The notes under the pieces were generated by a model. It saw only the letters and a program-made list of their open reading frames with translations. It was not told where the DNA came from and made no database searches. Source: a virus. Taken from it: a DNA stretch of 64,000 nucleotides. Every line of letters starts with the position of its first letter. Positions within the stretch are counted from its first letter, which is position 1. This document shows, piece by piece, positions 1 to 64,000 of the stretch. The stretch is taken from the IMG/VR virus record IMGVR_UViG_3300045988_125828, positions 1 through 64,000 of that record. One strand, 5' to 3'. A program made the translations under genes and the position numbers.

Positions 1-278
1 CTGCGACCGCTGGTAATTATGGTGCTGCGACCGCTGGTTATAGAGGTGCTGCGACATCAAGAGGTAGTTCATCAACTGGAAATAACGGTTTAGCGGTGGC
101 GCGAGGAACAAATGTAAAGGCCAGAGGAGGTATGGGATCTATCTTGGTTATAGCAGAGGAGCAAGAAAGCTCGTACGATGTTTCTGATTGGAAAGCTGTT
201 GTAGTTGACGGAAAAAATATCAAGGCTGATACTTGGTATAGATTAGTAAACGGCGAATTTGTTGAGGTGGAAGATTAA
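1..278 (+). CDS. 3' part of a Gly/Ala/Thr-rich repeat protein (5' end outside window)
   Basis: Frame open from base 3. Reads ATAGNYGAATAGYRGAATSRGSSSTGNNG (short degenerate repeats), then a ~55 aa globular tail. Stop TAA at 276-278. Confidence 0.6.
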   Translation, partial: ATAGNYGAATAGYRGAATSRGSSSTGNNGLAVARGTNVKARGGMGSILVIAEEQESSYDVSDWKAVVVDGKNIKADTWYRLVNGEFVEVED

Positions 279-295
279 ACTAACAATAATATATT

Positions 296-562
296 ATGAT
301 TAAAAAACTATTACAGAAGTATCAAGCGTACAGGGATAAAAAGTTCCTTGCACGCTTGGAGAGAGTGCTAAACAACAATGTGGTGGGCGCAAACTTATTT
401 ATAGAAAAAAATGTGTTTTCACTCAGGGGATTTTACATGTATTTTCCTAAAGGCGCAGTGGCGGATTTGCTAAACAAAATTCCTCCAAGTCTTGTCGAAG
501 AGCGTCTTCGTTCAGGATATTACGAGAAACGAGAGACTCCGCAATCAGGTTTAGACTTTTAG
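296..562 (+). CDS. hypothetical protein (88 aa)
   Basis: ATG ORF 17 nt after the previous stop, co-oriented with neighbours. No motif recognised. Confidence 0.6.
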   Translation: MIKKLLQKYQAYRDKKFLARLERVLNNNVVGANLFIEKNVFSLRGFYMYFPKGAVADLLNKIPPSLVEERLRSGYYEKRETPQSGLDF

Positions 563-805
563 AATAATAAAAACAATTATTTCCTACGGAAGCATTTATA
601 TTGTATTTTCCTGAAAGGCTGTTTATTAGATCTCTTTGAAAAATAAAGTTCCCTGCATCTTGTTTTCCTCTGCATGGAATGTTAAGCTGTTTGCAGATTG
701 AGATAGTTAGACCAATTACTTCTTCAGGGCAGTAGATTGATGTTTTTATAAACTCTTTCGTAAGTTATAATTTTTAGAATTTGACGAAACAAAAGTAACA
801 ACAAA

Positions 806-879
806 AAGGAGCATATCCAACAGTTATAATGATAAGTTAGAATTTGACACTTAACCTTTCATTAGGATGTGCTCCTTTC
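806..879 (+). promoter_or_regulatory. long hairpin in 5' leader of the 904 gene
   Basis: AAAGGAGCATATCC (806-819) pairs with GGATGTGCTCCTTT (866-879): 14 bp including one G-U. The loop contains the second of two TTAGAATTTGAC direct repeats (775-786, 836-847). Confidence 0.4.
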
Positions 880-903
880 AAAATTTGGGTAAAACAAAAA
901 GAA

Positions 904-1134
904 ATGAAACAGACAGTAGAAGAAGCAGTAAGGAAATATGCTGACGATAAATGTCAAGAACGTGGAGTTCCAAAGAAATATAGATTGCATTTCGATTTTG
1001 ATAGATATGACATTGAACAAGGGTTCAAAGCCGGTGCTGAATGGCTTGCAAATCGGATTAAATCAATCATGCAGGACGATTCACTGACAGACGGAGAAGT
1101 TATAGAGAATATTCATAAACTCTTAAATTTATAA
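904..1134 (+). CDS. hypothetical protein (76 aa from ATG 904; track ORF starts at 844)
   Basis: ORF from the track. The internal ATG at 904 lies just after the leader hairpin, so it is the preferred start. Confidence 0.6.
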   Translation: MKQTVEEAVRKYADDKCQERGVPKKYRLHFDFDRYDIEQGFKAGAEWLANRIKSIMQDDSLTDGEVIENIHKLLNL

Positions 1135-1138
1135 TGAC

Positions 1139-1720
1139 ATGAAAGAGGTATGGAAAGACACAAAAGGAGTGTTTGGGTATCAAGTTAGTAATTTTGGACG
1201 AGTTAGAAGCATTTTTAGTAGATGGGGGAAACGAGCGTATCCAAGGATAATGAAAGGTTATATAGATTCTCATGGATATGTTTGGGTAACAATTAGCATT
1301 AATGGGGAAAGGAAACTAATGTTTGTGCACAGGCTTGTTGCAAAAGCATTTATACCAAACCCTTTAAATTTAGAGATGGTAAATCATAAAGACGAGAACC
1401 CTTTAAATAATAATGTTGATAACTTGGAATGGTGTACAAGGTCTTACAATAACTCCTATGGGCATGCGACTGATAGTTATCGAAAAAAGATTTGTTGCAT
1501 ACATGGAGAAACTGCTTACGTTTTCAAATCAATAAAAGATGCTTCAATTAAAATGAATATTCCAACAACATCTATTTTCAACTCATTAAAAAGACGTTCG
1601 CCAATGGTTAGCAGAGGTCTTATGTTTTATTATGTTGGTAAAAACGAAATCCCCTCTTTCGATGAGATACTCGAAGCCAACAAGGATGTACTGGAACGGA
1701 TTAAAGAGAAAGGAGATTAA
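1139..1720 (+). CDS. HNH homing endonuclease (NUMOD4-like N-terminus, HNH_3 core, C-terminal NUMOD1-like HTH)
   Basis: GYQVSNFGRVRS (NUMOD4-like); HRLVAKAFIPNP...VNHKDENPLNNNVDNLEWCTRSYN (HNH); C-terminal KDASIKMNIPTTSIFNSLKRR. Confidence 0.85.
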   Translation: MKEVWKDTKGVFGYQVSNFGRVRSIFSRWGKRAYPRIMKGYIDSHGYVWVTISINGERKLMFVHRLVAKAFIPNPLNLEMVNHKDENPLNNNVDNLEWCTRSYNNSYGHATDSYRKKICCIHGETAYVFKSIKDASIKMNIPTTSIFNSLKRRSPMVSRGLMFYYVGKNEIPSFDEILEANKDVLERIKEKGD

Positions 1721-1910
1721 ACAAATGATTGAACGAATAAAAGTAGCATGGTACGCGCTCACTAAAAAGGAGTATGCATTTTTTTCAATCCAAAGGCATG
1801 AGATTGGGAACAGCGGTAGTAGATGTATCATATCTGATAATGCAACCCGTCTTTTCTTAGAGACAATTATCAAGTTTACAGAAAAATATATTAAAGAGAA
1901 AGGAGATTAA
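1700..1910. repeat. perfect 21-bp direct repeat ATTAAAGAGAAAGGAGATTAA (1700-1720 and 1890-1910)
   Basis: Read directly. Both copies encode the last residues IKEKGD* of two consecutive ORFs and carry the AAGGAG ribosome-binding site (RBS) for the next gene. Confidence 0.9.
1725..1910 (+). CDS. hypothetical protein (61 aa)
   Basis: ATG at 1725, preceded by AAGGAG. The track ORF 1632..1910 overlaps the HNH gene, so the internal start is preferred. Confidence 0.55.
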   Translation: MIERIKVAWYALTKKEYAFFSIQRHEIGNSGSRCIISDNATRLFLETIIKFTEKYIKEKGD

Positions 1911-1912
1911 GA

Positions 1913-2059
1913 ATGAAATTTCCTAAAGTAAAGAAAAAGCAAAAGATTGAAAGGGTTTGTTACAACTGTAAGCATTATTATAAGTGCACTGACAGATTTA
2001 ACCGAGATACTATAAACTGTGATAAATTCAAATTTAATGCTTTATGTAAGAGTGTTTAA
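1913..2059 (+). CDS. small Cys-rich protein (48 aa, below track cut-off)
   Basis: ATG 1913 follows AAGGAG. MKFPKVKKKQKIERVCYNCKHYYKCTDRFNRDTINCDKFKFNALCKSV, stop at 2057-2059. Confidence 0.5.
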   Translation: MKFPKVKKKQKIERVCYNCKHYYKCTDRFNRDTINCDKFKFNALCKSV

Positions 2060-2073
2060 AAAAAAGATTAGAT

Positions 2074-2487
2074 ATGAAATCAAAACAAGTATTATCAATA
2101 GATCAGATGAAGCACCTGAGGGAGCTTGGCTTGGATACGAGTGACGCAAGTATGCACTGGCAGTTTTTGCCTACGGTTGAATCTTTTTTCAATGGAGTGC
2201 TCGCCTTAGAGGAAAGGCCTACTCTCTTCGTTTCTCAACCGAATATGAAGCATGAATACCCTGCTTACACCTTGCAGGACATTCTCGACAAGCTGCCGAG
2301 TTATATTACATACAATGATGAAGAATATCAACTGCAAATACTTCCGCCTTGTATATGTTATAGATACGTAAATTATACGTTTGACGATTTAGATTATAAA
2401 AACAATGTGGATATCTTGGAGAACGCATATAAGATACTGTGCTGGGTGATTGAAAACGGATATATTTTAAAGGAGGGTGAACAATGA
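2074..2487 (+). CDS. hypothetical protein (137 aa)
   Basis: Track ORF. Its stop overlaps the next start (ATGA). Confidence 0.7.
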   Translation: MKSKQVLSIDQMKHLRELGLDTSDASMHWQFLPTVESFFNGVLALEERPTLFVSQPNMKHEYPAYTLQDILDKLPSYITYNDEEYQLQILPPCICYRYVNYTFDDLDYKNNVDILENAYKILCWVIENGYILKEGEQ

Positions 2488-2768
2488 AAGCGAGAATAAA
2501 AGAAACTGGAGAAGTAATCGATGTTGAATGTTGTTTCTATGCCAAGGTTGGTTCTACTGACCCGATTATTCCTAATGGGTTACTTGAAATTTTGAAAGAT
2601 GATGAAACTATTGATTGGGAGCAGAGACGTTATGAATTGGCAAAGGCTGCAATGCAAGGAGTTCTAAGCAACCCTGCTTTTTGCGGCACATATTCTAAAC
2701 GTGAAGCACCGATAATTATAGCGCTTGATTGTGCTGATAATATGATAAAGAAACTGAAAAGAGAGTAA
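2484..2768 (+). CDS. hypothetical protein (94 aa)
   Basis: Track ORF, translationally coupled to its neighbours. Confidence 0.7.
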   Translation: MKARIKETGEVIDVECCFYAKVGSTDPIIPNGLLEILKDDETIDWEQRRYELAKAAMQGVLSNPAFCGTYSKREAPIIIALDCADNMIKKLKRE

Positions 2769-2770
2769 TC

Positions 2771-2959
2771 ATGGATATAAAAGAAGTAAAAAACAAGAAA
2801 GAGAAAGCTGAAATGGAAATAGCTCATATTTTAGAACACCTTGAAGCTGAAATAGGTTTAGAAGTCAATAATATGATTTATATACGCAGGGAAAGTGAAA
2901 AGTCTACGTTATCGGCTTTGCCTGTAAGAATAAAAACAAAAATAATCTTGACGTTTTAA
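2771..2959 (+). CDS. hypothetical protein (62 aa)
   Basis: Track ORF starting 2 nt after the previous stop. Confidence 0.55.
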   Translation: MDIKEVKNKKEKAEMEIAHILEHLEAEIGLEVNNMIYIRRESEKSTLSALPVRIKTKIILTF

Positions 2960-2961
2960 TC

Positions 2962-3174
2962 ATGGAAGTAAAGAACGGAATAATAATAGACGGAGTGCTG
3001 CATGAAGCAGAGAAAGTGTATAATGGGCATTCTGATTGCAGTGACTGCTCGTTGCGTTATGAATGCGATGAATTTGAGAGCCAATACGAAACGTTTCTGT
3101 GTATTGTAATGAAATGTTTTCGTTTCGTCAATCGTGGCAAAGTGACAGATATTAAGATAGATAAGGAGGAATAA
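2962..3174 (+). CDS. hypothetical Cys-rich protein (70 aa)
   Basis: Track ORF containing CSDCS...C...C. Confidence 0.6.
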   Translation: MEVKNGIIIDGVLHEAEKVYNGHSDCSDCSLRYECDEFESQYETFLCIVMKCFRFVNRGKVTDIKIDKEE

Positions 3175-3176
3175 TT

Positions 3177-3584
3177 ATGGGATTTTCGACACCAGCGTTT
3201 ATACGCAAAAATACACCGGAATTAAGAAAGAAGTTGGAAAAATTAGGATACAACCATCCTACTGATGTAATTGAAGATGAAAGGTTTTGTATTGCTACAT
3301 CACCAGTTAACTGCAATTATCATATTATTATTAAAGGGGCTTTTGATGCTACAAATCCTTATCGCACATGGAATTGTGCTGGAAGAATTGATTGTGGAAC
3401 CAATGAAGAGCTTTTCTTAGCTATTGCCGCACTAAGAGATGATACAGATAAGCTTCAATGGTTTATTTCACCCGAAGGAGTTTGGGTTTACAATAAAGAC
3501 TGTGACAGTATATTAGAAGTATTTAAATTGCACAAGGCTACCGTAAACGAATTGATTGAATATTTTAAAGAAATGGAGAAATAA
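3177..3584 (+). CDS. hypothetical protein (135 aa)
   Basis: Track ORF with GGAGG upstream. Confidence 0.7.
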   Translation: MGFSTPAFIRKNTPELRKKLEKLGYNHPTDVIEDERFCIATSPVNCNYHIIIKGAFDATNPYRTWNCAGRIDCGTNEELFLAIAALRDDTDKLQWFISPEGVWVYNKDCDSILEVFKLHKATVNELIEYFKEMEK

Positions 3585-3586
3585 CT

Positions 3587-3955
3587 ATGACCGAAGAACT
3601 TGTAACATTAGAGACAGCGAAGCTGCTGAAAGAGAAAGGATTTAATTGGAAGTGCGAACACATAATAGGCTGCAATAAGGTTATTACAAAATATGATCTT
3701 CCGCAAAGAATGTCATGTTGTACGGAAATAGGTGGCGAATTGGTTGAATTTTTATGTCCAACATTGTATGTTGCGCAGAAATGGCTGCGTGATAATCATT
3801 CTATTCATACAGCCGTTGATGCAAACGGGAACGGGCTGTGGTATTGTAGAATTTACGACACGAAGGACTATGAATTTCTTTTTGAGACAAAGAATTACGC
3901 TACCTACGAAGAAGCACTTGAAGCCGGGATTTTTGAAGCATTAAAACTTATATGA
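3587..3955 (+). CDS. hypothetical protein (122 aa)
   Basis: Track ORF, tightly packed. The nested 3732..3944 ORF is ignored. Confidence 0.7.
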   Translation: MTEELVTLETAKLLKEKGFNWKCEHIIGCNKVITKYDLPQRMSCCTEIGGELVEFLCPTLYVAQKWLRDNHSIHTAVDANGNGLWYCRIYDTKDYEFLFETKNYATYEEALEAGIFEALKLI

Positions 3956-4146
3956 TTATGAGAAGATTTATATATATACTGGTTTCTATCATTATATCAT
4001 ATCTAATTTGTGTATATGAGTATAATACGTGGAATTTCATAGCCGGGTTAGAGCCTTCACTATCTTGCGAAAGATTAGCCAAATACGCCTTTTATTTCGT
4101 GATATGGTATTGGGTTGCGAAAGCTGTTGATTTGTTTAATGATTAA
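3952..4146 (+). CDS. small membrane protein (64 aa, 2 predicted TM segments)
   Basis: Hydrophobic stretches FIYILVSIIISYLICV and AFYFVIWYWVA. ATGA overlap with the previous gene. Confidence 0.6.
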   Translation: MIMRRFIYILVSIIISYLICVYEYNTWNFIAGLEPSLSCERLAKYAFYFVIWYWVAKAVDLFND

Positions 4147-4147
4147 T

Positions 4148-4252
4148 ATGATTATGGCTAAGAAAATAATGTTTAATGATAAATACAGCTTAACCCAAGC
4201 CGTATTGGAAGGTTGGAAGACTACGACAAGAAGAAAGGGTATAAACATATGA
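4148..4252 (+). pseudogene. possible 5' remnant of an ASCH-like gene (34 codons)
   Basis: MIMAKKIMFNDKYSLTQAVLEGWKTTTRRKGINI*. The x-A-V/I-L-x-G-x-K-T-x-T-R-R start is typical of ~120-170 aa ASCH-type phage proteins (from memory). Here it stops early, directly upstream of an endonuclease-like ORF. Confidence 0.35.
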
Positions 4253-4300
4253 AGAAAATTAATATCGATACTACAAGTAACCTAAAACTCGAATTTAAAT

Positions 4301-4693
4301 ATGAATGAATTGCATATTTCTCCGGAACGTCATAACAGAAACCTTGTTACCGGAAGATTTTTAAAGGGTTGTACTCCCCACAACAAGGGAAAGAAATGGG
4401 ATGATTACAACGTCCCCTTGCATAAGAGGGAAAGGATATTTAAAGGATTAGCATCAGGAAGAACGGGAAACCCTAATATAGCGGGCTGCAGAGCAAAGGA
4501 AGTAGTAGCCATAAGGAACGGACAGTTACAGTGTGTTTTCCAATCCTCTAACGATGCGGAACGAAAGACTGGCATTTGCGCCCGTAATATCAGACATTGT
4601 TGCTCCGGAAAGCGTAAACACGCTGGCGGCTATCAATGGTTTTGGGAGAACGATAATAGTTGGTGTGAATTAGTTAACAAAATGCATGAGTAA
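4301..4693 (+). CDS. homing-endonuclease-like DNA-binding protein (NUMOD3/NUMOD1-like motifs, no catalytic motif seen)
   Basis: GRFLKGCTPHNKGKKW (NUMOD3-like) and SSNDAERKTGICARNIRHCCSGKRKHAGGYQWFWEN (NUMOD1/IENR1-like). Confidence 0.5.
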   Translation: MNELHISPERHNRNLVTGRFLKGCTPHNKGKKWDDYNVPLHKRERIFKGLASGRTGNPNIAGCRAKEVVAIRNGQLQCVFQSSNDAERKTGICARNIRHCCSGKRKHAGGYQWFWENDNSWCELVNKMHE

Positions 4694-4783
4694 ACTTTAT
4701 AAATTAACCCTCTTTGGGAATACGGTCTTTGTCGGATGGTTTTCCCATTCTTCCCATTGGTATAATAAATTAGGCATAATAAG

Positions 4784-5182
4784 ATGAGAAAAACAGAAAG
4801 AGAACTTAAGCGCAGGAAACAAGCATTACCAAAGGATAAATTAAAAGTAGACCCGACCCTAAACGGTGATGCGGATCTGCTTGTAGAACAACACAAAGAA
4901 GTGGAAAGAAAGCTGTTCCCGCTGCGGCTTAGTAAGAATACTGTTATCTATGTCACAAAAGACAAACAGAATGAAGCATACGCGGAAAGGGCACGCAGAA
5001 GAATGGACATAACAGAACCAAAGAAACCGTTTGTTGACCCTCTTTCACAGGAGAACATTACAAAGATGTACAAGGAGGACGGCATATCTCCCCGTAGAAT
5101 GGCCGAAATATTGAATGTAAGCGTCAGGACGGTGTATCTAAGATTAGCCAAATACGGGCTTACAAAAGTGAAATGCAGATAA
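4784..5182 (+). CDS. putative DNA-binding protein with C-terminal HTH
   Basis: Basic N-terminus. C-terminal ISPRRMAEILNVSVRTVYLRLAKYGL resembles sigma region 4 / resolvase-type HTH. Confidence 0.45.
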   Translation: MRKTERELKRRKQALPKDKLKVDPTLNGDADLLVEQHKEVERKLFPLRLSKNTVIYVTKDKQNEAYAERARRRMDITEPKKPFVDPLSQENITKMYKEDGISPRRMAEILNVSVRTVYLRLAKYGLTKVKCR

Positions 5183-5196
5183 TTAAACTTGTAATT

Positions 5197-5706
5197 ATGA
5201 AAGATGTTAAAAGGAAATACAGTTTCTCTGATATAGAGTTTAAGCCTTACTTTACAGAGGAAGAGGTAAATTTTATCAAAAAGCTGAAATTGATGAAAGA
5301 TGTTGATAAGTACATGCAGGGAGTGGTTGAGTTTGAGAATGGTTATGGCGTCAGTGTGCTTTTAGGACAGCTGTTTCATTCAGACGGGGAAGATACATAC
5401 GAGGTGGCCGTTACCTATGACGGTCACATAATCAACCGAGATGACGAGCAATGGGTAGAATGCTTTTTGAACCGCTATGAAGTTGAGAAGCTGATGAACA
5501 ATGTTGCCGGGCTTAACCCTATTGTCGTTGATTCGTTCGACAAAGGCGATTACTTGGTGTATAATTTTGATAAATTTCATGTGTATATAGCCAGTCCGGG
5601 AAGAGAAAACATTAGACTGTTTGGTTCTTTTTACGAAACGAGAAAAGCCACCTACGAAGAAAGAGAGAGGATATTCGAGAGATTGATAAAATCATTAATT
5701 GTTTAA
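5197..5706 (+). CDS. hypothetical protein (169 aa from ATG 5197; track start 5173)
   Basis: Track ORF. The internal ATG avoids overlap with the previous gene. Confidence 0.65.
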   Translation: MKDVKRKYSFSDIEFKPYFTEEEVNFIKKLKLMKDVDKYMQGVVEFENGYGVSVLLGQLFHSDGEDTYEVAVTYDGHIINRDDEQWVECFLNRYEVEKLMNNVAGLNPIVVDSFDKGDYLVYNFDKFHVYIASPGRENIRLFGSFYETRKATYEERERIFERLIKSLIV

Positions 5707-5715
5707 ACAAAAGCA

Positions 5716-5877
5716 ATGGAAGATAATACATTAGACCAAAACCTTTATACCACCGCTATGAAAGAAGCGCTAAAGGTGGAGTTCTTGGAAAACAACGAAG
5801 AGATTAAACTATATGCCGCCTCGCTGTATAATGCGATGGTATGGGGTAGAAATCATACGGTTAAAGTAAAATATTAA
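5716..5877 (+). CDS. hypothetical protein (53 aa, below track cut-off)
   Basis: ATG 5716, MEDNTLDQNLYTTAMKEALKVEFLENNEEIKLYAASLYNAMVWGRNHTVKVKY, TAA at 5875-5877. Confidence 0.45.
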   Translation: MEDNTLDQNLYTTAMKEALKVEFLENNEEIKLYAASLYNAMVWGRNHTVKVKY

Positions 5878-5885
5878 GTTTTTCA

Positions 5886-5916
5886 TTTGGCGTTATAGAA
5901 AAAGGGCGTATATTTG
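5886..5916 (+). promoter_or_regulatory. Bacteroidota-type promoter (-33 TTTG, -7 TATATTTG)
   Basis: TTTG at 5886-5889 and TATATTTG at 5909-5916, about 20 nt apart. TAGAAAA lies 13 nt upstream of the -7 box. Confidence 0.5.
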
Positions 5917-5920
5917 CAGC

Positions 5921-6107
5921 GTCAAACATATTAAATAGAAAGCAGACGGAAGCCTGCTCATTGTAGGCATTTTTTATGCTTATATGTTCGCTGTATATAT
6001 AATACAACGGTTGTTACTCCCATGAGAGATGTTAATGCACTCTCAACTGCTTTCTATAAAGTATGTTTGACAATGGGGCGGTTGCAACCGTTTTTTTATT
6101 TTTTTTT
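5921..6107 (+). ncRNA. structured leader / candidate small RNA ending in an intrinsic terminator
   Basis: GTCAAACATA (5921-5930) pairs with TATGTTTGAC (6062-6071). TAGAAAGCAG (5935-5944) pairs with CTGCTTTCTA (6047-6056). Internal hairpins are present. Terminator CGGTTGCAACCG (6079-6090) is followed by a T-run. Confidence 0.35.
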
Positions 6108-6112
6108 AGAAT

Positions 6113-6490
6113 ATGATTGAAATAAGAGGAATAGAAATAACAGAAGAAATGATATTGAATGAAACAGACATTCAAGTTGTAATTAACTGGAAGAATGAAC
6201 TATTAGGTAAGCTATCCGAGTTTAAAGTAAAAACAGCACCATACAAAAGGCTGAGTGCAGGTCAGAAAAAAATAGAGACTTCTATATGGGCATTAATAAA
6301 ACTTTGCAAAGCAAAAATAGGAGATTATAATCTTAAACTAAAAGAAGAGGGAAAATGGAAATATAATAGAGAAATAAAAACGCAGAGACATCTTGCGTCT
6401 GTATTTATGGAAATAGCAAAGAATAGATTAGACAAACAAATGTATAAAGATATTTTAGAATTAGCACAAAAGAAAATAAACGAGGTATAG
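6113..6490 (+). CDS. hypothetical protein (125 aa)
   Basis: Track ORF directly after the leader terminator. Confidence 0.65.
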   Translation: MIEIRGIEITEEMILNETDIQVVINWKNELLGKLSEFKVKTAPYKRLSAGQKKIETSIWALIKLCKAKIGDYNLKLKEEGKWKYNREIKTQRHLASVFMEIAKNRLDKQMYKDILELAQKKINEV

Positions 6491-6533
6491 CTTCACCTCG
6501 ATAAATTGAAGCTGCCATAAATTGTCAAATAAA

Positions 6534-7349
6534 ATGGCTAAAAAGATTATTTTATCAAAGGAGAGTAGCGAAAGCGAAATCAAAGCGTATTTCATCGCAG
6601 TGTTAAAGTTGTCACAATCTGATGACGAGTTTCCAGTCAATCTTGATGAAGTATGGATGCTTGTTTACGGTCAAAAATCAGATGCTGTTTCAGCTTTGAA
6701 GTTAGATTTTATAGAAAATGTTGATTATCAAGTTTTAAGGAAAAATCCTCAAAACCCCAATGGTGGAAGACCGACAAATGAGTATAAACTCACTGTCTCC
6801 TGTATGGAGTTCTTCATCGCAAGAAAAGTAAGAGCCGTTTTTGAGGTGTACAGGAAAGTATTCCATCACACCGTTCATAAGGGAATCGAGGGAAATAATC
6901 CCAAACGAGAACCATCCCTAACAACCAAAGTTCGTGTTAGTCTTGAATGGGTAAAAGGTGTGAGCGAAATGCTCAACCTAAACGATTCTTCAAAACTTGC
7001 ATTGCTTGGAAAAGTAGCAGAACCATTAAACTTGCCACTTCCCGACTACACCCCGTCAAAAGGGATATTAAAATCAGCAACCGACCTATTGAAAGAACGG
7101 AAAACTCAAATATCCGCACGTGAATTTAATACGGTAGCAATAGAAAAAGGTTATCTGTGCGAACTGGAAAGAAAATCATCATACGGACAAAAGAAGAAAT
7201 TCAAGTCAATCACAGAGAAAGGTCTTTCTTTCGGAGAAAACCAAGTAAACCCGAACAATCCGAAAGGCACTCAACCATTATGGTACGAAAGTAAGTTTGA
7301 TGAGTTATTGGCCGTATTAGGGTTTCATTTCATAGGAGGAACTAACTAA
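6534..7349 (+). CDS. antirepressor-like / DNA-binding protein, paralog of 59293..59925
   Basis: N-terminal ~110 aa aligns by eye with the 59293 ORF (EIKxYFxAVLxLSxSxxEFPVNLDxVW ... FFIARKVRxVFxVYRxVFH). ATG 6534 is preferred over TTG 6522. Confidence 0.45.
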   Translation: MAKKIILSKESSESEIKAYFIAVLKLSQSDDEFPVNLDEVWMLVYGQKSDAVSALKLDFIENVDYQVLRKNPQNPNGGRPTNEYKLTVSCMEFFIARKVRAVFEVYRKVFHHTVHKGIEGNNPKREPSLTTKVRVSLEWVKGVSEMLNLNDSSKLALLGKVAEPLNLPLPDYTPSKGILKSATDLLKERKTQISAREFNTVAIEKGYLCELERKSSYGQKKKFKSITEKGLSFGENQVNPNNPKGTQPLWYESKFDELLAVLGFHFIGGTN

Positions 7350-7469
7350 TAATATAGCTTATTGAAAATCAGAAAAAGGCAATAGGTTATTACAAAAAGG
7401 GGGTCTGCGTTTTACCGACCCCCACTGTAAATCAGCCTGCCCGCTTAAAACCTAAAACAAATATTCATC

Positions 7470-7703
7470 ATGGAAAGAAATACAATACCTGCTAAAAAGC
7501 AATATGACGTCAGCGCAATGGGAGAATTTTTCAGAGACATTATAACTCCTGAAGAACTTAGAAAAGAGCTTGTAGACCTGGCGTTTGATTATGCGCAATA
7601 CGTAGATGAAGGGAGCACAGATTTATTTAAAAACAATATGAGTACCATATACATACTGTACAGGGCGTTGGAGGGCGTGAAAGAATTAGAGACACAGGGC
7701 TAA
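7470..7703 (+). CDS. hypothetical protein (77 aa)
   Basis: Track ORF; last gene of the + strand block. Confidence 0.6.
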   Translation: MERNTIPAKKQYDVSAMGEFFRDIITPEELRKELVDLAFDYAQYVDEGSTDLFKNNMSTIYILYRALEGVKELETQG

Positions 7704-7794
7704 CAGCATAGCCAGCTTTACCGCAACAATAAGCGGTATAGCATTGCAAATAACATCCTCGGCTATCTTTAGAGCACGCTCCATTGCATCATAG

Positions 7795-7839
7795 CAAGCA
7801 GTCGGCAGAACATCCAGTGCGGTAAGTCTTCCGACTGCT
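7795..7839. terminator. hairpin between convergent gene blocks
   Basis: AAGCAGTCGG (7795-7804) pairs with CCGACTGCTT (7830-7839). Confidence 0.45.
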
Positions 7840-7859
7840 TAATCAATATGTCTAATTGT

Positions 7860-8339
7860 TCATTCATAGCTATATTTTAGGCACATGTAAGACCAAATTT
7901 TATTATCTCCCGGCATCCAATCTTCATCGTCAAACCAAAAGGCATACGCCGCTTCGATAATATCCTCTCCGTCCAAAACCTTGCACAGATCGGCCCAAAA
8001 AGCATTAAAGGCTACGTATTTATCCCAGCGTGTGCATCCCGACGGGAAATTCTTGTTCTTGGTGGCTTCCTCTATCTGATCTACCGTCCAATATCCACCC
8101 TTGTGTTCGTTGCCTTCCTTGTCGGTGTACTCCATATCGGCAACATCGTGCATGGCAAACTCCTCGTTGTAATGGCATCCGCTCATGGCACCGTACAGCT
8201 TTCTCAACGCCAGCCAATACTTTTTAGGCTCTTTCTCTTTCATCGGCTCCAGCACATCCGAAAGGATGCGGGTGCTCTCTATCATTACAGCTTCACCCTT
8301 GCCTTTACCGTACTTTTCTATCAACTCATAAATAGTCAT
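7860..8339 (-). CDS. hypothetical protein (159 aa)
   Basis: Track ORF. The nested ORFs at 8020-8360 are rejected. Confidence 0.7.
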   Translation of the reverse strand: MTIYELIEKYGKGKGEAVMIESTRILSDVLEPMKEKEPKKYWLALRKLYGAMSGCHYNEEFAMHDVADMEYTDKEGNEHKGGYWTVDQIEEATKNKNFPSGCTRWDKYVAFNAFWADLCKVLDGEDIIEAAYAFWFDDEDWMPGDNKIWSYMCLKYSYE

Positions 8340-8376
8340 AATCTTTTCCCTTTCTTTTAATTAAGTAGTATGTTTC

Positions 8377-8646
8377 TTACCTGAATATCCTGCTTGCACC
8401 TCTTAGCAACACCTCAAAAATGGCGTCCCCGGTAAGGTTTGCTCCCACCTCCCGCCAAAAATTGGGTTTGCTTTGCTTTCTGATTATTTGAAGCAGCAAG
8501 TCCTGCTGGCGAAGGTGATGTTCGTTGTTCTTTTCAATGTCTTTTTGTAATAATAAAAGAGCCTTGACACCGTCATCCTTGCAGTTACCTATACACTCGT
8601 TGAGGTATTTGTCCATGCAATACTTCATAATCTTCTTGTTGCCCAT
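8377..8646 (-). CDS. hypothetical protein (89 aa)
   Basis: Track ORF, co-oriented. Confidence 0.6.
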   Translation of the reverse strand: MGNKKIMKYCMDKYLNECIGNCKDDGVKALLLLQKDIEKNNEHHLRQQDLLLQIIRKQSKPNFWREVGANLTGDAIFEVLLRGASRIFR

Positions 8647-8706
8647 ATTGTTATTTCTTTCCGCATGACGGGCATTTAACCGTCTTTGCGGGCTTTGGTT
8701 TTACAA

Positions 8707-9018
8707 TTACAAATCTTCCCATAACCGATCGTATTTTTTGTTTATATAAGCCAAAAGCAAATCAATCCATAGTGCGGCCAAAGCGCACAGAAAAGAAACA
8801 AGGATGCAACGAATAACCGGACCTCCGCATGCAATGCCGTAAGCCAGCGTGAGCCAAAAGCTGATACACTTGCTGCATTTCAGCTTCTCTGATAAGCGTC
8901 CTATCTTTCCCGGGTTTACCGGAACAAGTCTTTTCAAAATGCCTGATATGGCGTCGAAAAGTCCCAAATAGATGAACAGGCATACGGAAATGGTTATTAT
9001 CATTGCATCCCCAATCAT
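8707..9018 (-). CDS. membrane protein (103 aa, ~3 TM segments)
   Basis: Hydrophobic segments IITISVCLFIYLGLF, ISFWLTLAYGIACGG and LVSFLCALAALWIDLLL. Confidence 0.6.
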   Translation of the reverse strand: MIGDAMIITISVCLFIYLGLFDAISGILKRLVPVNPGKIGRLSEKLKCSKCISFWLTLAYGIACGGPVIRCILVSFLCALAALWIDLLLAYINKKYDRLWEDL

Positions 9019-9021
9019 ACA

Positions 9022-9570
9022 CTACTTGTTTTTGGATGATTTGGTTTCGTTTGCTAAGCTTTCATCTTCACCAAGCAATGCAGCTACGGCAGGCGCAGGA
9101 GCAGGGCTTGTGACAGTCAGGCCGAACTCTATTTCCACCGCATTTGTTTTCGTGCAGCAGTCTTGTACGTTGGTAGGACTTACCAGCACATTAGGCGTAA
9201 CGGTAAGTGTTGCCGATGTGGGTACTGTGGTTGAATAGAACGGTACGGTAATTGAAGTGAACACTGTATCCGTCTGCGGGCATACGTCACAATTGTTGCA
9301 TCCGCATACGTATGGCAGATAACTTACCGAACCTACCAATTGGATAGACAGCGAATAAAGGTTTCCGCCTAAAGAATCAATAGACTTTAAAACGGCCCTC
9401 ATGGTCCCGCTCAAAGGATATTGGGCGGTGATACAGATGTTCCGGTTACGACACAGATAATGAATCAGGTCAATGTAATACATTATTGGGGATGGTGTCG
9501 TAGTCCCTGTGGCTACGGGGACAAGCTCCAATACGGAGGTTTGTCCCGATTTGTTTTTACAACAGCTCAT
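9022..9570 (-). CDS. hypothetical Cys-rich protein (182 aa)
   Basis: Track ORF; several CxxC-like pairs (CGCNNCDVC, DCC). Confidence 0.65.
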   Translation of the reverse strand: MSCCKNKSGQTSVLELVPVATGTTTPSPIMYYIDLIHYLCRNRNICITAQYPLSGTMRAVLKSIDSLGGNLYSLSIQLVGSVSYLPYVCGCNNCDVCPQTDTVFTSITVPFYSTTVPTSATLTVTPNVLVSPTNVQDCCTKTNAVEIEFGLTVTSPAPAPAVAALLGEDESLANETKSSKNK

Positions 9571-9593
9571 AATGAATCGTTTTTTTATTAATA

Positions 9594-9800
9594 TTATTCA
9601 GCAACGGGTTCCTCTGCTGATTGAGGGTATTTCTTTGGAGCCGGCACCCGGCTCTTCATCTCTTTTACAGAATCAGGCGTTCCTACACCCAGCAGCACAT
9701 CGAGTTTTGCTTCAATGTTTATCAGCCGTTGTTCCGTAGCTATCAGGAACTTATTGTTTGATACTGCTATCTCGTAAATGGCTTGTATGTATTCGTTCAT
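9594..9800 (-). CDS. hypothetical protein (68 aa)
   Basis: Track ORF. Confidence 0.55.
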   Translation of the reverse strand: MNEYIQAIYEIAVSNNKFLIATEQRLINIEAKLDVLLGVGTPDSVKEMKSRVPAPKKYPQSAEEPVAE

Positions 9801-9809
9801 ATTGTTTTG

Positions 9810-10010
9810 TTATTTAAAATATTTGATGATTTGATTTTTTACAAACAGGTTGTCTTTCCATTTAGGAACGCACTCTGTCAGCTTTTGTGCTGTTACCGCT
9901 CTTCCCTCGGCAGCATGTTCGTTTACAAAGTCCTGCAATGCCTTTGAGGCTGCATCCGCTTCTTCCTGCGTATCGGCATATACTTTAAAATTTATTTCAA
10001 ATCCTTTCAT
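9810..10010 (-). CDS. hypothetical protein (66 aa)
   Basis: Track ORF. Confidence 0.55.
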   Translation of the reverse strand: MKGFEINFKVYADTQEEADAASKALQDFVNEHAAEGRAVTAQKLTECVPKWKDNLFVKNQIIKYFK

Positions 10011-10026
10011 AGTGCATTTGTTTTAA

Positions 10027-10386
10027 TTACAACGGAGGCAGAGGCGGTGATACTGGAGCGGCACCCGAAGGCGGCATTCCACCTCCTTTTTTCAGGCTTT
10101 TCAAGAACTCTATGCCTTGCATGATATCGTTCTGATTTTCTTTCACCCAGCCGAATATCGTTCCGGCGGTATCCCTCACCTGTTGCATGGTTGTGGGAGG
10201 AGCAACATCAAACGTAGGCAGTTCTTCCATGTCCTTAGCGAGAAAATCATACAGCTTCTCCGCTTCCTCTACGTTTCCTTTGGCTATCATCAGAGTTTGC
10301 ATTTTCAGTGCAACCTTACTGGTAGGCTTTATCATTTTCAGCATTTCCATATTGTATTTTTTCTTTCTCCAAAACATAAGTAGCAA
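10027..10386 (-). CDS. hypothetical protein (119 aa; start uncertain)
   Basis: Track ORF with a Pro-rich C-terminus. Confidence 0.6.
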   Translation of the reverse strand: MLLMFWRKKKYNMEMLKMIKPTSKVALKMQTLMIAKGNVEEAEKLYDFLAKDMEELPTFDVAPPTTMQQVRDTAGTIFGWVKENQNDIMQGIEFLKSLKKGGGMPPSGAAPVSPPLPPL

Positions 10387-10442
10387 TGTTTTTTGTAAAA
10401 AGGGAAAGGCTTAGTGTGCCCTTCCCCGATACCGAAATGCAA

Positions 10443-10919
10443 TTAGCCGTTGCAAGGACATCCGCAAGGCTGCGGTGCGCTGTACAATGCTACGGGCTGC
10501 GGACACATCTGTGAGCGACCTGTCAAACGGTCAGCCACGATCTGTGCTTCTGCCTGTGCGTATGCGCTTGCTCCTGCTCCCGCCAAAGCGTTAGCCGTAG
10601 CGCCTGTCTGAACATTTACGTAGTCAATCATGCGAGGTTGCTGATTTACACGTTCTGCGCGTTCTGCAATAGCCAGTTGAGCCAGTCGGTCAATGTCTCT
10701 TTGGTTAGCTTTGCTTCCCTGTGCGGCATAAACGCCACCGAAAATCCAAGCTCCGATGCCAGTCAACAAGGCTGCACTGCCGATAGTAATAGCTGCAATT
10801 GATGTTCCGCTGGGTCTCTTTGCTGTTTTTTCAGCCACCATGAAGTGCTCGTAGGAACTCATGTCGGTTCCGTCGGACATGGCTTTCATTGCCATTAAAT
10901 CTTCTGCTGTCATAGTCAT
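10443..10919 (-). CDS. membrane-anchored protein (158 aa)
   Basis: One TM segment (IAAITIGSAALLTGIGAWIFGGVYAA). Ala-rich region and Cys-rich end CGCPCNG. Confidence 0.6.
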   Translation of the reverse strand: MTMTAEDLMAMKAMSDGTDMSSYEHFMVAEKTAKRPSGTSIAAITIGSAALLTGIGAWIFGGVYAAQGSKANQRDIDRLAQLAIAERAERVNQQPRMIDYVNVQTGATANALAGAGASAYAQAEAQIVADRLTGRSQMCPQPVALYSAPQPCGCPCNG

Positions 10920-10977
10920 AAAATATTTATTGTTTCAAGGCAGCCCGATGTAGGCTGCATGACAAAGGACGACAGAA

Positions 10978-11289
10978 TCAATGTGCTATTATAGAAGAAA
11001 CGAGCGGGTTATGGGCAAGTTCGGAGCTAATTTCGTGCAGGCAGTTTTTTACGCTCCACTTGTTTATTTTTACATCGAAATGGTTTCGTATCCTGTTTAC
11101 CGACTGACGGGGTATCTTAGTTTGACGGGATATTTCCTCGTCCGTTAAAAACTGCGATAGGAAGTACACCAAAAGATAGCGCGCGTCTACGCATTCTTCT
11201 TTTTTACTGTCTATCAGTTCCAATTCTCCAACCCCTGTATGCCTGCATACCGTAGACATCATAATCTGATACAAATCTCCTGTTTTCAT
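10978..11289 (-). CDS. HTH DNA-binding protein (DnaA domain IV-like)
   Basis: ECVDARYLLVYFLSQFLTDEEISRQTKIPRQSVNRIRNHF resembles the DnaA C-terminal HTH. Confidence 0.35.
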   Translation of the reverse strand: MKTGDLYQIMMSTVCRHTGVGELELIDSKKEECVDARYLLVYFLSQFLTDEEISRQTKIPRQSVNRIRNHFDVKINKWSVKNCLHEISSELAHNPLVSSIIAH

Positions 11290-11425
11290 ATTATTCTGCT
11301 TTAAAACATGTAATTATTAAAAACAAAAATCACAACCCGGCGTTATTAAACTCGAAAGCCTCGTAACAACTCGGATTGTGATTGTTGTCTCTTGTGTTCG
11401 TTTCGCAGACAGAGGACAAGAGATA

Positions 11426-11451
11426 GGGGCTTTCTTTCTACTCTAAGCCCC
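11426..11451 (-). terminator. hairpin downstream of the spanin-like gene
   Basis: GGGGCTT/AAGCCCC stem. Further hairpins at 11390-11423 and 11328-11383. Confidence 0.35.
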
Positions 11452-11483
11452 GAAAGAGCGTCAGCTAAAGCCAACTTCTACAC

Positions 11484-11969
11484 TTATTTCTTTTTTATCC
11501 TTATGGCAAGCCAAATAACGGCCAATGCGACACATGCAATGTTTAGCATCATGCTCGCACCTCCGTAATTGATTTTAAACCGTTCCCACCATGATAGTTT
11601 CCTTTCCACAGGATAGGGCTTTGGCACTTCAATTCTTCTTATCTTTTCAATGAAGTAAGGTATCTTGACCGTCACCGTAGATTGGGGATAGATGCCTAAT
11701 GAGTGGTTCAATATCCCCTTATTCCAAGACGCATAACTATAAGCATACGGGTTATGCAGGAATGACACAGTATCGCGGGTAGACACGCTGTCTTTATAAG
11801 GCATCAGCTTCTCCTGAAACGTTGTATCGTGGTAGACTATACTGTCAAGCACTTTGGTTTCAACAGGCACATAGACCGTCCTCGTTCGGCACGAAGCAAA
11901 CACGAACACCAGCAGCATAGCCAGCAATCCAACAGACGCCCAAAACAATAGATTTCTTAGTTCTTTCAT
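11484..11969 (-). CDS. unimolecular-spanin-like lipoprotein (N-terminal lipobox, C-terminal TM)
   Basis: From ATG 11969: MKELRNLLFWASVGLLAMLLVFVFASC (lipobox FASC). C-terminal TM MMLNIACVALAVIWLAIRI. Lies immediately downstream of the endolysin. Confidence 0.4.
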   Translation of the reverse strand: MKELRNLLFWASVGLLAMLLVFVFASCRTRTVYVPVETKVLDSIVYHDTTFQEKLMPYKDSVSTRDTVSFLHNPYAYSYASWNKGILNHSLGIYPQSTVTVKIPYFIEKIRRIEVPKPYPVERKLSWWERFKINYGGASMMLNIACVALAVIWLAIRIKKK

Positions 11970-11973
11970 GGCA

Positions 11974-12414
11974 TTATCCTTTGAAATATATGACTTTACC
12001 CTTTGTTCCGTCATTACGCATATCAAGATGCACCCACGTAACATCCTGCTCCAGCCTTATGGGATACGGAAGAAGTATTTGGTTTGCCTTAATCCAGTTA
12101 CGGACCTCAAGAGCCGTCATGTCCTTTACATCGAAATCAATGCCCGTACCTTGTATGTGTGCCGATACGTACACTTTCTCAAACCTTGTTTTTTCTGCAA
12201 CAAGCTGGCAGACATTGCATCTTAACCCTCGTTGTGTCACATTACCGCCTACCTGCCAATTATTCACATAGATAGGCTTGCCAAGTTTCTCCCTGATAAC
12301 AAGCAGTGTTTCCAACAGGCGGTTATCGAAGAACTGCCAAGCGTTATTACCGAACTTCTCGTACACGTGCCTGCATACAAGTTCCTGAACGTCGAAGTAG
12401 CCTTTAATATTCAT
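11974..12414 (-). CDS. endolysin, zinc peptidase M15 family (L-Ala-D-Glu / D-Ala-D-Ala peptidase type)
   Basis: SAHIQGTGIDFD (H-x6-D) and WVHLD motifs. 146 aa, next to the holin. Confidence 0.8.
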   Translation of the reverse strand: MNIKGYFDVQELVCRHVYEKFGNNAWQFFDNRLLETLLVIREKLGKPIYVNNWQVGGNVTQRGLRCNVCQLVAEKTRFEKVYVSAHIQGTGIDFDVKDMTALEVRNWIKANQILLPYPIRLEQDVTWVHLDMRNDGTKGKVIYFKG

Positions 12415-12581
12415 TTCTTTTTCTCCTCGTTTTTGGTTATTGCTATATTTGCAAAAAAAATCATGTTAAAATACAACTCATTTTTCTATGGATTTATCGA
12501 CATATCCGGTTCCCTTTATCGAAAGTGTATAAATTATGACATAAAAAGAAAATGGTGCAATAAAAGCAAAGTCAATTAAAC

Positions 12582-13049
12582 TCATTTCTTTTCCTCCTTA
12601 TCTTTCGTTATTATCTCACTAACATCTTCCTTATCAACATTAAAAACCTTTTTGCAGAATACGCCCAAAGCTTTTAATATATTGAAATCATACCCCTTAG
12701 GCTTTAATATGTTGCTTATAATAGAACAAAACTCTATAAAGCACACAAAGAGACAGGAATATATATCAATGTTCCACTTGTCCCCGGAAGCAATGTTTAT
12801 CATCACAACCATGCAGACAAAGGCAAAGTAAGTTACCATTTTACCCATAGTACGGCGTATGGCTCCGGAGAAACGTACTTCCTCATTCATTAATAAACTC
12901 TTCCTAACTCCAAACGCCAAATCGCAGATAATAACTGCAAATGATACTATCAGCCAAGGTATCATGTGTTCCAATGACCGTACAATAAAGCTGCTTGCTA
13001 TCATCGCAAATCCACCCGGTATGCTTTGGGTAACAATGTTTTCTTTCAT
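12582..13049 (-). CDS. holin (Phage_holin_4_1-like)
   Basis: 155 aa with 3-4 TM segments. ICDLAFGVRKS...SGAIRRTMGKM resembles the D-x-x-T/F-G...S...GK signature. Charged C-terminus. Confidence 0.65.
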   Translation of the reverse strand: MKENIVTQSIPGGFAMIASSFIVRSLEHMIPWLIVSFAVIICDLAFGVRKSLLMNEEVRFSGAIRRTMGKMVTYFAFVCMVVMINIASGDKWNIDIYSCLFVCFIEFCSIISNILKPKGYDFNILKALGVFCKKVFNVDKEDVSEIITKDKEEKK

Positions 13050-13347
13050 TTTATCGTTATGTTTAAATTTCTTCCTATCTTTGTGTCACGTACAAACTGT
13101 AAGCGTAAATTTTATTAATCAGGCAGACTTTAGTTATCAAGATTACTGTTCGTATTAAATGGTCTGCCTTGCCCGCCTTATTCGTGAGAACAGGACGAGG
13201 TTTTTATAATATATCTTTTAATACGTTTCATTTCGTTTCTATATTAATTTCTTTATCTTTGCAGACAGCATCAATAAGCTAACTACTGTGCATCCCCGTT
13301 TGGCTCGTGAGAGTGGAACGGGGAATTTGCTTATTTGTTTCATCGTA

Positions 13348-14757
13348 CTATCTGCAAGTTATATTCACTGTCTGAACATCCATAGTTACGAATGAACCTT
13401 TATTGTCAGAGGTAGCCTCAAAGACCAAATAAGAAGCGGTGCCGGACCTTAACAGGCTGCTGAAAACCAAATAGAACTCCTGATACTGTCCCTCGGTTGA
13501 AGAAGGCTCTATATATATCTGACTGATATTCTGCAAAGAACTATTTGCGGGTTGTCCGAACTGGCTGCTTTGATATGTTCCGGCCACAACAGAGCATCTT
13601 ATTTTTATGGTCCCTTCTCCTGAAGAAGGCGTGAACGATGAGTTTTCAGGAATAATGTACATCCCCTTCGCCTTACGCTCTATCTTCATCCTTACACAAA
13701 AATATCTTGTGCCTGAAAAAGAGAAAGTAAGGTCGCTGTCTCTTGAATACCAAGTAGGATTAACCAACGTAAACGCCACATAGGTAAGGCTTGCCCGGCG
13801 GCTGAAATAGTTTACTATGCTAATCCTTTTGAAAAACGGAGTATCGCTGCCATTCCATGGAGCTACAATGCCCGTTCCGCCCTCGGCACTTCCACTTGAG
13901 CTTATTTTCTGAACACCCATACATACATACAGCGACCGCCCGACAAGCTGGCTTGTATTCTGCATTATCTGCGAAAGCTGGATCTTTATATATTCTGCCC
14001 AGTCGGTAACGTTTGCAATATCTTGCCCTGATATTTGTTTGTAAGTCGGAGCGTCCATTACATAAAAAGGCATACCCGTTTCCAAGTAGCATTCAACAAC
14101 AAACCTATATCCGGAAGATGTCGTAAAAAAGTCCCTGAAATTAAAATCGGACCCCGAATTTATCATGCAAAAAGCAGTGAAGCTATCTTCATCAAACATA
14201 TTCAGTTCCGACTTATAATTAGTTATGCCTGTTGTAAACGGCTGGACAGCCGCGGTATTGTACCCTTTGAAATCACCAAGTCGGTAAGGCTCACCCTGTC
14301 CGCCTCTCGGAAGCTGATATTCCCAGTTGGGGTAATTTGCTTGAGAAGGGTTTGTGGTAATTTCATAAGCCATTTTATTGAAATACACATATCCCGCCTT
14401 CAATGTTGGGGTAACCATTCCCCACATACACCCGTCCGCACGTGTAGGGTCTGTGCTATAATCAAGGTTGAAGTTTGTTGCCTTTCGGTAAGGTTTGTAC
14501 TTGGCCCACTTGTTGATGTTAGCCCTCGTTTGGAAGAATGTTATCACCTCATTAGTGACACTTCCCCCCGCAGCGTTCAGTATGTCACGTATGTTACCTG
14601 CAAGGTTGACATTGGAATCAGGTACAATAGCCATATCATACCTCCTTCCGTATAATGGTGATACCACCAGTAACAGCAATAGACATATCACTGTCACCGT
14701 TAATCTCGTAGTCGCCATGTACGACCCTGTCCGCTTCATATAGGCTTTCATCTGCAT
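13348..14757 (-). CDS. receptor-binding / tail fibre protein, paralog 1 (probable true start ATG 14634)
   Basis: From MAIVPDSNVNLAGNIRDILNAAGGSVTNEVITFFQTRANINKWAKYKP it aligns with the N-terminus of 16144..17313. AGGAGG lies 6 nt before ATG 14634. The C-terminal two thirds are unrelated. Confidence 0.7.
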   Translation of the reverse strand: MQMKAYMKRTGSYMATTRLTVTVICLLLLLVVSPLYGRRYDMAIVPDSNVNLAGNIRDILNAAGGSVTNEVITFFQTRANINKWAKYKPYRKATNFNLDYSTDPTRADGCMWGMVTPTLKAGYVYFNKMAYEITTNPSQANYPNWEYQLPRGGQGEPYRLGDFKGYNTAAVQPFTTGITNYKSELNMFDEDSFTAFCMINSGSDFNFRDFFTTSSGYRFVVECYLETGMPFYVMDAPTYKQISGQDIANVTDWAEYIKIQLSQIMQNTSQLVGRSLYVCMGVQKISSSGSAEGGTGIVAPWNGSDTPFFKRISIVNYFSRRASLTYVAFTLVNPTWYSRDSDLTFSFSGTRYFCVRMKIERKAKGMYIIPENSSFTPSSGEGTIKIRCSVVAGTYQSSQFGQPANSSLQNISQIYIEPSSTEGQYQEFYLVFSSLLRSGTASYLVFEATSDNKGSFVTMDVQTVNITCR

Positions 14758-14781
14758 AACAATTCCAATTAGAGGATTTTA

Positions 14782-14790
14782 CCCCCCCCC
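14782..14790 (-). repeat. G9 homopolymer (C9 on + strand)
   Basis: Read directly. It lies inside a 24-codon mini-ORF (14779..14853, MKKVKVDLLVVGNLFVINNLRGGG*) upstream of the fibre gene. Confidence 0.9.
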
Positions 14791-14871
14791 TCGCAAGTTG
14801 TTGATAACAAATAGATTACCAACAACCAACAAATCAACCTTTACCTTTTTCATGACACAACCCCTTCTTGA

Positions 14872-15336
14872 TTACTGAACCATTACTTCTTGAATTTTGA
14901 TTATATCATCTACCTTGAAGTCATTGCTGGAGATGAATTTACCGAAGGCATCTTCTGATAGTTTTTCATACTCCAATTCATGCTTTCTTTCCGTTTCTTC
15001 TTTCAGGCACTCTTCCAACTTCTTGTAGTATTCTTTGAAGAACTTGTTGATTTCCCTACGCTCATCTTCTGCCAAAGTGGTTTTATCACCGTCCTTTTGC
15101 CATTGCTGGGCTTTCTTCTGCATCTCCTCGAAGTTTTCCCCCTTTAGCTTTTCCTGCGCGTCTTTCTGAAAATCGTCAAAGTCGGCCGCAATAGGTTTGA
15201 GTTTTCTTACTGCCTTAATCACAATGAATTTATCCTTATCTTCCATTTTGGTAAGTTTGCTATCATTAAGGAGCTTATATACCGACAGGACGGTGTCTGT
15301 TGTAATTTCATTTTTTGATTTTTTATTTTCGCTCAT
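14872..15336 (-). CDS. hypothetical acidic coiled-coil protein (154 aa)
   Basis: Track ORF, Lys/Glu-rich, located between the fibre paralogs. Confidence 0.65.
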   Translation of the reverse strand: MSENKKSKNEITTDTVLSVYKLLNDSKLTKMEDKDKFIVIKAVRKLKPIAADFDDFQKDAQEKLKGENFEEMQKKAQQWQKDGDKTTLAEDERREINKFFKEYYKKLEECLKEETERKHELEYEKLSEDAFGKFISSNDFKVDDIIKIQEVMVQ

Positions 15337-15368
15337 TTTATTATTCTTTTAATGGTTATACGATTAGA

Positions 15369-15704
15369 TTACGGCAATGAAACAGACTGTGCGGTAGCTA
15401 CCTTAGCTTTCGTGTCGGTGATAAAAGTGTTGACGGCCGCGGTAATCTCGCACTGTTCCTGCCTTTCTCCTACGTTATGGTTGATGCTTAGGTTCTCGTT
15501 GCCGTAGCTGTTGAAAGTAGCCACCTGTGAGCCGTCTTTCTTCACTGTGCCTGAATTGATATTGTTCACCACACCGTTGTTAACCTCTGCATCCGCTTCA
15601 ATGTCATAGACCTTAGACGCGTCTACGGAGTTATTTACTCTTATTGTTGCTCTCACTACTTTTTCATAAGCCACTTTTTCTGCGGCGGTTGTTGATGTAC
15701 TCAT
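15369..15704 (-). CDS. hypothetical protein (111 aa)
   Basis: Track ORF. Confidence 0.6.
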   Translation of the reverse strand: MSTSTTAAEKVAYEKVVRATIRVNNSVDASKVYDIEADAEVNNGVVNNINSGTVKKDGSQVATFNSYGNENLSINHNVGERQEQCEITAAVNTFITDTKAKVATAQSVSLP

Positions 15705-15726
15705 AACTTTTGTTTTTATTGGTTTA

Positions 15727-16116
15727 CTATTCGATTGTTATCATATTGTCATTTGCATCTACTTGAAGCCCAATAATTTTCATTTGGGAAAGGCCGATGA
15801 TGCCCAGTATCTCTATCCCGGTCTCACGCTCTATGCTGTTTCTCACGCCTGATATGTCGGTAATGAGGAACTGCGGAATATCTTTCCCGCCAAACCGCAC
15901 AAGCGTATTGCAGTAATACACATCTTCCATTTCACCGCCTGCACCAACAAGAGAGCCGGGGTATTTGCGCCCTCTCACGATGTCGAACTTCTTCACCTTG
16001 TCCTCGGCAATAAGCCCGACACTCGCACCTGTATCGATAAGGAAAAAGCCTTTCTTCCCGTTTACCTCGGCTTCAATGATAAGCCGCTTGTCTGATAATG
16101 ATTTGAACTGTTTCAT
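15727..16116 (-). CDS. retropepsin-like aspartic protease (clan AA)
   Basis: FFLIDTGASVGLI (D-T-G-A active-site motif) and ILGIIGL flap/dimer-like segment. 129 aa, the size of a single retropepsin lobe. Confidence 0.65.
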   Translation of the reverse strand: MKQFKSLSDKRLIIEAEVNGKKGFFLIDTGASVGLIAEDKVKKFDIVRGRKYPGSLVGAGGEMEDVYYCNTLVRFGGKDIPQFLITDISGVRNSIERETGIEILGIIGLSQMKIIGLQVDANDNMITIE

Positions 16117-16143
16117 GGTCTTTTATTAAGTTAATAATACGTC

Positions 16144-17313
16144 TTAAAACGAACCGCTTGCTGGCGGTGTGTTGCTTATATTCAGTGATTTGGTTATCTC
16201 ATTTCCTGTATATGAAACATACAAATACCAATAGCCATACACATTCGTCTTGGTAGTGGTGTAGAAATTGTTGTTAGTAAATGAGGTAATCGTTTTTGTC
16301 TCACCGGGTGCAATTGATATACTGGTTGAGCCGACATTCCATATTGACACATTCGAGACATTAGTCATGTTGCTTCCACTGAATGAGCATCTAAGGCCTG
16401 AAACACTTGTACTAATATTGCCATTGTTCTTAATTACGATACTGGTTAAATATAGCCTGTATCCGTTGCCATAGTCTGCTCTCGCATAGTTGGCGGTAAC
16501 CACCAACTGTGCTGCCTGCTTAACTATGGTGACTGTCGAGATAGACATTGTAAGTGGAAGACATTTTACCGTTTGATAACCGTTCCCGTCAGGATTTGGA
16601 AGCGAACTCGATTCAATGAGGAACGGCATTAACTTATAGGTTCCATAACAGTTCCTATCATTGATAGTAATAGCAGTCTCATGGTCTCCACCCTCTGTAT
16701 GGGTATGGACTTTTACCTGTTCGATAGCATAGAACGTTCCGTTGTCCCCTTTAAGGATTACTCCGAGATAGCAGTTATCTGCTGACAGAATCAATGTTCC
16801 GTACGGGTCTCTATTGTCAAGATAGGATATGTTCAGCCAATTTGGATGTGAACTTTTTCCCCTCAGATTGACATATACCGCTACCCATGTATTGCTTCCG
16901 CCCATTGTTAAGTTTGTTTTGCTGGACGGATATATAGGTGCGTCCGCGGCTCCGTCATAGCCCCTGAAATCATCTAACCTGTAAGGTGAGGAAGTGCCAC
17001 CAGTTGGCCTATCATATGTGTAGTACGCTGAAAGCTCCGCACTTGTCCTGTCGATGAATGCCTTGCAAGCGCCGAACTCGGTTTGCCATGGTATGTTTCC
17101 GATGCCATAGTTCTTGGTTGCCCTCTCTGCATCCGTCAAGTCGAAGTTTTTTGCGTAATTTATAGGCTTATACTTCGCCCATTTCCTAATATTAGCAGCA
17201 TCTGTAAAGAACGTTAAGCAGTCATTAGAAACACTCCCTCCGTATGCGTTGAGCGTATCGCGTATATCCTCTGTTTTAAGGTTTGTACTCGGTAATATAT
17301 TATACACTGCCAT
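16144..17313 (-). CDS. receptor-binding / tail fibre protein, paralog 2
   Basis: N-terminus DIRDTLNAYGGSVSNDCLTFFTDAANIRKWAKYKP ... PYRLDDFRGYD matches paralog 1. Start overlaps the upstream stop (TAATG). Confidence 0.7.
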   Translation of the reverse strand: MAVYNILPSTNLKTEDIRDTLNAYGGSVSNDCLTFFTDAANIRKWAKYKPINYAKNFDLTDAERATKNYGIGNIPWQTEFGACKAFIDRTSAELSAYYTYDRPTGGTSSPYRLDDFRGYDGAADAPIYPSSKTNLTMGGSNTWVAVYVNLRGKSSHPNWLNISYLDNRDPYGTLILSADNCYLGVILKGDNGTFYAIEQVKVHTHTEGGDHETAITINDRNCYGTYKLMPFLIESSSLPNPDGNGYQTVKCLPLTMSISTVTIVKQAAQLVVTANYARADYGNGYRLYLTSIVIKNNGNISTSVSGLRCSFSGSNMTNVSNVSIWNVGSTSISIAPGETKTITSFTNNNFYTTTKTNVYGYWYLYVSYTGNEITKSLNISNTPPASGSF

Positions 17314-20300
17314 TATGCTGCCCTCCTTTCCAGTTCGCTAACGCGGTTCTTTAGTTCTTCATTCTCACGTTTTAATCTCTCTATCTCTGTTTCGTGTCTG
17401 CCAAAATCCTCTATCAAAAATCTTTGGAAATGCTTTGCCATAGACAGTACACATGTAGTTGCAAGCACATCATAACTCATTGTGAAGAAGCCCTCATTGT
17501 CTGTGTCTGTCACCTGTGGAAGAAATACGTTCCAATACTGGGCGCTCGTTCCTGCTCTGACCTTGCATTTTTCATCCGTCTTGAAAGTGTAATCGAAAAG
17601 GTCAGCGTTTGCCATTACGTCAAGAGGTACGATGATGCTGTTCAGGACGTTCTTCTTTCTTAAGTCGGAGTACATTGTTATTCCGCCAGTGGTAAGGAAA
17701 TTGCCGTACAATTGCCATGTCTGACCGCCCCAGTCATGCCATTCTCCAGTAGAATCACAAGGCCCTAAGCGAACCAAGCTGTCACTTCCGCCTGAGCCAA
17801 TTCCTGCCATATAACTGCCGGGCTTGTCAAACGAAAAGGCAGCGGCGTTATTATTGGTAGTGTATCTATATCCGAAAATTGTCCCGTTACATTGAAAATG
17901 TTTATTATTATACACCTTTACCCAAGTGCTATCTGTCATGTGTATACCGCCGTCGTAGGATTCGTTATACCAGCCCTGATTACCGTTTGTTCTAAGCCAA
18001 CCATTTGATGCTAAAATATCTCCAGCTACATGAAGCTTACGACTTGGCGATGTAGTGCCTATGCCGACGTTGCCGCCACCCATACAGCAAATTAAGTTGT
18101 TAGGAGAAACATGCTGCAAATACAGAACACTGTTATAATTATTTATCTCACTACCTCTTCCGCTATCATTTCCGTTGTTATCTGTCTCAATGCAGATATT
18201 AGCAAATTTAGCTCCTCCTGTTACATTGCTTGTACCGTCAAAAGGCTTGCTGAATATTGTGCGAGGGGTTACAAGCCTAGTTGCCGAAGCTACATTATCA
18301 CTAATACAAGCTAATGTCTTTTGCCAATAATTATTCTCAGTTGTACCAAAAATAATCGGGTTACTGCCTAACGGAAAGTATACACCTGTTGAGTATCCTG
18401 GATATCCTTCTTCATTTATTCCACTATTACAATACACTTGTATCTGCATATTACCTAATGTATTAGGATGTCCGACTCCAATAAATAAAGAGTCATCAGC
18501 CCCAGTATTAACATTATTATAACACCAGCCTAATACCTTTCTTAAATAGACGTTAGCATCAGTAGAACCAAATTCATTGTAATCAGGGAAGCCAATTTGA
18601 CGCATCACTCTATCTCCTACATTACCAAGATGTTTACCGTCCAACAAATCCGCATCCATCCCTGAACCTGAACCATCGTTGCCGGCATCCCATATCTTAT
18701 TACCAAGTCTTGTTAATGTGCCGTCTTTCGCAACGTTAAACAAAGCTCCAAGACTTATATCATCCTCATTTAGCACTCTGAATACAGAACCATTATCACC
18801 TGCACCGAATGCTGTAACACAATCATTTGTTATGGCTAATCCTCCAAAGTCACTGGGCACGTCATATCCGTTAGTCTGTATGTATAGAGCCTTAGTGTTG
18901 TTAGCAGCACTAATATCGTGCATAACAATACCACTAATAGTAGCATCTCTATAACCTATGATATAAGCTGCACCTGAATTAGCAGAAGACCTACCATAAA
19001 TATCAGAATCATTTGACATTAGCAATGTCCCCGTCATCGTATCCCCTGCCTTGTTGACGTAGCGGTTATCCAGTTCGCCTGCGTAATTGCCTATGTGGAG
19101 AATGGTATTACTATCAATGGCCCAACGGTCACCATAGTAACCAAATTTAGACAGCGAGTTACCCGTCTTATTTCTAACGTCTATGATAGCAAAATTTTCA
19201 TCATCTAATGATTTAAAAGCTAACATAGTATCGAATGCGGTTGATATATATACAGTAGTTGCAAATTCCTTAATCCCGTATATCTCTTGAGCAGTGTCAA
19301 TTGTTACCGCATCCGTAATCCCATATCCCCCCAGCGTAGTAGGATGAGAGGACAACTCACTGAACGAATAACTCGGCTTGTTCGGCTGCTTGGCCCAAGA
19401 ATACACGTCACTTGCTGGCAATGTGGTGGGGTAATTAGGCAATGTAATAAGCTTTGTTTCCTCGTTCGGGGAATATGTTGTGCCGTTAAGGATAATCCCG
19501 TCTACCGAACCACCTCCAACACCGCCTATTACGCTTAATACACCACCCTCTTTGGATAATGTGGTTTCATCTATCGGAAGCGCGTCAAGAATGGTTGATG
19601 CCGTATGACTGCCTTGTGCAAACATGGTAAGACTACCTGTCAAAATCAAATCACCGTCTAACTCAACCACTCCGTCAGAATGCTTCTTCACAAGTATATC
19701 ACCGATATTCAAGCCGTTTATGAACGACTTGATACCTGTAATGTCCTGTGCACCCGATTTGGTTACGTAATCGGCTAATAGCCCGGATATGTCGTTTTTG
19801 GTGTATGCGTCTGTGATGCCATAGCCCGCAAGGGTGGTAGGCTTATTCTGTATCTCACTGAAATTATAGGTCGGTTTGGTGGCGCCTATCCATGAGGGTT
19901 TGTCCGAAACATTCTCCCAATTGGTAGGGAACACTGACGGTTTACCGCCAATTTCATCCCATGAGTAAGAGGGCTTTGTACTACCTATCCAGCTGGGTTT
20001 TCCTGATATGTTGCCCCATTCAAGCGAAGTCGGATAATTAGGCAAGGTGATTATTCCGTCCTCATTAGGAGTGTAAGTATTACCGTTAACCACTATACCA
20101 TTGGCAGTACCCTTTCCACCTGTTGCGACAAGCTTTCCGTCAACCCACTGTATTGTCACACCGTCTATTGGGAGACCTTCGTAGATTGAAGGTACTTGAA
20201 CGTCTGCGCCTGCGTACATGGTTACTCCGTAGGCGGTAATCAACGGTTTGGTTAAGAACAAGTATTCCTTTCCGTTATCGTCAACCCTCTCTTCAAGATT

Positions 20301-21935
20301 TCTGTCCCAAACTACTTTGTCGAGCTTCTTTCTATATTGTTTGCTTAGTTCGCTTTGTGATGAAAACTTATTATTTACAGATGTTTCAATCTCGCTAATC
20401 TGTCCTTGTATTCTTTCAAGGGTGCTTGCGCTTGGCTTATTGTTTAGTGTTACTTCAAATGTTGGTATTAGTCCCTCGCCCTCTTTTATAGAGAGAGACT
20501 GTATTATCACGTTCTCATGGTCTATCCCCATTTCGGGATCATTCACAGTAAGCCGCTTACCTTCCATTATTTCATTATAGAAGTTAGCGTTTCTTGCCAT
20601 GAAAATTTCGTCAACGCCTATGTTGTAAGAGTAGTTTGTACTACTGTATTTGGCAAGATACTCTTTAGCCCTTTCCAATAACCTGTTTTCGGCAGCACGA
20701 ATATATTCTTGTGGCATAAGTATGTTCAGAAGAACAAACTTGTCCCCAGCTTTCATATTCCAGTCCTTGTTAGGAACGGTGAAATTATCTGTATCCGCTT
20801 CTTCAAGGGTGTTTCTTCCAAGAGTAAGCGTATAGCTACCGTCCGAAGCTCTGACTATTTTTGTGATAGTAAAGGCATATCCCTGCAATGCACCACTCTT
20901 CATAGAGAGTTGCGCTTCGTCAGTTGTAAGGCTTTCGTTTAAGTCAAATCCCAAGTCATAAAGCTGTACCGTAAAAGTGGGTTGCGTTTCACTTGTTATT
21001 GCGTCAACACTCTTTATCTCGTCAATAGCCTGTCCAGCAGAGTTCTTCATCCCTGTGATAGAGGGATAAATATCGTCATAGGTCATCACGCCCTCGCGAA
21101 TCCCGTATTTGGCTATTGCCTCTTCCGAAGCCAGCACAAAGTCGGTAACTCCGTCAGTCTTAAAACTTGGCAGCATAAGACGAAGAGGAGATAAGGCGTA
21201 GTTGGCGGGGAGAACACTGTCAGTCCATTCAGGCTTTTTCGGATAACTGTAATCAAGGTTTCTTGTACCGCCATAGGCTCGTAACTTAGTTACAATTCCT
21301 GTGTCTGCATCAGATATTCGTTCAATCTCATATAATCCCTTACCTTTGCCGTATTCAAAAACATTATTCACTACCGGTTCCGCACCGCCAATGGTAACGC
21401 TTCTTCCTTTTACGAAATAATTCAGCTTGTATTCTGTGTTTACAAGAGAAAGAGCGCTCCAGCAGTTTTGGTTACTCATGGAGATGTTCTTTTCCTCGCT
21501 GTCTACGCCATCTGCAAGGGTTATGCTCCATATATCTTTCCCGTACATGGCGTCCAAGCATGCCTGTATTCTTTCTGCAAGATACTTGACCGTTCCGGTA
21601 AACTCAACAACTAAAGGAGTAGGGTAGACTATTCCGTTGTCGCTGGGAACAATATTACGCATCATGCACCTTTCAAGTTCGTATTTCAGAGAAACGAAAT
21701 TAAGGTCATAACTGTATTGATGCTTTGATATTTTCTTTACCGTAGGAAGAAGTTCCAGTTCAAACCGTTCTCCTCTATAATCTATGTAATCAAATATTTC
21801 GAAGTTGATTTTGGCATCAGATATAAAAGTCGATGTGCATGCGCGTTCCGCCATGAAAACCCCGGTGTACTCCAGCTTATCCAGTACACATCTGACTGTT
21901 TGTCCGTCCTTGCTATATACCGTAAACCGTCCCAT
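17313..21935 (-). CDS. large tail tip/fibre protein (1540 aa) with C-terminal S74 intramolecular chaperone domain
   Basis: Internal repeats ...KPSYSxxEI...TLxGYGITDA. C-terminal MYSDLRKKNV (S-D-x-R-x-K) followed by a coiled coil. Positioned after the tape measure and tail-tip genes. Confidence 0.7.
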   Translation of the reverse strand: MGRFTVYSKDGQTVRCVLDKLEYTGVFMAERACTSTFISDAKINFEIFDYIDYRGERFELELLPTVKKISKHQYSYDLNFVSLKYELERCMMRNIVPSDNGIVYPTPLVVEFTGTVKYLAERIQACLDAMYGKDIWSITLADGVDSEEKNISMSNQNCWSALSLVNTEYKLNYFVKGRSVTIGGAEPVVNNVFEYGKGKGLYEIERISDADTGIVTKLRAYGGTRNLDYSYPKKPEWTDSVLPANYALSPLRLMLPSFKTDGVTDFVLASEEAIAKYGIREGVMTYDDIYPSITGMKNSAGQAIDEIKSVDAITSETQPTFTVQLYDLGFDLNESLTTDEAQLSMKSGALQGYAFTITKIVRASDGSYTLTLGRNTLEEADTDNFTVPNKDWNMKAGDKFVLLNILMPQEYIRAAENRLLERAKEYLAKYSSTNYSYNIGVDEIFMARNANFYNEIMEGKRLTVNDPEMGIDHENVIIQSLSIKEGEGLIPTFEVTLNNKPSASTLERIQGQISEIETSVNNKFSSQSELSKQYRKKLDKVVWDRNLEERVDDNGKEYLFLTKPLITAYGVTMYAGADVQVPSIYEGLPIDGVTIQWVDGKLVATGGKGTANGIVVNGNTYTPNEDGIITLPNYPTSLEWGNISGKPSWIGSTKPSYSWDEIGGKPSVFPTNWENVSDKPSWIGATKPTYNFSEIQNKPTTLAGYGITDAYTKNDISGLLADYVTKSGAQDITGIKSFINGLNIGDILVKKHSDGVVELDGDLILTGSLTMFAQGSHTASTILDALPIDETTLSKEGGVLSVIGGVGGGSVDGIILNGTTYSPNEETKLITLPNYPTTLPASDVYSWAKQPNKPSYSFSELSSHPTTLGGYGITDAVTIDTAQEIYGIKEFATTVYISTAFDTMLAFKSLDDENFAIIDVRNKTGNSLSKFGYYGDRWAIDSNTILHIGNYAGELDNRYVNKAGDTMTGTLLMSNDSDIYGRSSANSGAAYIIGYRDATISGIVMHDISAANNTKALYIQTNGYDVPSDFGGLAITNDCVTAFGAGDNGSVFRVLNEDDISLGALFNVAKDGTLTRLGNKIWDAGNDGSGSGMDADLLDGKHLGNVGDRVMRQIGFPDYNEFGSTDANVYLRKVLGWCYNNVNTGADDSLFIGVGHPNTLGNMQIQVYCNSGINEEGYPGYSTGVYFPLGSNPIIFGTTENNYWQKTLACISDNVASATRLVTPRTIFSKPFDGTSNVTGGAKFANICIETDNNGNDSGRGSEINNYNSVLYLQHVSPNNLICCMGGGNVGIGTTSPSRKLHVAGDILASNGWLRTNGNQGWYNESYDGGIHMTDSTWVKVYNNKHFQCNGTIFGYRYTTNNNAAAFSFDKPGSYMAGIGSGGSDSLVRLGPCDSTGEWHDWGGQTWQLYGNFLTTGGITMYSDLRKKNVLNSIIVPLDVMANADLFDYTFKTDEKCKVRAGTSAQYWNVFLPQVTDTDNEGFFTMSYDVLATTCVLSMAKHFQRFLIEDFGRHETEIERLKRENEELKNRVSELERRAA

Positions 21936-22405
21936 TAGATCGAAAGTGTTATTGGTGTTTGAGGGTCAGTAACCCGGAATGTAACACTGAACGTCAACAC
22001 ATCTCCCTCGTCAGTCTTGCGAACGAAAAGATCCGGTTCTACGGATTTGTAGTAGACACTCTGCCTGCCTATCTTGGTGTAGGTATCGTAAACCTTAAGC
22101 TCTGCACCGGAATTGTCTTTGCCGGAAAGGTAATCCAAGAAGCCAATCACCTTTTCATTAGCTGTATCCATTTCTCCCTTGTATGCAAATTCCACGTCAA
22201 GATCATAGGCTTGCATGTAAAGTTTATCAGGGATAAATGTATCCTCTCCGTCCTCGTCTTTCCAGTCTCTCTTCGGCAGCTCTTTAGTTTCTCCGTAAAC
22301 AGCAAACGGAAAGTCCTTGCACACAACTCCCCATTGGGACTTTGTATCAATAACAGGACTTCCCGGCTTACTCTTTTGAAAATAGATACTGTAAAGCTTT
22401 GCCAT
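21935..22405 (-). CDS. tail tip / distal tail protein-like (by position)
   Basis: 156-aa ORF directly upstream of, and overlapping, the 1540-aa tail protein. Confidence 0.45.
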   Translation of the reverse strand: MAKLYSIYFQKSKPGSPVIDTKSQWGVVCKDFPFAVYGETKELPKRDWKDEDGEDTFIPDKLYMQAYDLDVEFAYKGEMDTANEKVIGFLDYLSGKDNSGAELKVYDTYTKIGRQSVYYKSVEPDLFVRKTDEGDVLTFSVTFRVTDPQTPITLSI

Positions 22406-22428
22406 GTGTTATCTTGAGTTTGTGTTGT

Positions 22429-22483
22429 AAAAAAACAAAAAGAGCCAACTAACGGGAATACCGTTAATCAGCTCTTTGGCTTG
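22429..22483 (-). terminator. conserved leader hairpin + T-run, copy 1 (upstream of tail-tip operon)
   Basis: Minus strand reads CAAGCCAAAGAGCT-GATTAACGGTATTCCCGTTAGTT-GGCTCTTTTTGTTTTTTT. Near-identical architecture to 36215-36265. Confidence 0.55.
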
Positions 22484-22496
22484 TTCAATGTTGATG

Positions 22497-22551
22497 CAAA
22501 TATATAGAATATATTCTAAATAATCAATACAAAAACATAGAAAATAGATGA
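22497..22551 (-). promoter_or_regulatory. late promoter (-7 TATATTTG on minus strand) with adjacent TAGAATATATTCTA palindrome and TAGAAAATAGATGA motif
   Basis: CAAATATA at 22497-22504 (+ coordinates), palindrome at 22505-22518, motif at 22538-22551. Confidence 0.5.
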
Positions 22552-22673
22552 TTTTTCTCAAGTGATTCGGATAATAAAAGGGTGGATGTGTTTTATAACA
22601 TACTGTGTATTACAACAACGTGGGTTAATTATAACGACCTTTGTATTATTATATACATATAAAACATACTAAT

Positions 22674-23255
22674 ATGAAAAAGATTTTATTATTAATGGTA
22701 ATCGTATTGCCGATGTCGATGTATTCACAAGACGTGGATAATCAATCTTCAAAAGAGAAAACCAAAATGGAGCAATTTATATCTGACACAGGCATGTCAA
22801 TTAAACTTATTGACACAGTAGTGGATGGGCTGGTGGGTAATTACATGTTTACATCCTACAAATCTGAGAATTGCGTCAGAGAAGTTGTAAAAGGAAATGA
22901 ATCGAAGTATTTTTACAGAATAGAACGCAAAGCTAAAGACGGAGATGGGGGATGTGCTTTTATAGAATATGAAGACTTAAAGGAAATAATAAACGCTATT
23001 AAGTCTATGAGAGATGATATTAAAACTGACGTTTTAAAAGAAGCGGACTATTTGGAGAATAAATTCATGACCGATGATTATTTCGTAGTAGGATATTATG
23101 TTAAAAAGAAAAAGGTGACATGGTTTATTAGATTGGAGAAGTATGGCTCTAATAAGTATTTGTATTTCAACGATAAGGGAGAAGACGGAGGCGATTACAT
23201 CCTTAGCAATTTTGAAAAAGCGTGTTCTGTTATTGAAGGGATGATTAATAAATAA
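22674..23255 (+). CDS. secreted protein (moron), signal peptide
   Basis: MKKILLLMVIVLPMSMYSQD signal-like N-terminus. Opposite strand to the flanking tail genes. Confidence 0.65.
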   Translation: MKKILLLMVIVLPMSMYSQDVDNQSSKEKTKMEQFISDTGMSIKLIDTVVDGLVGNYMFTSYKSENCVREVVKGNESKYFYRIERKAKDGDGGCAFIEYEDLKEIINAIKSMRDDIKTDVLKEADYLENKFMTDDYFVVGYYVKKKKVTWFIRLEKYGSNKYLYFNDKGEDGGDYILSNFEKACSVIEGMINK

Positions 23256-23305
23256 GACAAAGCAACAAGTATTTTCCTTCATAATTAATTAATAATACAT
23301 AAATC

Positions 23306-23980
23306 ATGAAAAAAATATTGTTTATGACGGCTTGGGTGGCCTTATACCTAATTTCGTTTGCTTCTTGTTCTTCTGACAATGAAGAAAATCTACAAAATCT
23401 TAATTCTTCAAATTTAATCGGGGTATGGGAGAGCGGTGATTATTTTATATCTTTTAATAAAGATGGATTTTATGCGGCTTATTTGGATGAAAAGTTTATT
23501 GATTCAGGGGCATATACGATAAATAAGAATAGTGTACTATGCGTAAATCCTTATAAGGTAAGTAAGACTAATTACAGTATGAGTCTTGCAAACGAGGAAT
23601 TAACAGCGGATATTTCATATACAGGCGTAAATGGTATCTCGCTAAATAAAAAAATTATTTTTTCAAAATCAAAAAAAGCTGTTGTAGATAAAAGTAATCC
23701 AGTCATAAGCAAAGAGTTTGTTCATATAAATGCTCCTTACGGGTTTTGTACAACAAGGTTTGATACTTATAATACAGCCACATATTCTACGGATGAGTTT
23801 AAACCAAGAATACAAAACTGGTTTTATTTCTTTTTTAATTCTAAGATATATGTCCAGAAATTTAAACCGGAAACGGCAGGAGTTAGCTTGTTTTATGAAG
23901 GATGTGACACAGGGGATGTTTTTATATACAATGTTACATTTGATTCAGATGGACAGATAGAAAATATTGATATTTTATAA
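23306..23980 (+). CDS. lipoprotein (moron)
   Basis: MKKILFMTAWVALYLISFASCSSDNEE: lipobox FASC. Confidence 0.7.
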   Translation: MKKILFMTAWVALYLISFASCSSDNEENLQNLNSSNLIGVWESGDYFISFNKDGFYAAYLDEKFIDSGAYTINKNSVLCVNPYKVSKTNYSMSLANEELTADISYTGVNGISLNKKIIFSKSKKAVVDKSNPVISKEFVHINAPYGFCTTRFDTYNTATYSTDEFKPRIQNWFYFFFNSKIYVQKFKPETAGVSLFYEGCDTGDVFIYNVTFDSDGQIENIDIL

Positions 23981-24031
23981 AGTGTACTTTCTGAAGCAAT
24001 TGCGTTCTTATGCAATTCACACCATAATCAG

Positions 24032-24062
24032 GGCAAGCGGAGGAAACTCCGCTTTTCTTGCC
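24032..24062 (+). terminator. intrinsic terminator after the lipoprotein gene
   Basis: GGCAAGCGGAG-GAAA-CTCCGCTT(TT)CTTGCC. Confidence 0.6.
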
Positions 24063-24071
24063 TTACATATT

Positions 24072-24159
24072 TTCGTTCTATCTTTCTAAAATTACTATTG
24101 TTAAAAAACTGATTTATTGGTTATTTATTTGCTTATTCGTTCTATCTTTCTTATATTTG
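24072..24159 (+). promoter_or_regulatory. 16-bp direct repeat TTCGTTCTATCTTTCT (x2) plus -7 box TATATTTG
   Basis: Repeat copies at 24072-24087 and 24136-24151. TATATTTG at 24152-24159, 20 nt before ATG 24179. Confidence 0.5.
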
Positions 24160-24178
24160 CATATCAAATAGCGCTATA

Positions 24179-24427
24179 ATGAGTAATTGGAGCGAAAAAC
24201 AAGAAGCGAAGAAAGAGGGCAAGGAAAAGGATAAGGTAAGGCGTGAAAAACTTGCAGGATTCTTTTTTAATTTGGCGCAAGTTTCTTTCACTGTATTATC
24301 TTTGGGATTGGCAATAACCCTTGTGAAAGAAGAACTTTATGATAACATTTTATTAATTGTTCTTGTTTCTATGGGAATTATACTTACGGTATTATTTGCA
24401 AAAATAGGTAATAACATTTTAAGATAA
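24179..24427 (+). CDS. small membrane protein (82 aa, 2 TM segments, Lys/Glu-rich N-terminus)
   Basis: Track ORF with GFFFNLAQVSFTVLSLGLAITLV and ILLIVLVSMGIILTVLFA. Confidence 0.6.
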   Translation: MSNWSEKQEAKKEGKEKDKVRREKLAGFFFNLAQVSFTVLSLGLAITLVKEELYDNILLIVLVSMGIILTVLFAKIGNNILR

Positions 24428-24432
24428 ATATT

Positions 24433-24534
24433 ATGGTTGCATTATATGGGTTTGGGCTTATAACAGTAATAACTGTTGCCTTTTGGATTTATACAGAAAC
24501 TCCCTCCGGTAAAAAGTGGATAAAAGGGTTGTGA
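24433..24534 (+). CDS. 33-aa single-TM peptide (paralog A)
   Basis: MVALYGFGLITVITVAFWIYTETPSGKKWIKGL. Shares the (S)GKKW(I/L)xxL tail with the next ORF. Confidence 0.4.
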   Translation: MVALYGFGLITVITVAFWIYTETPSGKKWIKGL

Positions 24535-24538
24535 TTAT

Positions 24539-24643
24539 ATGGATGGATTGACAATATTATTTATATTTACGAGTATAATAGGGGGAGGTTTTGCACTTTG
24601 GCTTAAAACCAAGTCAGGCAAGAAGTGGCTTGCAAGCTTATAA
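24539..24643 (+). CDS. 34-aa single-TM peptide (paralog B)
   Basis: MDGLTILFIFTSIIGGGFALWLKTKSGKKWLASL. Confidence 0.4.
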   Translation: MDGLTILFIFTSIIGGGFALWLKTKSGKKWLASL

Positions 24644-24671
24644 ATTGACTATTATTTAGATAAAACAATAA

Positions 24672-24697
24672 AGCCAGACACTACATCTGGCTTTTTC
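24672..24697. terminator. hairpin + T-run at the convergent junction
   Basis: AGCCAGA-cactaca-TCTGGCT followed by TTTTT. Confidence 0.5.
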
Positions 24698-25187
24698 TTT
24701 GCAATACATCTCCCTCGGTTTCTACTACACAGTCCTCTCCATGAATATATACATATACAGATGCTATTCCTTTTTGAATTACGTTTACCTTTGCCCGGTC
24801 ATACACGTTAATGAATATCTTGCAATACTGAGAACAGTCAATAGTCACTTCGCTATCATGACGGACATACAAATCACATATAGAGAAACCGTCAAATAGG
24901 AGAGTACCTTTACAGCTTCCGTTCAGTACGGCTGTGTGGCTCATATTTCGCTTTTGTACATCTTCATCAACAAAAATGTTGTTTTTGTGAAGAATATCCC
25001 TATCGAAGTTTTCCTTTATGAAAGTATTGGTAGGGTACCCTTTGTCTATACAGAAATCAATCCCATGCAAATACTTGTCAATTAACGCTTGTTGATCGGG
25101 AGAACCCCATTGTTCCGTCCATTCCGTACATAATCCCAGCGATACCGCTTGGTTGAGTAATGTTCTGCTTAAATCCTTGTCGTTCAT
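24681..25187 (-). CDS. tail protein following the tape measure (possible distal tail protein)
   Basis: 168-aa ORF starting 4 nt after the tape measure stop. Confidence 0.45.
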   Translation of the reverse strand: MNDKDLSRTLLNQAVSLGLCTEWTEQWGSPDQQALIDKYLHGIDFCIDKGYPTNTFIKENFDRDILHKNNIFVDEDVQKRNMSHTAVLNGSCKGTLLFDGFSICDLYVRHDSEVTIDCSQYCKIFINVYDRAKVNVIQKGIASVYVYIHGEDCVVETEGDVLQRKSQM

Positions 25188-25191
25188 AATT

Positions 25192-28100
25192 TTATATATT
25201 AATCTTTCGTTTTCCTTTGTCTATAACCATACCCACTAATCCCATAAACTCCTTTAACACAGCCAAGTTGGCTTCTGTGTTTTGAGCACTTCTTAGCGTA
25301 TTGTTAGCTATCGCTCTTAATTGCGTTAGTTGCTGTTCTGCGAGAATATTGTACTTTGGGAAAATTTCATTTCCTAATTTTTCAAGAAGAGCACGTTTTA
25401 CACTTACATCCTGTCGGATGCTATTGAGATAGGAGTTGGTTCTGTTCATAGTGTCCTCACTGGCTTGGATGCCCGTTTTTGACATTCCGGATGTGGAAGA
25501 TTCCCCGGTAGCTGTAAGCGCTCCTCCGGTAGCTTTATCAAAGGCTTCAAGGAAAGATTGCGAGGCATCTATCATGGCTTTCCCCTCATTGTCGAAAAAG
25601 TCTTTTATAGCCCCTGCTGCAACAGCGCCATTGTCTTGAATATCTGTAAACTCCTTAAACAGGCCTTTTTCTCCGAAAAGTTTATCCTGTAACTTTTCAA
25701 ACATGGGCTGTATTACCAAGTTCTTTAATATGTTGTTGGCAACACTTCGCATGATGTTGTTCACTACGTTGTCAAAAGCCTGCGCTGCATCTTCTCCGTT
25801 GGCAAAGGCTTCCGTTAGCGCATCGCTTATCTGACTTGCCCAATCCTGAAAATCTATTCCGTACAAATCTTTGGTGAGATCTTCCACGAAATAGGCGATT
25901 TGCTCGTTCAGTTCCGCAAGCTGGTTCTTATAGTCTTGTATCTTTCCTGCATCAGATTTCTTTTTCCCTTCTTCGTTTCTTAATTGTCCCTCTATCTCTG
26001 CACGTTGAGAAACAAGTCCCACGTATTGGGCCTGATATTGTTTAAGGACGCTGTTATCAAGTTCCTTTCCCACACCAACCTTTTCCAATGCCTCCAGCGC
26101 TTCCTTGTCTACACCTATTTTAAAGTTTAATCCCATAAAACGCTGCATCCCGGCTGGGAGGCTCTCCATTGATTTTATCCGTTTTTTTAATTCTTCCACA
26201 TAGTCCAAACCCTCGTCCTTTAATACTCGGAATTGCATTTTATAGCTTTCGGTAAGCGAACTCCCGGCGCGTTTAACTTGTTCTTCCAACTGTTCATATA
26301 GCAATATGGCACGCTCTATGCTTTCATCTCCACCAAGCGATCTATCTATGGATTTTCCTAATTGATCGTAGGCGGACTTTAATTCCTCAACTCTTTGTTT
26401 GCTACGCTGGATACTTCTTTCAAGTCTTTTGTCATGTAGTTGCGCAATGCCGGAAATAAGGCTTAACGCTGCACCTGCTGCTGCTCCCCAAGGACCTGCT
26501 GATGCCCCGAATAAAGAAGTCGCCATTCCCATGCCTTGCGATGCTCCTTGCATCCCTCCTCCCAAAATTCCAGCAGCATCTGAAAGGCCTGTTCCCAGTC
26601 CAATATTTTCAAACACTCCTCCTAAGAAATCCGCAGCTCCTGCAAGCGCATCAAACTTACCGATTACGCCTTGTATGGCCTTTGACTGGTCGGAATAAGC
26701 CGAACTCAAATCATTTTCCGCTGCGTCTATTTCTGCCTTAGAAGCTCCGCTGCTCTTCAATGCTTCCAGCCTGTTTTTAGCCTCCTTAATGCTGCTAAAA
26801 GAGGCCTCCAACGCCTTGAACGGACTTCGTTCTGCAAATTCTCCACGAAGCTTACGCAACGCCTCTACCAATTCTTTGGTATCTTCGATTGATAATCCTT
26901 GCTTTTGGGAAAATTCCTCTACCTTAGAAATCATGTCGTCTAACGTAGATGTAGATACCCGGTCAAGGTCATCAAAGATACGCACCCAGTCACTGCTTTC
27001 CTTGAATTGATCGAATAGCACAGACGATGTATCTTCTTGCGCCCGCTTGTTTACTTCTTTTACAAGGGTGTCGGCCTCTTTGCTGCCTATGCTTTCCCTG
27101 TTTTTCTCTATATCTGCAATGCTCTTTTGGCGGTTACGTTCAATATCTTCTATCTTTTGGGAATAGTCTTTATAATCTTCTATCATGCCTGAAAGGTTTT
27201 CAATGCTTTCAGACCGCATTTTCTTGCCCTCCTCGCTTATTGCTTGATACAGCTTTAAAATCTGTCCTTCTCCGAATTGCTTCTTTACGTCATCCTCTTT
27301 CATGGCAAGGACATCAGTAATGGAAAGCTTGCTTCCTGTCTTTTTTAGGGCATCTCCAAGCTGATTGCGGAAATCTTCAACAATGCTTTCAAATGATATG
27401 TTTTCACCGAAAGCAATGTTCATGGAAAGTGCTTTGTTTCCGGTCGCTTCAAATAGCTTTTTATACAAGTCCCATTTCTCTCCGGCTTGAGAGACATATT
27501 TCTCTATTTCCTTTAAGGCGTTATCGGCTTCTTTTTTTGCGTTTTCAATCTGCTCTTTGTCTATCTTAACGCCAAGAGAAACATATAAATCTTTTTGCTT
27601 CTCCTTGCTTTGATCCAGCTGGTTTTGGATATACTTGTACGCCTTACTCGGATCGCTCAAGTCTAAATTTACCCCCTTGCTATCAAATACTGGTGCAAAT
27701 TCGGGTATATTCTTTACTCTTTGGGCGGCCGATTCTTCCCCCTCTATTTTCCTCCATTTCTCGTAGCTGGAAATAGCTTTTTCTATGAGGTCGGAACGAT
27801 TCTTCCATTGCTCGGCAATAGGGTCTTTTTCACTTCCGGATGATTTGCCTAATACACCAAGAGTATCCATTATCTTTTTTGACACATCAAATACTTTTTG
27901 TGCATTACGTATAGTGACTTCGGAATACGGATTCCCCTTTTTGAAACTATTTAAGACCTTATCTGCATTTTCTCTTTCCTCTTTTACTCGCTTGGCGTAT
28001 TCTTCATATGCTTCATCATCTTTAGGTATAAGACTATTTATACCGTCCGCCATACTTTTCGCCACAGTAAACCATGAGGATTTAGTATTTTCTTCTACTT

Positions 28101-30207
28101 CATTGGTAATAGACAATATGGTTGAAAAATCCTCTTTTGCTTCTTTTACAAGTGAACGGGCTATTTCTAATTGGGCTTTTGCATCTTTAAGCATTTGGGT
28201 ATTCATGATGTGCCCGTCGCTTGCCACAGAATAAAGTTCTGCATCTTTAACTCCTCTTTCTGCATCAATTAGTCCCTGGTAAGCTCTTTCTAAATTTATT
28301 CTTGATGTTTCTCGCGCAGTAGTTCTTGCTGCTCTATTAGACATATTTAATAGCTCAATTTGCCCTTTTAGCAAAGATTGCTCATAAGACATATTTTTAA
28401 AAATAGAAGGATATATCCCTTGAAGCTTTTCATAAGCCATCCGTCTCTCATCCACAGCTTTGGATGTATCAAACATTGTGGATATATAACTGTTGGCTTT
28501 GTTTTTTGCTTCTGATATTTTTTCGTTTTGTTCTTGGACTTGAACATTAAATTCACGTATTGTTTCTGCGGCACTTTTAGTCTTTTCTCTTAAAGTGAAA
28601 TATAGTCCAGTAAATGCACCCAGGGCAGTGATTAATATCATCCAAGGATTGGCTGCTGTAACTGCATTTAATATACCTTGTGCTACTGCTTGAGATTTTG
28701 TTACAGCAGTCAGTCCTTGCATCGCTCTCGTCATATTTATTATATTGGTAAGCGTGTTTATTGTAATTGTAGCTTTATGAGCCGCATTTACTGCTATGAC
28801 TGCTGTTTTATAAAAGCCATAAGCTCCTACAAGAGAGCTAAGGATAGCTGCTACCGCCTTCCAATGTTTCATCAGCTTGGTAAGTATTTCCAAACTATCA
28901 GAAAGGACGCCGCTATTACCCTCTGCAATGTCAGCCATCATTACATCCCAAGCGTCTTGCAAGTTACTCCATTTACCCGCAAGACTTTCTGCGAGGGCTT
29001 CCTGCATATTGTAGAATTTCCCACCTTCATTGGTTAACTCCCAAAGGACATCTTTCACCATGCCAAAGCTGACTTCTTTTCGGCTGATCTTATCGAATAC
29101 ATCTCCGGCGGAGGTTGCTTCTCCTGTCAATTTGGTAAACTTCTTCGCCAGCTCATCAACTAACGGAATGCCTGCTTCTGTGAACTGTCTAAGTTCTTGT
29201 CCGCGAAGAAACGCAGCACTACGAACTTGTCCGTATGCCAATATGATACGTCCCATATCAACACCGACACCCGCGGAAATATCAGCAAGCCGCTTAGTCG
29301 TATCGTAAAGCTCTTCGTAGGGGATACTATATGCAGAAAGCTGTTTTGCGTATGACGCTAATTCCTTAAACTGGAACGGGGAAGCCACCGCTAACTCCTT
29401 GATGCGGTTGAATATCGTTTCAGCTTTCACACTATCCCCGATAATGGAGGTCAGTGCGATGCGTTGTTTTTGGAACTCCCCACCAATGGTATATAATCCC
29501 CTAATAAAACGTTCTGCCGTATATATGGAATACACGTTGGCGATTTGATTTCTTAACTCTCCGGCTATTCGAGACTGGGAAGACATGGTTGTATTTGCCC
29601 GCTTCATAGCGGAATTATGCGTATCTGCGGCTTTTGCTGCTTGCAAACGGGCGTTTCTAAGCTGCTCAAGGGCCTTTTGAGAGTTGGCGTAAGCGTCTGT
29701 ACGTTTCATTTGGGAATTAGCATAAGCATCCGCACGAATTATTGAAGATGCTGCTTTAACGGCTCTTAATTCTGCCTCGGATTGTTCACGCCCCCTTTTT
29801 AGACTGGCATTTAACTGTTCTCGCTCTTTCTTAATACTGGCATCTAATTGCTCTCGTTCCCTCCTAATGTCTTGAAGAACCTTTTTGTATGTCACATCAG
29901 CATCCATGCGTACTGTTGTTGCAAATCCCTTGATTCCTCTTAGCTCATTAGAAGTCATTCCTTTCCCCTTAAACGCCTCTGTAAAATTCTTGATACTCTC
30001 ACTATCCACCTCAAGCTTCACCTTGTACGTCTTGTTTTTCAGCAAGGAATCTACTTTATCCTCAATCTCTTTTACATCAACCTTCAATCCTACTTTCGCG
30101 CTGACGGTTGCGTGCATGTTGACGAGCTTTTTTTTGATAGCTTCGTATTCCTGTTCTGTATAATTTTTCAGGTGAATCCCAAAATTTAAATTTCCGAGGT
30201 CTTCCAT
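25192..30207 (-). CDS. tail tape measure protein (1671 aa)
   Basis: Very long, coiled-coil-rich ORF with central hydrophobic/Gly-rich segments. Preceded by the G/GT chaperone pair. Confidence 0.85.
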   Translation of the reverse strand: MEDLGNLNFGIHLKNYTEQEYEAIKKKLVNMHATVSAKVGLKVDVKEIEDKVDSLLKNKTYKVKLEVDSESIKNFTEAFKGKGMTSNELRGIKGFATTVRMDADVTYKKVLQDIRREREQLDASIKKEREQLNASLKRGREQSEAELRAVKAASSIIRADAYANSQMKRTDAYANSQKALEQLRNARLQAAKAADTHNSAMKRANTTMSSQSRIAGELRNQIANVYSIYTAERFIRGLYTIGGEFQKQRIALTSIIGDSVKAETIFNRIKELAVASPFQFKELASYAKQLSAYSIPYEELYDTTKRLADISAGVGVDMGRIILAYGQVRSAAFLRGQELRQFTEAGIPLVDELAKKFTKLTGEATSAGDVFDKISRKEVSFGMVKDVLWELTNEGGKFYNMQEALAESLAGKWSNLQDAWDVMMADIAEGNSGVLSDSLEILTKLMKHWKAVAAILSSLVGAYGFYKTAVIAVNAAHKATITINTLTNIINMTRAMQGLTAVTKSQAVAQGILNAVTAANPWMILITALGAFTGLYFTLREKTKSAAETIREFNVQVQEQNEKISEAKNKANSYISTMFDTSKAVDERRMAYEKLQGIYPSIFKNMSYEQSLLKGQIELLNMSNRAARTTARETSRINLERAYQGLIDAERGVKDAELYSVASDGHIMNTQMLKDAKAQLEIARSLVKEAKEDFSTILSITNEVEENTKSSWFTVAKSMADGINSLIPKDDEAYEEYAKRVKEERENADKVLNSFKKGNPYSEVTIRNAQKVFDVSKKIMDTLGVLGKSSGSEKDPIAEQWKNRSDLIEKAISSYEKWRKIEGEESAAQRVKNIPEFAPVFDSKGVNLDLSDPSKAYKYIQNQLDQSKEKQKDLYVSLGVKIDKEQIENAKKEADNALKEIEKYVSQAGEKWDLYKKLFEATGNKALSMNIAFGENISFESIVEDFRNQLGDALKKTGSKLSITDVLAMKEDDVKKQFGEGQILKLYQAISEEGKKMRSESIENLSGMIEDYKDYSQKIEDIERNRQKSIADIEKNRESIGSKEADTLVKEVNKRAQEDTSSVLFDQFKESSDWVRIFDDLDRVSTSTLDDMISKVEEFSQKQGLSIEDTKELVEALRKLRGEFAERSPFKALEASFSSIKEAKNRLEALKSSGASKAEIDAAENDLSSAYSDQSKAIQGVIGKFDALAGAADFLGGVFENIGLGTGLSDAAGILGGGMQGASQGMGMATSLFGASAGPWGAAAGAALSLISGIAQLHDKRLERSIQRSKQRVEELKSAYDQLGKSIDRSLGGDESIERAILLYEQLEEQVKRAGSSLTESYKMQFRVLKDEGLDYVEELKKRIKSMESLPAGMQRFMGLNFKIGVDKEALEALEKVGVGKELDNSVLKQYQAQYVGLVSQRAEIEGQLRNEEGKKKSDAGKIQDYKNQLAELNEQIAYFVEDLTKDLYGIDFQDWASQISDALTEAFANGEDAAQAFDNVVNNIMRSVANNILKNLVIQPMFEKLQDKLFGEKGLFKEFTDIQDNGAVAAGAIKDFFDNEGKAMIDASQSFLEAFDKATGGALTATGESSTSGMSKTGIQASEDTMNRTNSYLNSIRQDVSVKRALLEKLGNEIFPKYNILAEQQLTQLRAIANNTLRSAQNTEANLAVLKEFMGLVGMVIDKGKRKINI

Positions 30208-30215
30208 GTCGATTG

Positions 30216-30664
30216 TTATTTTGTGTCCTTTTTAATAGCGTTAACGCCGTTTACTATAAAATCATTAAGAGATATTCTTTGTCCTTTAGCTTCCTGCTCT
30301 TTCCTTTTTGCCTCCCATTTTCTTGTCAGCTCTTTCATCTCTTTGGAAGTGTGCATTCCCTTGTCTGTCTTATCGTCATTATTGTACACTACAATAGGAG
30401 CATCACATATAAGAAGCTCATACAGAGCATTGGTAAGCACCCAGTCCATGTACCAGTTAGGGATATTCACCATTCCCCAAAAGAGAACGAGAGGGCGGGT
30501 TAATTCGGGATGTTTTTCTCCGTTTGCAAAGGCTGCTCCTGCCGAAGTTCTTGAAGGATACGATCTGCTTCCTTTCTCGTCATCGTCATCACTGTGTCCT
30601 TCATTCCTGTCAAGAACATGGTAATGTTCAAGTATTGAAGTCTCTGAAATTCCACTTTTTTTTT
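30216..30664 (-). CDS. -1 frame part of the tail assembly chaperone GT-like fusion
   Basis: The -1 frame has no stop from the A9 run (30656-30664) through the 30216..30473 ORF, checked codon by codon. Confidence 0.55.
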
Positions 30665-31027
30665 ACCAAGAGCAACGACACTTGTCAGTTCTTGGTCCGT
30701 ATATTTCTTCCACAGAATGCGCCAATGTATCCAATGGAAAAGCCTTATTTTCCACCAGTTATTCAGGATTATAAGGGACGCACATCGGGCTGTCACCTCA
30801 TCGTCTTGTTTGCATGATATAAAGGTGTGCGTCAGCTTTCTTATCGTTCCCCGGTGAAGCCACTTTATTCCAATCTCCTTTTCGCGAAGAGATACATAGT
30901 CTGTGCTGTTCTCAAGCACTTCATCAAGTCTTTCCTGTTCTACCGAAGTAGGTTGAGTTATCGTTTTGTCGTTCATAATGTTTTGAGGTGTAAAAAGAAA
31001 AGGCGGCGGCATAAAGCTCACCGCCAT
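30500..31027 (-). CDS. tail assembly chaperone (G-like; start may be the internal Met MNDKTITQ)
   Basis: Lies between the major tail protein and the tape measure. Contains an A9 slippery run. Confidence 0.6.
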   Translation of the reverse strand: MAVSFMPPPFLFTPQNIMNDKTITQPTSVEQERLDEVLENSTDYVSLREKEIGIKWLHRGTIRKLTHTFISCKQDDEVTARCASLIILNNWWKIRLFHWIHWRILWKKYTDQELTSVVALGKKKVEFQRLQYLNITMFLTGMKDTVMTMTRKEADRILQELRQEQPLQTEKNIPN

Positions 31028-31032
31028 TAATA

Positions 31033-31296
31033 TTAGGTACCAGTACCAGCCTGTGTAACTTCTACTGCTGCTGCTTTGCTTGCGGTAGAAATGTTCACAA
31101 TGGCAGTTCTGACAGATGCTCCATTATTTGCATCAACCTTGACCGTTACCACTTTGCCGCTTACGGAAGTCTTGCACCATGTTTCTGTTGATGAAGCAGA
31201 TACTGGGCTTTCTTCTGTTGTAGCTGTAATGGTCTTCCCTGTATTATCAGCGCTGCTGACGAAAGACAGGGAAGTAGGAGCTACGGTCAGGAGGCT
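31033..31296 (-). CDS. -1 frame C-terminal extension of the major tail protein carrying a BACON/Ig-like domain
   Basis: 88 sense codons with no Met, hence absent from the track: ...LSFVSSADNTGKTITATTEESPVSASSTETWCKTSVSGKVVTVKVDANNGASVRTAIVNISTASKAAAVEVTQAGTGT*. Confidence 0.5.
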   Translation of the reverse strand, partial: SLLTVAPTSLSFVSSADNTGKTITATTEESPVSASSTETWCKTSVSGKVVTVKVDANNGASVRTAIVNISTASKAAAVEVTQAGTGT

Positions 31297-31856
31297 TTTT
31301 TTGTTAAGAACGCGATATTGTCGTCAGAAGCAGCAGTGGACGCTGCACCGTCTTCAATTTCAATCGTTCCACTAAGCGCAAATGCAAACGGAGTGGTGGA
31401 TGCGTTCTCGAACAACGGGCGTGCGTAGATAGCCATTTTCTTAACCAATATACACTTCTCTCCGTCTTCGCTCAACAACGCAAAGCCTGCATTAATCTTC
31501 TTGCTGTTCAGAGTTACGGATATTCCGGAATACTCTTGTCCGTTTACGGAAGCAGTTGCTACCTTGTTGGCTTCTCCGAGGAAGAAGCTAACCAAATCCT
31601 CGCTTATACTCGGTACGGTAGCCGCAAATGTAATGTCACCTGCTGTACTTGTTACAGCCCAGTCCGCTTGAAGTCCATGCACCTTTGTACGGTTCAACGT
31701 GGGTTCTGCTTGGGACAGGTTCAGGGAATCCACAGTAACGGGCAAGTCAAAATCCGGCTCCACTGTTGCAAAGTCAGTAATACCACCCTTTACCAGCATG
31801 ATAGAAGAAAGACCGCTAAACACTTCTTTCAACTCTTGTTTTGATTTCATTGCCAT
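31287..31856 (-). CDS. major tail protein (189 aa)
   Basis: Position upstream of the chaperones and tape measure. Ends ...FLTKKAS* with an A7 run. Confidence 0.6.
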   Translation of the reverse strand: MAMKSKQELKEVFSGLSSIMLVKGGITDFATVEPDFDLPVTVDSLNLSQAEPTLNRTKVHGLQADWAVTSTAGDITFAATVPSISEDLVSFFLGEANKVATASVNGQEYSGISVTLNSKKINAGFALLSEDGEKCILVKKMAIYARPLFENASTTPFAFALSGTIEIEDGAASTAASDDNIAFLTKKAS

Positions 31857-31886
31857 AATAAAAAGTTTTAATCGTTTATTTTATGT

Positions 31887-32291
31887 TTATTTTATCACAA
31901 GGTCAGCCCTTATCAATGTAGCGCTAAACCCTAATCCGTCATTACCTTTCAATGTCAGCTTTGGGTTAGAGACGGTGATAACACTGTCACTAATCGGGAA
32001 CAAGGAAAGAACTTTCCCAACAAGGGCGTCCATTACATTTAAATCTTCAACGCCGCTTTTCTTTAATCTCACGTAGACCTCTACGGTGCAGTATGTTTGT
32101 ACGTTTCCAAAACCGCATCCGTAAGTCGAGGAAGTCAATTGTCCTGGCAGTGATACTACTATGAAATTATCCATTTGCTTAGGAACGGCAGCGGGTCGGT
32201 CATTGGTAAACACGTTATCACTAACCGCAGTTGCTGCATTAAACAATGATTTAAGCGCGTCTTTGTATTTAAAATCCTGCTCGTATCCCAT
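31887..32291 (-). CDS. neck / tail completion protein (by position)
   Basis: 134-aa track ORF between the capsid and tail genes. Confidence 0.45.
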   Translation of the reverse strand: MGYEQDFKYKDALKSLFNAATAVSDNVFTNDRPAAVPKQMDNFIVVSLPGQLTSSTYGCGFGNVQTYCTVEVYVRLKKSGVEDLNVMDALVGKVLSLFPISDSVITVSNPKLTLKGNDGLGFSATLIRADLVIK

Positions 32292-32294
32292 AAC

Positions 32295-32834
32295 TTACAT
32301 CGGTTTAAATGTCATCTTAGCTATGCTCTCTGCGTAATCGTATGTGTCGGAAAGCACATTCAGTCCTTTCTTGGATTCCAAATAGTTGGAATATTCAGTA
32401 CCTGTGCACATTACCAACCCTATTACATCACGAGGAGACCTATAATTCTTGAGGAAATTTACAGATGTGGTTAATCCGTATTCTCCGTTGGTATCAATCA
32501 GATTGTACTTTTTTATAGGTATAAGCCTTCCGCTTTCATAGCTTCTTACCATTATCACTCCAAGTCCGTCCCCTCTGCTCAATTTAGGGCGGGTAGCGTT
32601 CTTCAGTCCTTGTGTGACAACGGCGGTTATTATTCGGGAAAGCCCGCCTCTATAATAAATTCCGACAGCCAATGAAGTCAACGTGTTTCCTGTTACATTA
32701 TGGTATTGTGCCGATACTACTCCGTCATTCAGAAGCTTAATGGCGATCTCCGTTATTCTATCCAACATATAGTTGTCAATAACAGAATTAATCTTCTTCT
32801 TCGCGTCCTCCAAGACTTTAGTATTGTCTTCCAT
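32295..32834 (-). CDS. neck / head-tail joining protein (by position)
   Basis: 179-aa track ORF. Confidence 0.45.
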   Translation of the reverse strand: MEDNTKVLEDAKKKINSVIDNYMLDRITEIAIKLLNDGVVSAQYHNVTGNTLTSLAVGIYYRGGLSRIITAVVTQGLKNATRPKLSRGDGLGVIMVRSYESGRLIPIKKYNLIDTNGEYGLTTSVNFLKNYRSPRDVIGLVMCTGTEYSNYLESKKGLNVLSDTYDYAESIAKMTFKPM

Positions 32835-32837
32835 ACC

Positions 32838-33170
32838 TTAATTTTTAGCCAGATTGAAATACAACGTTGTTCCCATTTCCGTAGGATAACAATCAGTTAC
32901 AACACACGCTTTAAAGGTTCCTCCGTAGTCGGTAACGTCAACAAGATCTCCCGCGATAATATCCTTCACGAGTCCGGGAATATCTATGGCGTAATCGCTT
33001 TTTATAACGTTGCTTTTCGTAAATGTTCTCAAAGAGGAGCTTCCATACTTGTTGCATTCTCCCTCATACAGAACTGTTTCCGATCCGTCTTCAAACGAGG
33101 TTTCCCCCGAAATACGATACACCTTGCATGTATGCGGAAAACGTGGATTGTTTACTTTCATAGAGGCCAC
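32838..33170 (-). CDS. head-tail adaptor-like protein (by position)
   Basis: 110-aa track ORF. Confidence 0.45.
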   Translation of the reverse strand: MASMKVNNPRFPHTCKVYRISGETSFEDGSETVLYEGECNKYGSSSLRTFTKSNVIKSDYAIDIPGLVKDIIAGDLVDVTDYGGTFKACVVTDCYPTEMGTTLYFNLAKN

Positions 33171-33559
33171 CTTTTGTTCATGTTCATACCCAAGTTGACA
33201 ATCTTAATAGACGATTTCTTAACATTCTCTCCATACAAAGCATATATGTCATTAGCCATTTGCCGTAAATTGCGCTTGTCATAAGCGGAACTCTCTGTAC
33301 CGCCTTCTTTATGTTTCCAAACGCCATTGGCATCCTCTACACTTCCCGTTACACTCGGAGTGCTCGCGCACCACATATAAAGATCTGCCCGGCATAAGTC
33401 CTTGAGACGCTTTTCGATTGTAGTTACATCAGAACCGGAGGTGATGCCTCTGTCAATCAATATCGTATTGATTGCGTTGTCTGTAACCTCGAAGCCGACA
33501 CAGCCACGAAGGTATTCTTCAATGGTTGTGCCGGTAGTTGTATTTAGAGAATCTTTCAT
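33158..33559 (-). CDS. head-tail connector-like protein (by position)
   Basis: 133-aa track ORF directly after the capsid gene. Confidence 0.45.
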   Translation of the reverse strand: MKDSLNTTTGTTIEEYLRGCVGFEVTDNAINTILIDRGITSGSDVTTIEKRLKDLCRADLYMWCASTPSVTGSVEDANGVWKHKEGGTESSAYDKRNLRQMANDIYALYGENVKKSSIKIVNLGMNMNKRWPL

Positions 33560-33561
33560 GG

Positions 33562-34773
33562 TTATTTACCCTTAATGTTCAAGTAGTAGAACCAACGAAC
33601 CTTGTTAGGAACAACCAATCCGGTAACTTCCGATTTGATAGTCTGCGTCATGGTTTCGTCGTTGAATACTTGGCGAATCAGAGTACGCCCGCCGTCATAC
33701 AAAGCAGTACGTGCACCCGGCGTTTCCATGAAGATAGGACGTCCGCATTGTACGTCTCCCAAATCTTCGTTCGGGACATACGCCATAACACCTTCCTCGA
33801 AGTTCTGCAAGGTCTTGTAGTTGATTTTCTGCGTATCCTTATCGTAGCTTTCTACTACGGAGATAGAATCAACCACTCTGATTTCAGCGCCGATACGAGC
33901 TTCGATAAACGCCTTGATTGCGTCATCTGTGACGAGGTTTGCAAACGCAAGTTGCATATCCTTGTCAGAAATATCCGGACGGTTGGCAACAGTGTACATC
34001 TGACGGAAATACGGCAGATTGATGATGTCATCCCAAGTAGTCTTGCTTACCTCCCAATGTCCCTGCGGTGCAAAGTCTTTCTCTTTGCTGTATCGGATGA
34101 CATCACGCATCACCTTGATAGGGTCAATTGAAGTTCCTACGGCTGCTTCCTGTGAAACAACTCCTGTTGAATCGACTTTCTTGTACCAATAAGAATCTTT
34201 AATATTCTTCTTGGGAACACCAAAGTCTATTGACAATGAGATGCCAAGAGGATTGTTAGCTGCGTCAATAATCAGATTCCCTTTCTTGGAAATAACCTGA
34301 TTTCTCTGATACAGGAACGTGTTGTAGTTACCTCCAAGCAAGCTGTCTACTCCATTAAACAGAAGTTCCATGATTGTAGCCTCTATTTCCGGTGTAGAAC
34401 TGCCGATAGCATCCATCAGCATCATCTTTTCACGCAAGATTTTACGGCTTAACGTAATCTCGTGCTTGAAAGTAGGCAATCCGCCCATTTGCAATGAAAG
34501 GCCGTCGGTTGACTTGGTAGCACCGTCACTGTCAATATCTACGTAGGTAGCCAGCGTGTACGGGCGAATTGTTGCCTCAATCTGTTCGTAAGTAGGATTC
34601 AGAGGAATGTTAGGATTTAACGGGAAACCCATTTGGGCAAAAGTCTGTTCTGCGTTATACTTATCCGCAAACATGTCGTTAATCCATGCCTCCAACGGTT
34701 TGTTGCCGGTATATCCCATAGCAGCAAGCCCTCTTCCTACAATATCGTAAAATTCTTTGTTTCTTGTGTACAT
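33562..34773 (-). CDS. major capsid protein (403 aa, lambda gpE-like arrangement)
   Basis: Size and position: scaffold, then a small head protein, then this ORF. No antisense ORF is credible. Confidence 0.7.
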   Translation of the reverse strand: MYTRNKEFYDIVGRGLAAMGYTGNKPLEAWINDMFADKYNAEQTFAQMGFPLNPNIPLNPTYEQIEATIRPYTLATYVDIDSDGATKSTDGLSLQMGGLPTFKHEITLSRKILREKMMLMDAIGSSTPEIEATIMELLFNGVDSLLGGNYNTFLYQRNQVISKKGNLIIDAANNPLGISLSIDFGVPKKNIKDSYWYKKVDSTGVVSQEAAVGTSIDPIKVMRDVIRYSKEKDFAPQGHWEVSKTTWDDIINLPYFRQMYTVANRPDISDKDMQLAFANLVTDDAIKAFIEARIGAEIRVVDSISVVESYDKDTQKINYKTLQNFEEGVMAYVPNEDLGDVQCGRPIFMETPGARTALYDGGRTLIRQVFNDETMTQTIKSEVTGLVVPNKVRWFYYLNIKGK

Positions 34774-34787
34774 ATTATCCCCCTTTC

Positions 34788-35507
34788 TTATTCATTGGAT
34801 TCGCGCACAAACTCAATCATAGGTAATTGTGCTTCTACTGATTTAGGAATACCGCCACCCGCTACGCGGTCCGCGTATATTCTGCCTGCTCTTACTACGG
34901 CACATGTTGCAGAAATGCAACCTTCGGGGATGCAGACATCCTCAAATACAAGGCCGTTTACGTCACTTAAGTTTCCGCTTGCAGTTGCACCTTGCTTGGT
35001 AAGTTCCATTGTCCCTGTTACTCCGGTGCTTCCGGGGATAAACATGTAGGCCGGAACCATTGCAGCTGTCTTTTGCGTGAATGTCAGCACTGCGCCACTT
35101 CTTTTCACATCCCACTCTGTGAAAGTGGCTTTGCCGCCTTCAATCTTTGTAGCGACCAGTTCGGGGGTTGTTTCCGAAGCGCTTGTTACTGCGATTGAGT
35201 AGCTTTTGCTCCCCAATACAAAGGATAAATCTCCGTTGGCGGTAGCCTTGTTGGTGATAGTCAGCGTTACTACCGCTTTTACGCCTGTCACTCCCTCCGC
35301 AGTAATCACCTCTACCTGTTTGCCAGGTCCGTTGAACTTAACCATTGTGCCAGCATGTATAATATCGCCAGGGTTTAATCCCATTCCGGCAACATCAATC
35401 ATACCGCCTCCTTGATACAGTTCTCGAACTCTCGACCATACAGGAAAATTACCGCCAAATTCCGACCGGAATTGACCGATAGTGTTGAATGTTCCTAATT
35501 GTCTCAT
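34788..35507 (-). CDS. head decoration-like protein (by position)
   Basis: 239-aa ORF between the scaffold and capsid genes, as gpD lies between Nu3 and E in lambda. Confidence 0.4.
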   Translation of the reverse strand: MRQLGTFNTIGQFRSEFGGNFPVWSRVRELYQGGGMIDVAGMGLNPGDIIHAGTMVKFNGPGKQVEVITAEGVTGVKAVVTLTITNKATANGDLSFVLGSKSYSIAVTSASETTPELVATKIEGGKATFTEWDVKRSGAVLTFTQKTAAMVPAYMFIPGSTGVTGTMELTKQGATASGNLSDVNGLVFEDVCIPEGCISATCAVVRAGRIYADRVAGGGIPKSVEAQLPMIEFVRESNE

Positions 35508-35531
35508 CTTTTTTGTCTGTTTTAAAATGTG

Positions 35532-36191
35532 TTATTTGGTTTTCGGGAGCTTGCCTCTTGATTTCATTAACTCCTTAAAGGCTTCTCTTCGGCTTTTTGC
35601 CTGCTCTTCTCCGGTTTCCGCAAACTGATTGATACTTGGGGATGCTCCGTCTCCGAAAATCGCCTTGTATCTTTTCTCGTAGTTGCGTTTAGCACAGTTT
35701 ACAATGTCCTCCACTTTCATTCCGTCTGTAATTTCCACATCGGAAATGGCAATGCCGAGGATCTCATCGTTGCAGATGTTTTTACCACCATTCTCGATTT
35801 GAGATTTCAACTGGCTTTTGGATTCGGCCTTTAACTCGTTGATTGACGCGGCCCTTTTCTCCGCTTCCTTTTCCCCTTTTAGCTGCAAAAGTTCTTCTTC
35901 CATTTTTTTCAATTTGGCGGCAAGCGTTCCCTCGTTTGGTTCGTCTTTTGCATCGTCCGGGATTGGTTGAGGTTTGTAGTTTTTCTTGAAATCCTCAACT
36001 TGTGTTGCGACATCATGATTGTACTGTCCTTGAAGCCCTTGAAGGAATCCCGTAGCCTTGTTGTAATAATCCTCGGGATCGACACCCTCCGATAACGGGT
36101 TCAATTCTATGTACTTCGTTAATGTCTGTGACGAAAGGCTGGTTTGTCCAAGTCTTGTCGTTAATTCGGATAAGATTTGTTCTTTCTCCAT
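35532..36191 (-). CDS. scaffolding protein-like
   Basis: 219 aa, acidic, helical/coiled-coil (KLKKMEEELLQLKGEKEAEKRA). First gene of the head operon. Confidence 0.5.
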   Translation of the reverse strand: MEKEQILSELTTRLGQTSLSSQTLTKYIELNPLSEGVDPEDYYNKATGFLQGLQGQYNHDVATQVEDFKKNYKPQPIPDDAKDEPNEGTLAAKLKKMEEELLQLKGEKEAEKRAASINELKAESKSQLKSQIENGGKNICNDEILGIAISDVEITDGMKVEDIVNCAKRNYEKRYKAIFGDGASPSINQFAETGEEQAKSRREAFKELMKSRGKLPKTK

Positions 36192-36214
36192 CGTGTTTTA
36201 TTTAGTTGTGTTAT

Positions 36215-36265
36215 AAAAAAAAAGAGCCTATCAACGCTTTGTGCGTCAATAAGCTCTTTGGCTTG
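36215..36265 (-). terminator. conserved leader hairpin + T-run, copy 2 (upstream of head operon)
   Basis: Minus strand reads CAAGCCAAAGAGCT-TATTGACGCACAAAGCGTTGATA-GGCTCTTTTTTTTT. The inner helix pairs fully only as minus-strand RNA (G-U pairs). Confidence 0.55.
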
Positions 36266-36282
36266 CATATCTAATATTACTA

Positions 36283-36462
36283 TTATTCCTTCGTCAGTCT
36301 AACTCTCATAAATTTACGGCATCTCCTGCATATAATCCTAATGGAAGAACTTCCGCAAACTTCCTCAACGTCCATTATTTTCTGTTTACACACCGGACAT
36401 ATTGCGAAGTTTCCTTTTCTATCAGGTAACTCTTCATCGAGTTGGACATCAATTTTTATCAT
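36283..36462 (-). CDS. 59-aa zinc-ribbon protein (Mu Com-like architecture)
   Basis: MIKIDVQLDEELPDRKGNFAICPVCKQKIMDVEEVCGSSSIRIICRRCRKFMRVRLTKE with CxxC-17-CxxC. Just below the track cut-off. Confidence 0.45.
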   Translation of the reverse strand: MIKIDVQLDEELPDRKGNFAICPVCKQKIMDVEEVCGSSSIRIICRRCRKFMRVRLTKE

Positions 36463-36481
36463 ATCACATGATTTAATAATG

Positions 36482-36571
36482 CAAATATATCATCTATTTT
36501 CTATAAAAACAATATTATAGACATATTTTTAAGGGTAAAATTTAGAAAATAGATGAAAAATCGTATATTTG
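36482..36571. promoter_or_regulatory. divergent late control region: two -7 boxes and inverted TAGAAAATAGATGA motifs
   Basis: Minus-strand -7 box CAAATATA at 36482-36489, abutting TCATCTATTTTCTA at 36490-36503. Plus-strand TAGAAAATAGATGA at 36543-36556 and TATATTTG at 36564-36571. Confidence 0.5.
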
Positions 36572-36648
36572 CACTATATATTACTCATAGAGCTGTGAAT
36601 CAAGCCGGAGTATGCAAAATCATATTGCATGCGACGGCTTATTTTTTT

Positions 36649-39339
36649 ATGGAATACGACGGAATTGTACATACAAAAAATGGAGAAGGCGTATTTACTT
36701 ATGCGCACATAGAAAAGCTGCGTGAATATGGAAATCCGCTTAATATAATCGCCCAAAAAGGATGTCAAGAAAAGTTCCTTGCGTCTCCGGCAGATATTAC
36801 TATATTTGGAGGAAACCGTGGTGGCGGAAAAGCGCTGATATTCAATGAATTAGTGTGTACTCCGTTCGGATTTAGAAAAATCCAAGACATTAAAGCGGGC
36901 GACATAATCACTGGTCTTGACGGAGGAATGCAAAGGGTTGTTTACAATTCCTATCAGGGATTTAAAGAGTGCGTAAGGCTTAAATTCGTTGACGGCTCTT
37001 ATGCTGACTGCTGCATAGATCACTTATGGAATATCAAGCAATCTAACCATTGTTCAAAGAAAAGGGCTTTATATAACCTCCCCTTAGAGGATGAATGGCG
37101 AGTGTGGACTACTCAAATGATTATAGACCACATGAAAAAGCAGAAGGGGAAGAAGCAGTCGCGTCATTTATCTGTTCCGTTGTGCAAGCCCGTTCGATTT
37201 ACCAAAGGAAAATATTTCAAGCCTAAATTCAGCCCGTATCTGATTGGTGCACTCATTGGGGACGGATGTATTGCCGATAGTGTAATCAGTAAGAACTGTT
37301 GTTATTTATTTAATCCTGACGAGGAAGTCATTGGCGAGTTCAAGAAATCAGTAGGGTATTCTTCTTGCGAGTTTGAGAAAGGCTGCTACCGCATGCGCAT
37401 CAACGACAAAGAGCTTATCGCAGAGATTCAGAAATTGAATATAACAGGGCGTGCGGCAGATAAACACGTCCCTGACATGTATTTATATGGGACGCTGGAG
37501 GAAAGATGGGCGCTTGTTCAGGGCTTAATGGATACCGACGGAACTATTGATGAAAGAGGGCACCTGTCTTATACTACAATAAGCAAACAGCTTGCGGAAG
37601 ATGTAAAATTCCTTATCAACAGTTTGGGAGGATTGGCGACAATTGGCAGAGGCACCGCGGGGTATAGAAATAGCAATGGAGAATTTATACAATGTAATGA
37701 CGCATACACTCTTTATATAAGAATCCCGGATGCCGAAAGGATGTTTCGCGTAAAAAGGAAAAAAGAAAGATGCAAACCTTATAATGGCGGGATAAGCATC
37801 AATGCGAGAAGAATCATAGGCTACGAGATGATAGGGAAGAAGGAGTGTTGCTGTATTGCAGTGACCAATCCGGACAGTTTGTTTCTAACAAGGGATTTTA
37901 TTGTCACTCATAATTCTTGGGCCTTGCTAATGGAGGTCTTGAAAGATATAAATAACCCGAATTTTGCTTCCGTAATCCTGAGAAACGAAAAAGAGGACTT
38001 GAGTAATATAGTAAACAAGTCTTATGAGCTTTTCTCTCAATACGGAAAGTACAACCGCTCTATCTCGGATATGACTTGGAACTTCTATAACGGAGGGTTT
38101 TTAAAGTTTTCCTATTATGCGGATTCTTACGAAGACTTCGTAAAGCGTTTTCAGGGAAAAGAGTTTGCCTTTATCGGTATAGACGAAATCACTCACTCTG
38201 ATTACCTGAAGTTCAAATACCTTATTACCAACAACCGTAATGCCTACGGTATAAGAAACCGTTTTTATGGCACATGTAACCCTGATCCGGATAGCTGGGT
38301 ACGTAAATTCATAGACTGGTGGATTGATGAAAACGGTAACCCTATTCCGGAGCGAGACGGGGTAATACGCTATTGCTTCATGGACGGCGACCGACCGGAA
38401 GATATTTACTGGGGGGATTCCGTAGACGAAGTTTATAACCAATGCAGGCATATCATAGATCCGTTACTTACGCCTGGTCTTATCAGTAAGGGTTACGACA
38501 AGTCGGCATTCGTGAAGACAGTCACATTCATAAAGGGAAAGCTTGAAGAGAACGTTGCTCTTATATCTTCCGACCCTAATTATTTAGCCAACCTGGCCCA
38601 GCAGGACGAAGAATCTCGCGCAAGGGACTTGGAGGGAAACTGGAACTTTAAAGCTGCCGGGGATGATATTATCAAGATGGAACACATGGAGCGCTTCTTT
38701 AAAAATACCGCCCAATACGGAGACGAGAAGCGCAGGGTATCATGCGATATTGCATACGAGGGAGGAGACAACCTTGTCTTGTGGCTGTGGATCGGAAACC
38801 ATATCGAAGATGTGTATGTGAGTAGGGATAATTCCAAGCGGACGGAAGAGTGTGTTGCCTATAAACTTAGAGAGTGGGGCGTGCTGGAAAAGGATTTTGT
38901 TTTTGACTTAAACGGCCCCGGTCAGGATTTTAAAGGGAAATTCCCCGATGCGGTCAGATTTAATAACATGGCTGCTCCGATACCCGCGACAAAAGCGGAT
39001 GAGAAATCAATCAAGTATGTGTACTCCTCTTTAAAATCACAGTGTGCAGATATTCTTGTAAAAAAGATAAAGAACGAGGAGATATCCATAAATTCCGATT
39101 TGTTATCGCGCAAATTCTCCGGAAACGGATATTCCGGAGTAACCCTTTATAATATTCTTATGAAAGAGAGAAAGGCTATTCGGGACGCGGAAACAGACAA
39201 AGGGTTTGCCTTAATTAAAAAGGAGACTATGAAAAAATACGTAGGGCACTCTCCTGACTTTATAGAAGCGATGATTTACAGACAAATTTTTGATATAAAA
39301 AAACATAACACAAAACCAAAAGGATTATGGAGATTATAA
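36649..39339 (+). CDS. terL: terminase large subunit, interrupted by an intein
   Basis: FGGNRGGGK...(intein)...SWALL, Walker B FAFIGIDEIT, GTCNPDP. ATG 36649 is preferred because the track start 36553 lies inside the regulatory motif. Confidence 0.85.
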   Translation: MEYDGIVHTKNGEGVFTYAHIEKLREYGNPLNIIAQKGCQEKFLASPADITIFGGNRGGGKALIFNELVCTPFGFRKIQDIKAGDIITGLDGGMQRVVYNSYQGFKECVRLKFVDGSYADCCIDHLWNIKQSNHCSKKRALYNLPLEDEWRVWTTQMIIDHMKKQKGKKQSRHLSVPLCKPVRFTKGKYFKPKFSPYLIGALIGDGCIADSVISKNCCYLFNPDEEVIGEFKKSVGYSSCEFEKGCYRMRINDKELIAEIQKLNITGRAADKHVPDMYLYGTLEERWALVQGLMDTDGTIDERGHLSYTTISKQLAEDVKFLINSLGGLATIGRGTAGYRNSNGEFIQCNDAYTLYIRIPDAERMFRVKRKKERCKPYNGGISINARRIIGYEMIGKKECCCIAVTNPDSLFLTRDFIVTHNSWALLMEVLKDINNPNFASVILRNEKEDLSNIVNKSYELFSQYGKYNRSISDMTWNFYNGGFLKFSYYADSYEDFVKRFQGKEFAFIGIDEITHSDYLKFKYLITNNRNAYGIRNRFYGTCNPDPDSWVRKFIDWWIDENGNPIPERDGVIRYCFMDGDRPEDIYWGDSVDEVYNQCRHIIDPLLTPGLISKGYDKSAFVKTVTFIKGKLEENVALISSDPNYLANLAQQDEESRARDLEGNWNFKAAGDDIIKMEHMERFFKNTAQYGDEKRRVSCDIAYEGGDNLVLWLWIGNHIEDVYVSRDNSKRTEECVAYKLREWGVLEKDFVFDLNGPGQDFKGKFPDAVRFNNMAAPIPATKADEKSIKYVYSSLKSQCADILVKKIKNEEISINSDLLSRKFSGNGYSGVTLYNILMKERKAIRDAETDKGFALIKKETMKKYVGHSPDFIEAMIYRQIFDIKKHNTKPKGLWRL
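36832..37914 (+). mobile_element. intein (361 aa) with LAGLIDADG homing endonuclease domain
   Basis: ALIFNELV...FIVTHN/S. Block B CCIDHLW, block F ECCCIAV. LAGLIDADG motifs YLIGALIGDGCI and LVQGLMDTDGTI. Confidence 0.8.
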
Positions 39340-40862
39340 ACACACGCCAGATTATGGTACGTCGTCCGTTCCGGAGGATATTGCCAAATGGCTATAAAGC
39401 CGCTGCCGGGGTTATTTCAGGAAACACCCTCATCGATGAACCGTCTGATAATCCTACGTATCAGATAATAACTCAAATGGACTTCATGCGTGAGTTTGAG
39501 CCTTCGGGACATGCGATTAATGACCCGCTGGTATATCCTGACAGGTTAAGGCAGGACCCGGAGACGAAGCAATGGTTCAGGGAGTATGTTATCAGATGCG
39601 CTTTTGCTTTTCAAAGGATAATAACGGTCAAGCATCTTGTCCACCTTTGCGGGAATGATATTCAGTTTGAAATGGAAGGCGATACCGAGAATGAGAAAGT
39701 GAAAGAAACCTTCTTTAAATTTAGAACGGGATGGGCCGTAAAAGACATGGAAATCGCATGGTACGAGGCCGCTAAGTCTGTAAAGATAACCGGAGATACG
39801 GCATTTGTGGGATACCTTAGAAAAGGAAAATTCTATTGGAAAGTCCTTTCTTTTGAAAAAGGTGATGTTTTGTATCCTCATTTTGATAATGTTACAGGAG
39901 AGCTATCCTTGTTTGCCCGTTCTTATTCCGATTACGACAGCAGCGGGAATATTGTGACCGACTGGCTGGAGGTGTGGGATGAAAAGTATCTCCGTCGCTT
40001 TAAAAAAGGAGGAAAGGGATACAGCAAAATCAAACAAGTAATAAAAAACTTATTTGGATTGGACGGTTATGAACTCGTCTCCCAGCAAGAGCATGGGTTT
40101 ACGTTTATCCCTGTGGCTTACCATAGATGCGATGCCGGAGCTTGTTGGTCTCCCTCGCAAGACAGTATAGAGCAATACGAACTCGCTTTCTCCCAGCTAT
40201 CTCAAAACAATACAGCCTATGCGTTTCCGATTATGTATTTCAAGGGAGAAAATATAAATATAGATGGAGGTGTTGACGGAACTGTAAAATGTATCACAAT
40301 GGGGCCGGACGATGAAGCCGGATACCTTAACAAACAGGATGTATCTACGGCTTTCGAAAAGCAGCTCGATACTCTTTACAAGCTGATATATGAACAGTCG
40401 TTTGCGGTAATTCCTCCGGAGGTAAGAAGCGGCGATCTTCCGGGTGTGGCTATAAAGCTTCTTTATTCACCGGCGTTTGAGAATGCGATGAAGGATGCGC
40501 AAGAATATAACCGCCTCGTGGACGACATGGTGAAGATTTTCACCTATGGATACGGAGTGGAAACGGAAAATCTTATAGACCTGCAAAACTTGAGTGTATA
40601 TGCTTGGATAAAACCCTATATCCATTTGAATGAATCGGAGCTTGTGCAGAATCTTGCCACTTGTGTGCAAAACGGATTTTTATCACGTCAAACCGCAAAT
40701 GAGCAAATTCAAATTTATAGCAATCCCCGCGACTGGGACAGGATAATGAGAGAGAAAAAAGAAGAGCAGCAGGCCGATATTCTTTATCAGCTCAAAACCA
40801 CGCAACCTACTCCTGAAGAAGAGGAACCCGAACACAACCCGGCCGGAGACGATAAGCAATGA
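39327..40862 (+). CDS. portal protein
   Basis: 511-aa ORF overlapping the terL stop, with an acidic C-terminus. Confidence 0.7.
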   Translation: MEIINTRQIMVRRPFRRILPNGYKAAAGVISGNTLIDEPSDNPTYQIITQMDFMREFEPSGHAINDPLVYPDRLRQDPETKQWFREYVIRCAFAFQRIITVKHLVHLCGNDIQFEMEGDTENEKVKETFFKFRTGWAVKDMEIAWYEAAKSVKITGDTAFVGYLRKGKFYWKVLSFEKGDVLYPHFDNVTGELSLFARSYSDYDSSGNIVTDWLEVWDEKYLRRFKKGGKGYSKIKQVIKNLFGLDGYELVSQQEHGFTFIPVAYHRCDAGACWSPSQDSIEQYELAFSQLSQNNTAYAFPIMYFKGENINIDGGVDGTVKCITMGPDDEAGYLNKQDVSTAFEKQLDTLYKLIYEQSFAVIPPEVRSGDLPGVAIKLLYSPAFENAMKDAQEYNRLVDDMVKIFTYGYGVETENLIDLQNLSVYAWIKPYIHLNESELVQNLATCVQNGFLSRQTANEQIQIYSNPRDWDRIMREKKEEQQADILYQLKTTQPTPEEEEPEHNPAGDDKQ

Positions 40863-41641
40863 AACAGCCCACGCAACAACAGATACAGGAGGCCAAAGAT
40901 TTTATAAGGCAGCGGATAAAGGCTGAATTATCCATGCAGAAGCATTTGGATGATCTTCTCTTGCAGGCCGCAAACGAGATCGTGGATACATCTTTGAAGT
41001 ATAAGATAAAACCGTCCATGTTCCGTTTTTCCGCAAATGAAAAACTCGAAAGGGAGGTAGATGTTGTTATCGGAAAGTTGCGAGAGACGATTTACGACTA
41101 TACCGAAACACTTTCCGTTTATGACAGGAAAGAAGAAAGGGAGGCTATCATTGCTTTTATAAATAGGGAAGATCATGGAAAGACGCTTTCGGAGCGTATT
41201 GATATTTATTGCAACCGCTTTAAGTATGAGATAGAGGCTGCTGTCGCCGCCGGGCTTATTGCCGGGCTAAGCCGAAACAAAATAAAGGACAGCATAAAGG
41301 AAAACCTTAAATCTCCGTATGATAGCTCCTATTTCAAAAAGGCCGTAGAATCCGGAGTGTCCGCAGCAACCCGCATTAATACAAATGGAATAAGTTATGG
41401 AGTAGGGAAGTCCAACTCTTCCTATAACTCACTGAATACCCTTACCCGGTATGCTATCGGGTCCGCATGGATGTGGTTTAATGGAGTTCAGAAACAAAAA
41501 GAAGGAGCTATCGGTTTTTATTCATATAGAGGGAGCAGCTACCCATGCTCTTATTGTGATAGTATGGTCGGGTATCATCCTATATCCGACTATCAGAGCC
41601 AGTGGCATATAAGGTGCTGTTGTTATTTTGTATTTGTATAA
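40859..41641 (+). CDS. minor head protein, MuF / SPP1 gp7-like
   Basis: Follows the portal gene. C-terminal PCSYCDSMVGYHP...WHIRCCC resembles the conserved C..C...H..C.C end of Phage_Mu_F domains. Confidence 0.6.
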   Translation: MKQPTQQQIQEAKDFIRQRIKAELSMQKHLDDLLLQAANEIVDTSLKYKIKPSMFRFSANEKLEREVDVVIGKLRETIYDYTETLSVYDRKEEREAIIAFINREDHGKTLSERIDIYCNRFKYEIEAAVAAGLIAGLSRNKIKDSIKENLKSPYDSSYFKKAVESGVSAATRINTNGISYGVGKSNSSYNSLNTLTRYAIGSAWMWFNGVQKQKEGAIGFYSYRGSSYPCSYCDSMVGYHPISDYQSQWHIRCCCYFVFV

Positions 41642-41658
41642 TTAAAAGTTACAATAAT

Positions 41659-42216
41659 ATGTTGAGAGGTAAAGAGGAAAAAATTACATTCAGCAAAGGA
41701 CTTGGGACCGAATGTAGAAAACTGGGAATCAGCGCAAAAGAAAAGGCTTTTGCAGACCTTTTAGCGCTGGGATGGAAAGATAAAGACGCTTATCTCATCT
41801 CCGGCCTTTATAACCCTGTGTATAATTTAGAGATGAATAAGAAGAATATGAATGCCCTCCTTTCCCAGGATAAGGACTTCATGGATTATCTCACCTTTAT
41901 AAACAAGCGTGTCAATCGTAGACAGAAAGAGAGCGAGAGAGAGGAAGAGTTTTTGGTTGAAGGTGTCAGTGATGAAGATATTGCGTCTGAACTTTCAAAG
42001 GAAAACCAGCTTCGTAAGCTTATCGCCGCCCGTAAAAAGTACGATGGCAAAGAGGGCTGCAAGGAATGGATAGACCTTACCAAAATGATTGCAGATATCA
42101 CGCAGATTAAGAAAGACGAGATAAAAGAAGAAGATACTACCACTCATTTTTATCTTCCAATTTCATGCAATAATTGCTCCTTGTACCTTGCCGCTAAAAA
42201 GAAAGCCGGGAAATGA
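41659..42216 (+). CDS. terminase small subunit-like
   Basis: ISAKEKAFADLLALGWKDKDAYLISG resembles the N-terminal HTH of TerS proteins. ATG 41659 is preferred over the track start. Confidence 0.4.
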   Translation: MLRGKEEKITFSKGLGTECRKLGISAKEKAFADLLALGWKDKDAYLISGLYNPVYNLEMNKKNMNALLSQDKDFMDYLTFINKRVNRRQKESEREEEFLVEGVSDEDIASELSKENQLRKLIAARKKYDGKEGCKEWIDLTKMIADITQIKKDEIKEEDTTTHFYLPISCNNCSLYLAAKKKAGK

Positions 42217-42252
42217 CACCCGGCTACTTCTTCCTTATACATAGGTTTGTGT

Positions 42253-42642
42253 TCAGTTTTTGTCTTTATCAGACGCTTCCTCCATCTCCTTTTTCATCTC
42301 ATACATCTGCCTTTCCTCCTCAATAATCTTGGCGTCCTCCTCGTCAGAAATCGGCTTGGGGTCCGCGCGGTCAAGGGCATCCCCGACTGCCTTTATCACA
42401 TCCACCTGCAACTTCGCGTCAATACAATTCCCTACATACTGGGTATTACGCAGCATTAGCATAGGCAGGTTATCAACCCTGTCTTCTATCGGAACGCTAT
42501 CCAATAGTACAAACATTATGCTTCCCGCGCTATATTCGACCGAGAAGTCACCGCTTACCGTCGATGCCTTTATAAAAGGAACATCACCTTTCTTGTATTT
42601 GAGAATAATCATATTCCCGACTTGTGTCTTTCCGAAATCCAT
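42253..42642 (-). CDS. hypothetical protein (129 aa)
   Basis: Track ORF downstream of the primase-helicase. The antisense ORF 42260..42781 is rejected. Confidence 0.6.
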   Translation of the reverse strand: MDFGKTQVGNMIILKYKKGDVPFIKASTVSGDFSVEYSAGSIMFVLLDSVPIEDRVDNLPMLMLRNTQYVGNCIDAKLQVDVIKAVGDALDRADPKPISDEEDAKIIEEERQMYEMKKEMEEASDKDKN

Positions 42643-42674
42643 AATCTTTTTGTGTTATATTTATTATTGCAAAT

Positions 42675-44282
42675 TTATTCTTCAACAAAATCATCACTCA
42701 GGAAATCATCATCCGAATATTCCCAGCCCTCAAACAGGTTCGTTTTCGCTTCTTCGGCAATATTGGGGACATGTCTCATAAAATTGTTCGCAATGTCCTC
42801 GTTCCCGCACCACAGATTATAAGAGTTGTTGTATCCCTTTTCCCTCACGTATCCGAGAGAAAGCATGTCGATGCCCAGCTTTCTTTGCGACATAGGGACA
42901 ATCCCGTTCTTCTTGCAGAATCGTTCATAGTTCTTGTATATCTCCGATGATGTGAAATTGATAACGCCGCTTCCTTCAAATTCTTCGGGCTGGCACTCCT
43001 TGTATTTGAGGTATTCCGATATGCTTCCGTCCACAAGCTTGCCGTCCCGTCCTATGACCGTAGAGCGTATCCTCTCCAGCTTCATGTCTATCTTTCCTCC
43101 GAGATTCTCCGGCATCCTCCAGTTGTTTTTCTTTAGCTCGCAAAGACCTTTGACTATCCAAGCCATTATGCCGGCATGTTCCGATTTGAGCCTTTCCGCG
43201 AGCATGGTATCCCTTTTCTCTACGGGGATAGTCTTGTCGAAATTAAGCACGAGCGCCCGTCTCTGCATACTCTCATCATCCGGGTCCTCCCGGTTAAGAA
43301 AGTCCTTTGGCTGCCAACGGTAGTTAGAGTTACACAGCATGATAGGCGGTCTTTGCATCATCGTTATATTGCCGCCTATTCCCCGGCAGGCAATAGGTTC
43401 CCCGCTGGAGATAGCCTTTATGATGCTCATATCCTTAAAATCACCCCGGTTGCTCTCCGTACAGTACATAAGCCTCTTCCCGGACATGGAATACGCAGCA
43501 CGAAGCTGTTCATCACCTCTGCTGGCAAACTGGCTCATCTTGATATTAAGTATCTCGTCCTCTCCGAACATGTCCTTAAGCACCCGGTAGATAACACTCT
43601 TCCCGTTTGCTCCCGTACCTTGCAATATCAGGAAATACTCAAAGCTTATATTACGTCTGTTGACAAGACAGGCTCCAAGAAACATCTGTAATATTCTCCG
43701 CTTGTGTTTTTCAGGAAGAACACCGTCCATATCGTCCGTAGGCATCCAGTTCTCTCCGAGGAAACTTCTCCATATAGGACAGTTGAATATCTCCTTGCGG
43801 TCATACTTGAACGGATACATCTTCACACAATCAAAGCGAGGAGAGTGGGGATAGGTCTTTAGCCGGTTCATGTCAACGACACAGTTAGTGAAGCACATAA
43901 TACTAAGGTCGGGACGAAGCTCATGATCCCGGATAACATTGATTATGCGGTTCATATAGGCATACATGGCCTTATTGGTACGGTCACGAGCTGCAACACC
44001 CATCTTCTCAAGCCACCTGTCTACGGCATCATACAGGACATTGTAATCCATGAACTCATAAATCTTACCCGTAAAAACATACAAGGAGCTATAATGAGAG
44101 GTGTTATCCCTCGTCAAGACACCATAACCCTCCCTGAATAACTCCTCAAGACGTCTGCCGTATCTGTCTGTGCGCTCAGGATTGCTTGTAACCAAAGATA
44201 TATCCCTGAACGTAGCCGCATATTCATCGCAATGTTCGGATAATAATCCAAGTACGTAATCCTTTAAATCCTTCCTATCCAT
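42675..44282 (-). CDS. D5/P4-type primase-helicase (NTPase)
   Basis: Walker A LQGTGANGKS. 535 aa, adjacent to the iteron region. Confidence 0.75.
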   Translation of the reverse strand: MDRKDLKDYVLGLLSEHCDEYAATFRDISLVTSNPERTDRYGRRLEELFREGYGVLTRDNTSHYSSLYVFTGKIYEFMDYNVLYDAVDRWLEKMGVAARDRTNKAMYAYMNRIINVIRDHELRPDLSIMCFTNCVVDMNRLKTYPHSPRFDCVKMYPFKYDRKEIFNCPIWRSFLGENWMPTDDMDGVLPEKHKRRILQMFLGACLVNRRNISFEYFLILQGTGANGKSVIYRVLKDMFGEDEILNIKMSQFASRGDEQLRAAYSMSGKRLMYCTESNRGDFKDMSIIKAISSGEPIACRGIGGNITMMQRPPIMLCNSNYRWQPKDFLNREDPDDESMQRRALVLNFDKTIPVEKRDTMLAERLKSEHAGIMAWIVKGLCELKKNNWRMPENLGGKIDMKLERIRSTVIGRDGKLVDGSISEYLKYKECQPEEFEGSGVINFTSSEIYKNYERFCKKNGIVPMSQRKLGIDMLSLGYVREKGYNNSYNLWCGNEDIANNFMRHVPNIAEEAKTNLFEGWEYSDDDFLSDDFVEE

Positions 44283-44422
44283 ATTTATTATATAACGTTT
44301 TTATAAGCATACCATAAAGAACATAACGGAACTGGGATTAGGTCTCATTCTTAAAAATAACATCTTCTCTTCTCTCTTTTGAGGGTTAAAAATATATATA
44401 TATGTTCTTTATCATCATTATG

Positions 44423-44495
44423 CAAATATACAACTACTTGATAATAAAACAAGTAATTTTCTAAAAAATAGGGGTAAAATTTAGAAAATAGGTGA
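44423..44495. promoter_or_regulatory. primase promoter (-7 box on minus strand) plus inverted motif ATTTTCTA-N18-TAGAAAATAGGTGA
   Basis: CAAATATA at 44423-44430, ATTTTCTA at 44456-44463, TAGAAAATAGGTGA at 44482-44495. Confidence 0.45.
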
Positions 44496-44659
44496 TTTTT
44501 TAGAGAATAACGGGAGTTATTGAAAAAATACGGCTTTTTTTGAATGTAAAACATCTTTACAAATGAGGGAAATTGGACGAAAAATGGGGGAAAATAAAAA
44601 TTTTTAGGGGTGGTGATTGCATCCGATATTCTTACATATAATAGGGGTGGGGTGGGGTG
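44465..44659 (+). repeat. iteron-like array: eight A-tract + G-run units (AAAATAGGGG type), ending in GGGGTGGGGTGGGG
   Basis: Units at 44465, 44485, 44503, 44525, 44561, 44581, 44601 and 44638. Spacings are about 20 nt or multiples of it. Confidence 0.6.
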
Positions 44660-45200
44660 TTTTCTACGTGGTTGTGTATGGTGTATTGTTGATTATCAAT
44701 GTGTTATAGTTTATATTATTGCTATAATATAAAGTTGTAATATCATTACAAAAGAGGATAATTTCCCGAATATCACAAAAGCTCCAAAATGGACGTAATT
44801 CATTGATTGTCAACCAAATACCACAATATCATTAATCTACAACTACAACATAACCATATAATCACCTATTAATCAATGAGTTATGCATATATTTCAAATC
44901 TCCCTATACCCCCGTACCCCTGTTATAAATAATATCTATAAATTAATTATCAGCAATAGATAAAATCTATTATAAGGCTATGCTTGTTGATCCAGTTATT
45001 ATATACTTATACGTTCGTATGCTATAATGTCCCTATATACCCTATTATTTAGTATTATATACTTACATTTGTATATGTGTATTATTATGTTTGTATATTG
45101 CTGTAAATCAGTGTATTATAACGTTATATTTAATGCTATAAAACATACTTATTTTATTGAAATATTTTGCTATTTTCTTTGCCGTTCCAAATATAATTCG

Positions 45201-45401
45201 TATATTTGTAATGTAAGAAAGAGGTAAACATAAAGCCTTTAATCTTATAAGCGTTGTTTATATGATGAGATATAAAAGAACCTGCTAACACTGGGAATGC
45301 TAACAGGTTCAAAGAAGGGAATAACTTAGATAAGTACCCCCCCCAACAGGAAAGGCAAAGGTACTTATCTTGGTTTAAACTTCCAAATTATCCGCTTATA
45401 A
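45201..45401 (+). promoter_or_regulatory. promoter (TATATTTG 45201-45208) and structured leader
   Basis: TTATAAGCG (45245-45253) pairs with CGCTTATAA (45393-45401). AACCTG pairs with CAGGTT (45279-45309). AGATAAGTACC pairs with GGTACTTATCT (45328-45370), with a C8 run in the loop. Confidence 0.4.
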
Positions 45402-45452
45402 AATTTAGACGCTGTAATAAAGTTGAATTATAAACATTTAAATATTACAGTT

Positions 45453-45848
45453 ATGAAGACATTAGAAAGTATCTTTTCAGAGATTAAAGAAGCTGGTGTA
45501 ATCACTAAGAGACAAATACAGTTGCTGAAAAGCCGTTCCAACAGACAACAAAAGGATGTTATAGATTACGCTTGGTTAGAAAGTATCGGAGATGGTTACG
45601 GTATTCCGTTGACGGAGGAACAAGGCATACAGGGGTTGAACTGGTTAAAGAATTTCATCAAGAAGAACGGAGAAAGTAACGTTCTTGGATATAGAGAGCT
45701 TAATATAATTAATAGTGCTTCTCCTTGTGATTTTGTTTTCAAAGGGTTTTACGATGCCGGTAACGGCTGGGTTAGAATTTTTCTCCCTATCTACCAGCTT
45801 AACGGAATGGAATATATTCCCATGAAAGAACCTTATATCATAGGATAA
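45453..45848 (+). CDS. hypothetical protein (131 aa)
   Basis: ATG 45453 within track ORF 45423..45848. Confidence 0.65.
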   Translation: MKTLESIFSEIKEAGVITKRQIQLLKSRSNRQQKDVIDYAWLESIGDGYGIPLTEEQGIQGLNWLKNFIKKNGESNVLGYRELNIINSASPCDFVFKGFYDAGNGWVRIFLPIYQLNGMEYIPMKEPYIIG

Positions 45849-45909
45849 TAATAGGGATAACAAGTACCACTCTATCAAAACCATTTATTCACACTAAAAA
45901 AACAATGTT

Positions 45910-46629
45910 ATGAAGACAAATATACTTTCTTATACAGCATCGAAAAACTACGTAGAAAACGGAACTACTTACAGAATTGACGTGAAAATACAACTTACAG
46001 ACGAATGCAAGAACGGCGTATGCCATTGGAGTATAACGGCGGACATATACGGAAAGAGGCAAAACGGGCGTTTCGTTTGGTGCTCTGGCGGTTGCTGCCA
46101 CAATGAGATATCAAAGCATTTCCCGGAATTTTCAAAGTTCGTAGCCCTTCATTTGTCCGACTGTTACGGCGCGCCTCTTTATGCGGTTGAAAACGGTTAC
46201 TATCACATGAAGAACAGCAGCAAAGAAACTGTTATTGACTATTTACGCGTAACAGAAGAAGAATATAACGTGCTACATAATGCATATGATGAAAATCACT
46301 TCAAATACTTGCTTTATTCGATTGGAGTTGTTAGCAGATGGAACGAAGAAGCGAAAGCGGCTATTAAAGAACTGGAAGCGTTAACGGGTAATGAGTGGGT
46401 AAACCCTTACGAATACGACAAGGAGCGCAAACACATAGAGGCTTTCACAGATGAAGAAGCCGCCGAATTTAACGAAAGAATAGAATCAGGTTATTATACA
46501 CCTGAAGCAATACAGGCGCGCAAGAAAGCAGAATCGCGCAGGGCATACGAGGTTAAACGCGCGGAAATTATTTCAGACTATGAAAAGAAGGTTTCAAGGC
46601 TGGAAGAAGGAAAAACGGTTAAACTATAA
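45910..46629 (+). CDS. hypothetical protein (239 aa)
   Basis: Track ORF with a Cys cluster (CSGGCCHNE). Confidence 0.7.
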   Translation: MKTNILSYTASKNYVENGTTYRIDVKIQLTDECKNGVCHWSITADIYGKRQNGRFVWCSGGCCHNEISKHFPEFSKFVALHLSDCYGAPLYAVENGYYHMKNSSKETVIDYLRVTEEEYNVLHNAYDENHFKYLLYSIGVVSRWNEEAKAAIKELEALTGNEWVNPYEYDKERKHIEAFTDEEAAEFNERIESGYYTPEAIQARKKAESRRAYEVKRAEIISDYEKKVSRLEEGKTVKL

Positions 46630-46747
46630 TGTTTGCACCGGGAAACCGTCCGATTCGGAGTGCATTTCATGGAGTTATGAAAATCTGGATGACGCGATAG
46701 TAACCGCTACGGAGTTTTTTAACAATTACACTAATATAAAATTTTAA
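46580..46747 (+). CDS. possible overlapping small ORF (55 aa)
   Basis: The +1 frame relative to the previous gene: MKRRFQGWKKEKRLNYNVCTGKPSDSECISWSYENLDDAIVTATEFFNNYTNIKF. Confidence 0.3.
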   Translation: MKRRFQGWKKEKRLNYNVCTGKPSDSECISWSYENLDDAIVTATEFFNNYTNIKF

Positions 46748-46751
46748 AGAC

Positions 46752-46955
46752 ATGAGAACAAAAACACAGCTTTCAAATTTTAACTTCCAGTTTTCCGGAT
46801 ACGGGCATTATAGAGTATCTTATACAAGTCCGGCAACCGGCAAGCAATGGAGTACGGTAATTGATGATATGACATTGATAGACTCTACCAGGAATGCGGA
46901 CGAGCCGAAACGGAAAGATTTGGAAGCGTTGAAACGATTATGTAAGGATAATTAA
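46752..46955 (+). CDS. hypothetical protein (67 aa)
   Basis: Track ORF. Confidence 0.6.
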   Translation: MRTKTQLSNFNFQFSGYGHYRVSYTSPATGKQWSTVIDDMTLIDSTRNADEPKRKDLEALKRLCKDN

Positions 46956-46968
46956 AAGACATACGATT

Positions 46969-47265
46969 ATGGCAAAGACATTAAAGCAGTTAAGCGATCA
47001 GCGAGAGAGATTTAATAAGCTGTGGAAATATGCGAGCAATAACACAAGGCGGCTTGCGAAAAAGGTTTGGACAATGAGATATCAAGAAGTTCATAAAACT
47101 TGTGATTGCGGGCAATATTCGAATAATATGCCCGGCGGATTCTTCCCTGATTACGCAGTACATTACGCTGCTAAGATTAACGGAGGGAAAGCAACGGAAT
47201 ATTACGACGGCTTTAAGCTTGATAAAATTGCATCCGACATATTTAATAGGGTGGCAATGTTTTAA
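46969..47265 (+). CDS. hypothetical protein (98 aa)
   Basis: Track ORF. Confidence 0.6.
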   Translation: MAKTLKQLSDQRERFNKLWKYASNNTRRLAKKVWTMRYQEVHKTCDCGQYSNNMPGGFFPDYAVHYAAKINGGKATEYYDGFKLDKIASDIFNRVAMF

Positions 47266-47293
47266 TTGATTTTCAAATTAAAAACAAAAGATT

Positions 47294-47497
47294 ATGAAAA
47301 AGATTACTCTGTTTGTAAAAGAGATAGGATCCGTCAACCGTTATTCCCTGTTAGGGAGGCTGAAAAGTGACTGTGAATACTTTTTAGGCTACGGAAACCG
47401 TTTTGAAAGATGCCTCTGGGCCGGGAATGTATCGGAGCATATATGGTGCATGAAAGTATTATACTACTTACTGCCTATTAACGGAAAGCCCGACTAG
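47294..47497 (+). CDS. hypothetical protein (67 aa)
   Basis: Track ORF. Confidence 0.55.
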   Translation: MKKITLFVKEIGSVNRYSLLGRLKSDCEYFLGYGNRFERCLWAGNVSEHIWCMKVLYYLLPINGKPD

Positions 47498-47585
47498 TTA
47501 TCAATGGCAGATATATTGAATTACGAAAAGCAAATGAAAAGCAGTATTTAATAAACGAATAGTTTAAAATAAGGAGGAGTAGACT

Positions 47586-47726
47586 ATGTATTTAGGCTTT
47601 ATACTTTGGGCGATAATTTTAGTTGTGATCGTGTGGAATACTAACCCGGCACTGGTTATTATATCCGCTGTGATAGGGGTTGTGTTTGCGATTGCAAAAA
47701 CAACAGATAATAAACCAAAAGAGTGA
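47586..47726 (+). CDS. 46-aa membrane peptide (2 TM segments)
   Basis: AAGGAGG lies 7 nt upstream. MYLGFILWAIILVVIVWNTNPALVIISAVIGVVFAIAKTTDNKPKE. Confidence 0.5.
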   Translation: MYLGFILWAIILVVIVWNTNPALVIISAVIGVVFAIAKTTDNKPKE

Positions 47727-47727
47727 T

Positions 47728-48570
47728 ATGGAAACATTAAAGGACGTTTTTTTGAAAAAATACCCGCAATACGGAAAGGTGCTGCGGGTATATGAAGAGG
47801 TTAACGAAACGGAGTGCACCTTCGAGAGTATTACAAAACCAAGGTTGTACAACTTTGTTCAGGCTCTTAATGACAGGCTGGCAACAAACAGTGCTAAAAC
47901 CTATTGCGCTATGTTTAAATCGGTTCTTAACCTGTACAGCGATATGTATTCTTTCCCGAAAGGCTTTGAAGCTATATTAACCCTGAAGAAGGACGCAACG
48001 CAAAGTACATGGTTAACGGATGAAGAGATCAAAAAACTACTCTCATACGATCCGGTTAATGATACAGAACGGATAGTGAAAAACTGTTTTCTTCTCGGTT
48101 GCCTGACAGGTGCAAGACATTCGGACTACGTATGTTTTACAGAGGACAATATAATAGACGGACGACTGGTTTATATTTCCCAAAAAACGAAAACGAAAGC
48201 GGAAATTCCGGCGGCTCCGGCTGTGTTACGGATATTAGAGGAAAACAAAAGATACGACATTAGCCAACGTAAGCTGTCTGATGTGACATTTAATGATACG
48301 ATAAGGAGTATATGCCGGAAGTGTGGAATAAACCAACGAATAAAACTGTATCAGGCGGGCGAATATGCAACCGGGGAAAAGTGGGAGTTTATTTCCTCGC
48401 ATTCAGCGCGGAAGTCTTGCGCAACAAACTTATATCTAAGGGGAGCGGATCTGTATTCTATCAGCCGGATGTTAGGACACTCCAGTGTAACCATGACAGA
48501 AACGTATATTTGTTGCGGGCTGCGTGAATTGTCAGATAAGATAATGAGCTATTTCAACGGGTTTAAATAA
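47728..48570 (+). CDS. tyrosine recombinase (280 aa, XerC/D-size)
   Basis: LTGARHSDY, HSARKSCATNL, LGHSSVTMTETY (R..H-x-x-R..H..Y). ATG 47728 within the track ORF. Confidence 0.8.
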   Translation: METLKDVFLKKYPQYGKVLRVYEEVNETECTFESITKPRLYNFVQALNDRLATNSAKTYCAMFKSVLNLYSDMYSFPKGFEAILTLKKDATQSTWLTDEEIKKLLSYDPVNDTERIVKNCFLLGCLTGARHSDYVCFTEDNIIDGRLVYISQKTKTKAEIPAAPAVLRILEENKRYDISQRKLSDVTFNDTIRSICRKCGINQRIKLYQAGEYATGEKWEFISSHSARKSCATNLYLRGADLYSISRMLGHSSVTMTETYICCGLRELSDKIMSYFNGFK

Positions 48571-48650
48571 TATGCTTTAAAACATACTGTATAAGATGAA
48601 TTAAAGAGAGATAAACGGTATTTTTGCAAACAATTTTAAAAAAAAAGGTT

Positions 48651-48851
48651 ATGAAAACTTACGATGTACACTTCAACGACGCTAACGACTCTAATAGCAA
48701 AGGGTTTAATGAATCATTTGAGTACTGCAAAAATTATATAGAAACCTATAACGGTACCAATGAATCCTATTTCGAGGACTACAAGGGAGGAATCGTATCG
48801 ATCGTGTGTAATGAAACCGGAGAAGAGGTTTATTCGGAGGATATAAGATAG
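48651..48851 (+). CDS. hypothetical acidic protein (66 aa)
   Basis: ATG 48651, preceded by the -7 box TATTTTTG (48619-48626). Confidence 0.55.
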   Translation: MKTYDVHFNDANDSNSKGFNESFEYCKNYIETYNGTNESYFEDYKGGIVSIVCNETGEEVYSEDIR

Positions 48852-49110
48852 AATAGAGCAAGAAAGTAGATACGCATACGACGAGGAAAGCGTAAAACAT
48901 ATTGTGCACTGGGCTTTGACTGCCCAACTGCCTGCGCAAATCCAGTTGAGCGAATCGGAGAGCATATTTGATGTTAAGAAGTACATACAGGCGAACATAA
49001 ACGACATAAACCAACATTTTCCGGATCCATTTTACAACCCGGCAATTGATAGGCTGTACAGGTTGAAGGAATTTTCGGAGAAATCGCAATTTTGAAACGA
49101 ACATTTACAC

Positions 49111-49162
49111 ACAGCCCGGCGAACGATTTTAGATCCTTATTAAACTTGTTCCTCCGGGCTGT
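49111..49162. terminator. hairpin downstream of the integrase gene
   Basis: ACAGCCCGG (49111-49119) pairs with CCGGGCTGT (49154-49162). Confidence 0.4.
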
Positions 49163-49166
49163 TGAA

Positions 49167-50300
49167 TTACAATTTACTGTCCATCTTTTCAAATTCTTCT
49201 TGTACGGATTTGTTTAGCACTTTTGCATAAATCTGTGTAGTCTTTATATCTGTATGTCCCATCATTTTTGCAAGGTTTTCGATTGATACCCCCATATTCA
49301 ATGCCATAACCGCAAAACTATGCCGGGCCATGTGTGAATGAAGGCTTTGCTTTATCCTTGCAAGCTCCTGAATGACTTTTAGTCTTAAATTATACTGGTA
49401 GTTGCTTATCACAGGTAGTTTGAAGTCATATTTTTGTAAAATCTCCATTGCGGGCTTAAGAAGCATCAGGAAATATTCCTCTTCTGTCTTTACCCTTATG
49501 TCTCTTATGAAAAACTTGTTTCCTTTCTTGATCACACCGCTAAAATCGAAGTTGAACAAGTCAGCATAAGACAAACCCGTAAAACATTGAAATATGAACA
49601 AGTCCCTTACCCGTTCGATGCTCTCTGATGCTATTTCTAAGCCTTGTATTCGCTTTATCTGTTCTAAGGTGAGGTATTTTATGCCCTCGCTCTTTCCGCG
49701 CTCAAATTTAAGCTTATTGTACGGGTTGTCTTTCAGTAAATCATATTTGATTGCTTCGTTTATATACCTTTTCAGTCGCTTATGATAGCCATGTATAGTA
49801 GTCTGCTTGTTATACTTCCCATGTAGGAAATTGTCATAGTGCATTATATTGGCCGTTGTGATGTCTGTGAAATAGACGATCCGACCGAACTCTTCCAGGG
49901 ATGTTATTAAGGAGGCATGTGTATTTAACGTTCCTCGTCTAAGGTCGGTTCTTTCGCTCACTCTCCGTTTTATGAAATCTATAAAGCTTTCTTTTGTTTG
50001 GGAATACTTTAAAAAGTGTTCCAGCTTATCAAAACTGAAAGGTTCTTTGTTTTTTACCAACCCGTTTATGAACTCGTTGATGTTCCGCATTTGCGTATCG
50101 AGCCTTTCGTTGAGATCTAAAGACTGGACGGTATTCTTGACTTTTGTCTTTTCGCTCCATTGATCGGAATACAACCGAACGCCTGTACTTAACCATTTTC
50201 TTTTCCGTTCAAACAAAATTTCTATTTGAACGGTTCCTTTTGTTGTCTTGCTTGCCGTATGTTTACGGTCAAAAACAAACCTTAATACTGGATACTTCAT
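49167..50300 (-). CDS. int: tyrosine integrase (377 aa, Bacteroidota CTnDOT/NBU-like type)
   Basis: HMARHSFAVMAL...GHTDIKTTQIYAKV. Box I reads FTGLSYADL (Ser where Arg I is usual). Confidence 0.85.
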   Translation of the reverse strand: MKYPVLRFVFDRKHTASKTTKGTVQIEILFERKRKWLSTGVRLYSDQWSEKTKVKNTVQSLDLNERLDTQMRNINEFINGLVKNKEPFSFDKLEHFLKYSQTKESFIDFIKRRVSERTDLRRGTLNTHASLITSLEEFGRIVYFTDITTANIMHYDNFLHGKYNKQTTIHGYHKRLKRYINEAIKYDLLKDNPYNKLKFERGKSEGIKYLTLEQIKRIQGLEIASESIERVRDLFIFQCFTGLSYADLFNFDFSGVIKKGNKFFIRDIRVKTEEEYFLMLLKPAMEILQKYDFKLPVISNYQYNLRLKVIQELARIKQSLHSHMARHSFAVMALNMGVSIENLAKMMGHTDIKTTQIYAKVLNKSVQEEFEKMDSKL

Positions 50301-50315
50301 AATTTGAAAGATTTG

Positions 50316-50382
50316 GTATCACACAAGGGTATCACATTTGTATCACATTTCGTGAAATAGAATGAAATAGAATGAACTAAAA
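50316..50382. repeat. GTATCACA x3 (plus a 4th copy at 50559), then three tandem 10-bp units (GAAATAGAAT x2, GAACTAAAAT) upstream of int
   Basis: GTATCACA copies at 50316, 50329 and 50340. Tandem 10-mers at 50353-50382. Confidence 0.8.
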
Positions 50383-50443
50383 TGAAACAACATTAGCGGT
50401 GTGTTTGTTCTCCTAAATCATTGATTATTACGTAAAACGCTGA

Positions 50444-50480
50444 TAATAAACAAAAAGGGACTACATTTTTGTAATCCCTT
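50444..50480 (-). terminator. intrinsic terminator after the HTH gene
   Basis: Minus strand reads AAGGGATTAC-aaaaat-GTAGTCCCTT followed by TTTGTTTATT. Confidence 0.5.
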
Positions 50481-50561
50481 GCTGTGATCCGCTTGGGATT
50501 AATTTATATTATATAATTTATTGGTTATCAATGTTATAATTGCTATAAAACAACTGTGGTA

Positions 50562-50891
50562 TCACATTAGTATCTTTTTTATGGCTTCAATCTTCTCTTC
50601 AAGCTTAGATTGTTCGTCTATCATCTCTCCTTTTCCTGTACACAGCCATTTCACATTCAGCATCGGAAAGACTTCGGATATGTTTGCTATCACGTCACTT
50701 CCTATTGAACCTTTCCCTCTACCCTTTTTGTCGGAATTAGAAATATACGCATTTCCGATATTGCAATACTGCTCGAATGAATTAAGTCCTTTCACCACTC
50801 CCAGTTCGCTTCGAGCATATTCGGCGAATATTTTCAATCTGTCTATTGCCCTTTCTTTTTGTTCTGTATTATTTTTTGTATTAGTTTTCAT
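50562..50891 (-). CDS. HTH transcriptional regulator (repressor-like)
   Basis: C-terminal part of the HTH reads NVKWLCTGKGEM, the W/Y-L-x-T-G-x-G-x-M signature common in Bacteroidota XRE-like regulators. Same strand as int. Confidence 0.55.
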   Translation of the reverse strand: MKTNTKNNTEQKERAIDRLKIFAEYARSELGVVKGLNSFEQYCNIGNAYISNSDKKGRGKGSIGSDVIANISEVFPMLNVKWLCTGKGEMIDEQSKLEEKIEAIKKILM

Positions 50892-51041
50892 TTAAAGTAT
50901 TCATTTATAATGTTATCTCTGTATTTTGTGATAAATCTGCTTTATATTGCCATGTTTAATAACATGTTTGCTTTTTAAACATTTGTAAAATAATAGTGTT
51001 ATAAAAAGACCTAACTATCAATTTTAAAAAAAATAAGCAAT

Positions 51042-51248
51042 ATGGAAGAAGTCAACCTTTCTGTACTCCGTTTAATGGAGCAGAGTAAACTTATTGCGCA
51101 ACAATTATTGCGCGTATCTGAGGACCTTGAATTAGCACACGAGAAAATATCCATATTGGAGCGAGATTTTGAAAATTACAAATTCATGTCGCAACACAAG
51201 CGCTCAACCAAAATGAGCATATTACATCCAAAGGCGACGGGGATGTAA
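51042..51248 (+). CDS. hypothetical coiled-coil protein (68 aa)
   Basis: Track ORF between the two repressor-like genes. Confidence 0.5.
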   Translation: MEEVNLSVLRLMEQSKLIAQQLLRVSEDLELAHEKISILERDFENYKFMSQHKRSTKMSILHPKATGM

Positions 51249-51286
51249 AGATTCGGGGGCAAGCTCTATATTTATAGGGTTTGTCC

Positions 51287-51745
51287 TTATGCTGTTTTTT
51301 GCTTTTTTATTACAACCCTTACATCTTCAAGAGCCTTATTAAGTTCTCCGTCTGCTTTTACGATAGTTTCTTCAAGTTTTTCAAACTCACTCTTAAGGTT
51401 CTTGAATAGCCTTTCATACCTTAAAACTGTTGTTTTGTGCAGCCTTGAAAGCTCATCATAGGTAAGCGATACATCACTGTCATCCTCTTTCCTTTCTTCG
51501 GATAAAGCGCTAATTTCGTTTTCGAGAAACATTGATCCTCTACCGGTAAGAATATAGTTGGCGTTGACTTGGGGATAGGATTCGCAAAGCTGAATTATTA
51601 TATCACCAGATATAGCCTTAGTAACTCCTTTTTTGTAATGGGATATTTTAGCTTGTGCATTTTTCAAGCCACAATCAAATTCAAGTACGTATGGGCTAAT
51701 CTTTAGACCTTTCATAACCTCTAAAAAGCGTTCACTTGTAGTCAT
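51287..51745 (-). CDS. HTH transcriptional regulator (repressor-like) with C-terminal coiled coil
   Basis: NANYILTGRGSMF signature. Divergent from the early operon. Confidence 0.55.
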   Translation of the reverse strand: MTTSERFLEVMKGLKISPYVLEFDCGLKNAQAKISHYKKGVTKAISGDIIIQLCESYPQVNANYILTGRGSMFLENEISALSEERKEDDSDVSLTYDELSRLHKTTVLRYERLFKNLKSEFEKLEETIVKADGELNKALEDVRVVIKKQKTA

Positions 51746-51785
51746 AGTATAATATTTTAAATTATTTATACCTAAAATATGTCAT

Positions 51786-51810
51786 ACTATAAAATATTAT
51801 AGTATCTTTG
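51786..51810 (+). promoter_or_regulatory. operator-like palindrome ACTATAAAATATTATAGT overlapping the -7 box TATCTTTG
   Basis: Palindrome at 51786-51803, -7 box at 51803-51810. The same palindrome type occurs twice at 54218-54265. Confidence 0.5.
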
Positions 51811-51815
51811 CACCC

Positions 51816-51919
51816 GTTGCAAGTCAAGCGGCAACAGATACATGATTAAACAATCGCCCTAACGTGGGCCTCTCTATATGGAAATCCGTTGCCGCTTGAC
51901 TTTAGCAACGGATTTTTTT
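51816..51919 (+). promoter_or_regulatory. transcription attenuator (alternative anti-terminator / terminator helices)
   Basis: AAGTCAAGCGGCAAC (51821-51835) pairs with GTTGCCGCTTGACTT (51888-51902). This competes with AAATCCGTTGC (51882-51892) pairing with GCAACGGATTT (51905-51915), which is followed by a T-run. Confidence 0.5.
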
Positions 51920-51933
51920 GTTTATGTAAATAT

Positions 51934-59292: not shown

Positions 59293-59925
59293 ATGCCAAA
59301 GTACAATGAAATCAGAGTTGAGCAGAACAATAGTATGCCCCTCTTTGCGCCTAACAGTGCGACAACTGTATCGTTATCTCTACTAAGTACCACAAGCGAA
59401 ATCAAACGCTACTTCATGGCGGTGCTTGAATTATCAAAATCAAAAGAAGAATTTCCGGTAAATCTTGATGCGGTGTGGGCACTTGCTTATACCACCAAAA
59501 GAAACGCCTTTGTTGAACTTAAAAAATCATTTATTGAAGGTGTTGATTTTTACCTTATGCAAAAGAATAAGGTCATAAATACCAACAACTTAGCAAACGG
59601 AGTAAAATACGATTGCTACCTTTCCCTACCCTGCATAGAATTCTTCATAGCAAGGAAAGTTCGCCCCGTATTTGATGTGTACCGCGAAGTCTTCCACAAG
59701 GTAAACGAGATTGTCCCGAAGGTTGCCAAATCAAGCGCAGCCGACAAACGGAAGATAGCAAGACTTGAAAAAGAAATCGAAACACTCGAAGAACAACTCA
59801 AATGGGCAAGGTGGAGCGAACGCAGGGAAATAGAACTAAAGTGCGCTTGCTTCTCCTATCTCGTAAAGACGAAGCAATACAAGAACTGGGAAGAATACAG
59901 AAGAACGGGGATAGTCAAAAAGTAA
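59293..59925 (+). CDS. antirepressor-like / DNA-binding protein, paralog of 6534..7349
   Basis: Shared N-terminal domain (see 6534..7349), then a C-terminal coiled coil. Confidence 0.45.
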   Translation: MPKYNEIRVEQNNSMPLFAPNSATTVSLSLLSTTSEIKRYFMAVLELSKSKEEFPVNLDAVWALAYTTKRNAFVELKKSFIEGVDFYLMQKNKVINTNNLANGVKYDCYLSLPCIEFFIARKVRPVFDVYREVFHKVNEIVPKVAKSSAADKRKIARLEKEIETLEEQLKWARWSERREIELKCACFSYLVKTKQYKNWEEYRRTGIVKK

Positions 59926-60037
59926 TAGCCATGGTTGAAATACTTATTGTGCTGGGTAGCCTTTTATCAGGCTACCTCACTTTCCGAAAGAACGGAGAGA
60001 AACTTTTCTATTGATATAACTTAAAAATTTCATACTT

Positions 60038-60877
60038 ATGAACACTTCAATTATTAAATTCGATTACAACGGAAATCAAATTCCTTTTGAAAAAGGAGAT
60101 GATGTAATGGTAAACCTTACAGCTATGGCGAAAGCCTATCCTGATAAGAATTTATCCACAATTGTTAACTCACAGGAAATCAGTGATTATTGCGCATCCC
60201 TTTCAAAACTAAAAAATTTTAGTTTTGCTGATTTACTGATAGTTAGGAAAGGAGCACCCGATTTAGGAGGAGGTACTTGGGCGCATCGCCTTGTCGCTAT
60301 TCGTGTCGCTCAAAAACTAAATTCCGATTTAGCGGTATGGGTGGATATGAGAGTGGATGAACTTCTTAAATACGGCATGACCGCTACACAGCCAACTTTG
60401 GAACAAATGATTAACAACCCCGACCTTGTTATCAGCCTTGCCACCCAGCTAAAGAACGAACGAGAGGAGAAACAAAGGATAGAGACAGAAAATTTGTATC
60501 TAAAAGAACAGAATGAAGCACAGCGCCCGGCTGTTGTATTTACAGAAAGCGTAAAGGTAAGTAACACAAACATACTTATTGAAGACCTTGCGAAGCTGAT
60601 AACTCAAAATGGATATACTATTGGGGAAATCAGATTATATAATTGGTTGGTGGATAATGGGTATTTGATACGGCATAAAAGATGGAGCAATTCAAGAAGG
60701 AAATATGAAAACTATTATACTCCAACGCAGAGAGCTGCGGAAATGAAGTTGTTTTGGGTTTCAGAAAGGGTAATTTCAAATCCAGGTCAACCGCAGTTTA
60801 CAAAATTTACATGCTATGTCACAGGAGAGGGGCAGGTGTATTTTATTAATAAATTCAATAAATTAAAAGTAGCATAA
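60038..60877 (+). CDS. KilA-N + KilAC (ANT) antirepressor
   Basis: N-terminal MVNLTAMAKAYPDKNLSTIVNS...GGGTWAHRLVAIRVAQKLNSDLAVWV (KilA-N). C-terminal ILIEDLAKLITQNGYTIGEIRLYNWLVDNGYLIRH (KilAC). Confidence 0.75.
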   Translation: MNTSIIKFDYNGNQIPFEKGDDVMVNLTAMAKAYPDKNLSTIVNSQEISDYCASLSKLKNFSFADLLIVRKGAPDLGGGTWAHRLVAIRVAQKLNSDLAVWVDMRVDELLKYGMTATQPTLEQMINNPDLVISLATQLKNEREEKQRIETENLYLKEQNEAQRPAVVFTESVKVSNTNILIEDLAKLITQNGYTIGEIRLYNWLVDNGYLIRHKRWSNSRRKYENYYTPTQRAAEMKLFWVSERVISNPGQPQFTKFTCYVTGEGQVYFINKFNKLKVA

Positions 60878-60878
60878 A

Positions 60879-61259
60879 ATGAGAACAGATGTAAGGACAG
60901 TGTACCATTGCGAACATTGCAACAAAATATCACTCAACAAAGGGGCTATGACATTACATGAGGATAAATGCAAAAGAAACCCCGTTAATAGAGCTTATTG
61001 CATAGGATGCGAGCATCTCATAGTAGAGGATATAGAATATAACGATAAGATTAGTGAATGCGATTCTGATGAGTTTACTCCAGGTGTAAGGCCTCGCCGC
61101 AAATTTATATGCGATATAGACAACAAGGTAATGTATCATCCAAAAGTCAGAACGTTCAGTAAGGAGAAAAGAGATATGATACTTAGCATATCTCAAAAGC
61201 CTATGCCTAATCAGATTGAAGGTTGCAAGGACTTTGAGGAAAGGGATATTCCATTTTGA
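60879..61259 (+). CDS. zinc-finger protein (126 aa)
   Basis: YHCEHCNKISLNKGAMTLHEDKC (C2H2/C2HC-like) plus CIGCEH. Confidence 0.55.
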   Translation: MRTDVRTVYHCEHCNKISLNKGAMTLHEDKCKRNPVNRAYCIGCEHLIVEDIEYNDKISECDSDEFTPGVRPRRKFICDIDNKVMYHPKVRTFSKEKRDMILSISQKPMPNQIEGCKDFEERDIPF

Positions 61260-61292
61260 TTATGAAACTATTATTATTAAAATACAAGTATT

Positions 61293-61703
61293 ATGCTATA
61301 CGAATTTAAGCTTAAAGTAAACAAGGTTAACGAGAAAGGCGATGAAAAAGAAGTTACCGAGCAATTCATCACTGATGTAGATTTGTTCTGTCAGGCAGAA
61401 CAGAAAGGACTTGAAATGTACGCTTCTAACAATATGGAGTGTGACGTTTTCGCAATCAGCCGTAGCAAGATACGTGAGATTGTCAATGAGAAGCAGGATG
61501 ATGAGTTCTTTTACAAGGTTACTCTGATTGATGTTTTCGTTGACGATAAAGGCAATGAAAAAAGCAACAAGTACTATGTTCTCATTTCCGCAAAAGACAT
61601 GGATGATGCCAACAAAAAGGCGGCGGAATACATGAAGCAGGGACTTCAAGATATGAAGCTGGATGCTATTGCCAAAACAAAGATTTTAGACTTAATAAAA
61701 TAA
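61293..61703 (+). CDS. hypothetical protein (136 aa; possibly DUF4494-like)
   Basis: Track ORF. The resemblance to Bacteroidota DUF4494 proteins is from memory only. Confidence 0.6.
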   Translation: MLYEFKLKVNKVNEKGDEKEVTEQFITDVDLFCQAEQKGLEMYASNNMECDVFAISRSKIREIVNEKQDDEFFYKVTLIDVFVDDKGNEKSNKYYVLISAKDMDDANKKAAEYMKQGLQDMKLDAIAKTKILDLIK

Positions 61704-61810
61704 ACCAAAAGCCCTCTACTGATGTAGAAGTCCTGTGAAAGGTTCAGGTTAAGATTTAATCAGCTAACAAATTAACTATCCCGGTGTGGTTTGACCGCCT
61801 ATCCGGGAAC

Positions 61811-61837
61811 AAGGGCCTGTGAAGGTCTTCCTTTTTT
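61811..61837 (+). terminator. hairpin + T-run
   Basis: AAGGGCC-tgtgaa-GGTCTTCCTT followed by TTTT. Confidence 0.45.
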
Positions 61838-61915
61838 ATTAGATATTCATACATACTCGTCAAGCCCAATCAGGGTTACGCCAATGGCACTGTATACGGG
61901 AACTGGCGAGAAAAC

Positions 61916-62046
61916 GGAGAATATGGTAGCGCTGAACGTATTGGAATGACATAGTGTGATTTGCCATGATTATTTAAGGTTAGTTTATATTCAGTTTCAA
62001 TAATTCCAGCAAAACAGCGTGCCCTGTTCGATTCGGGGCTTCTCCT
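61916..62046 (+). ncRNA. second tRNA-like element (acceptor + T arm, no clear D arm, long central arm)
   Basis: GGAGAA (61916-61921) pairs with TTCTCC (62040-62045). T arm GCCCTG-TTCGATT-CGGGGC (62021-62039). CGCTG/CAGCG and TGGAAT/ATTCCA form a long arm. Confidence 0.3.
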
Positions 62047-62061
62047 CTAAATATATTTACC

Positions 62062-62226
62062 ATGAGACTTACATTAACCAAAACAGAAATTGCAATTGTT
62101 CAGAAACTTGTGATAGACCGAAAGTGTGACATTCATAATGCAGGAGGTGACAGCAAGCAGTATGAGATGCTAAGTAAGCTAAACAAAAAAAATGCAAGGC
62201 AGGCAAAGAAATTTTATAAAACATGA
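62062..62226 (+). CDS. hypothetical protein (54 aa, below track cut-off)
   Basis: ATG 62062, MRLTLTKTEIAIVQKLVIDRKCDIHNAGGDSKQYEMLSKLNKKNARQAKKFYKT. ATGA overlap with the next ORF. Confidence 0.45.
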   Translation: MRLTLTKTEIAIVQKLVIDRKCDIHNAGGDSKQYEMLSKLNKKNARQAKKFYKT

Positions 62227-62408
62227 AACCCTACGTAATTACCTCTATGGCTCTCATTACACACAGCGGGAAAAAGTTACCGCTTACAGTAATAGAGAGC
62301 CACATCCTAACAAAACCTTTGGAAACAATCAAGGATAAGCTGCTTGATGCTTTCTCTACGATGAAAGACAAGCCGGTGAATGTTGAATTGAAAATAAAAT
62401 ATGTATGA
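62223..62408 (+). CDS. hypothetical protein (61 aa)
   Basis: Track ORF, coupled on both sides. Confidence 0.55.
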   Translation: MKPYVITSMALITHSGKKLPLTVIESHILTKPLETIKDKLLDAFSTMKDKPVNVELKIKYV

Positions 62409-62758
62409 AAAATGTAGAAAGTAAAATACAAATAGCTTGTGTTAATTGGTTTCGTTACCAATATCCCAAATACAAAAAACTCCTATTTTCTGTTCCTAAT
62501 GGTGGCGCAAGAAATTCAATCACTGGAGCAATCCTAAAAATGGAGGGCGCGCTTGCAGGCGTGTCTGATCTTATTTTTTTGAAACCGAACCGTTTTTATG
62601 GCTGCTTGTGCATTGAAATGAAACAGCCAAAAGGGAGACAACAAGAAAGCCAAAAAGAGTGGCAGAAAGCCGTAGAGTCAGCAGGAAATAAATATGTTGT
62701 TGTCCGTTCGCTTGACGAGTTTATAGAAGTAGTAACCGATTATCTGAAAGATGTATAA
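62405..62758 (+). CDS. VRR-NUC domain nuclease
   Basis: FSVPNGG ... GVSDLIF ... CIEMK (PD-(D/E)XK core). Confidence 0.75.
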   Translation: MKNVESKIQIACVNWFRYQYPKYKKLLFSVPNGGARNSITGAILKMEGALAGVSDLIFLKPNRFYGCLCIEMKQPKGRQQESQKEWQKAVESAGNKYVVVRSLDEFIEVVTDYLKDV

Positions 62759-62760
62759 CT

Positions 62761-63054
62761 ATGGCAGAATCATTTAAGAATGATTACAAGGACGACAAAC
62801 TCCGCTGGGATTTGCTCCCGCTGGATTTGATAGAGGAAATAGTTAAGGTATATCACTTTGGCGCAAAGAAGTACGCTCCTAATAGCTGGCAGAATCTTCC
62901 TGACGCGGAAAACCGATATTATTCTGCGCTTCTTCGGCACTTGGTAGCATATCGAAAAGGTGAAACGAAAGACGAGGAAAGCGGGCTTCATCCGCTTGCT
63001 CATGTTATATGGAACGGGCTTGCACTGCTCTATTTTGCAATAAAGAAAAAATAA
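62761..63054 (+). CDS. DUF5664 / MazG-like nucleotide pyrophosphohydrolase-type domain protein
   Basis: KLRWDLLPLDLIEEIVKVYHFGAKKYAPNSWQNL...ALLRHLVAYRKGETKDEESGLHPLAHVIWNGLALLYF. Confidence 0.5.
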   Translation: MAESFKNDYKDDKLRWDLLPLDLIEEIVKVYHFGAKKYAPNSWQNLPDAENRYYSALLRHLVAYRKGETKDEESGLHPLAHVIWNGLALLYFAIKKK

Positions 63055-63086
63055 TAAAAATCCCGATGATCCATTTGGGGATATAG

Positions 63087-63497
63087 ATGAGTATAAAAAA
63101 TGTTTATATGGAAATAAATAGAATAGCCCATGAATGGGCATGCAGCAATAAAGATAAGTCTTTAGAGGAAGCTTTCACAGCGGGGTTTAGCTATAATCAT
63201 AAAATTGCAGGATTAAAGAATATAGATGAACGAAAGGAGAAGTTTAAGGCAGAAGTGCTTCTTTATCAAAGTCAATATCCTGATTATATGCTGATTGAAT
63301 TTTATGAATACTGGTCTGAGTGCGGGGGACGGAAAATGAGGTTTGAGAAAGAAAAGACATTTGAGGTTAGTAAGAGATTAGCGCGCTGGAGTAATAATAG
63401 CTTTAGAAATAATGGGAACAGAAATTACACTAACAAGCAAGGAAATAGCGGTTCTATCTTCCAAGCAGCTGATAGCTATCTGCAAGAACATCAGTAG
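63087..63497 (+). CDS. hypothetical protein (136 aa)
   Basis: Track ORF. Confidence 0.6.
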   Translation: MSIKNVYMEINRIAHEWACSNKDKSLEEAFTAGFSYNHKIAGLKNIDERKEKFKAEVLLYQSQYPDYMLIEFYEYWSECGGRKMRFEKEKTFEVSKRLARWSNNSFRNNGNRNYTNKQGNSGSIFQAADSYLQEHQ

Positions 63498-64000
63498 CGA
63501 GATAACAACCATTAAACAAGCAATCAATTCTCCGCCAATCCAGCTGTCACAATGGAAATCCGTTAATGCGGATTGCATAAAGGCCGTCCTTGTAAAATTT
63601 ATCGAAGGAACACTTTTGTTTTATGGAAGAACGAGGGAAGACATGAATGATTATCAAGTCGCTTCCGTCGTTAACTCTATTCTTGAGAAATACTACTATT
63701 TCCGTATTGAAGATGTATGTCTTTGCTTTAAACGTGCTCGCGAAAATTCGGCATACGGTAAGTTCTACGGTCGCATTGACGGTTCCGTAATAATGAACTG
63801 GTTTGCTACTTATGACAGGGAGCGTGACGAAATAATACACTCTTTCAATGATGTAAAGATTGAGCATAACACATCTGAAAACATATCACGTGAGGAATAC
63901 AAGGAAATTCTCTTTGCGAAAATGGCAGGAGGAGATTTGTATGCAAATGCCGATTACATGAAGATGTGCGAGATAAATAATCTATTCTTCGATAAGAGAA
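63412..64000 (+). CDS. hypothetical protein, 3' end outside window
   Basis: Frame open from 63382 to the window end. First ATG at 63412 (MGTEITLTSKEIAVL...). Overlaps the previous ORF by 86 nt. Absent from the track because it has no stop in the window. Confidence 0.55.
   Translation, partial: MGTEITLTSKEIAVLSSKQLIAICKNISSEITTIKQAINSPPIQLSQWKSVNADCIKAVLVKFIEGTLLFYGRTREDMNDYQVASVVNSILEKYYYFRIEDVCLCFKRARENSAYGKFYGRIDGSVIMNWFATYDRERDEIIHSFNDVKIEHNTSENISREEYKEILFAKMAGGDLYANADYMKMCEINNLFFDKR

Follow-up and report, generated by a model that had tools for sequence, protein, structure and literature searches.

The window analysed here, 64,000 nucleotides of a LoVEphage-like temperate siphovirus of gut Bacteroides (IMG/VR record IMGVR_UViG_3300045988_125828, positions 1 to 64,000), has a strong hairpin followed by a U-run at the start of three late operons: terminase/portal, head and tail-tip/lysis. 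All three hairpins lie downstream of near-consensus Bacteroides -7 promoter boxes. We think that they are, on balance, probably conditional leader terminators that gate the late operons and are read through with a phage factor, for which a 59-aa zinc-ribbon protein is the prime candidate.

Hairpins at the start of three late operons

The leader of the tail operon has the order that the initial annotation had described: a -7 box, CAAGCC within about 15 nt (the gap is 13 nt), a hairpin, a U-run and an ATG (Table 1). What had been taken for a 6-bp inner hairpin turned out to be part of one uninterrupted 17-bp helix, continuous when G·U pairs are included, whose base (AAAGAGC/GCTCTTT) is conserved. 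The hairpin lies about 27 nt ahead of the first tail-tip gene (156 aa, 22405..21935), and the leader sequence ACAACACAAAC is retained also in relatives without the hairpin. This copy is located in a divergent intergenic region, the plus-strand genes beginning at 22641. No upstream minus-strand gene needs terminating here, so the only transcripts that meet the tail hairpin are those of its own promoter. The tail copy adjoins a variable cargo cassette, which spans 22641-24427 in this window and measures about 4 kb in BI-TP1 and 7-9 kb in other relatives. The BI-TP1 record has a spurious ORF just upstream of the tail leader.

In the head operon, which encodes a 219-aa scaffold-like protein (ATG 36191), a decoration protein and the MCP in that order, the hairpin is again about 27 nt ahead of the first gene. 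The same promoter-terminator layout had been claimed for both operons. This is true of the tail operon, but the matching -7 box of the head operon is found 222 nt upstream of the stem, with the 59-aa zinc-ribbon ORF in between. In LoVEphage, the interval between head promoter and terminator also houses an 8-tRNA array.

The element does occur twice beyond chance, as had been noticed. The 14-mer CAAGCCAAAGAGCT is present in exactly two copies in the window, with no further copy at up to two mismatches, and the head and tail hairpins are the top two terminator-like matches in 20 kb. A covariance model matched only the head (74 bits) and tail (64 bits) sites in the window. We considered a 3-mismatch match to the 14-mer at 24592-24605 as a third copy and rejected it; the nearby structure is an ordinary bidirectional terminator (24670-24694).

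Although the two copies are real, the count was incomplete, because a third module, on the plus strand in the terminase (TerL) leader, had been missed. Its hairpin stands directly before the terminase gene and is unlike the head and tail copies in sequence, and the head/tail-type covariance model fails to recognize it (E = 9.5). It is analogous to the other two in structure and is not a copy of their sequence. The ATG at 36649 is the probable true terminase start. The start codon is misplaced both in the mechanical ORF of the window and in the BI-TP1 record.

We rejected the possibility that the tail and TerL copies are end-of-operon terminators, because each stands in a divergent promoter region in which nothing upstream calls for termination. 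A promoter concealed between hairpin and ATG was also rejected: there is no TAnnTTTG in that interval, which offers only 0-27 nt. In the TerL leader the U-run abuts the start codon, so a downstream promoter has no room.

Table 1. Features of the three late-operon leaders and of the tail/lysis operon.
Feature	Position	Strand	Remarks
Tail-operon promoter, Bacteroides-type -7 box TATATTTG, then CA	22504..22497	minus	Box and position kept in all relatives, flanks diverged
Upstream motif pair TCATCTATTTTCTA ... TTTAGAATATA at tail promoter	22511..22551	.	Repeat families
Tail hairpin, unpaired 5' flank CAAGCC	22483..22478	minus	Conserved
Tail leader, putative terminator hairpin AAAGAGCTGATTAACGG-tattc-CCGTTAGTTGGCTCTTT	22477..22439	minus	17 bp, 5-nt loop
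Tail U-run TTGTTTTTTT	22438..22429	minus	Directly 3' of stem; kept in all hairpin-bearing relatives
Tail untranslated leader ACAACACAAACTCAAGATAACAC plus ATG at 22405	22428..22403	minus	CA/A-rich
Head-operon promoter, -7 box TATATTTG, then CA	36489..36482	minus	Repeat family, 78% identical to tail promoter over 36 nt
TAGAAAATAGATGA	~36490-36503		Immediately upstream of head -7 box
Zinc-ribbon ORF, 59 aa (CPVC...CRRC)	36462..36283	minus	First cistron after head promoter, upstream of putative head terminator
Head hairpin, 5' flank CAAGCC	36265..36260	minus	Conserved
Head leader, putative terminator hairpin	36259..36221	minus	17 bp, 5-nt loop
Head U-run	36220..36212	minus	T9, three T paired in stem
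ATAACACAAC		minus	After head U-run, leading to ATG at 36191
TTTAGAAAATAGATGA	36541-36556	plus	Ahead of terminase -7 box
Terminase/portal operon promoter, -7 box TATATTTG, then CA	36564-36571	plus	
AGAGCT box	36589-36594	plus	17-19 nt after -7 box in TerL leaders of all hairpin-bearing clades
TerL leader, putative terminator hairpin AAGCCGG..CCGGCTT	36602-36640	plus	Relatives keep hairpin with different stem sequence
TerL U-run T7	36642-36648	plus	ATG 36649 directly after
Internal terminator-like hairpin, tail/lysis operon, between ORFs	11328..11382	minus	dG -30.6, z -5.2
Second internal terminator-like hairpin, tail/lysis operon	10398..10427	minus	dG -18.1, z -3.7

Terminator-like geometry of the hairpins

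Folding gave a dG of -25.5 kcal/mol for the tail hairpin (z -6.3) and -23.1 kcal/mol for the head hairpin (z -6.2), and in both cases none of 200 shuffled sequences folded as well. The TerL hairpin reached -23.8 kcal/mol (z -3.8). All three are among the strongest terminator-like structures of the window. The stem is what one expects of an intrinsic terminator (17 bp with 6 G-C pairs, dG -23 to -25.5, z about -6, conserved GAGC/GCTC base). So is the U-run, for which about 5-9 nt 3' of the stem are expected and which reads TTTTTGTTTTTTT, T9 and T7 in the three copies; it is conserved in 39 of 39 distinct homologous hairpins. The combination of hairpin and U-run suggests intrinsic terminators, at which transcription would end in the U-runs. 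Rfam gave no match in the window at gathering thresholds, and local E-value scans returned sub-threshold noise only.

Two further terminator-like hairpins lie inside the tail/lysis operon, with no promoter after them (Table 1). The one at 11328..11382, which is not followed by a -7 box, is a possible downstream target of processive read-through. Elsewhere in the window, at 51803-51920, we observed a unit of about 100 nt that consists of a promoter, a structured RNA and a U-run, in this order.

Conservation, covariation and RNA character

The search of related phages that the initial annotation had recommended revealed hairpins with U-runs at the same three operon starts, with differing stem sequences. 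The three-hairpin arrangement is kept in IMG/VR relatives and in LoVEphage/BI-TP1, as well as in prophages of Bacteroides, Phocaeicola, Parabacteroides, Paraprevotella, Muribaculaceae and Petrimonas. Between clades the stem sequences are unrelated, the pairing is kept, and hairpin and U-run are always present. The covariation analysis found 87.2% of cells paired versus 78.5% in shuffles, none of 500 of which scored as high. Both partners had changed in nine pairs, a number reached by 1 of 500 shuffles, and slid controls gave 30-55% paired. For the TerL leaders, MAFFT with RNAalifold predicted 0 pairs because the stems are too divergent for sequence alignment, and these leaders were analysed by per-sequence folds.

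The 39 distinct hairpins contain 102 G·U pairs versus 8 A·C mismatches, and in 35 of the 39 the sense strand folds more stably than the antisense strand (mean 5.7 kcal/mol). Given this asymmetry, the element works as sense-strand RNA. It had been proposed to do so on the basis of G·U pairs in the second copy; the proposal is upheld by the asymmetry and by the compensatory changes, and the G·U pairs are indeed there, but they are not confined to that copy, as both copies contain them.

On the same asymmetry we rejected a function at the DNA level. It is extremely improbable that the hairpins are cruciforms or protein-binding palindromes that mark module boundaries, whether as a recombination or cassette-insertion hotspot or as a packaging signal. 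The tail copy does adjoin the variable cassette and one copy adjoins the terminase gene. However, an excess of G·U over A·C leaves the antisense strand and a DNA cruciform mismatched, and antisense folds are weaker. In addition, a stem sequence that varies between clades offers no sequence-specific protein site, and the three copies match operon starts rather than genome ends.

The asymmetry does not specify the kind of RNA-level function, and the hairpin could act mainly as a 5'-UTR element for stability, processing or translation instead of as a terminator. For instance, it might shield late mRNAs at their 5' ends, or an upstream tRNA/ORF transcript at its 3' end, from RNases, or the U-/CA-rich tract might provide an unstructured ribosome landing site in the Shine-Dalgarno-poor Bacteroidota. 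The constant placement of the hairpin 0-30 nt ahead of the first start codon of the operon agrees with such a role, as does the A/C-rich tract that follows the head and tail hairpins and is kept in hairpin-less relatives. We nevertheless consider it distinctly unlikely. The U-run after a GC-closed stem survives replacement of the stem, a geometry that is specific to terminators and unneeded for stabilizers. The distance of 13-35 nt between the predicted 5' end and the start of the hairpin also exceeds what classical 5'-end protection would allow, and because the CA-rich leader is kept without the hairpin, translation does not need the hairpin.

The words AAGCC and AGAGC recur in each of the three leaders within a genome and in different clades, beyond what pairing needs. 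This conservation would also fit leader RNAs (about 60-75 nt, tail and TerL) that act in trans as phage small RNAs, with CAAGCC/AGAGC as seed or binding sites. The promoter-to-terminator units are of small-RNA size, and the unit at 51803-51920 is another of about 100 nt with the same order of parts. Although compatible with a terminator gate, this explanation seems to us very unlikely: the head hairpin lies 220 nt to more than 1 kb from its promoter and gives no comparable small RNA, the element is invariably tied to an operon start, and no Rfam family matches it.

Co-occurrence of the hairpins with a zinc-ribbon ORF

AlphaFold2 models the protein encoded between head promoter and head hairpin as a four-strand zinc ribbon (pLDDT 88.6). 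A Foldseek search of the PDB with this model found nothing at E < 1, and a sequence-profile search of the PDB gave no match. In Pfam the protein obtained generic noise-level zinc-ribbon matches only. There was no match to Ogr_Delta, and the best value for Zn_ribbon_Com (E = 0.22; 11.5 bits, below the cut-off of 22.9) came from one of seven diverse members; a second Pfam search did not place this family among its top ones. The homologues form about 100 clusters, all unannotated.

When the whole late region is examined, five lineages have all three hairpins together with the zinc-ribbon ORF, and one, that of contig 3300018427_000038, carries neither the ORF nor any of the three hairpins. At least 12 further prophages without the head and TerL hairpins are also without the ORF, and on the TerL tree the hairpin-less/ORF-less states are interleaved with hairpin-bearing clades. 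We found no genome that has hairpins and lacks the ORF. The hairpin set is not strictly all-or-none, because the L156/L282 lineage has the ORF and the head hairpin but no TerL hairpin. We note that part of the co-occurrence could be block inheritance, since no more than about 0.5 kb separates the ORF from the head and TerL hairpins. Only the tail hairpin, tested in six lineages and 14 kb from the ORF, escapes this confound, and it too is absent where the ORF is absent.

Known antiterminators were not detected. Among the approximately 60 proteins of the window, Pfam gave no match to Q, N, NusG, sigma or CAT_RBD/PRD, which agrees with the earlier remark that no Q-like or N-like protein is recognizable there. 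The BI-TP1 annotation contains no Q-family protein, and PHROGs returned structural annotations only and no antiterminator. In the literature we found no account of terminators in LoVEphage or in other siphoviruses of Bacteroides, nor of antitermination in them. Judged from these sequence patterns, the zinc-ribbon protein is the prime candidate for a trans factor of read-through, and the most likely one.

Promoters and the timing of late expression

Transcription start sites were placed from the -7 boxes alone. The upstream motif pair is common to the tail, head/TerL, primase and switch-region promoters and resembles an operator or activator site. Directly next to the -7 box is a conserved TAGAAAATA-type motif, and the same upstream motif is found also at an early promoter. 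The -7 element does not recur in the initial transcribed region. Early-type promoters that share the -7 consensus (primase at 44430 and promoters at 24152 and 48619) have no hairpin, and the hairpins are restricted to late-operon starts.

In RNA-seq of LoVE, the virion genes form a delayed 'middle-late' class after induction, and the tRNAs are classed with them (preprint 10.64898/2026.06.25.734096). Because the LoVE tRNAs lie upstream of the putative head terminator, their 'middle-late' behaviour indicates that the head promoter itself appears regulated. Promoter-level control exists and, given these tRNAs, might suffice.

This raises the possibility that the hairpins are constitutive, partly efficient terminators (attenuators or insulators) that work with no dedicated factor, set fixed expression ratios or damp leakage in the lysogen, and leave timing to the promoters. 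In the fixed-ratio version, the output of zinc-ribbon ORF and tRNAs would be high and that of the downstream genes lower. The operator-like motif pair shared by the late promoters, the timing of the LoVE tRNAs and the lack of a homologue of known antiterminators all fit such a scheme. Internal operon terminators are common step-down devices in phages, and relatives without hairpins function. Even so, we regard it as fairly unlikely. It would place a very strong stop (17 bp, -23 to -25 kcal/mol, 7-9 U) before scaffold, decoration protein and major capsid protein. The tail and TerL leaders carry no cargo upstream of the terminator, hence there is no ratio to set, and the co-occurrence with the zinc-ribbon ORF, the distant tail hairpin included, would go unexplained.

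A proposed model of gated late operons

In the model of conditional terminators that we favour, host sigma-A RNA polymerase would start at the near-consensus -7 promoters of the terminase/portal, head and tail-tip/lysis operons. When the phage factor is absent, most transcripts would end at the 15-18-bp hairpin and its U-run, which would yield tail and TerL leader RNAs of about 60-75 nt and a head transcript with the small zinc-ribbon ORF only, plus the tRNAs in LoVEphage. When the factor is present, polymerase would pass the hairpins into the structural genes, and read-through may extend past the further terminators inside the tail/lysis operon. Being encoded upstream of the head terminator, the zinc-ribbon protein would be made once the head promoter fires, and this position could build in a delay between early and late expression. 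The protein may bind the AGAGC/AAGCC words at the base of the terminator or act on RNA polymerase. We infer termination, its relief and the relief by the zinc-ribbon protein alike; the short leader RNA and the induced read-through are predictions of the same kind. Related phages manage without hairpins, so the hairpin is dispensable for the basic late programme.

A more specific version is tentative, and we would call it possible rather than probable: the zinc-ribbon protein and the AGAGC/AAGCC-marked terminators may constitute an undescribed self-timed antitermination system of Bacteroidales temperate phages, in which the accumulating protein opens three dispersed late operons. The protein would then represent a new antiterminator family, unrelated to Q, N, NusG paralogues and the BglG class.

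LoVEphage-type prophages are present in about 8% of viromes and are among the most prevalent human gut temperate phages (PMC12629997), and LoVE-type prophages are inducible models in B. thetaiotaomicron (preprint 10.64898/2026.06.25.734096). The leader terminators and the co-inherited 59-aa protein offer a concrete candidate mechanism made of one small gene and three 40-60-nt RNA elements. If true, this mechanism would represent a new class of antiterminator, from a phylum whose transcription apparatus is unlike that of E. coli. It would also account for the shift from early to middle-late expression observed by RNA-seq, and yield compact, orthogonal terminator/antiterminator parts of use in Bacteroides synthetic biology. 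Annotation would gain as well, through correction of the terminase start and of the spurious BI-TP1 ORF.

Comparison with known regulatory systems

The closest layout is that of lambda pR'/tR'/Q, where a strong intrinsic terminator separates a host-type promoter from the late structural genes. In the window, too, a terminator-like hairpin lies between late promoter and late genes. The lambda-like order of promoter, hairpin and late operon suggested by the initial annotation therefore stands, but in the head module the hairpin is not promoter-proximal, the small ORF coming in between. Further likenesses are a short terminated leader RNA (6S in lambda, predicted here) and a need to read through further downstream terminators. 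Lambda Q contains a zinc-binding motif. Unlike in lambda, there is no Q homologue here, a 59-aa zinc ribbon being the candidate factor; the leaders form three separate modules where lambda has one; and in the head module a distance of 0.2 to more than 1 kb, occupied by an ORF and in some cases tRNAs, lies between promoter and terminator. The promoter is of the Bacteroides sigma-A -7 type, and neither a sigma-dependent pause element nor a QBE was identified. Whereas lambda pR' is constitutive, the promoters here seem regulated (preprint 10.64898/2026.06.25.734096).

Leader attenuation systems (BglG/SacY/LicT with their RAT, TRAP, PyrR, HutP) share the placement of a terminator in the 5' leader. 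AGAGC/AAGCC stand in or just 5' of the 5' arm of the terminator, where a bound protein could block the hairpin. These systems differ in that the context here is phage late operons, no alternative antiterminator stem is evident, and no CAT/PRD or other known RNA-binding antiterminator domain is present. As for a RAT-terminator of the BglG/SacY type, the window has no CAT_RBD/PRD match, and the motif at the 5' arm is a word of only 5-6 nt. In HK022 put, leader RNA alone can modify RNA polymerase; the hairpins described here differ in having terminator geometry (stem, then U-run) and match no Rfam family.

Small zinc proteins of other phages offer a second line of comparison. Phage Mu Com, a zinc-finger protein of 62 aa, binds to a hairpin region of the mom leader RNA and activates translation. 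The resemblance, which we take only as a lead, lies in the very small size of a Cys4 zinc-ribbon phage protein and in the place of its gene, immediately upstream of a structured leader that presumably governs a late function. However, Com activates translation and not read-through, and the Zn_ribbon_Com match here is noise, so membership is unsupported. P2 Ogr, 186 B and P4 Delta are promoter activators that act through DNA sites and the alpha subunit of RNA polymerase. They share the small size and the Cys4 zinc site, and they turn several late operons on together, as the zinc-ribbon protein would in our model, but their late-gene activation involves no leader terminators.

A precedent from the host group itself is UpxY of Bacteroides, a NusG-like protein that carries out operon-specific antitermination of capsule loci through 5' leaders. 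Although no NusG/KOW protein is found in the window, UpxY illustrates that long operons in the same host group use dedicated 5'-leader antitermination.

Genome organization

The window is most of a ~70 kb temperate siphovirus related to the Bacteroides LoVEphage (LoVE). Its head gene matches IMG/VR contig 3300045988_135065 at 100%, and the DNA at the head-operon start is ~75% similar to LoVEphage, BI-TP1 (PQ571265) and PV4-TP1.

The terminase large subunit is 928 aa long as a mechanical ORF (36553-39339, plus strand), and its intein-like insert (~370 aa, with a LAGLIDADG_3 domain) sits at the P-loop. The PHROG matches of the insert are helicase/primase families, which frequently host inteins. 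It is absent from the BI-TP1 homologue; inserts are present in the related prophages L165, L168, L170, L172, L174 and L283. The cargo cassette splits the tail module, which is on the minus strand. It encodes an 82-aa membrane protein and two proteins with signal peptides of the lipoprotein type; a bidirectional terminator (24670-24694, AAAGCCAGA...TCTGGCTTT) forms its border. In relatives the cargo slot holds ~4 kb (BI-TP1, including a KilA-N regulator) or 7-9 kb (others), and it is empty in those without leader hairpins. A 104-nt direct repeat (6564-6667 and 59386-59489, 72% identity) comes from two paralogous genes (6534-7349 and 59293-59925), whose common N-terminal domain has a weak AntA-like match.

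Promoters and leader hairpins of the late operons

The two elements that the initial annotation reported ahead of the tail-tip and head operons lie exactly where it placed them. Both helices have an AAAGAGC/GCTCTTT closing base, CAAGCC on the 5' side and a U-run on the 3' side, and fold at -25.5 (tail) and -23.1 kcal/mol (head), with z-scores of -6.3 and -6.2. The 14-mer CAAGCCAAAGAGCT occurs in the window solely at these two sites, which are the two top terminator-like matches within 20 kb and the only matches across 64 kb to a covariance model made from homologues. The extended -7 form TATATTTGCA recurs in the window only intergenically, ahead of genes. The head copy had been described as the same element as the tail copy, which is correct for the hairpin and its flanks but not for the promoter, since the head promoter is not adjacent to its hairpin.

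A third promoter-hairpin module, absent from the initial annotation, lies on the plus strand at the terminase gene (TerL). Each of the three late operons therefore opens with a promoter and, after it, a terminator-like hairpin. The ATG at 36649, in frame with the mechanical ORF, is probably the true terminase start. The BI-TP1 record begins the terminase CDS at 30655, upstream of the leader hairpin; the actual start is probably ATGGAGAAATAT at ~30686. BI-TP1 'gp18' (37 aa; 14049-14162) falls in the tail-operon promoter region, directly upstream of the tail leader.

Genes and regulatory features of the window
Feature	Position	Strand	Description
Tail-tip/lysis operon	from 22405 downward	minus	
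Internal terminator-like hairpin, tail/lysis operon	11382..11328	minus	between ORFs; -30.6 kcal/mol
Second internal terminator-like hairpin, tail/lysis operon	10427..10398	minus	between ORFs
Tail leader hairpin	stem 22477..22439	minus	one continuous 17-bp helix, 5-nt loop
Tail promoter -7 box	22504..22497	minus	TATATTTG; fits Bacteroides TAnnTTTG promoter consensus
Cargo cassette	22641-24427	plus	three genes
Head-tail operon	from 36.2 kb downward	minus	down to tape measure and 168-aa protein
Head leader hairpin	stem 36259..36221	minus	one continuous 17-bp helix, 5-nt loop
Zinc-ribbon ORF	36462..36283	minus	59 aa, CxxC...CxxC; between head promoter and head hairpin
Head promoter -7 box	36489..36482	minus	homologous to tail promoter, 78% over 36 nt (repeat family D15)
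TerL module	-7 box 36564-36571; AGAGCT 36589-36594	plus	TTTAGAAAATAGATGA, N7, -7 box TATATTTG, N17, AGAGCT, hairpin, T7, ATG
TerL leader hairpin	36602-36640	plus	-23.8 kcal/mol
Terminase and portal	from ~36.6 kb	plus	terminase with intein-like insert
Motif pair	22511-22551, 36490-36556, 44455-44495, 54375-54411		TCAyCTATTTTCTA ... T(T)TAGAAAAT(A)
Tyrosine recombinases (two)	47728-48570; 49167-50300	plus; minus	early/lysogeny region
-7 box of structured RNA	51803-51810	plus	TATCTTTG, then ~100-nt RNA, U7, ATG 51934 (273 aa); site 51803-51936
RNase H gene	52876-53349	plus	early/lysogeny region
Face-to-face -7 boxes	54265-54272; 54360-54367	plus; minus	~100 nt apart
HicA/HicB toxin-antitoxin pair	58342-58978	plus	early/lysogeny region

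Other promoters and structured RNAs

Four promoters have the motif pair directly upstream: those of the tail, the primase and the switch region, and the divergent head/TerL promoter. The pair resembles an operator or activator site common to them. AGAAAAT versions are found upstream of the -7 box in relatives as well. The RNA at 51803-51936 is predicted to fold as a single extended helix (dG -48.8, z -7.1), with U7 at its end. Near-complete reverse complementarity of its 5' segment GTTGCAAGTCAAGCGGCAAC to the 5' arm and loop of the terminator would allow two alternative folds. Located in the lysogeny-control region, this RNA may serve as an attenuator or as a phage small RNA. The facing -7 boxes imply overlapping transcripts and resemble the face-to-face lysis-lysogeny switches of the P2/186 type; the minus promoter is followed by a weak hairpin and U-run (dG -13.1). 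A small promoter-hairpin-U-run-ATG unit at 6062-6115 on the plus strand (TATGTTTG, CGGTTGCAACCG, T7AT9, ATG 6113) may be due to chance, as its hairpin is weak (dG -7.2, z -1.5).

Conservation of the leader hairpins

For comparison, we used 80 loci around homologues of the scaffold-like head protein, 54 around those of the first tail-tip protein, the terminase in 51 bacterial genomes, walks along single contigs, and three contigs reached via zinc-ribbon homologues. The three operon starts carry this arrangement in the window's clade, a ~75%-identical clade and LoVEphage/BI-TP1 alike, and also in prophages of Bacteroides, Phocaeicola, Parabacteroides, Paraprevotella, Muribaculaceae and Petrimonas. 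The stems are unrelated in sequence between clades (for instance, the tail-leader stems AGAAAGGTTCGGATTCC.../...GGGGTTTGAGCCTTTCT and AGAGCTTGTTGTGGAGA.../...TCTCTGCGGCAAGCTCT), and a 15-18-bp hairpin with a U-run is kept throughout.

Among 22 head/tail hairpins, 87.2% of cells were paired; column shuffling gave 78.5%, and none of 500 shuffles reached the observed value. Changes on both sides were seen in 9 of the 17 pairs (1 of 500 shuffles as high), and slid-register controls were 30-55% paired. The 39 distinct hairpins of all three classes contain 575 Watson-Crick pairs, 102 G·U pairs and 8 A·C mismatches, and the sense fold is stronger than the antisense fold in 35 of them (mean 5.7 kcal/mol). 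Given this sense-strand folding and the excess of G·U over A·C, it is the coding-strand RNA on which selection acts, in agreement with the earlier argument, made from one copy, that the element works as RNA. This is a real and strongly conserved feature that works at the RNA level. Set against these strand-specific results, a role at the level of DNA is extremely unlikely.

The leaders also share short words. The TerL leaders have an AGAGCT box (variants AGAGCC, AGAGGT, AGAGTT) 17-19 nt past the -7 box, and 5-9 nt further on their hairpin opens with (A)AGCCGG. In head and tail leaders, (A/G)GCC is followed after 1-3 nt by AGAGC, which is the stem base. The three leaders of one genome carry the same word variants; for instance, AGAGG is found in TerL and head leaders alike in the L154/L285 lineage. 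A common sequence-specific partner would leave such a pattern; descent, combined with a requirement that the stem base be rich in G-C, could also account for it.

The zinc-ribbon ORF and its co-occurrence with the hairpins

The zinc-ribbon ORF is conserved as the first cistron past the head promoter and is always upstream of the hairpin, with 0 to 8 tRNA genes inserted between the two. Its homologues form ~100 clusters at 90% identity, none of them annotated, in which C22/C25/C45/C48, P23, G26, Q27, K28, R46 and R47 are nearly invariant. The AlphaFold2 model is a confident four-strand zinc ribbon (pLDDT 88.6); sequence profiles and a fold search returned no characterised relative.

The ORF is present at every locus that carries leader hairpins, and no genome with hairpins and without the ORF was found among those compared. 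Relatives without head and TerL hairpins also lack it (L151/L177; L157-159, 162, 166, 168, 169, 171; L165; L170/L172; L161; L270, L274, L275, L276), and the two states are interleaved in the terminase tree. This co-occurrence could be block inheritance, because the ORF adjoins two of the hairpins. For this reason the tail hairpin, which is 14 kb distant, was examined as well. All three hairpins and the ORF are present in five lineages (the window, L017/L101, contig ..134521, BI-TP1 and contig ..124563). The lineage of contig 3300018427_000038 lacks the tail, head and TerL hairpins and the ORF, and keeps the promoters and CA-rich leaders. In the L156/L282 lineage, the ORF and head hairpin are present and the TerL hairpin is absent.

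Proposed control of the late operons

The leader hairpins have the anatomy of predicted intrinsic terminators within the transcribed leaders of late operons. At the tail and TerL modules, only transcripts from their own promoters are available upstream to be terminated. Between hairpin and start codon there is neither a promoter motif nor room for one. Ahead of the scaffold, decoration and capsid genes, so strong a stop would be senseless unless it can be overcome. Together these points favour conditional termination, i.e., antitermination, which we consider moderately probable as the function. Anatomy, placement and conservation thus speak for the original proposal of late expression by antitermination, but not for a lambda scheme with a constitutive promoter. 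The hairpin could instead be a stability or translation element, or the leader small RNAs could themselves be functional; both are less likely, the former being improbable and the latter very improbable. The two internal hairpins of the tail/lysis operon, with no -7 box or recognisable promoter past either, fit processive read-through and could equally reflect step-down attenuation.

The LoVE tRNAs upstream of the head terminator are middle-late (preprint 10.64898/2026.06.25.734096), so the late promoters themselves appear to be regulated. Regulation at this level agrees with the sharing of the motif pair TCAyCTATTTTCTA / TAGAAAATA by the switch region and by the primase as well as the late promoters. 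With regulated promoters, the terminators might be fixed attenuators and all timing might lie at the promoters; considering the strength of the stop ahead of the capsid genes, we regard this as unlikely.

If termination is conditional, the zinc-ribbon protein is the best candidate read-through factor, and we name it as the antiterminator only tentatively and with considerable doubt. The head promoter would make this protein regardless of terminator state, and its build-up would open the three late operons after a delay. Such a delay would fit the early and middle-late classes seen after LoVE prophage induction (preprint 10.64898/2026.06.25.734096).

Comparison with known systems

No Rfam family matches these leader elements and we found no publication describing them; we read them as gates of the late operons, with a putative read-through factor that is probably novel. 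What makes them notable is the host group, how prevalent these phages are, and a zinc-ribbon hypothesis open to direct test. As a small zinc protein, the zinc-ribbon protein recalls Mu Com and P2 Ogr; when tested against both, it belonged to neither. The conserved word at the terminator's 5' arm is reminiscent of BglG/SacY-type leader attenuation, although no such protein was found in the window. The closest arrangement in logic is lambda pR'-tR'-Q, as initially proposed. In agreement with the initial annotation, no Q homologue was found, which places the window outside that system on the protein. The single promoter-proximal terminator and constitutive promoter of the lambda comparison were not upheld: here the modules number three, the head terminator is distal to its promoter and the promoters appear to be regulated, and the lambda scheme, in which control lies wholly at the terminator, does not hold.
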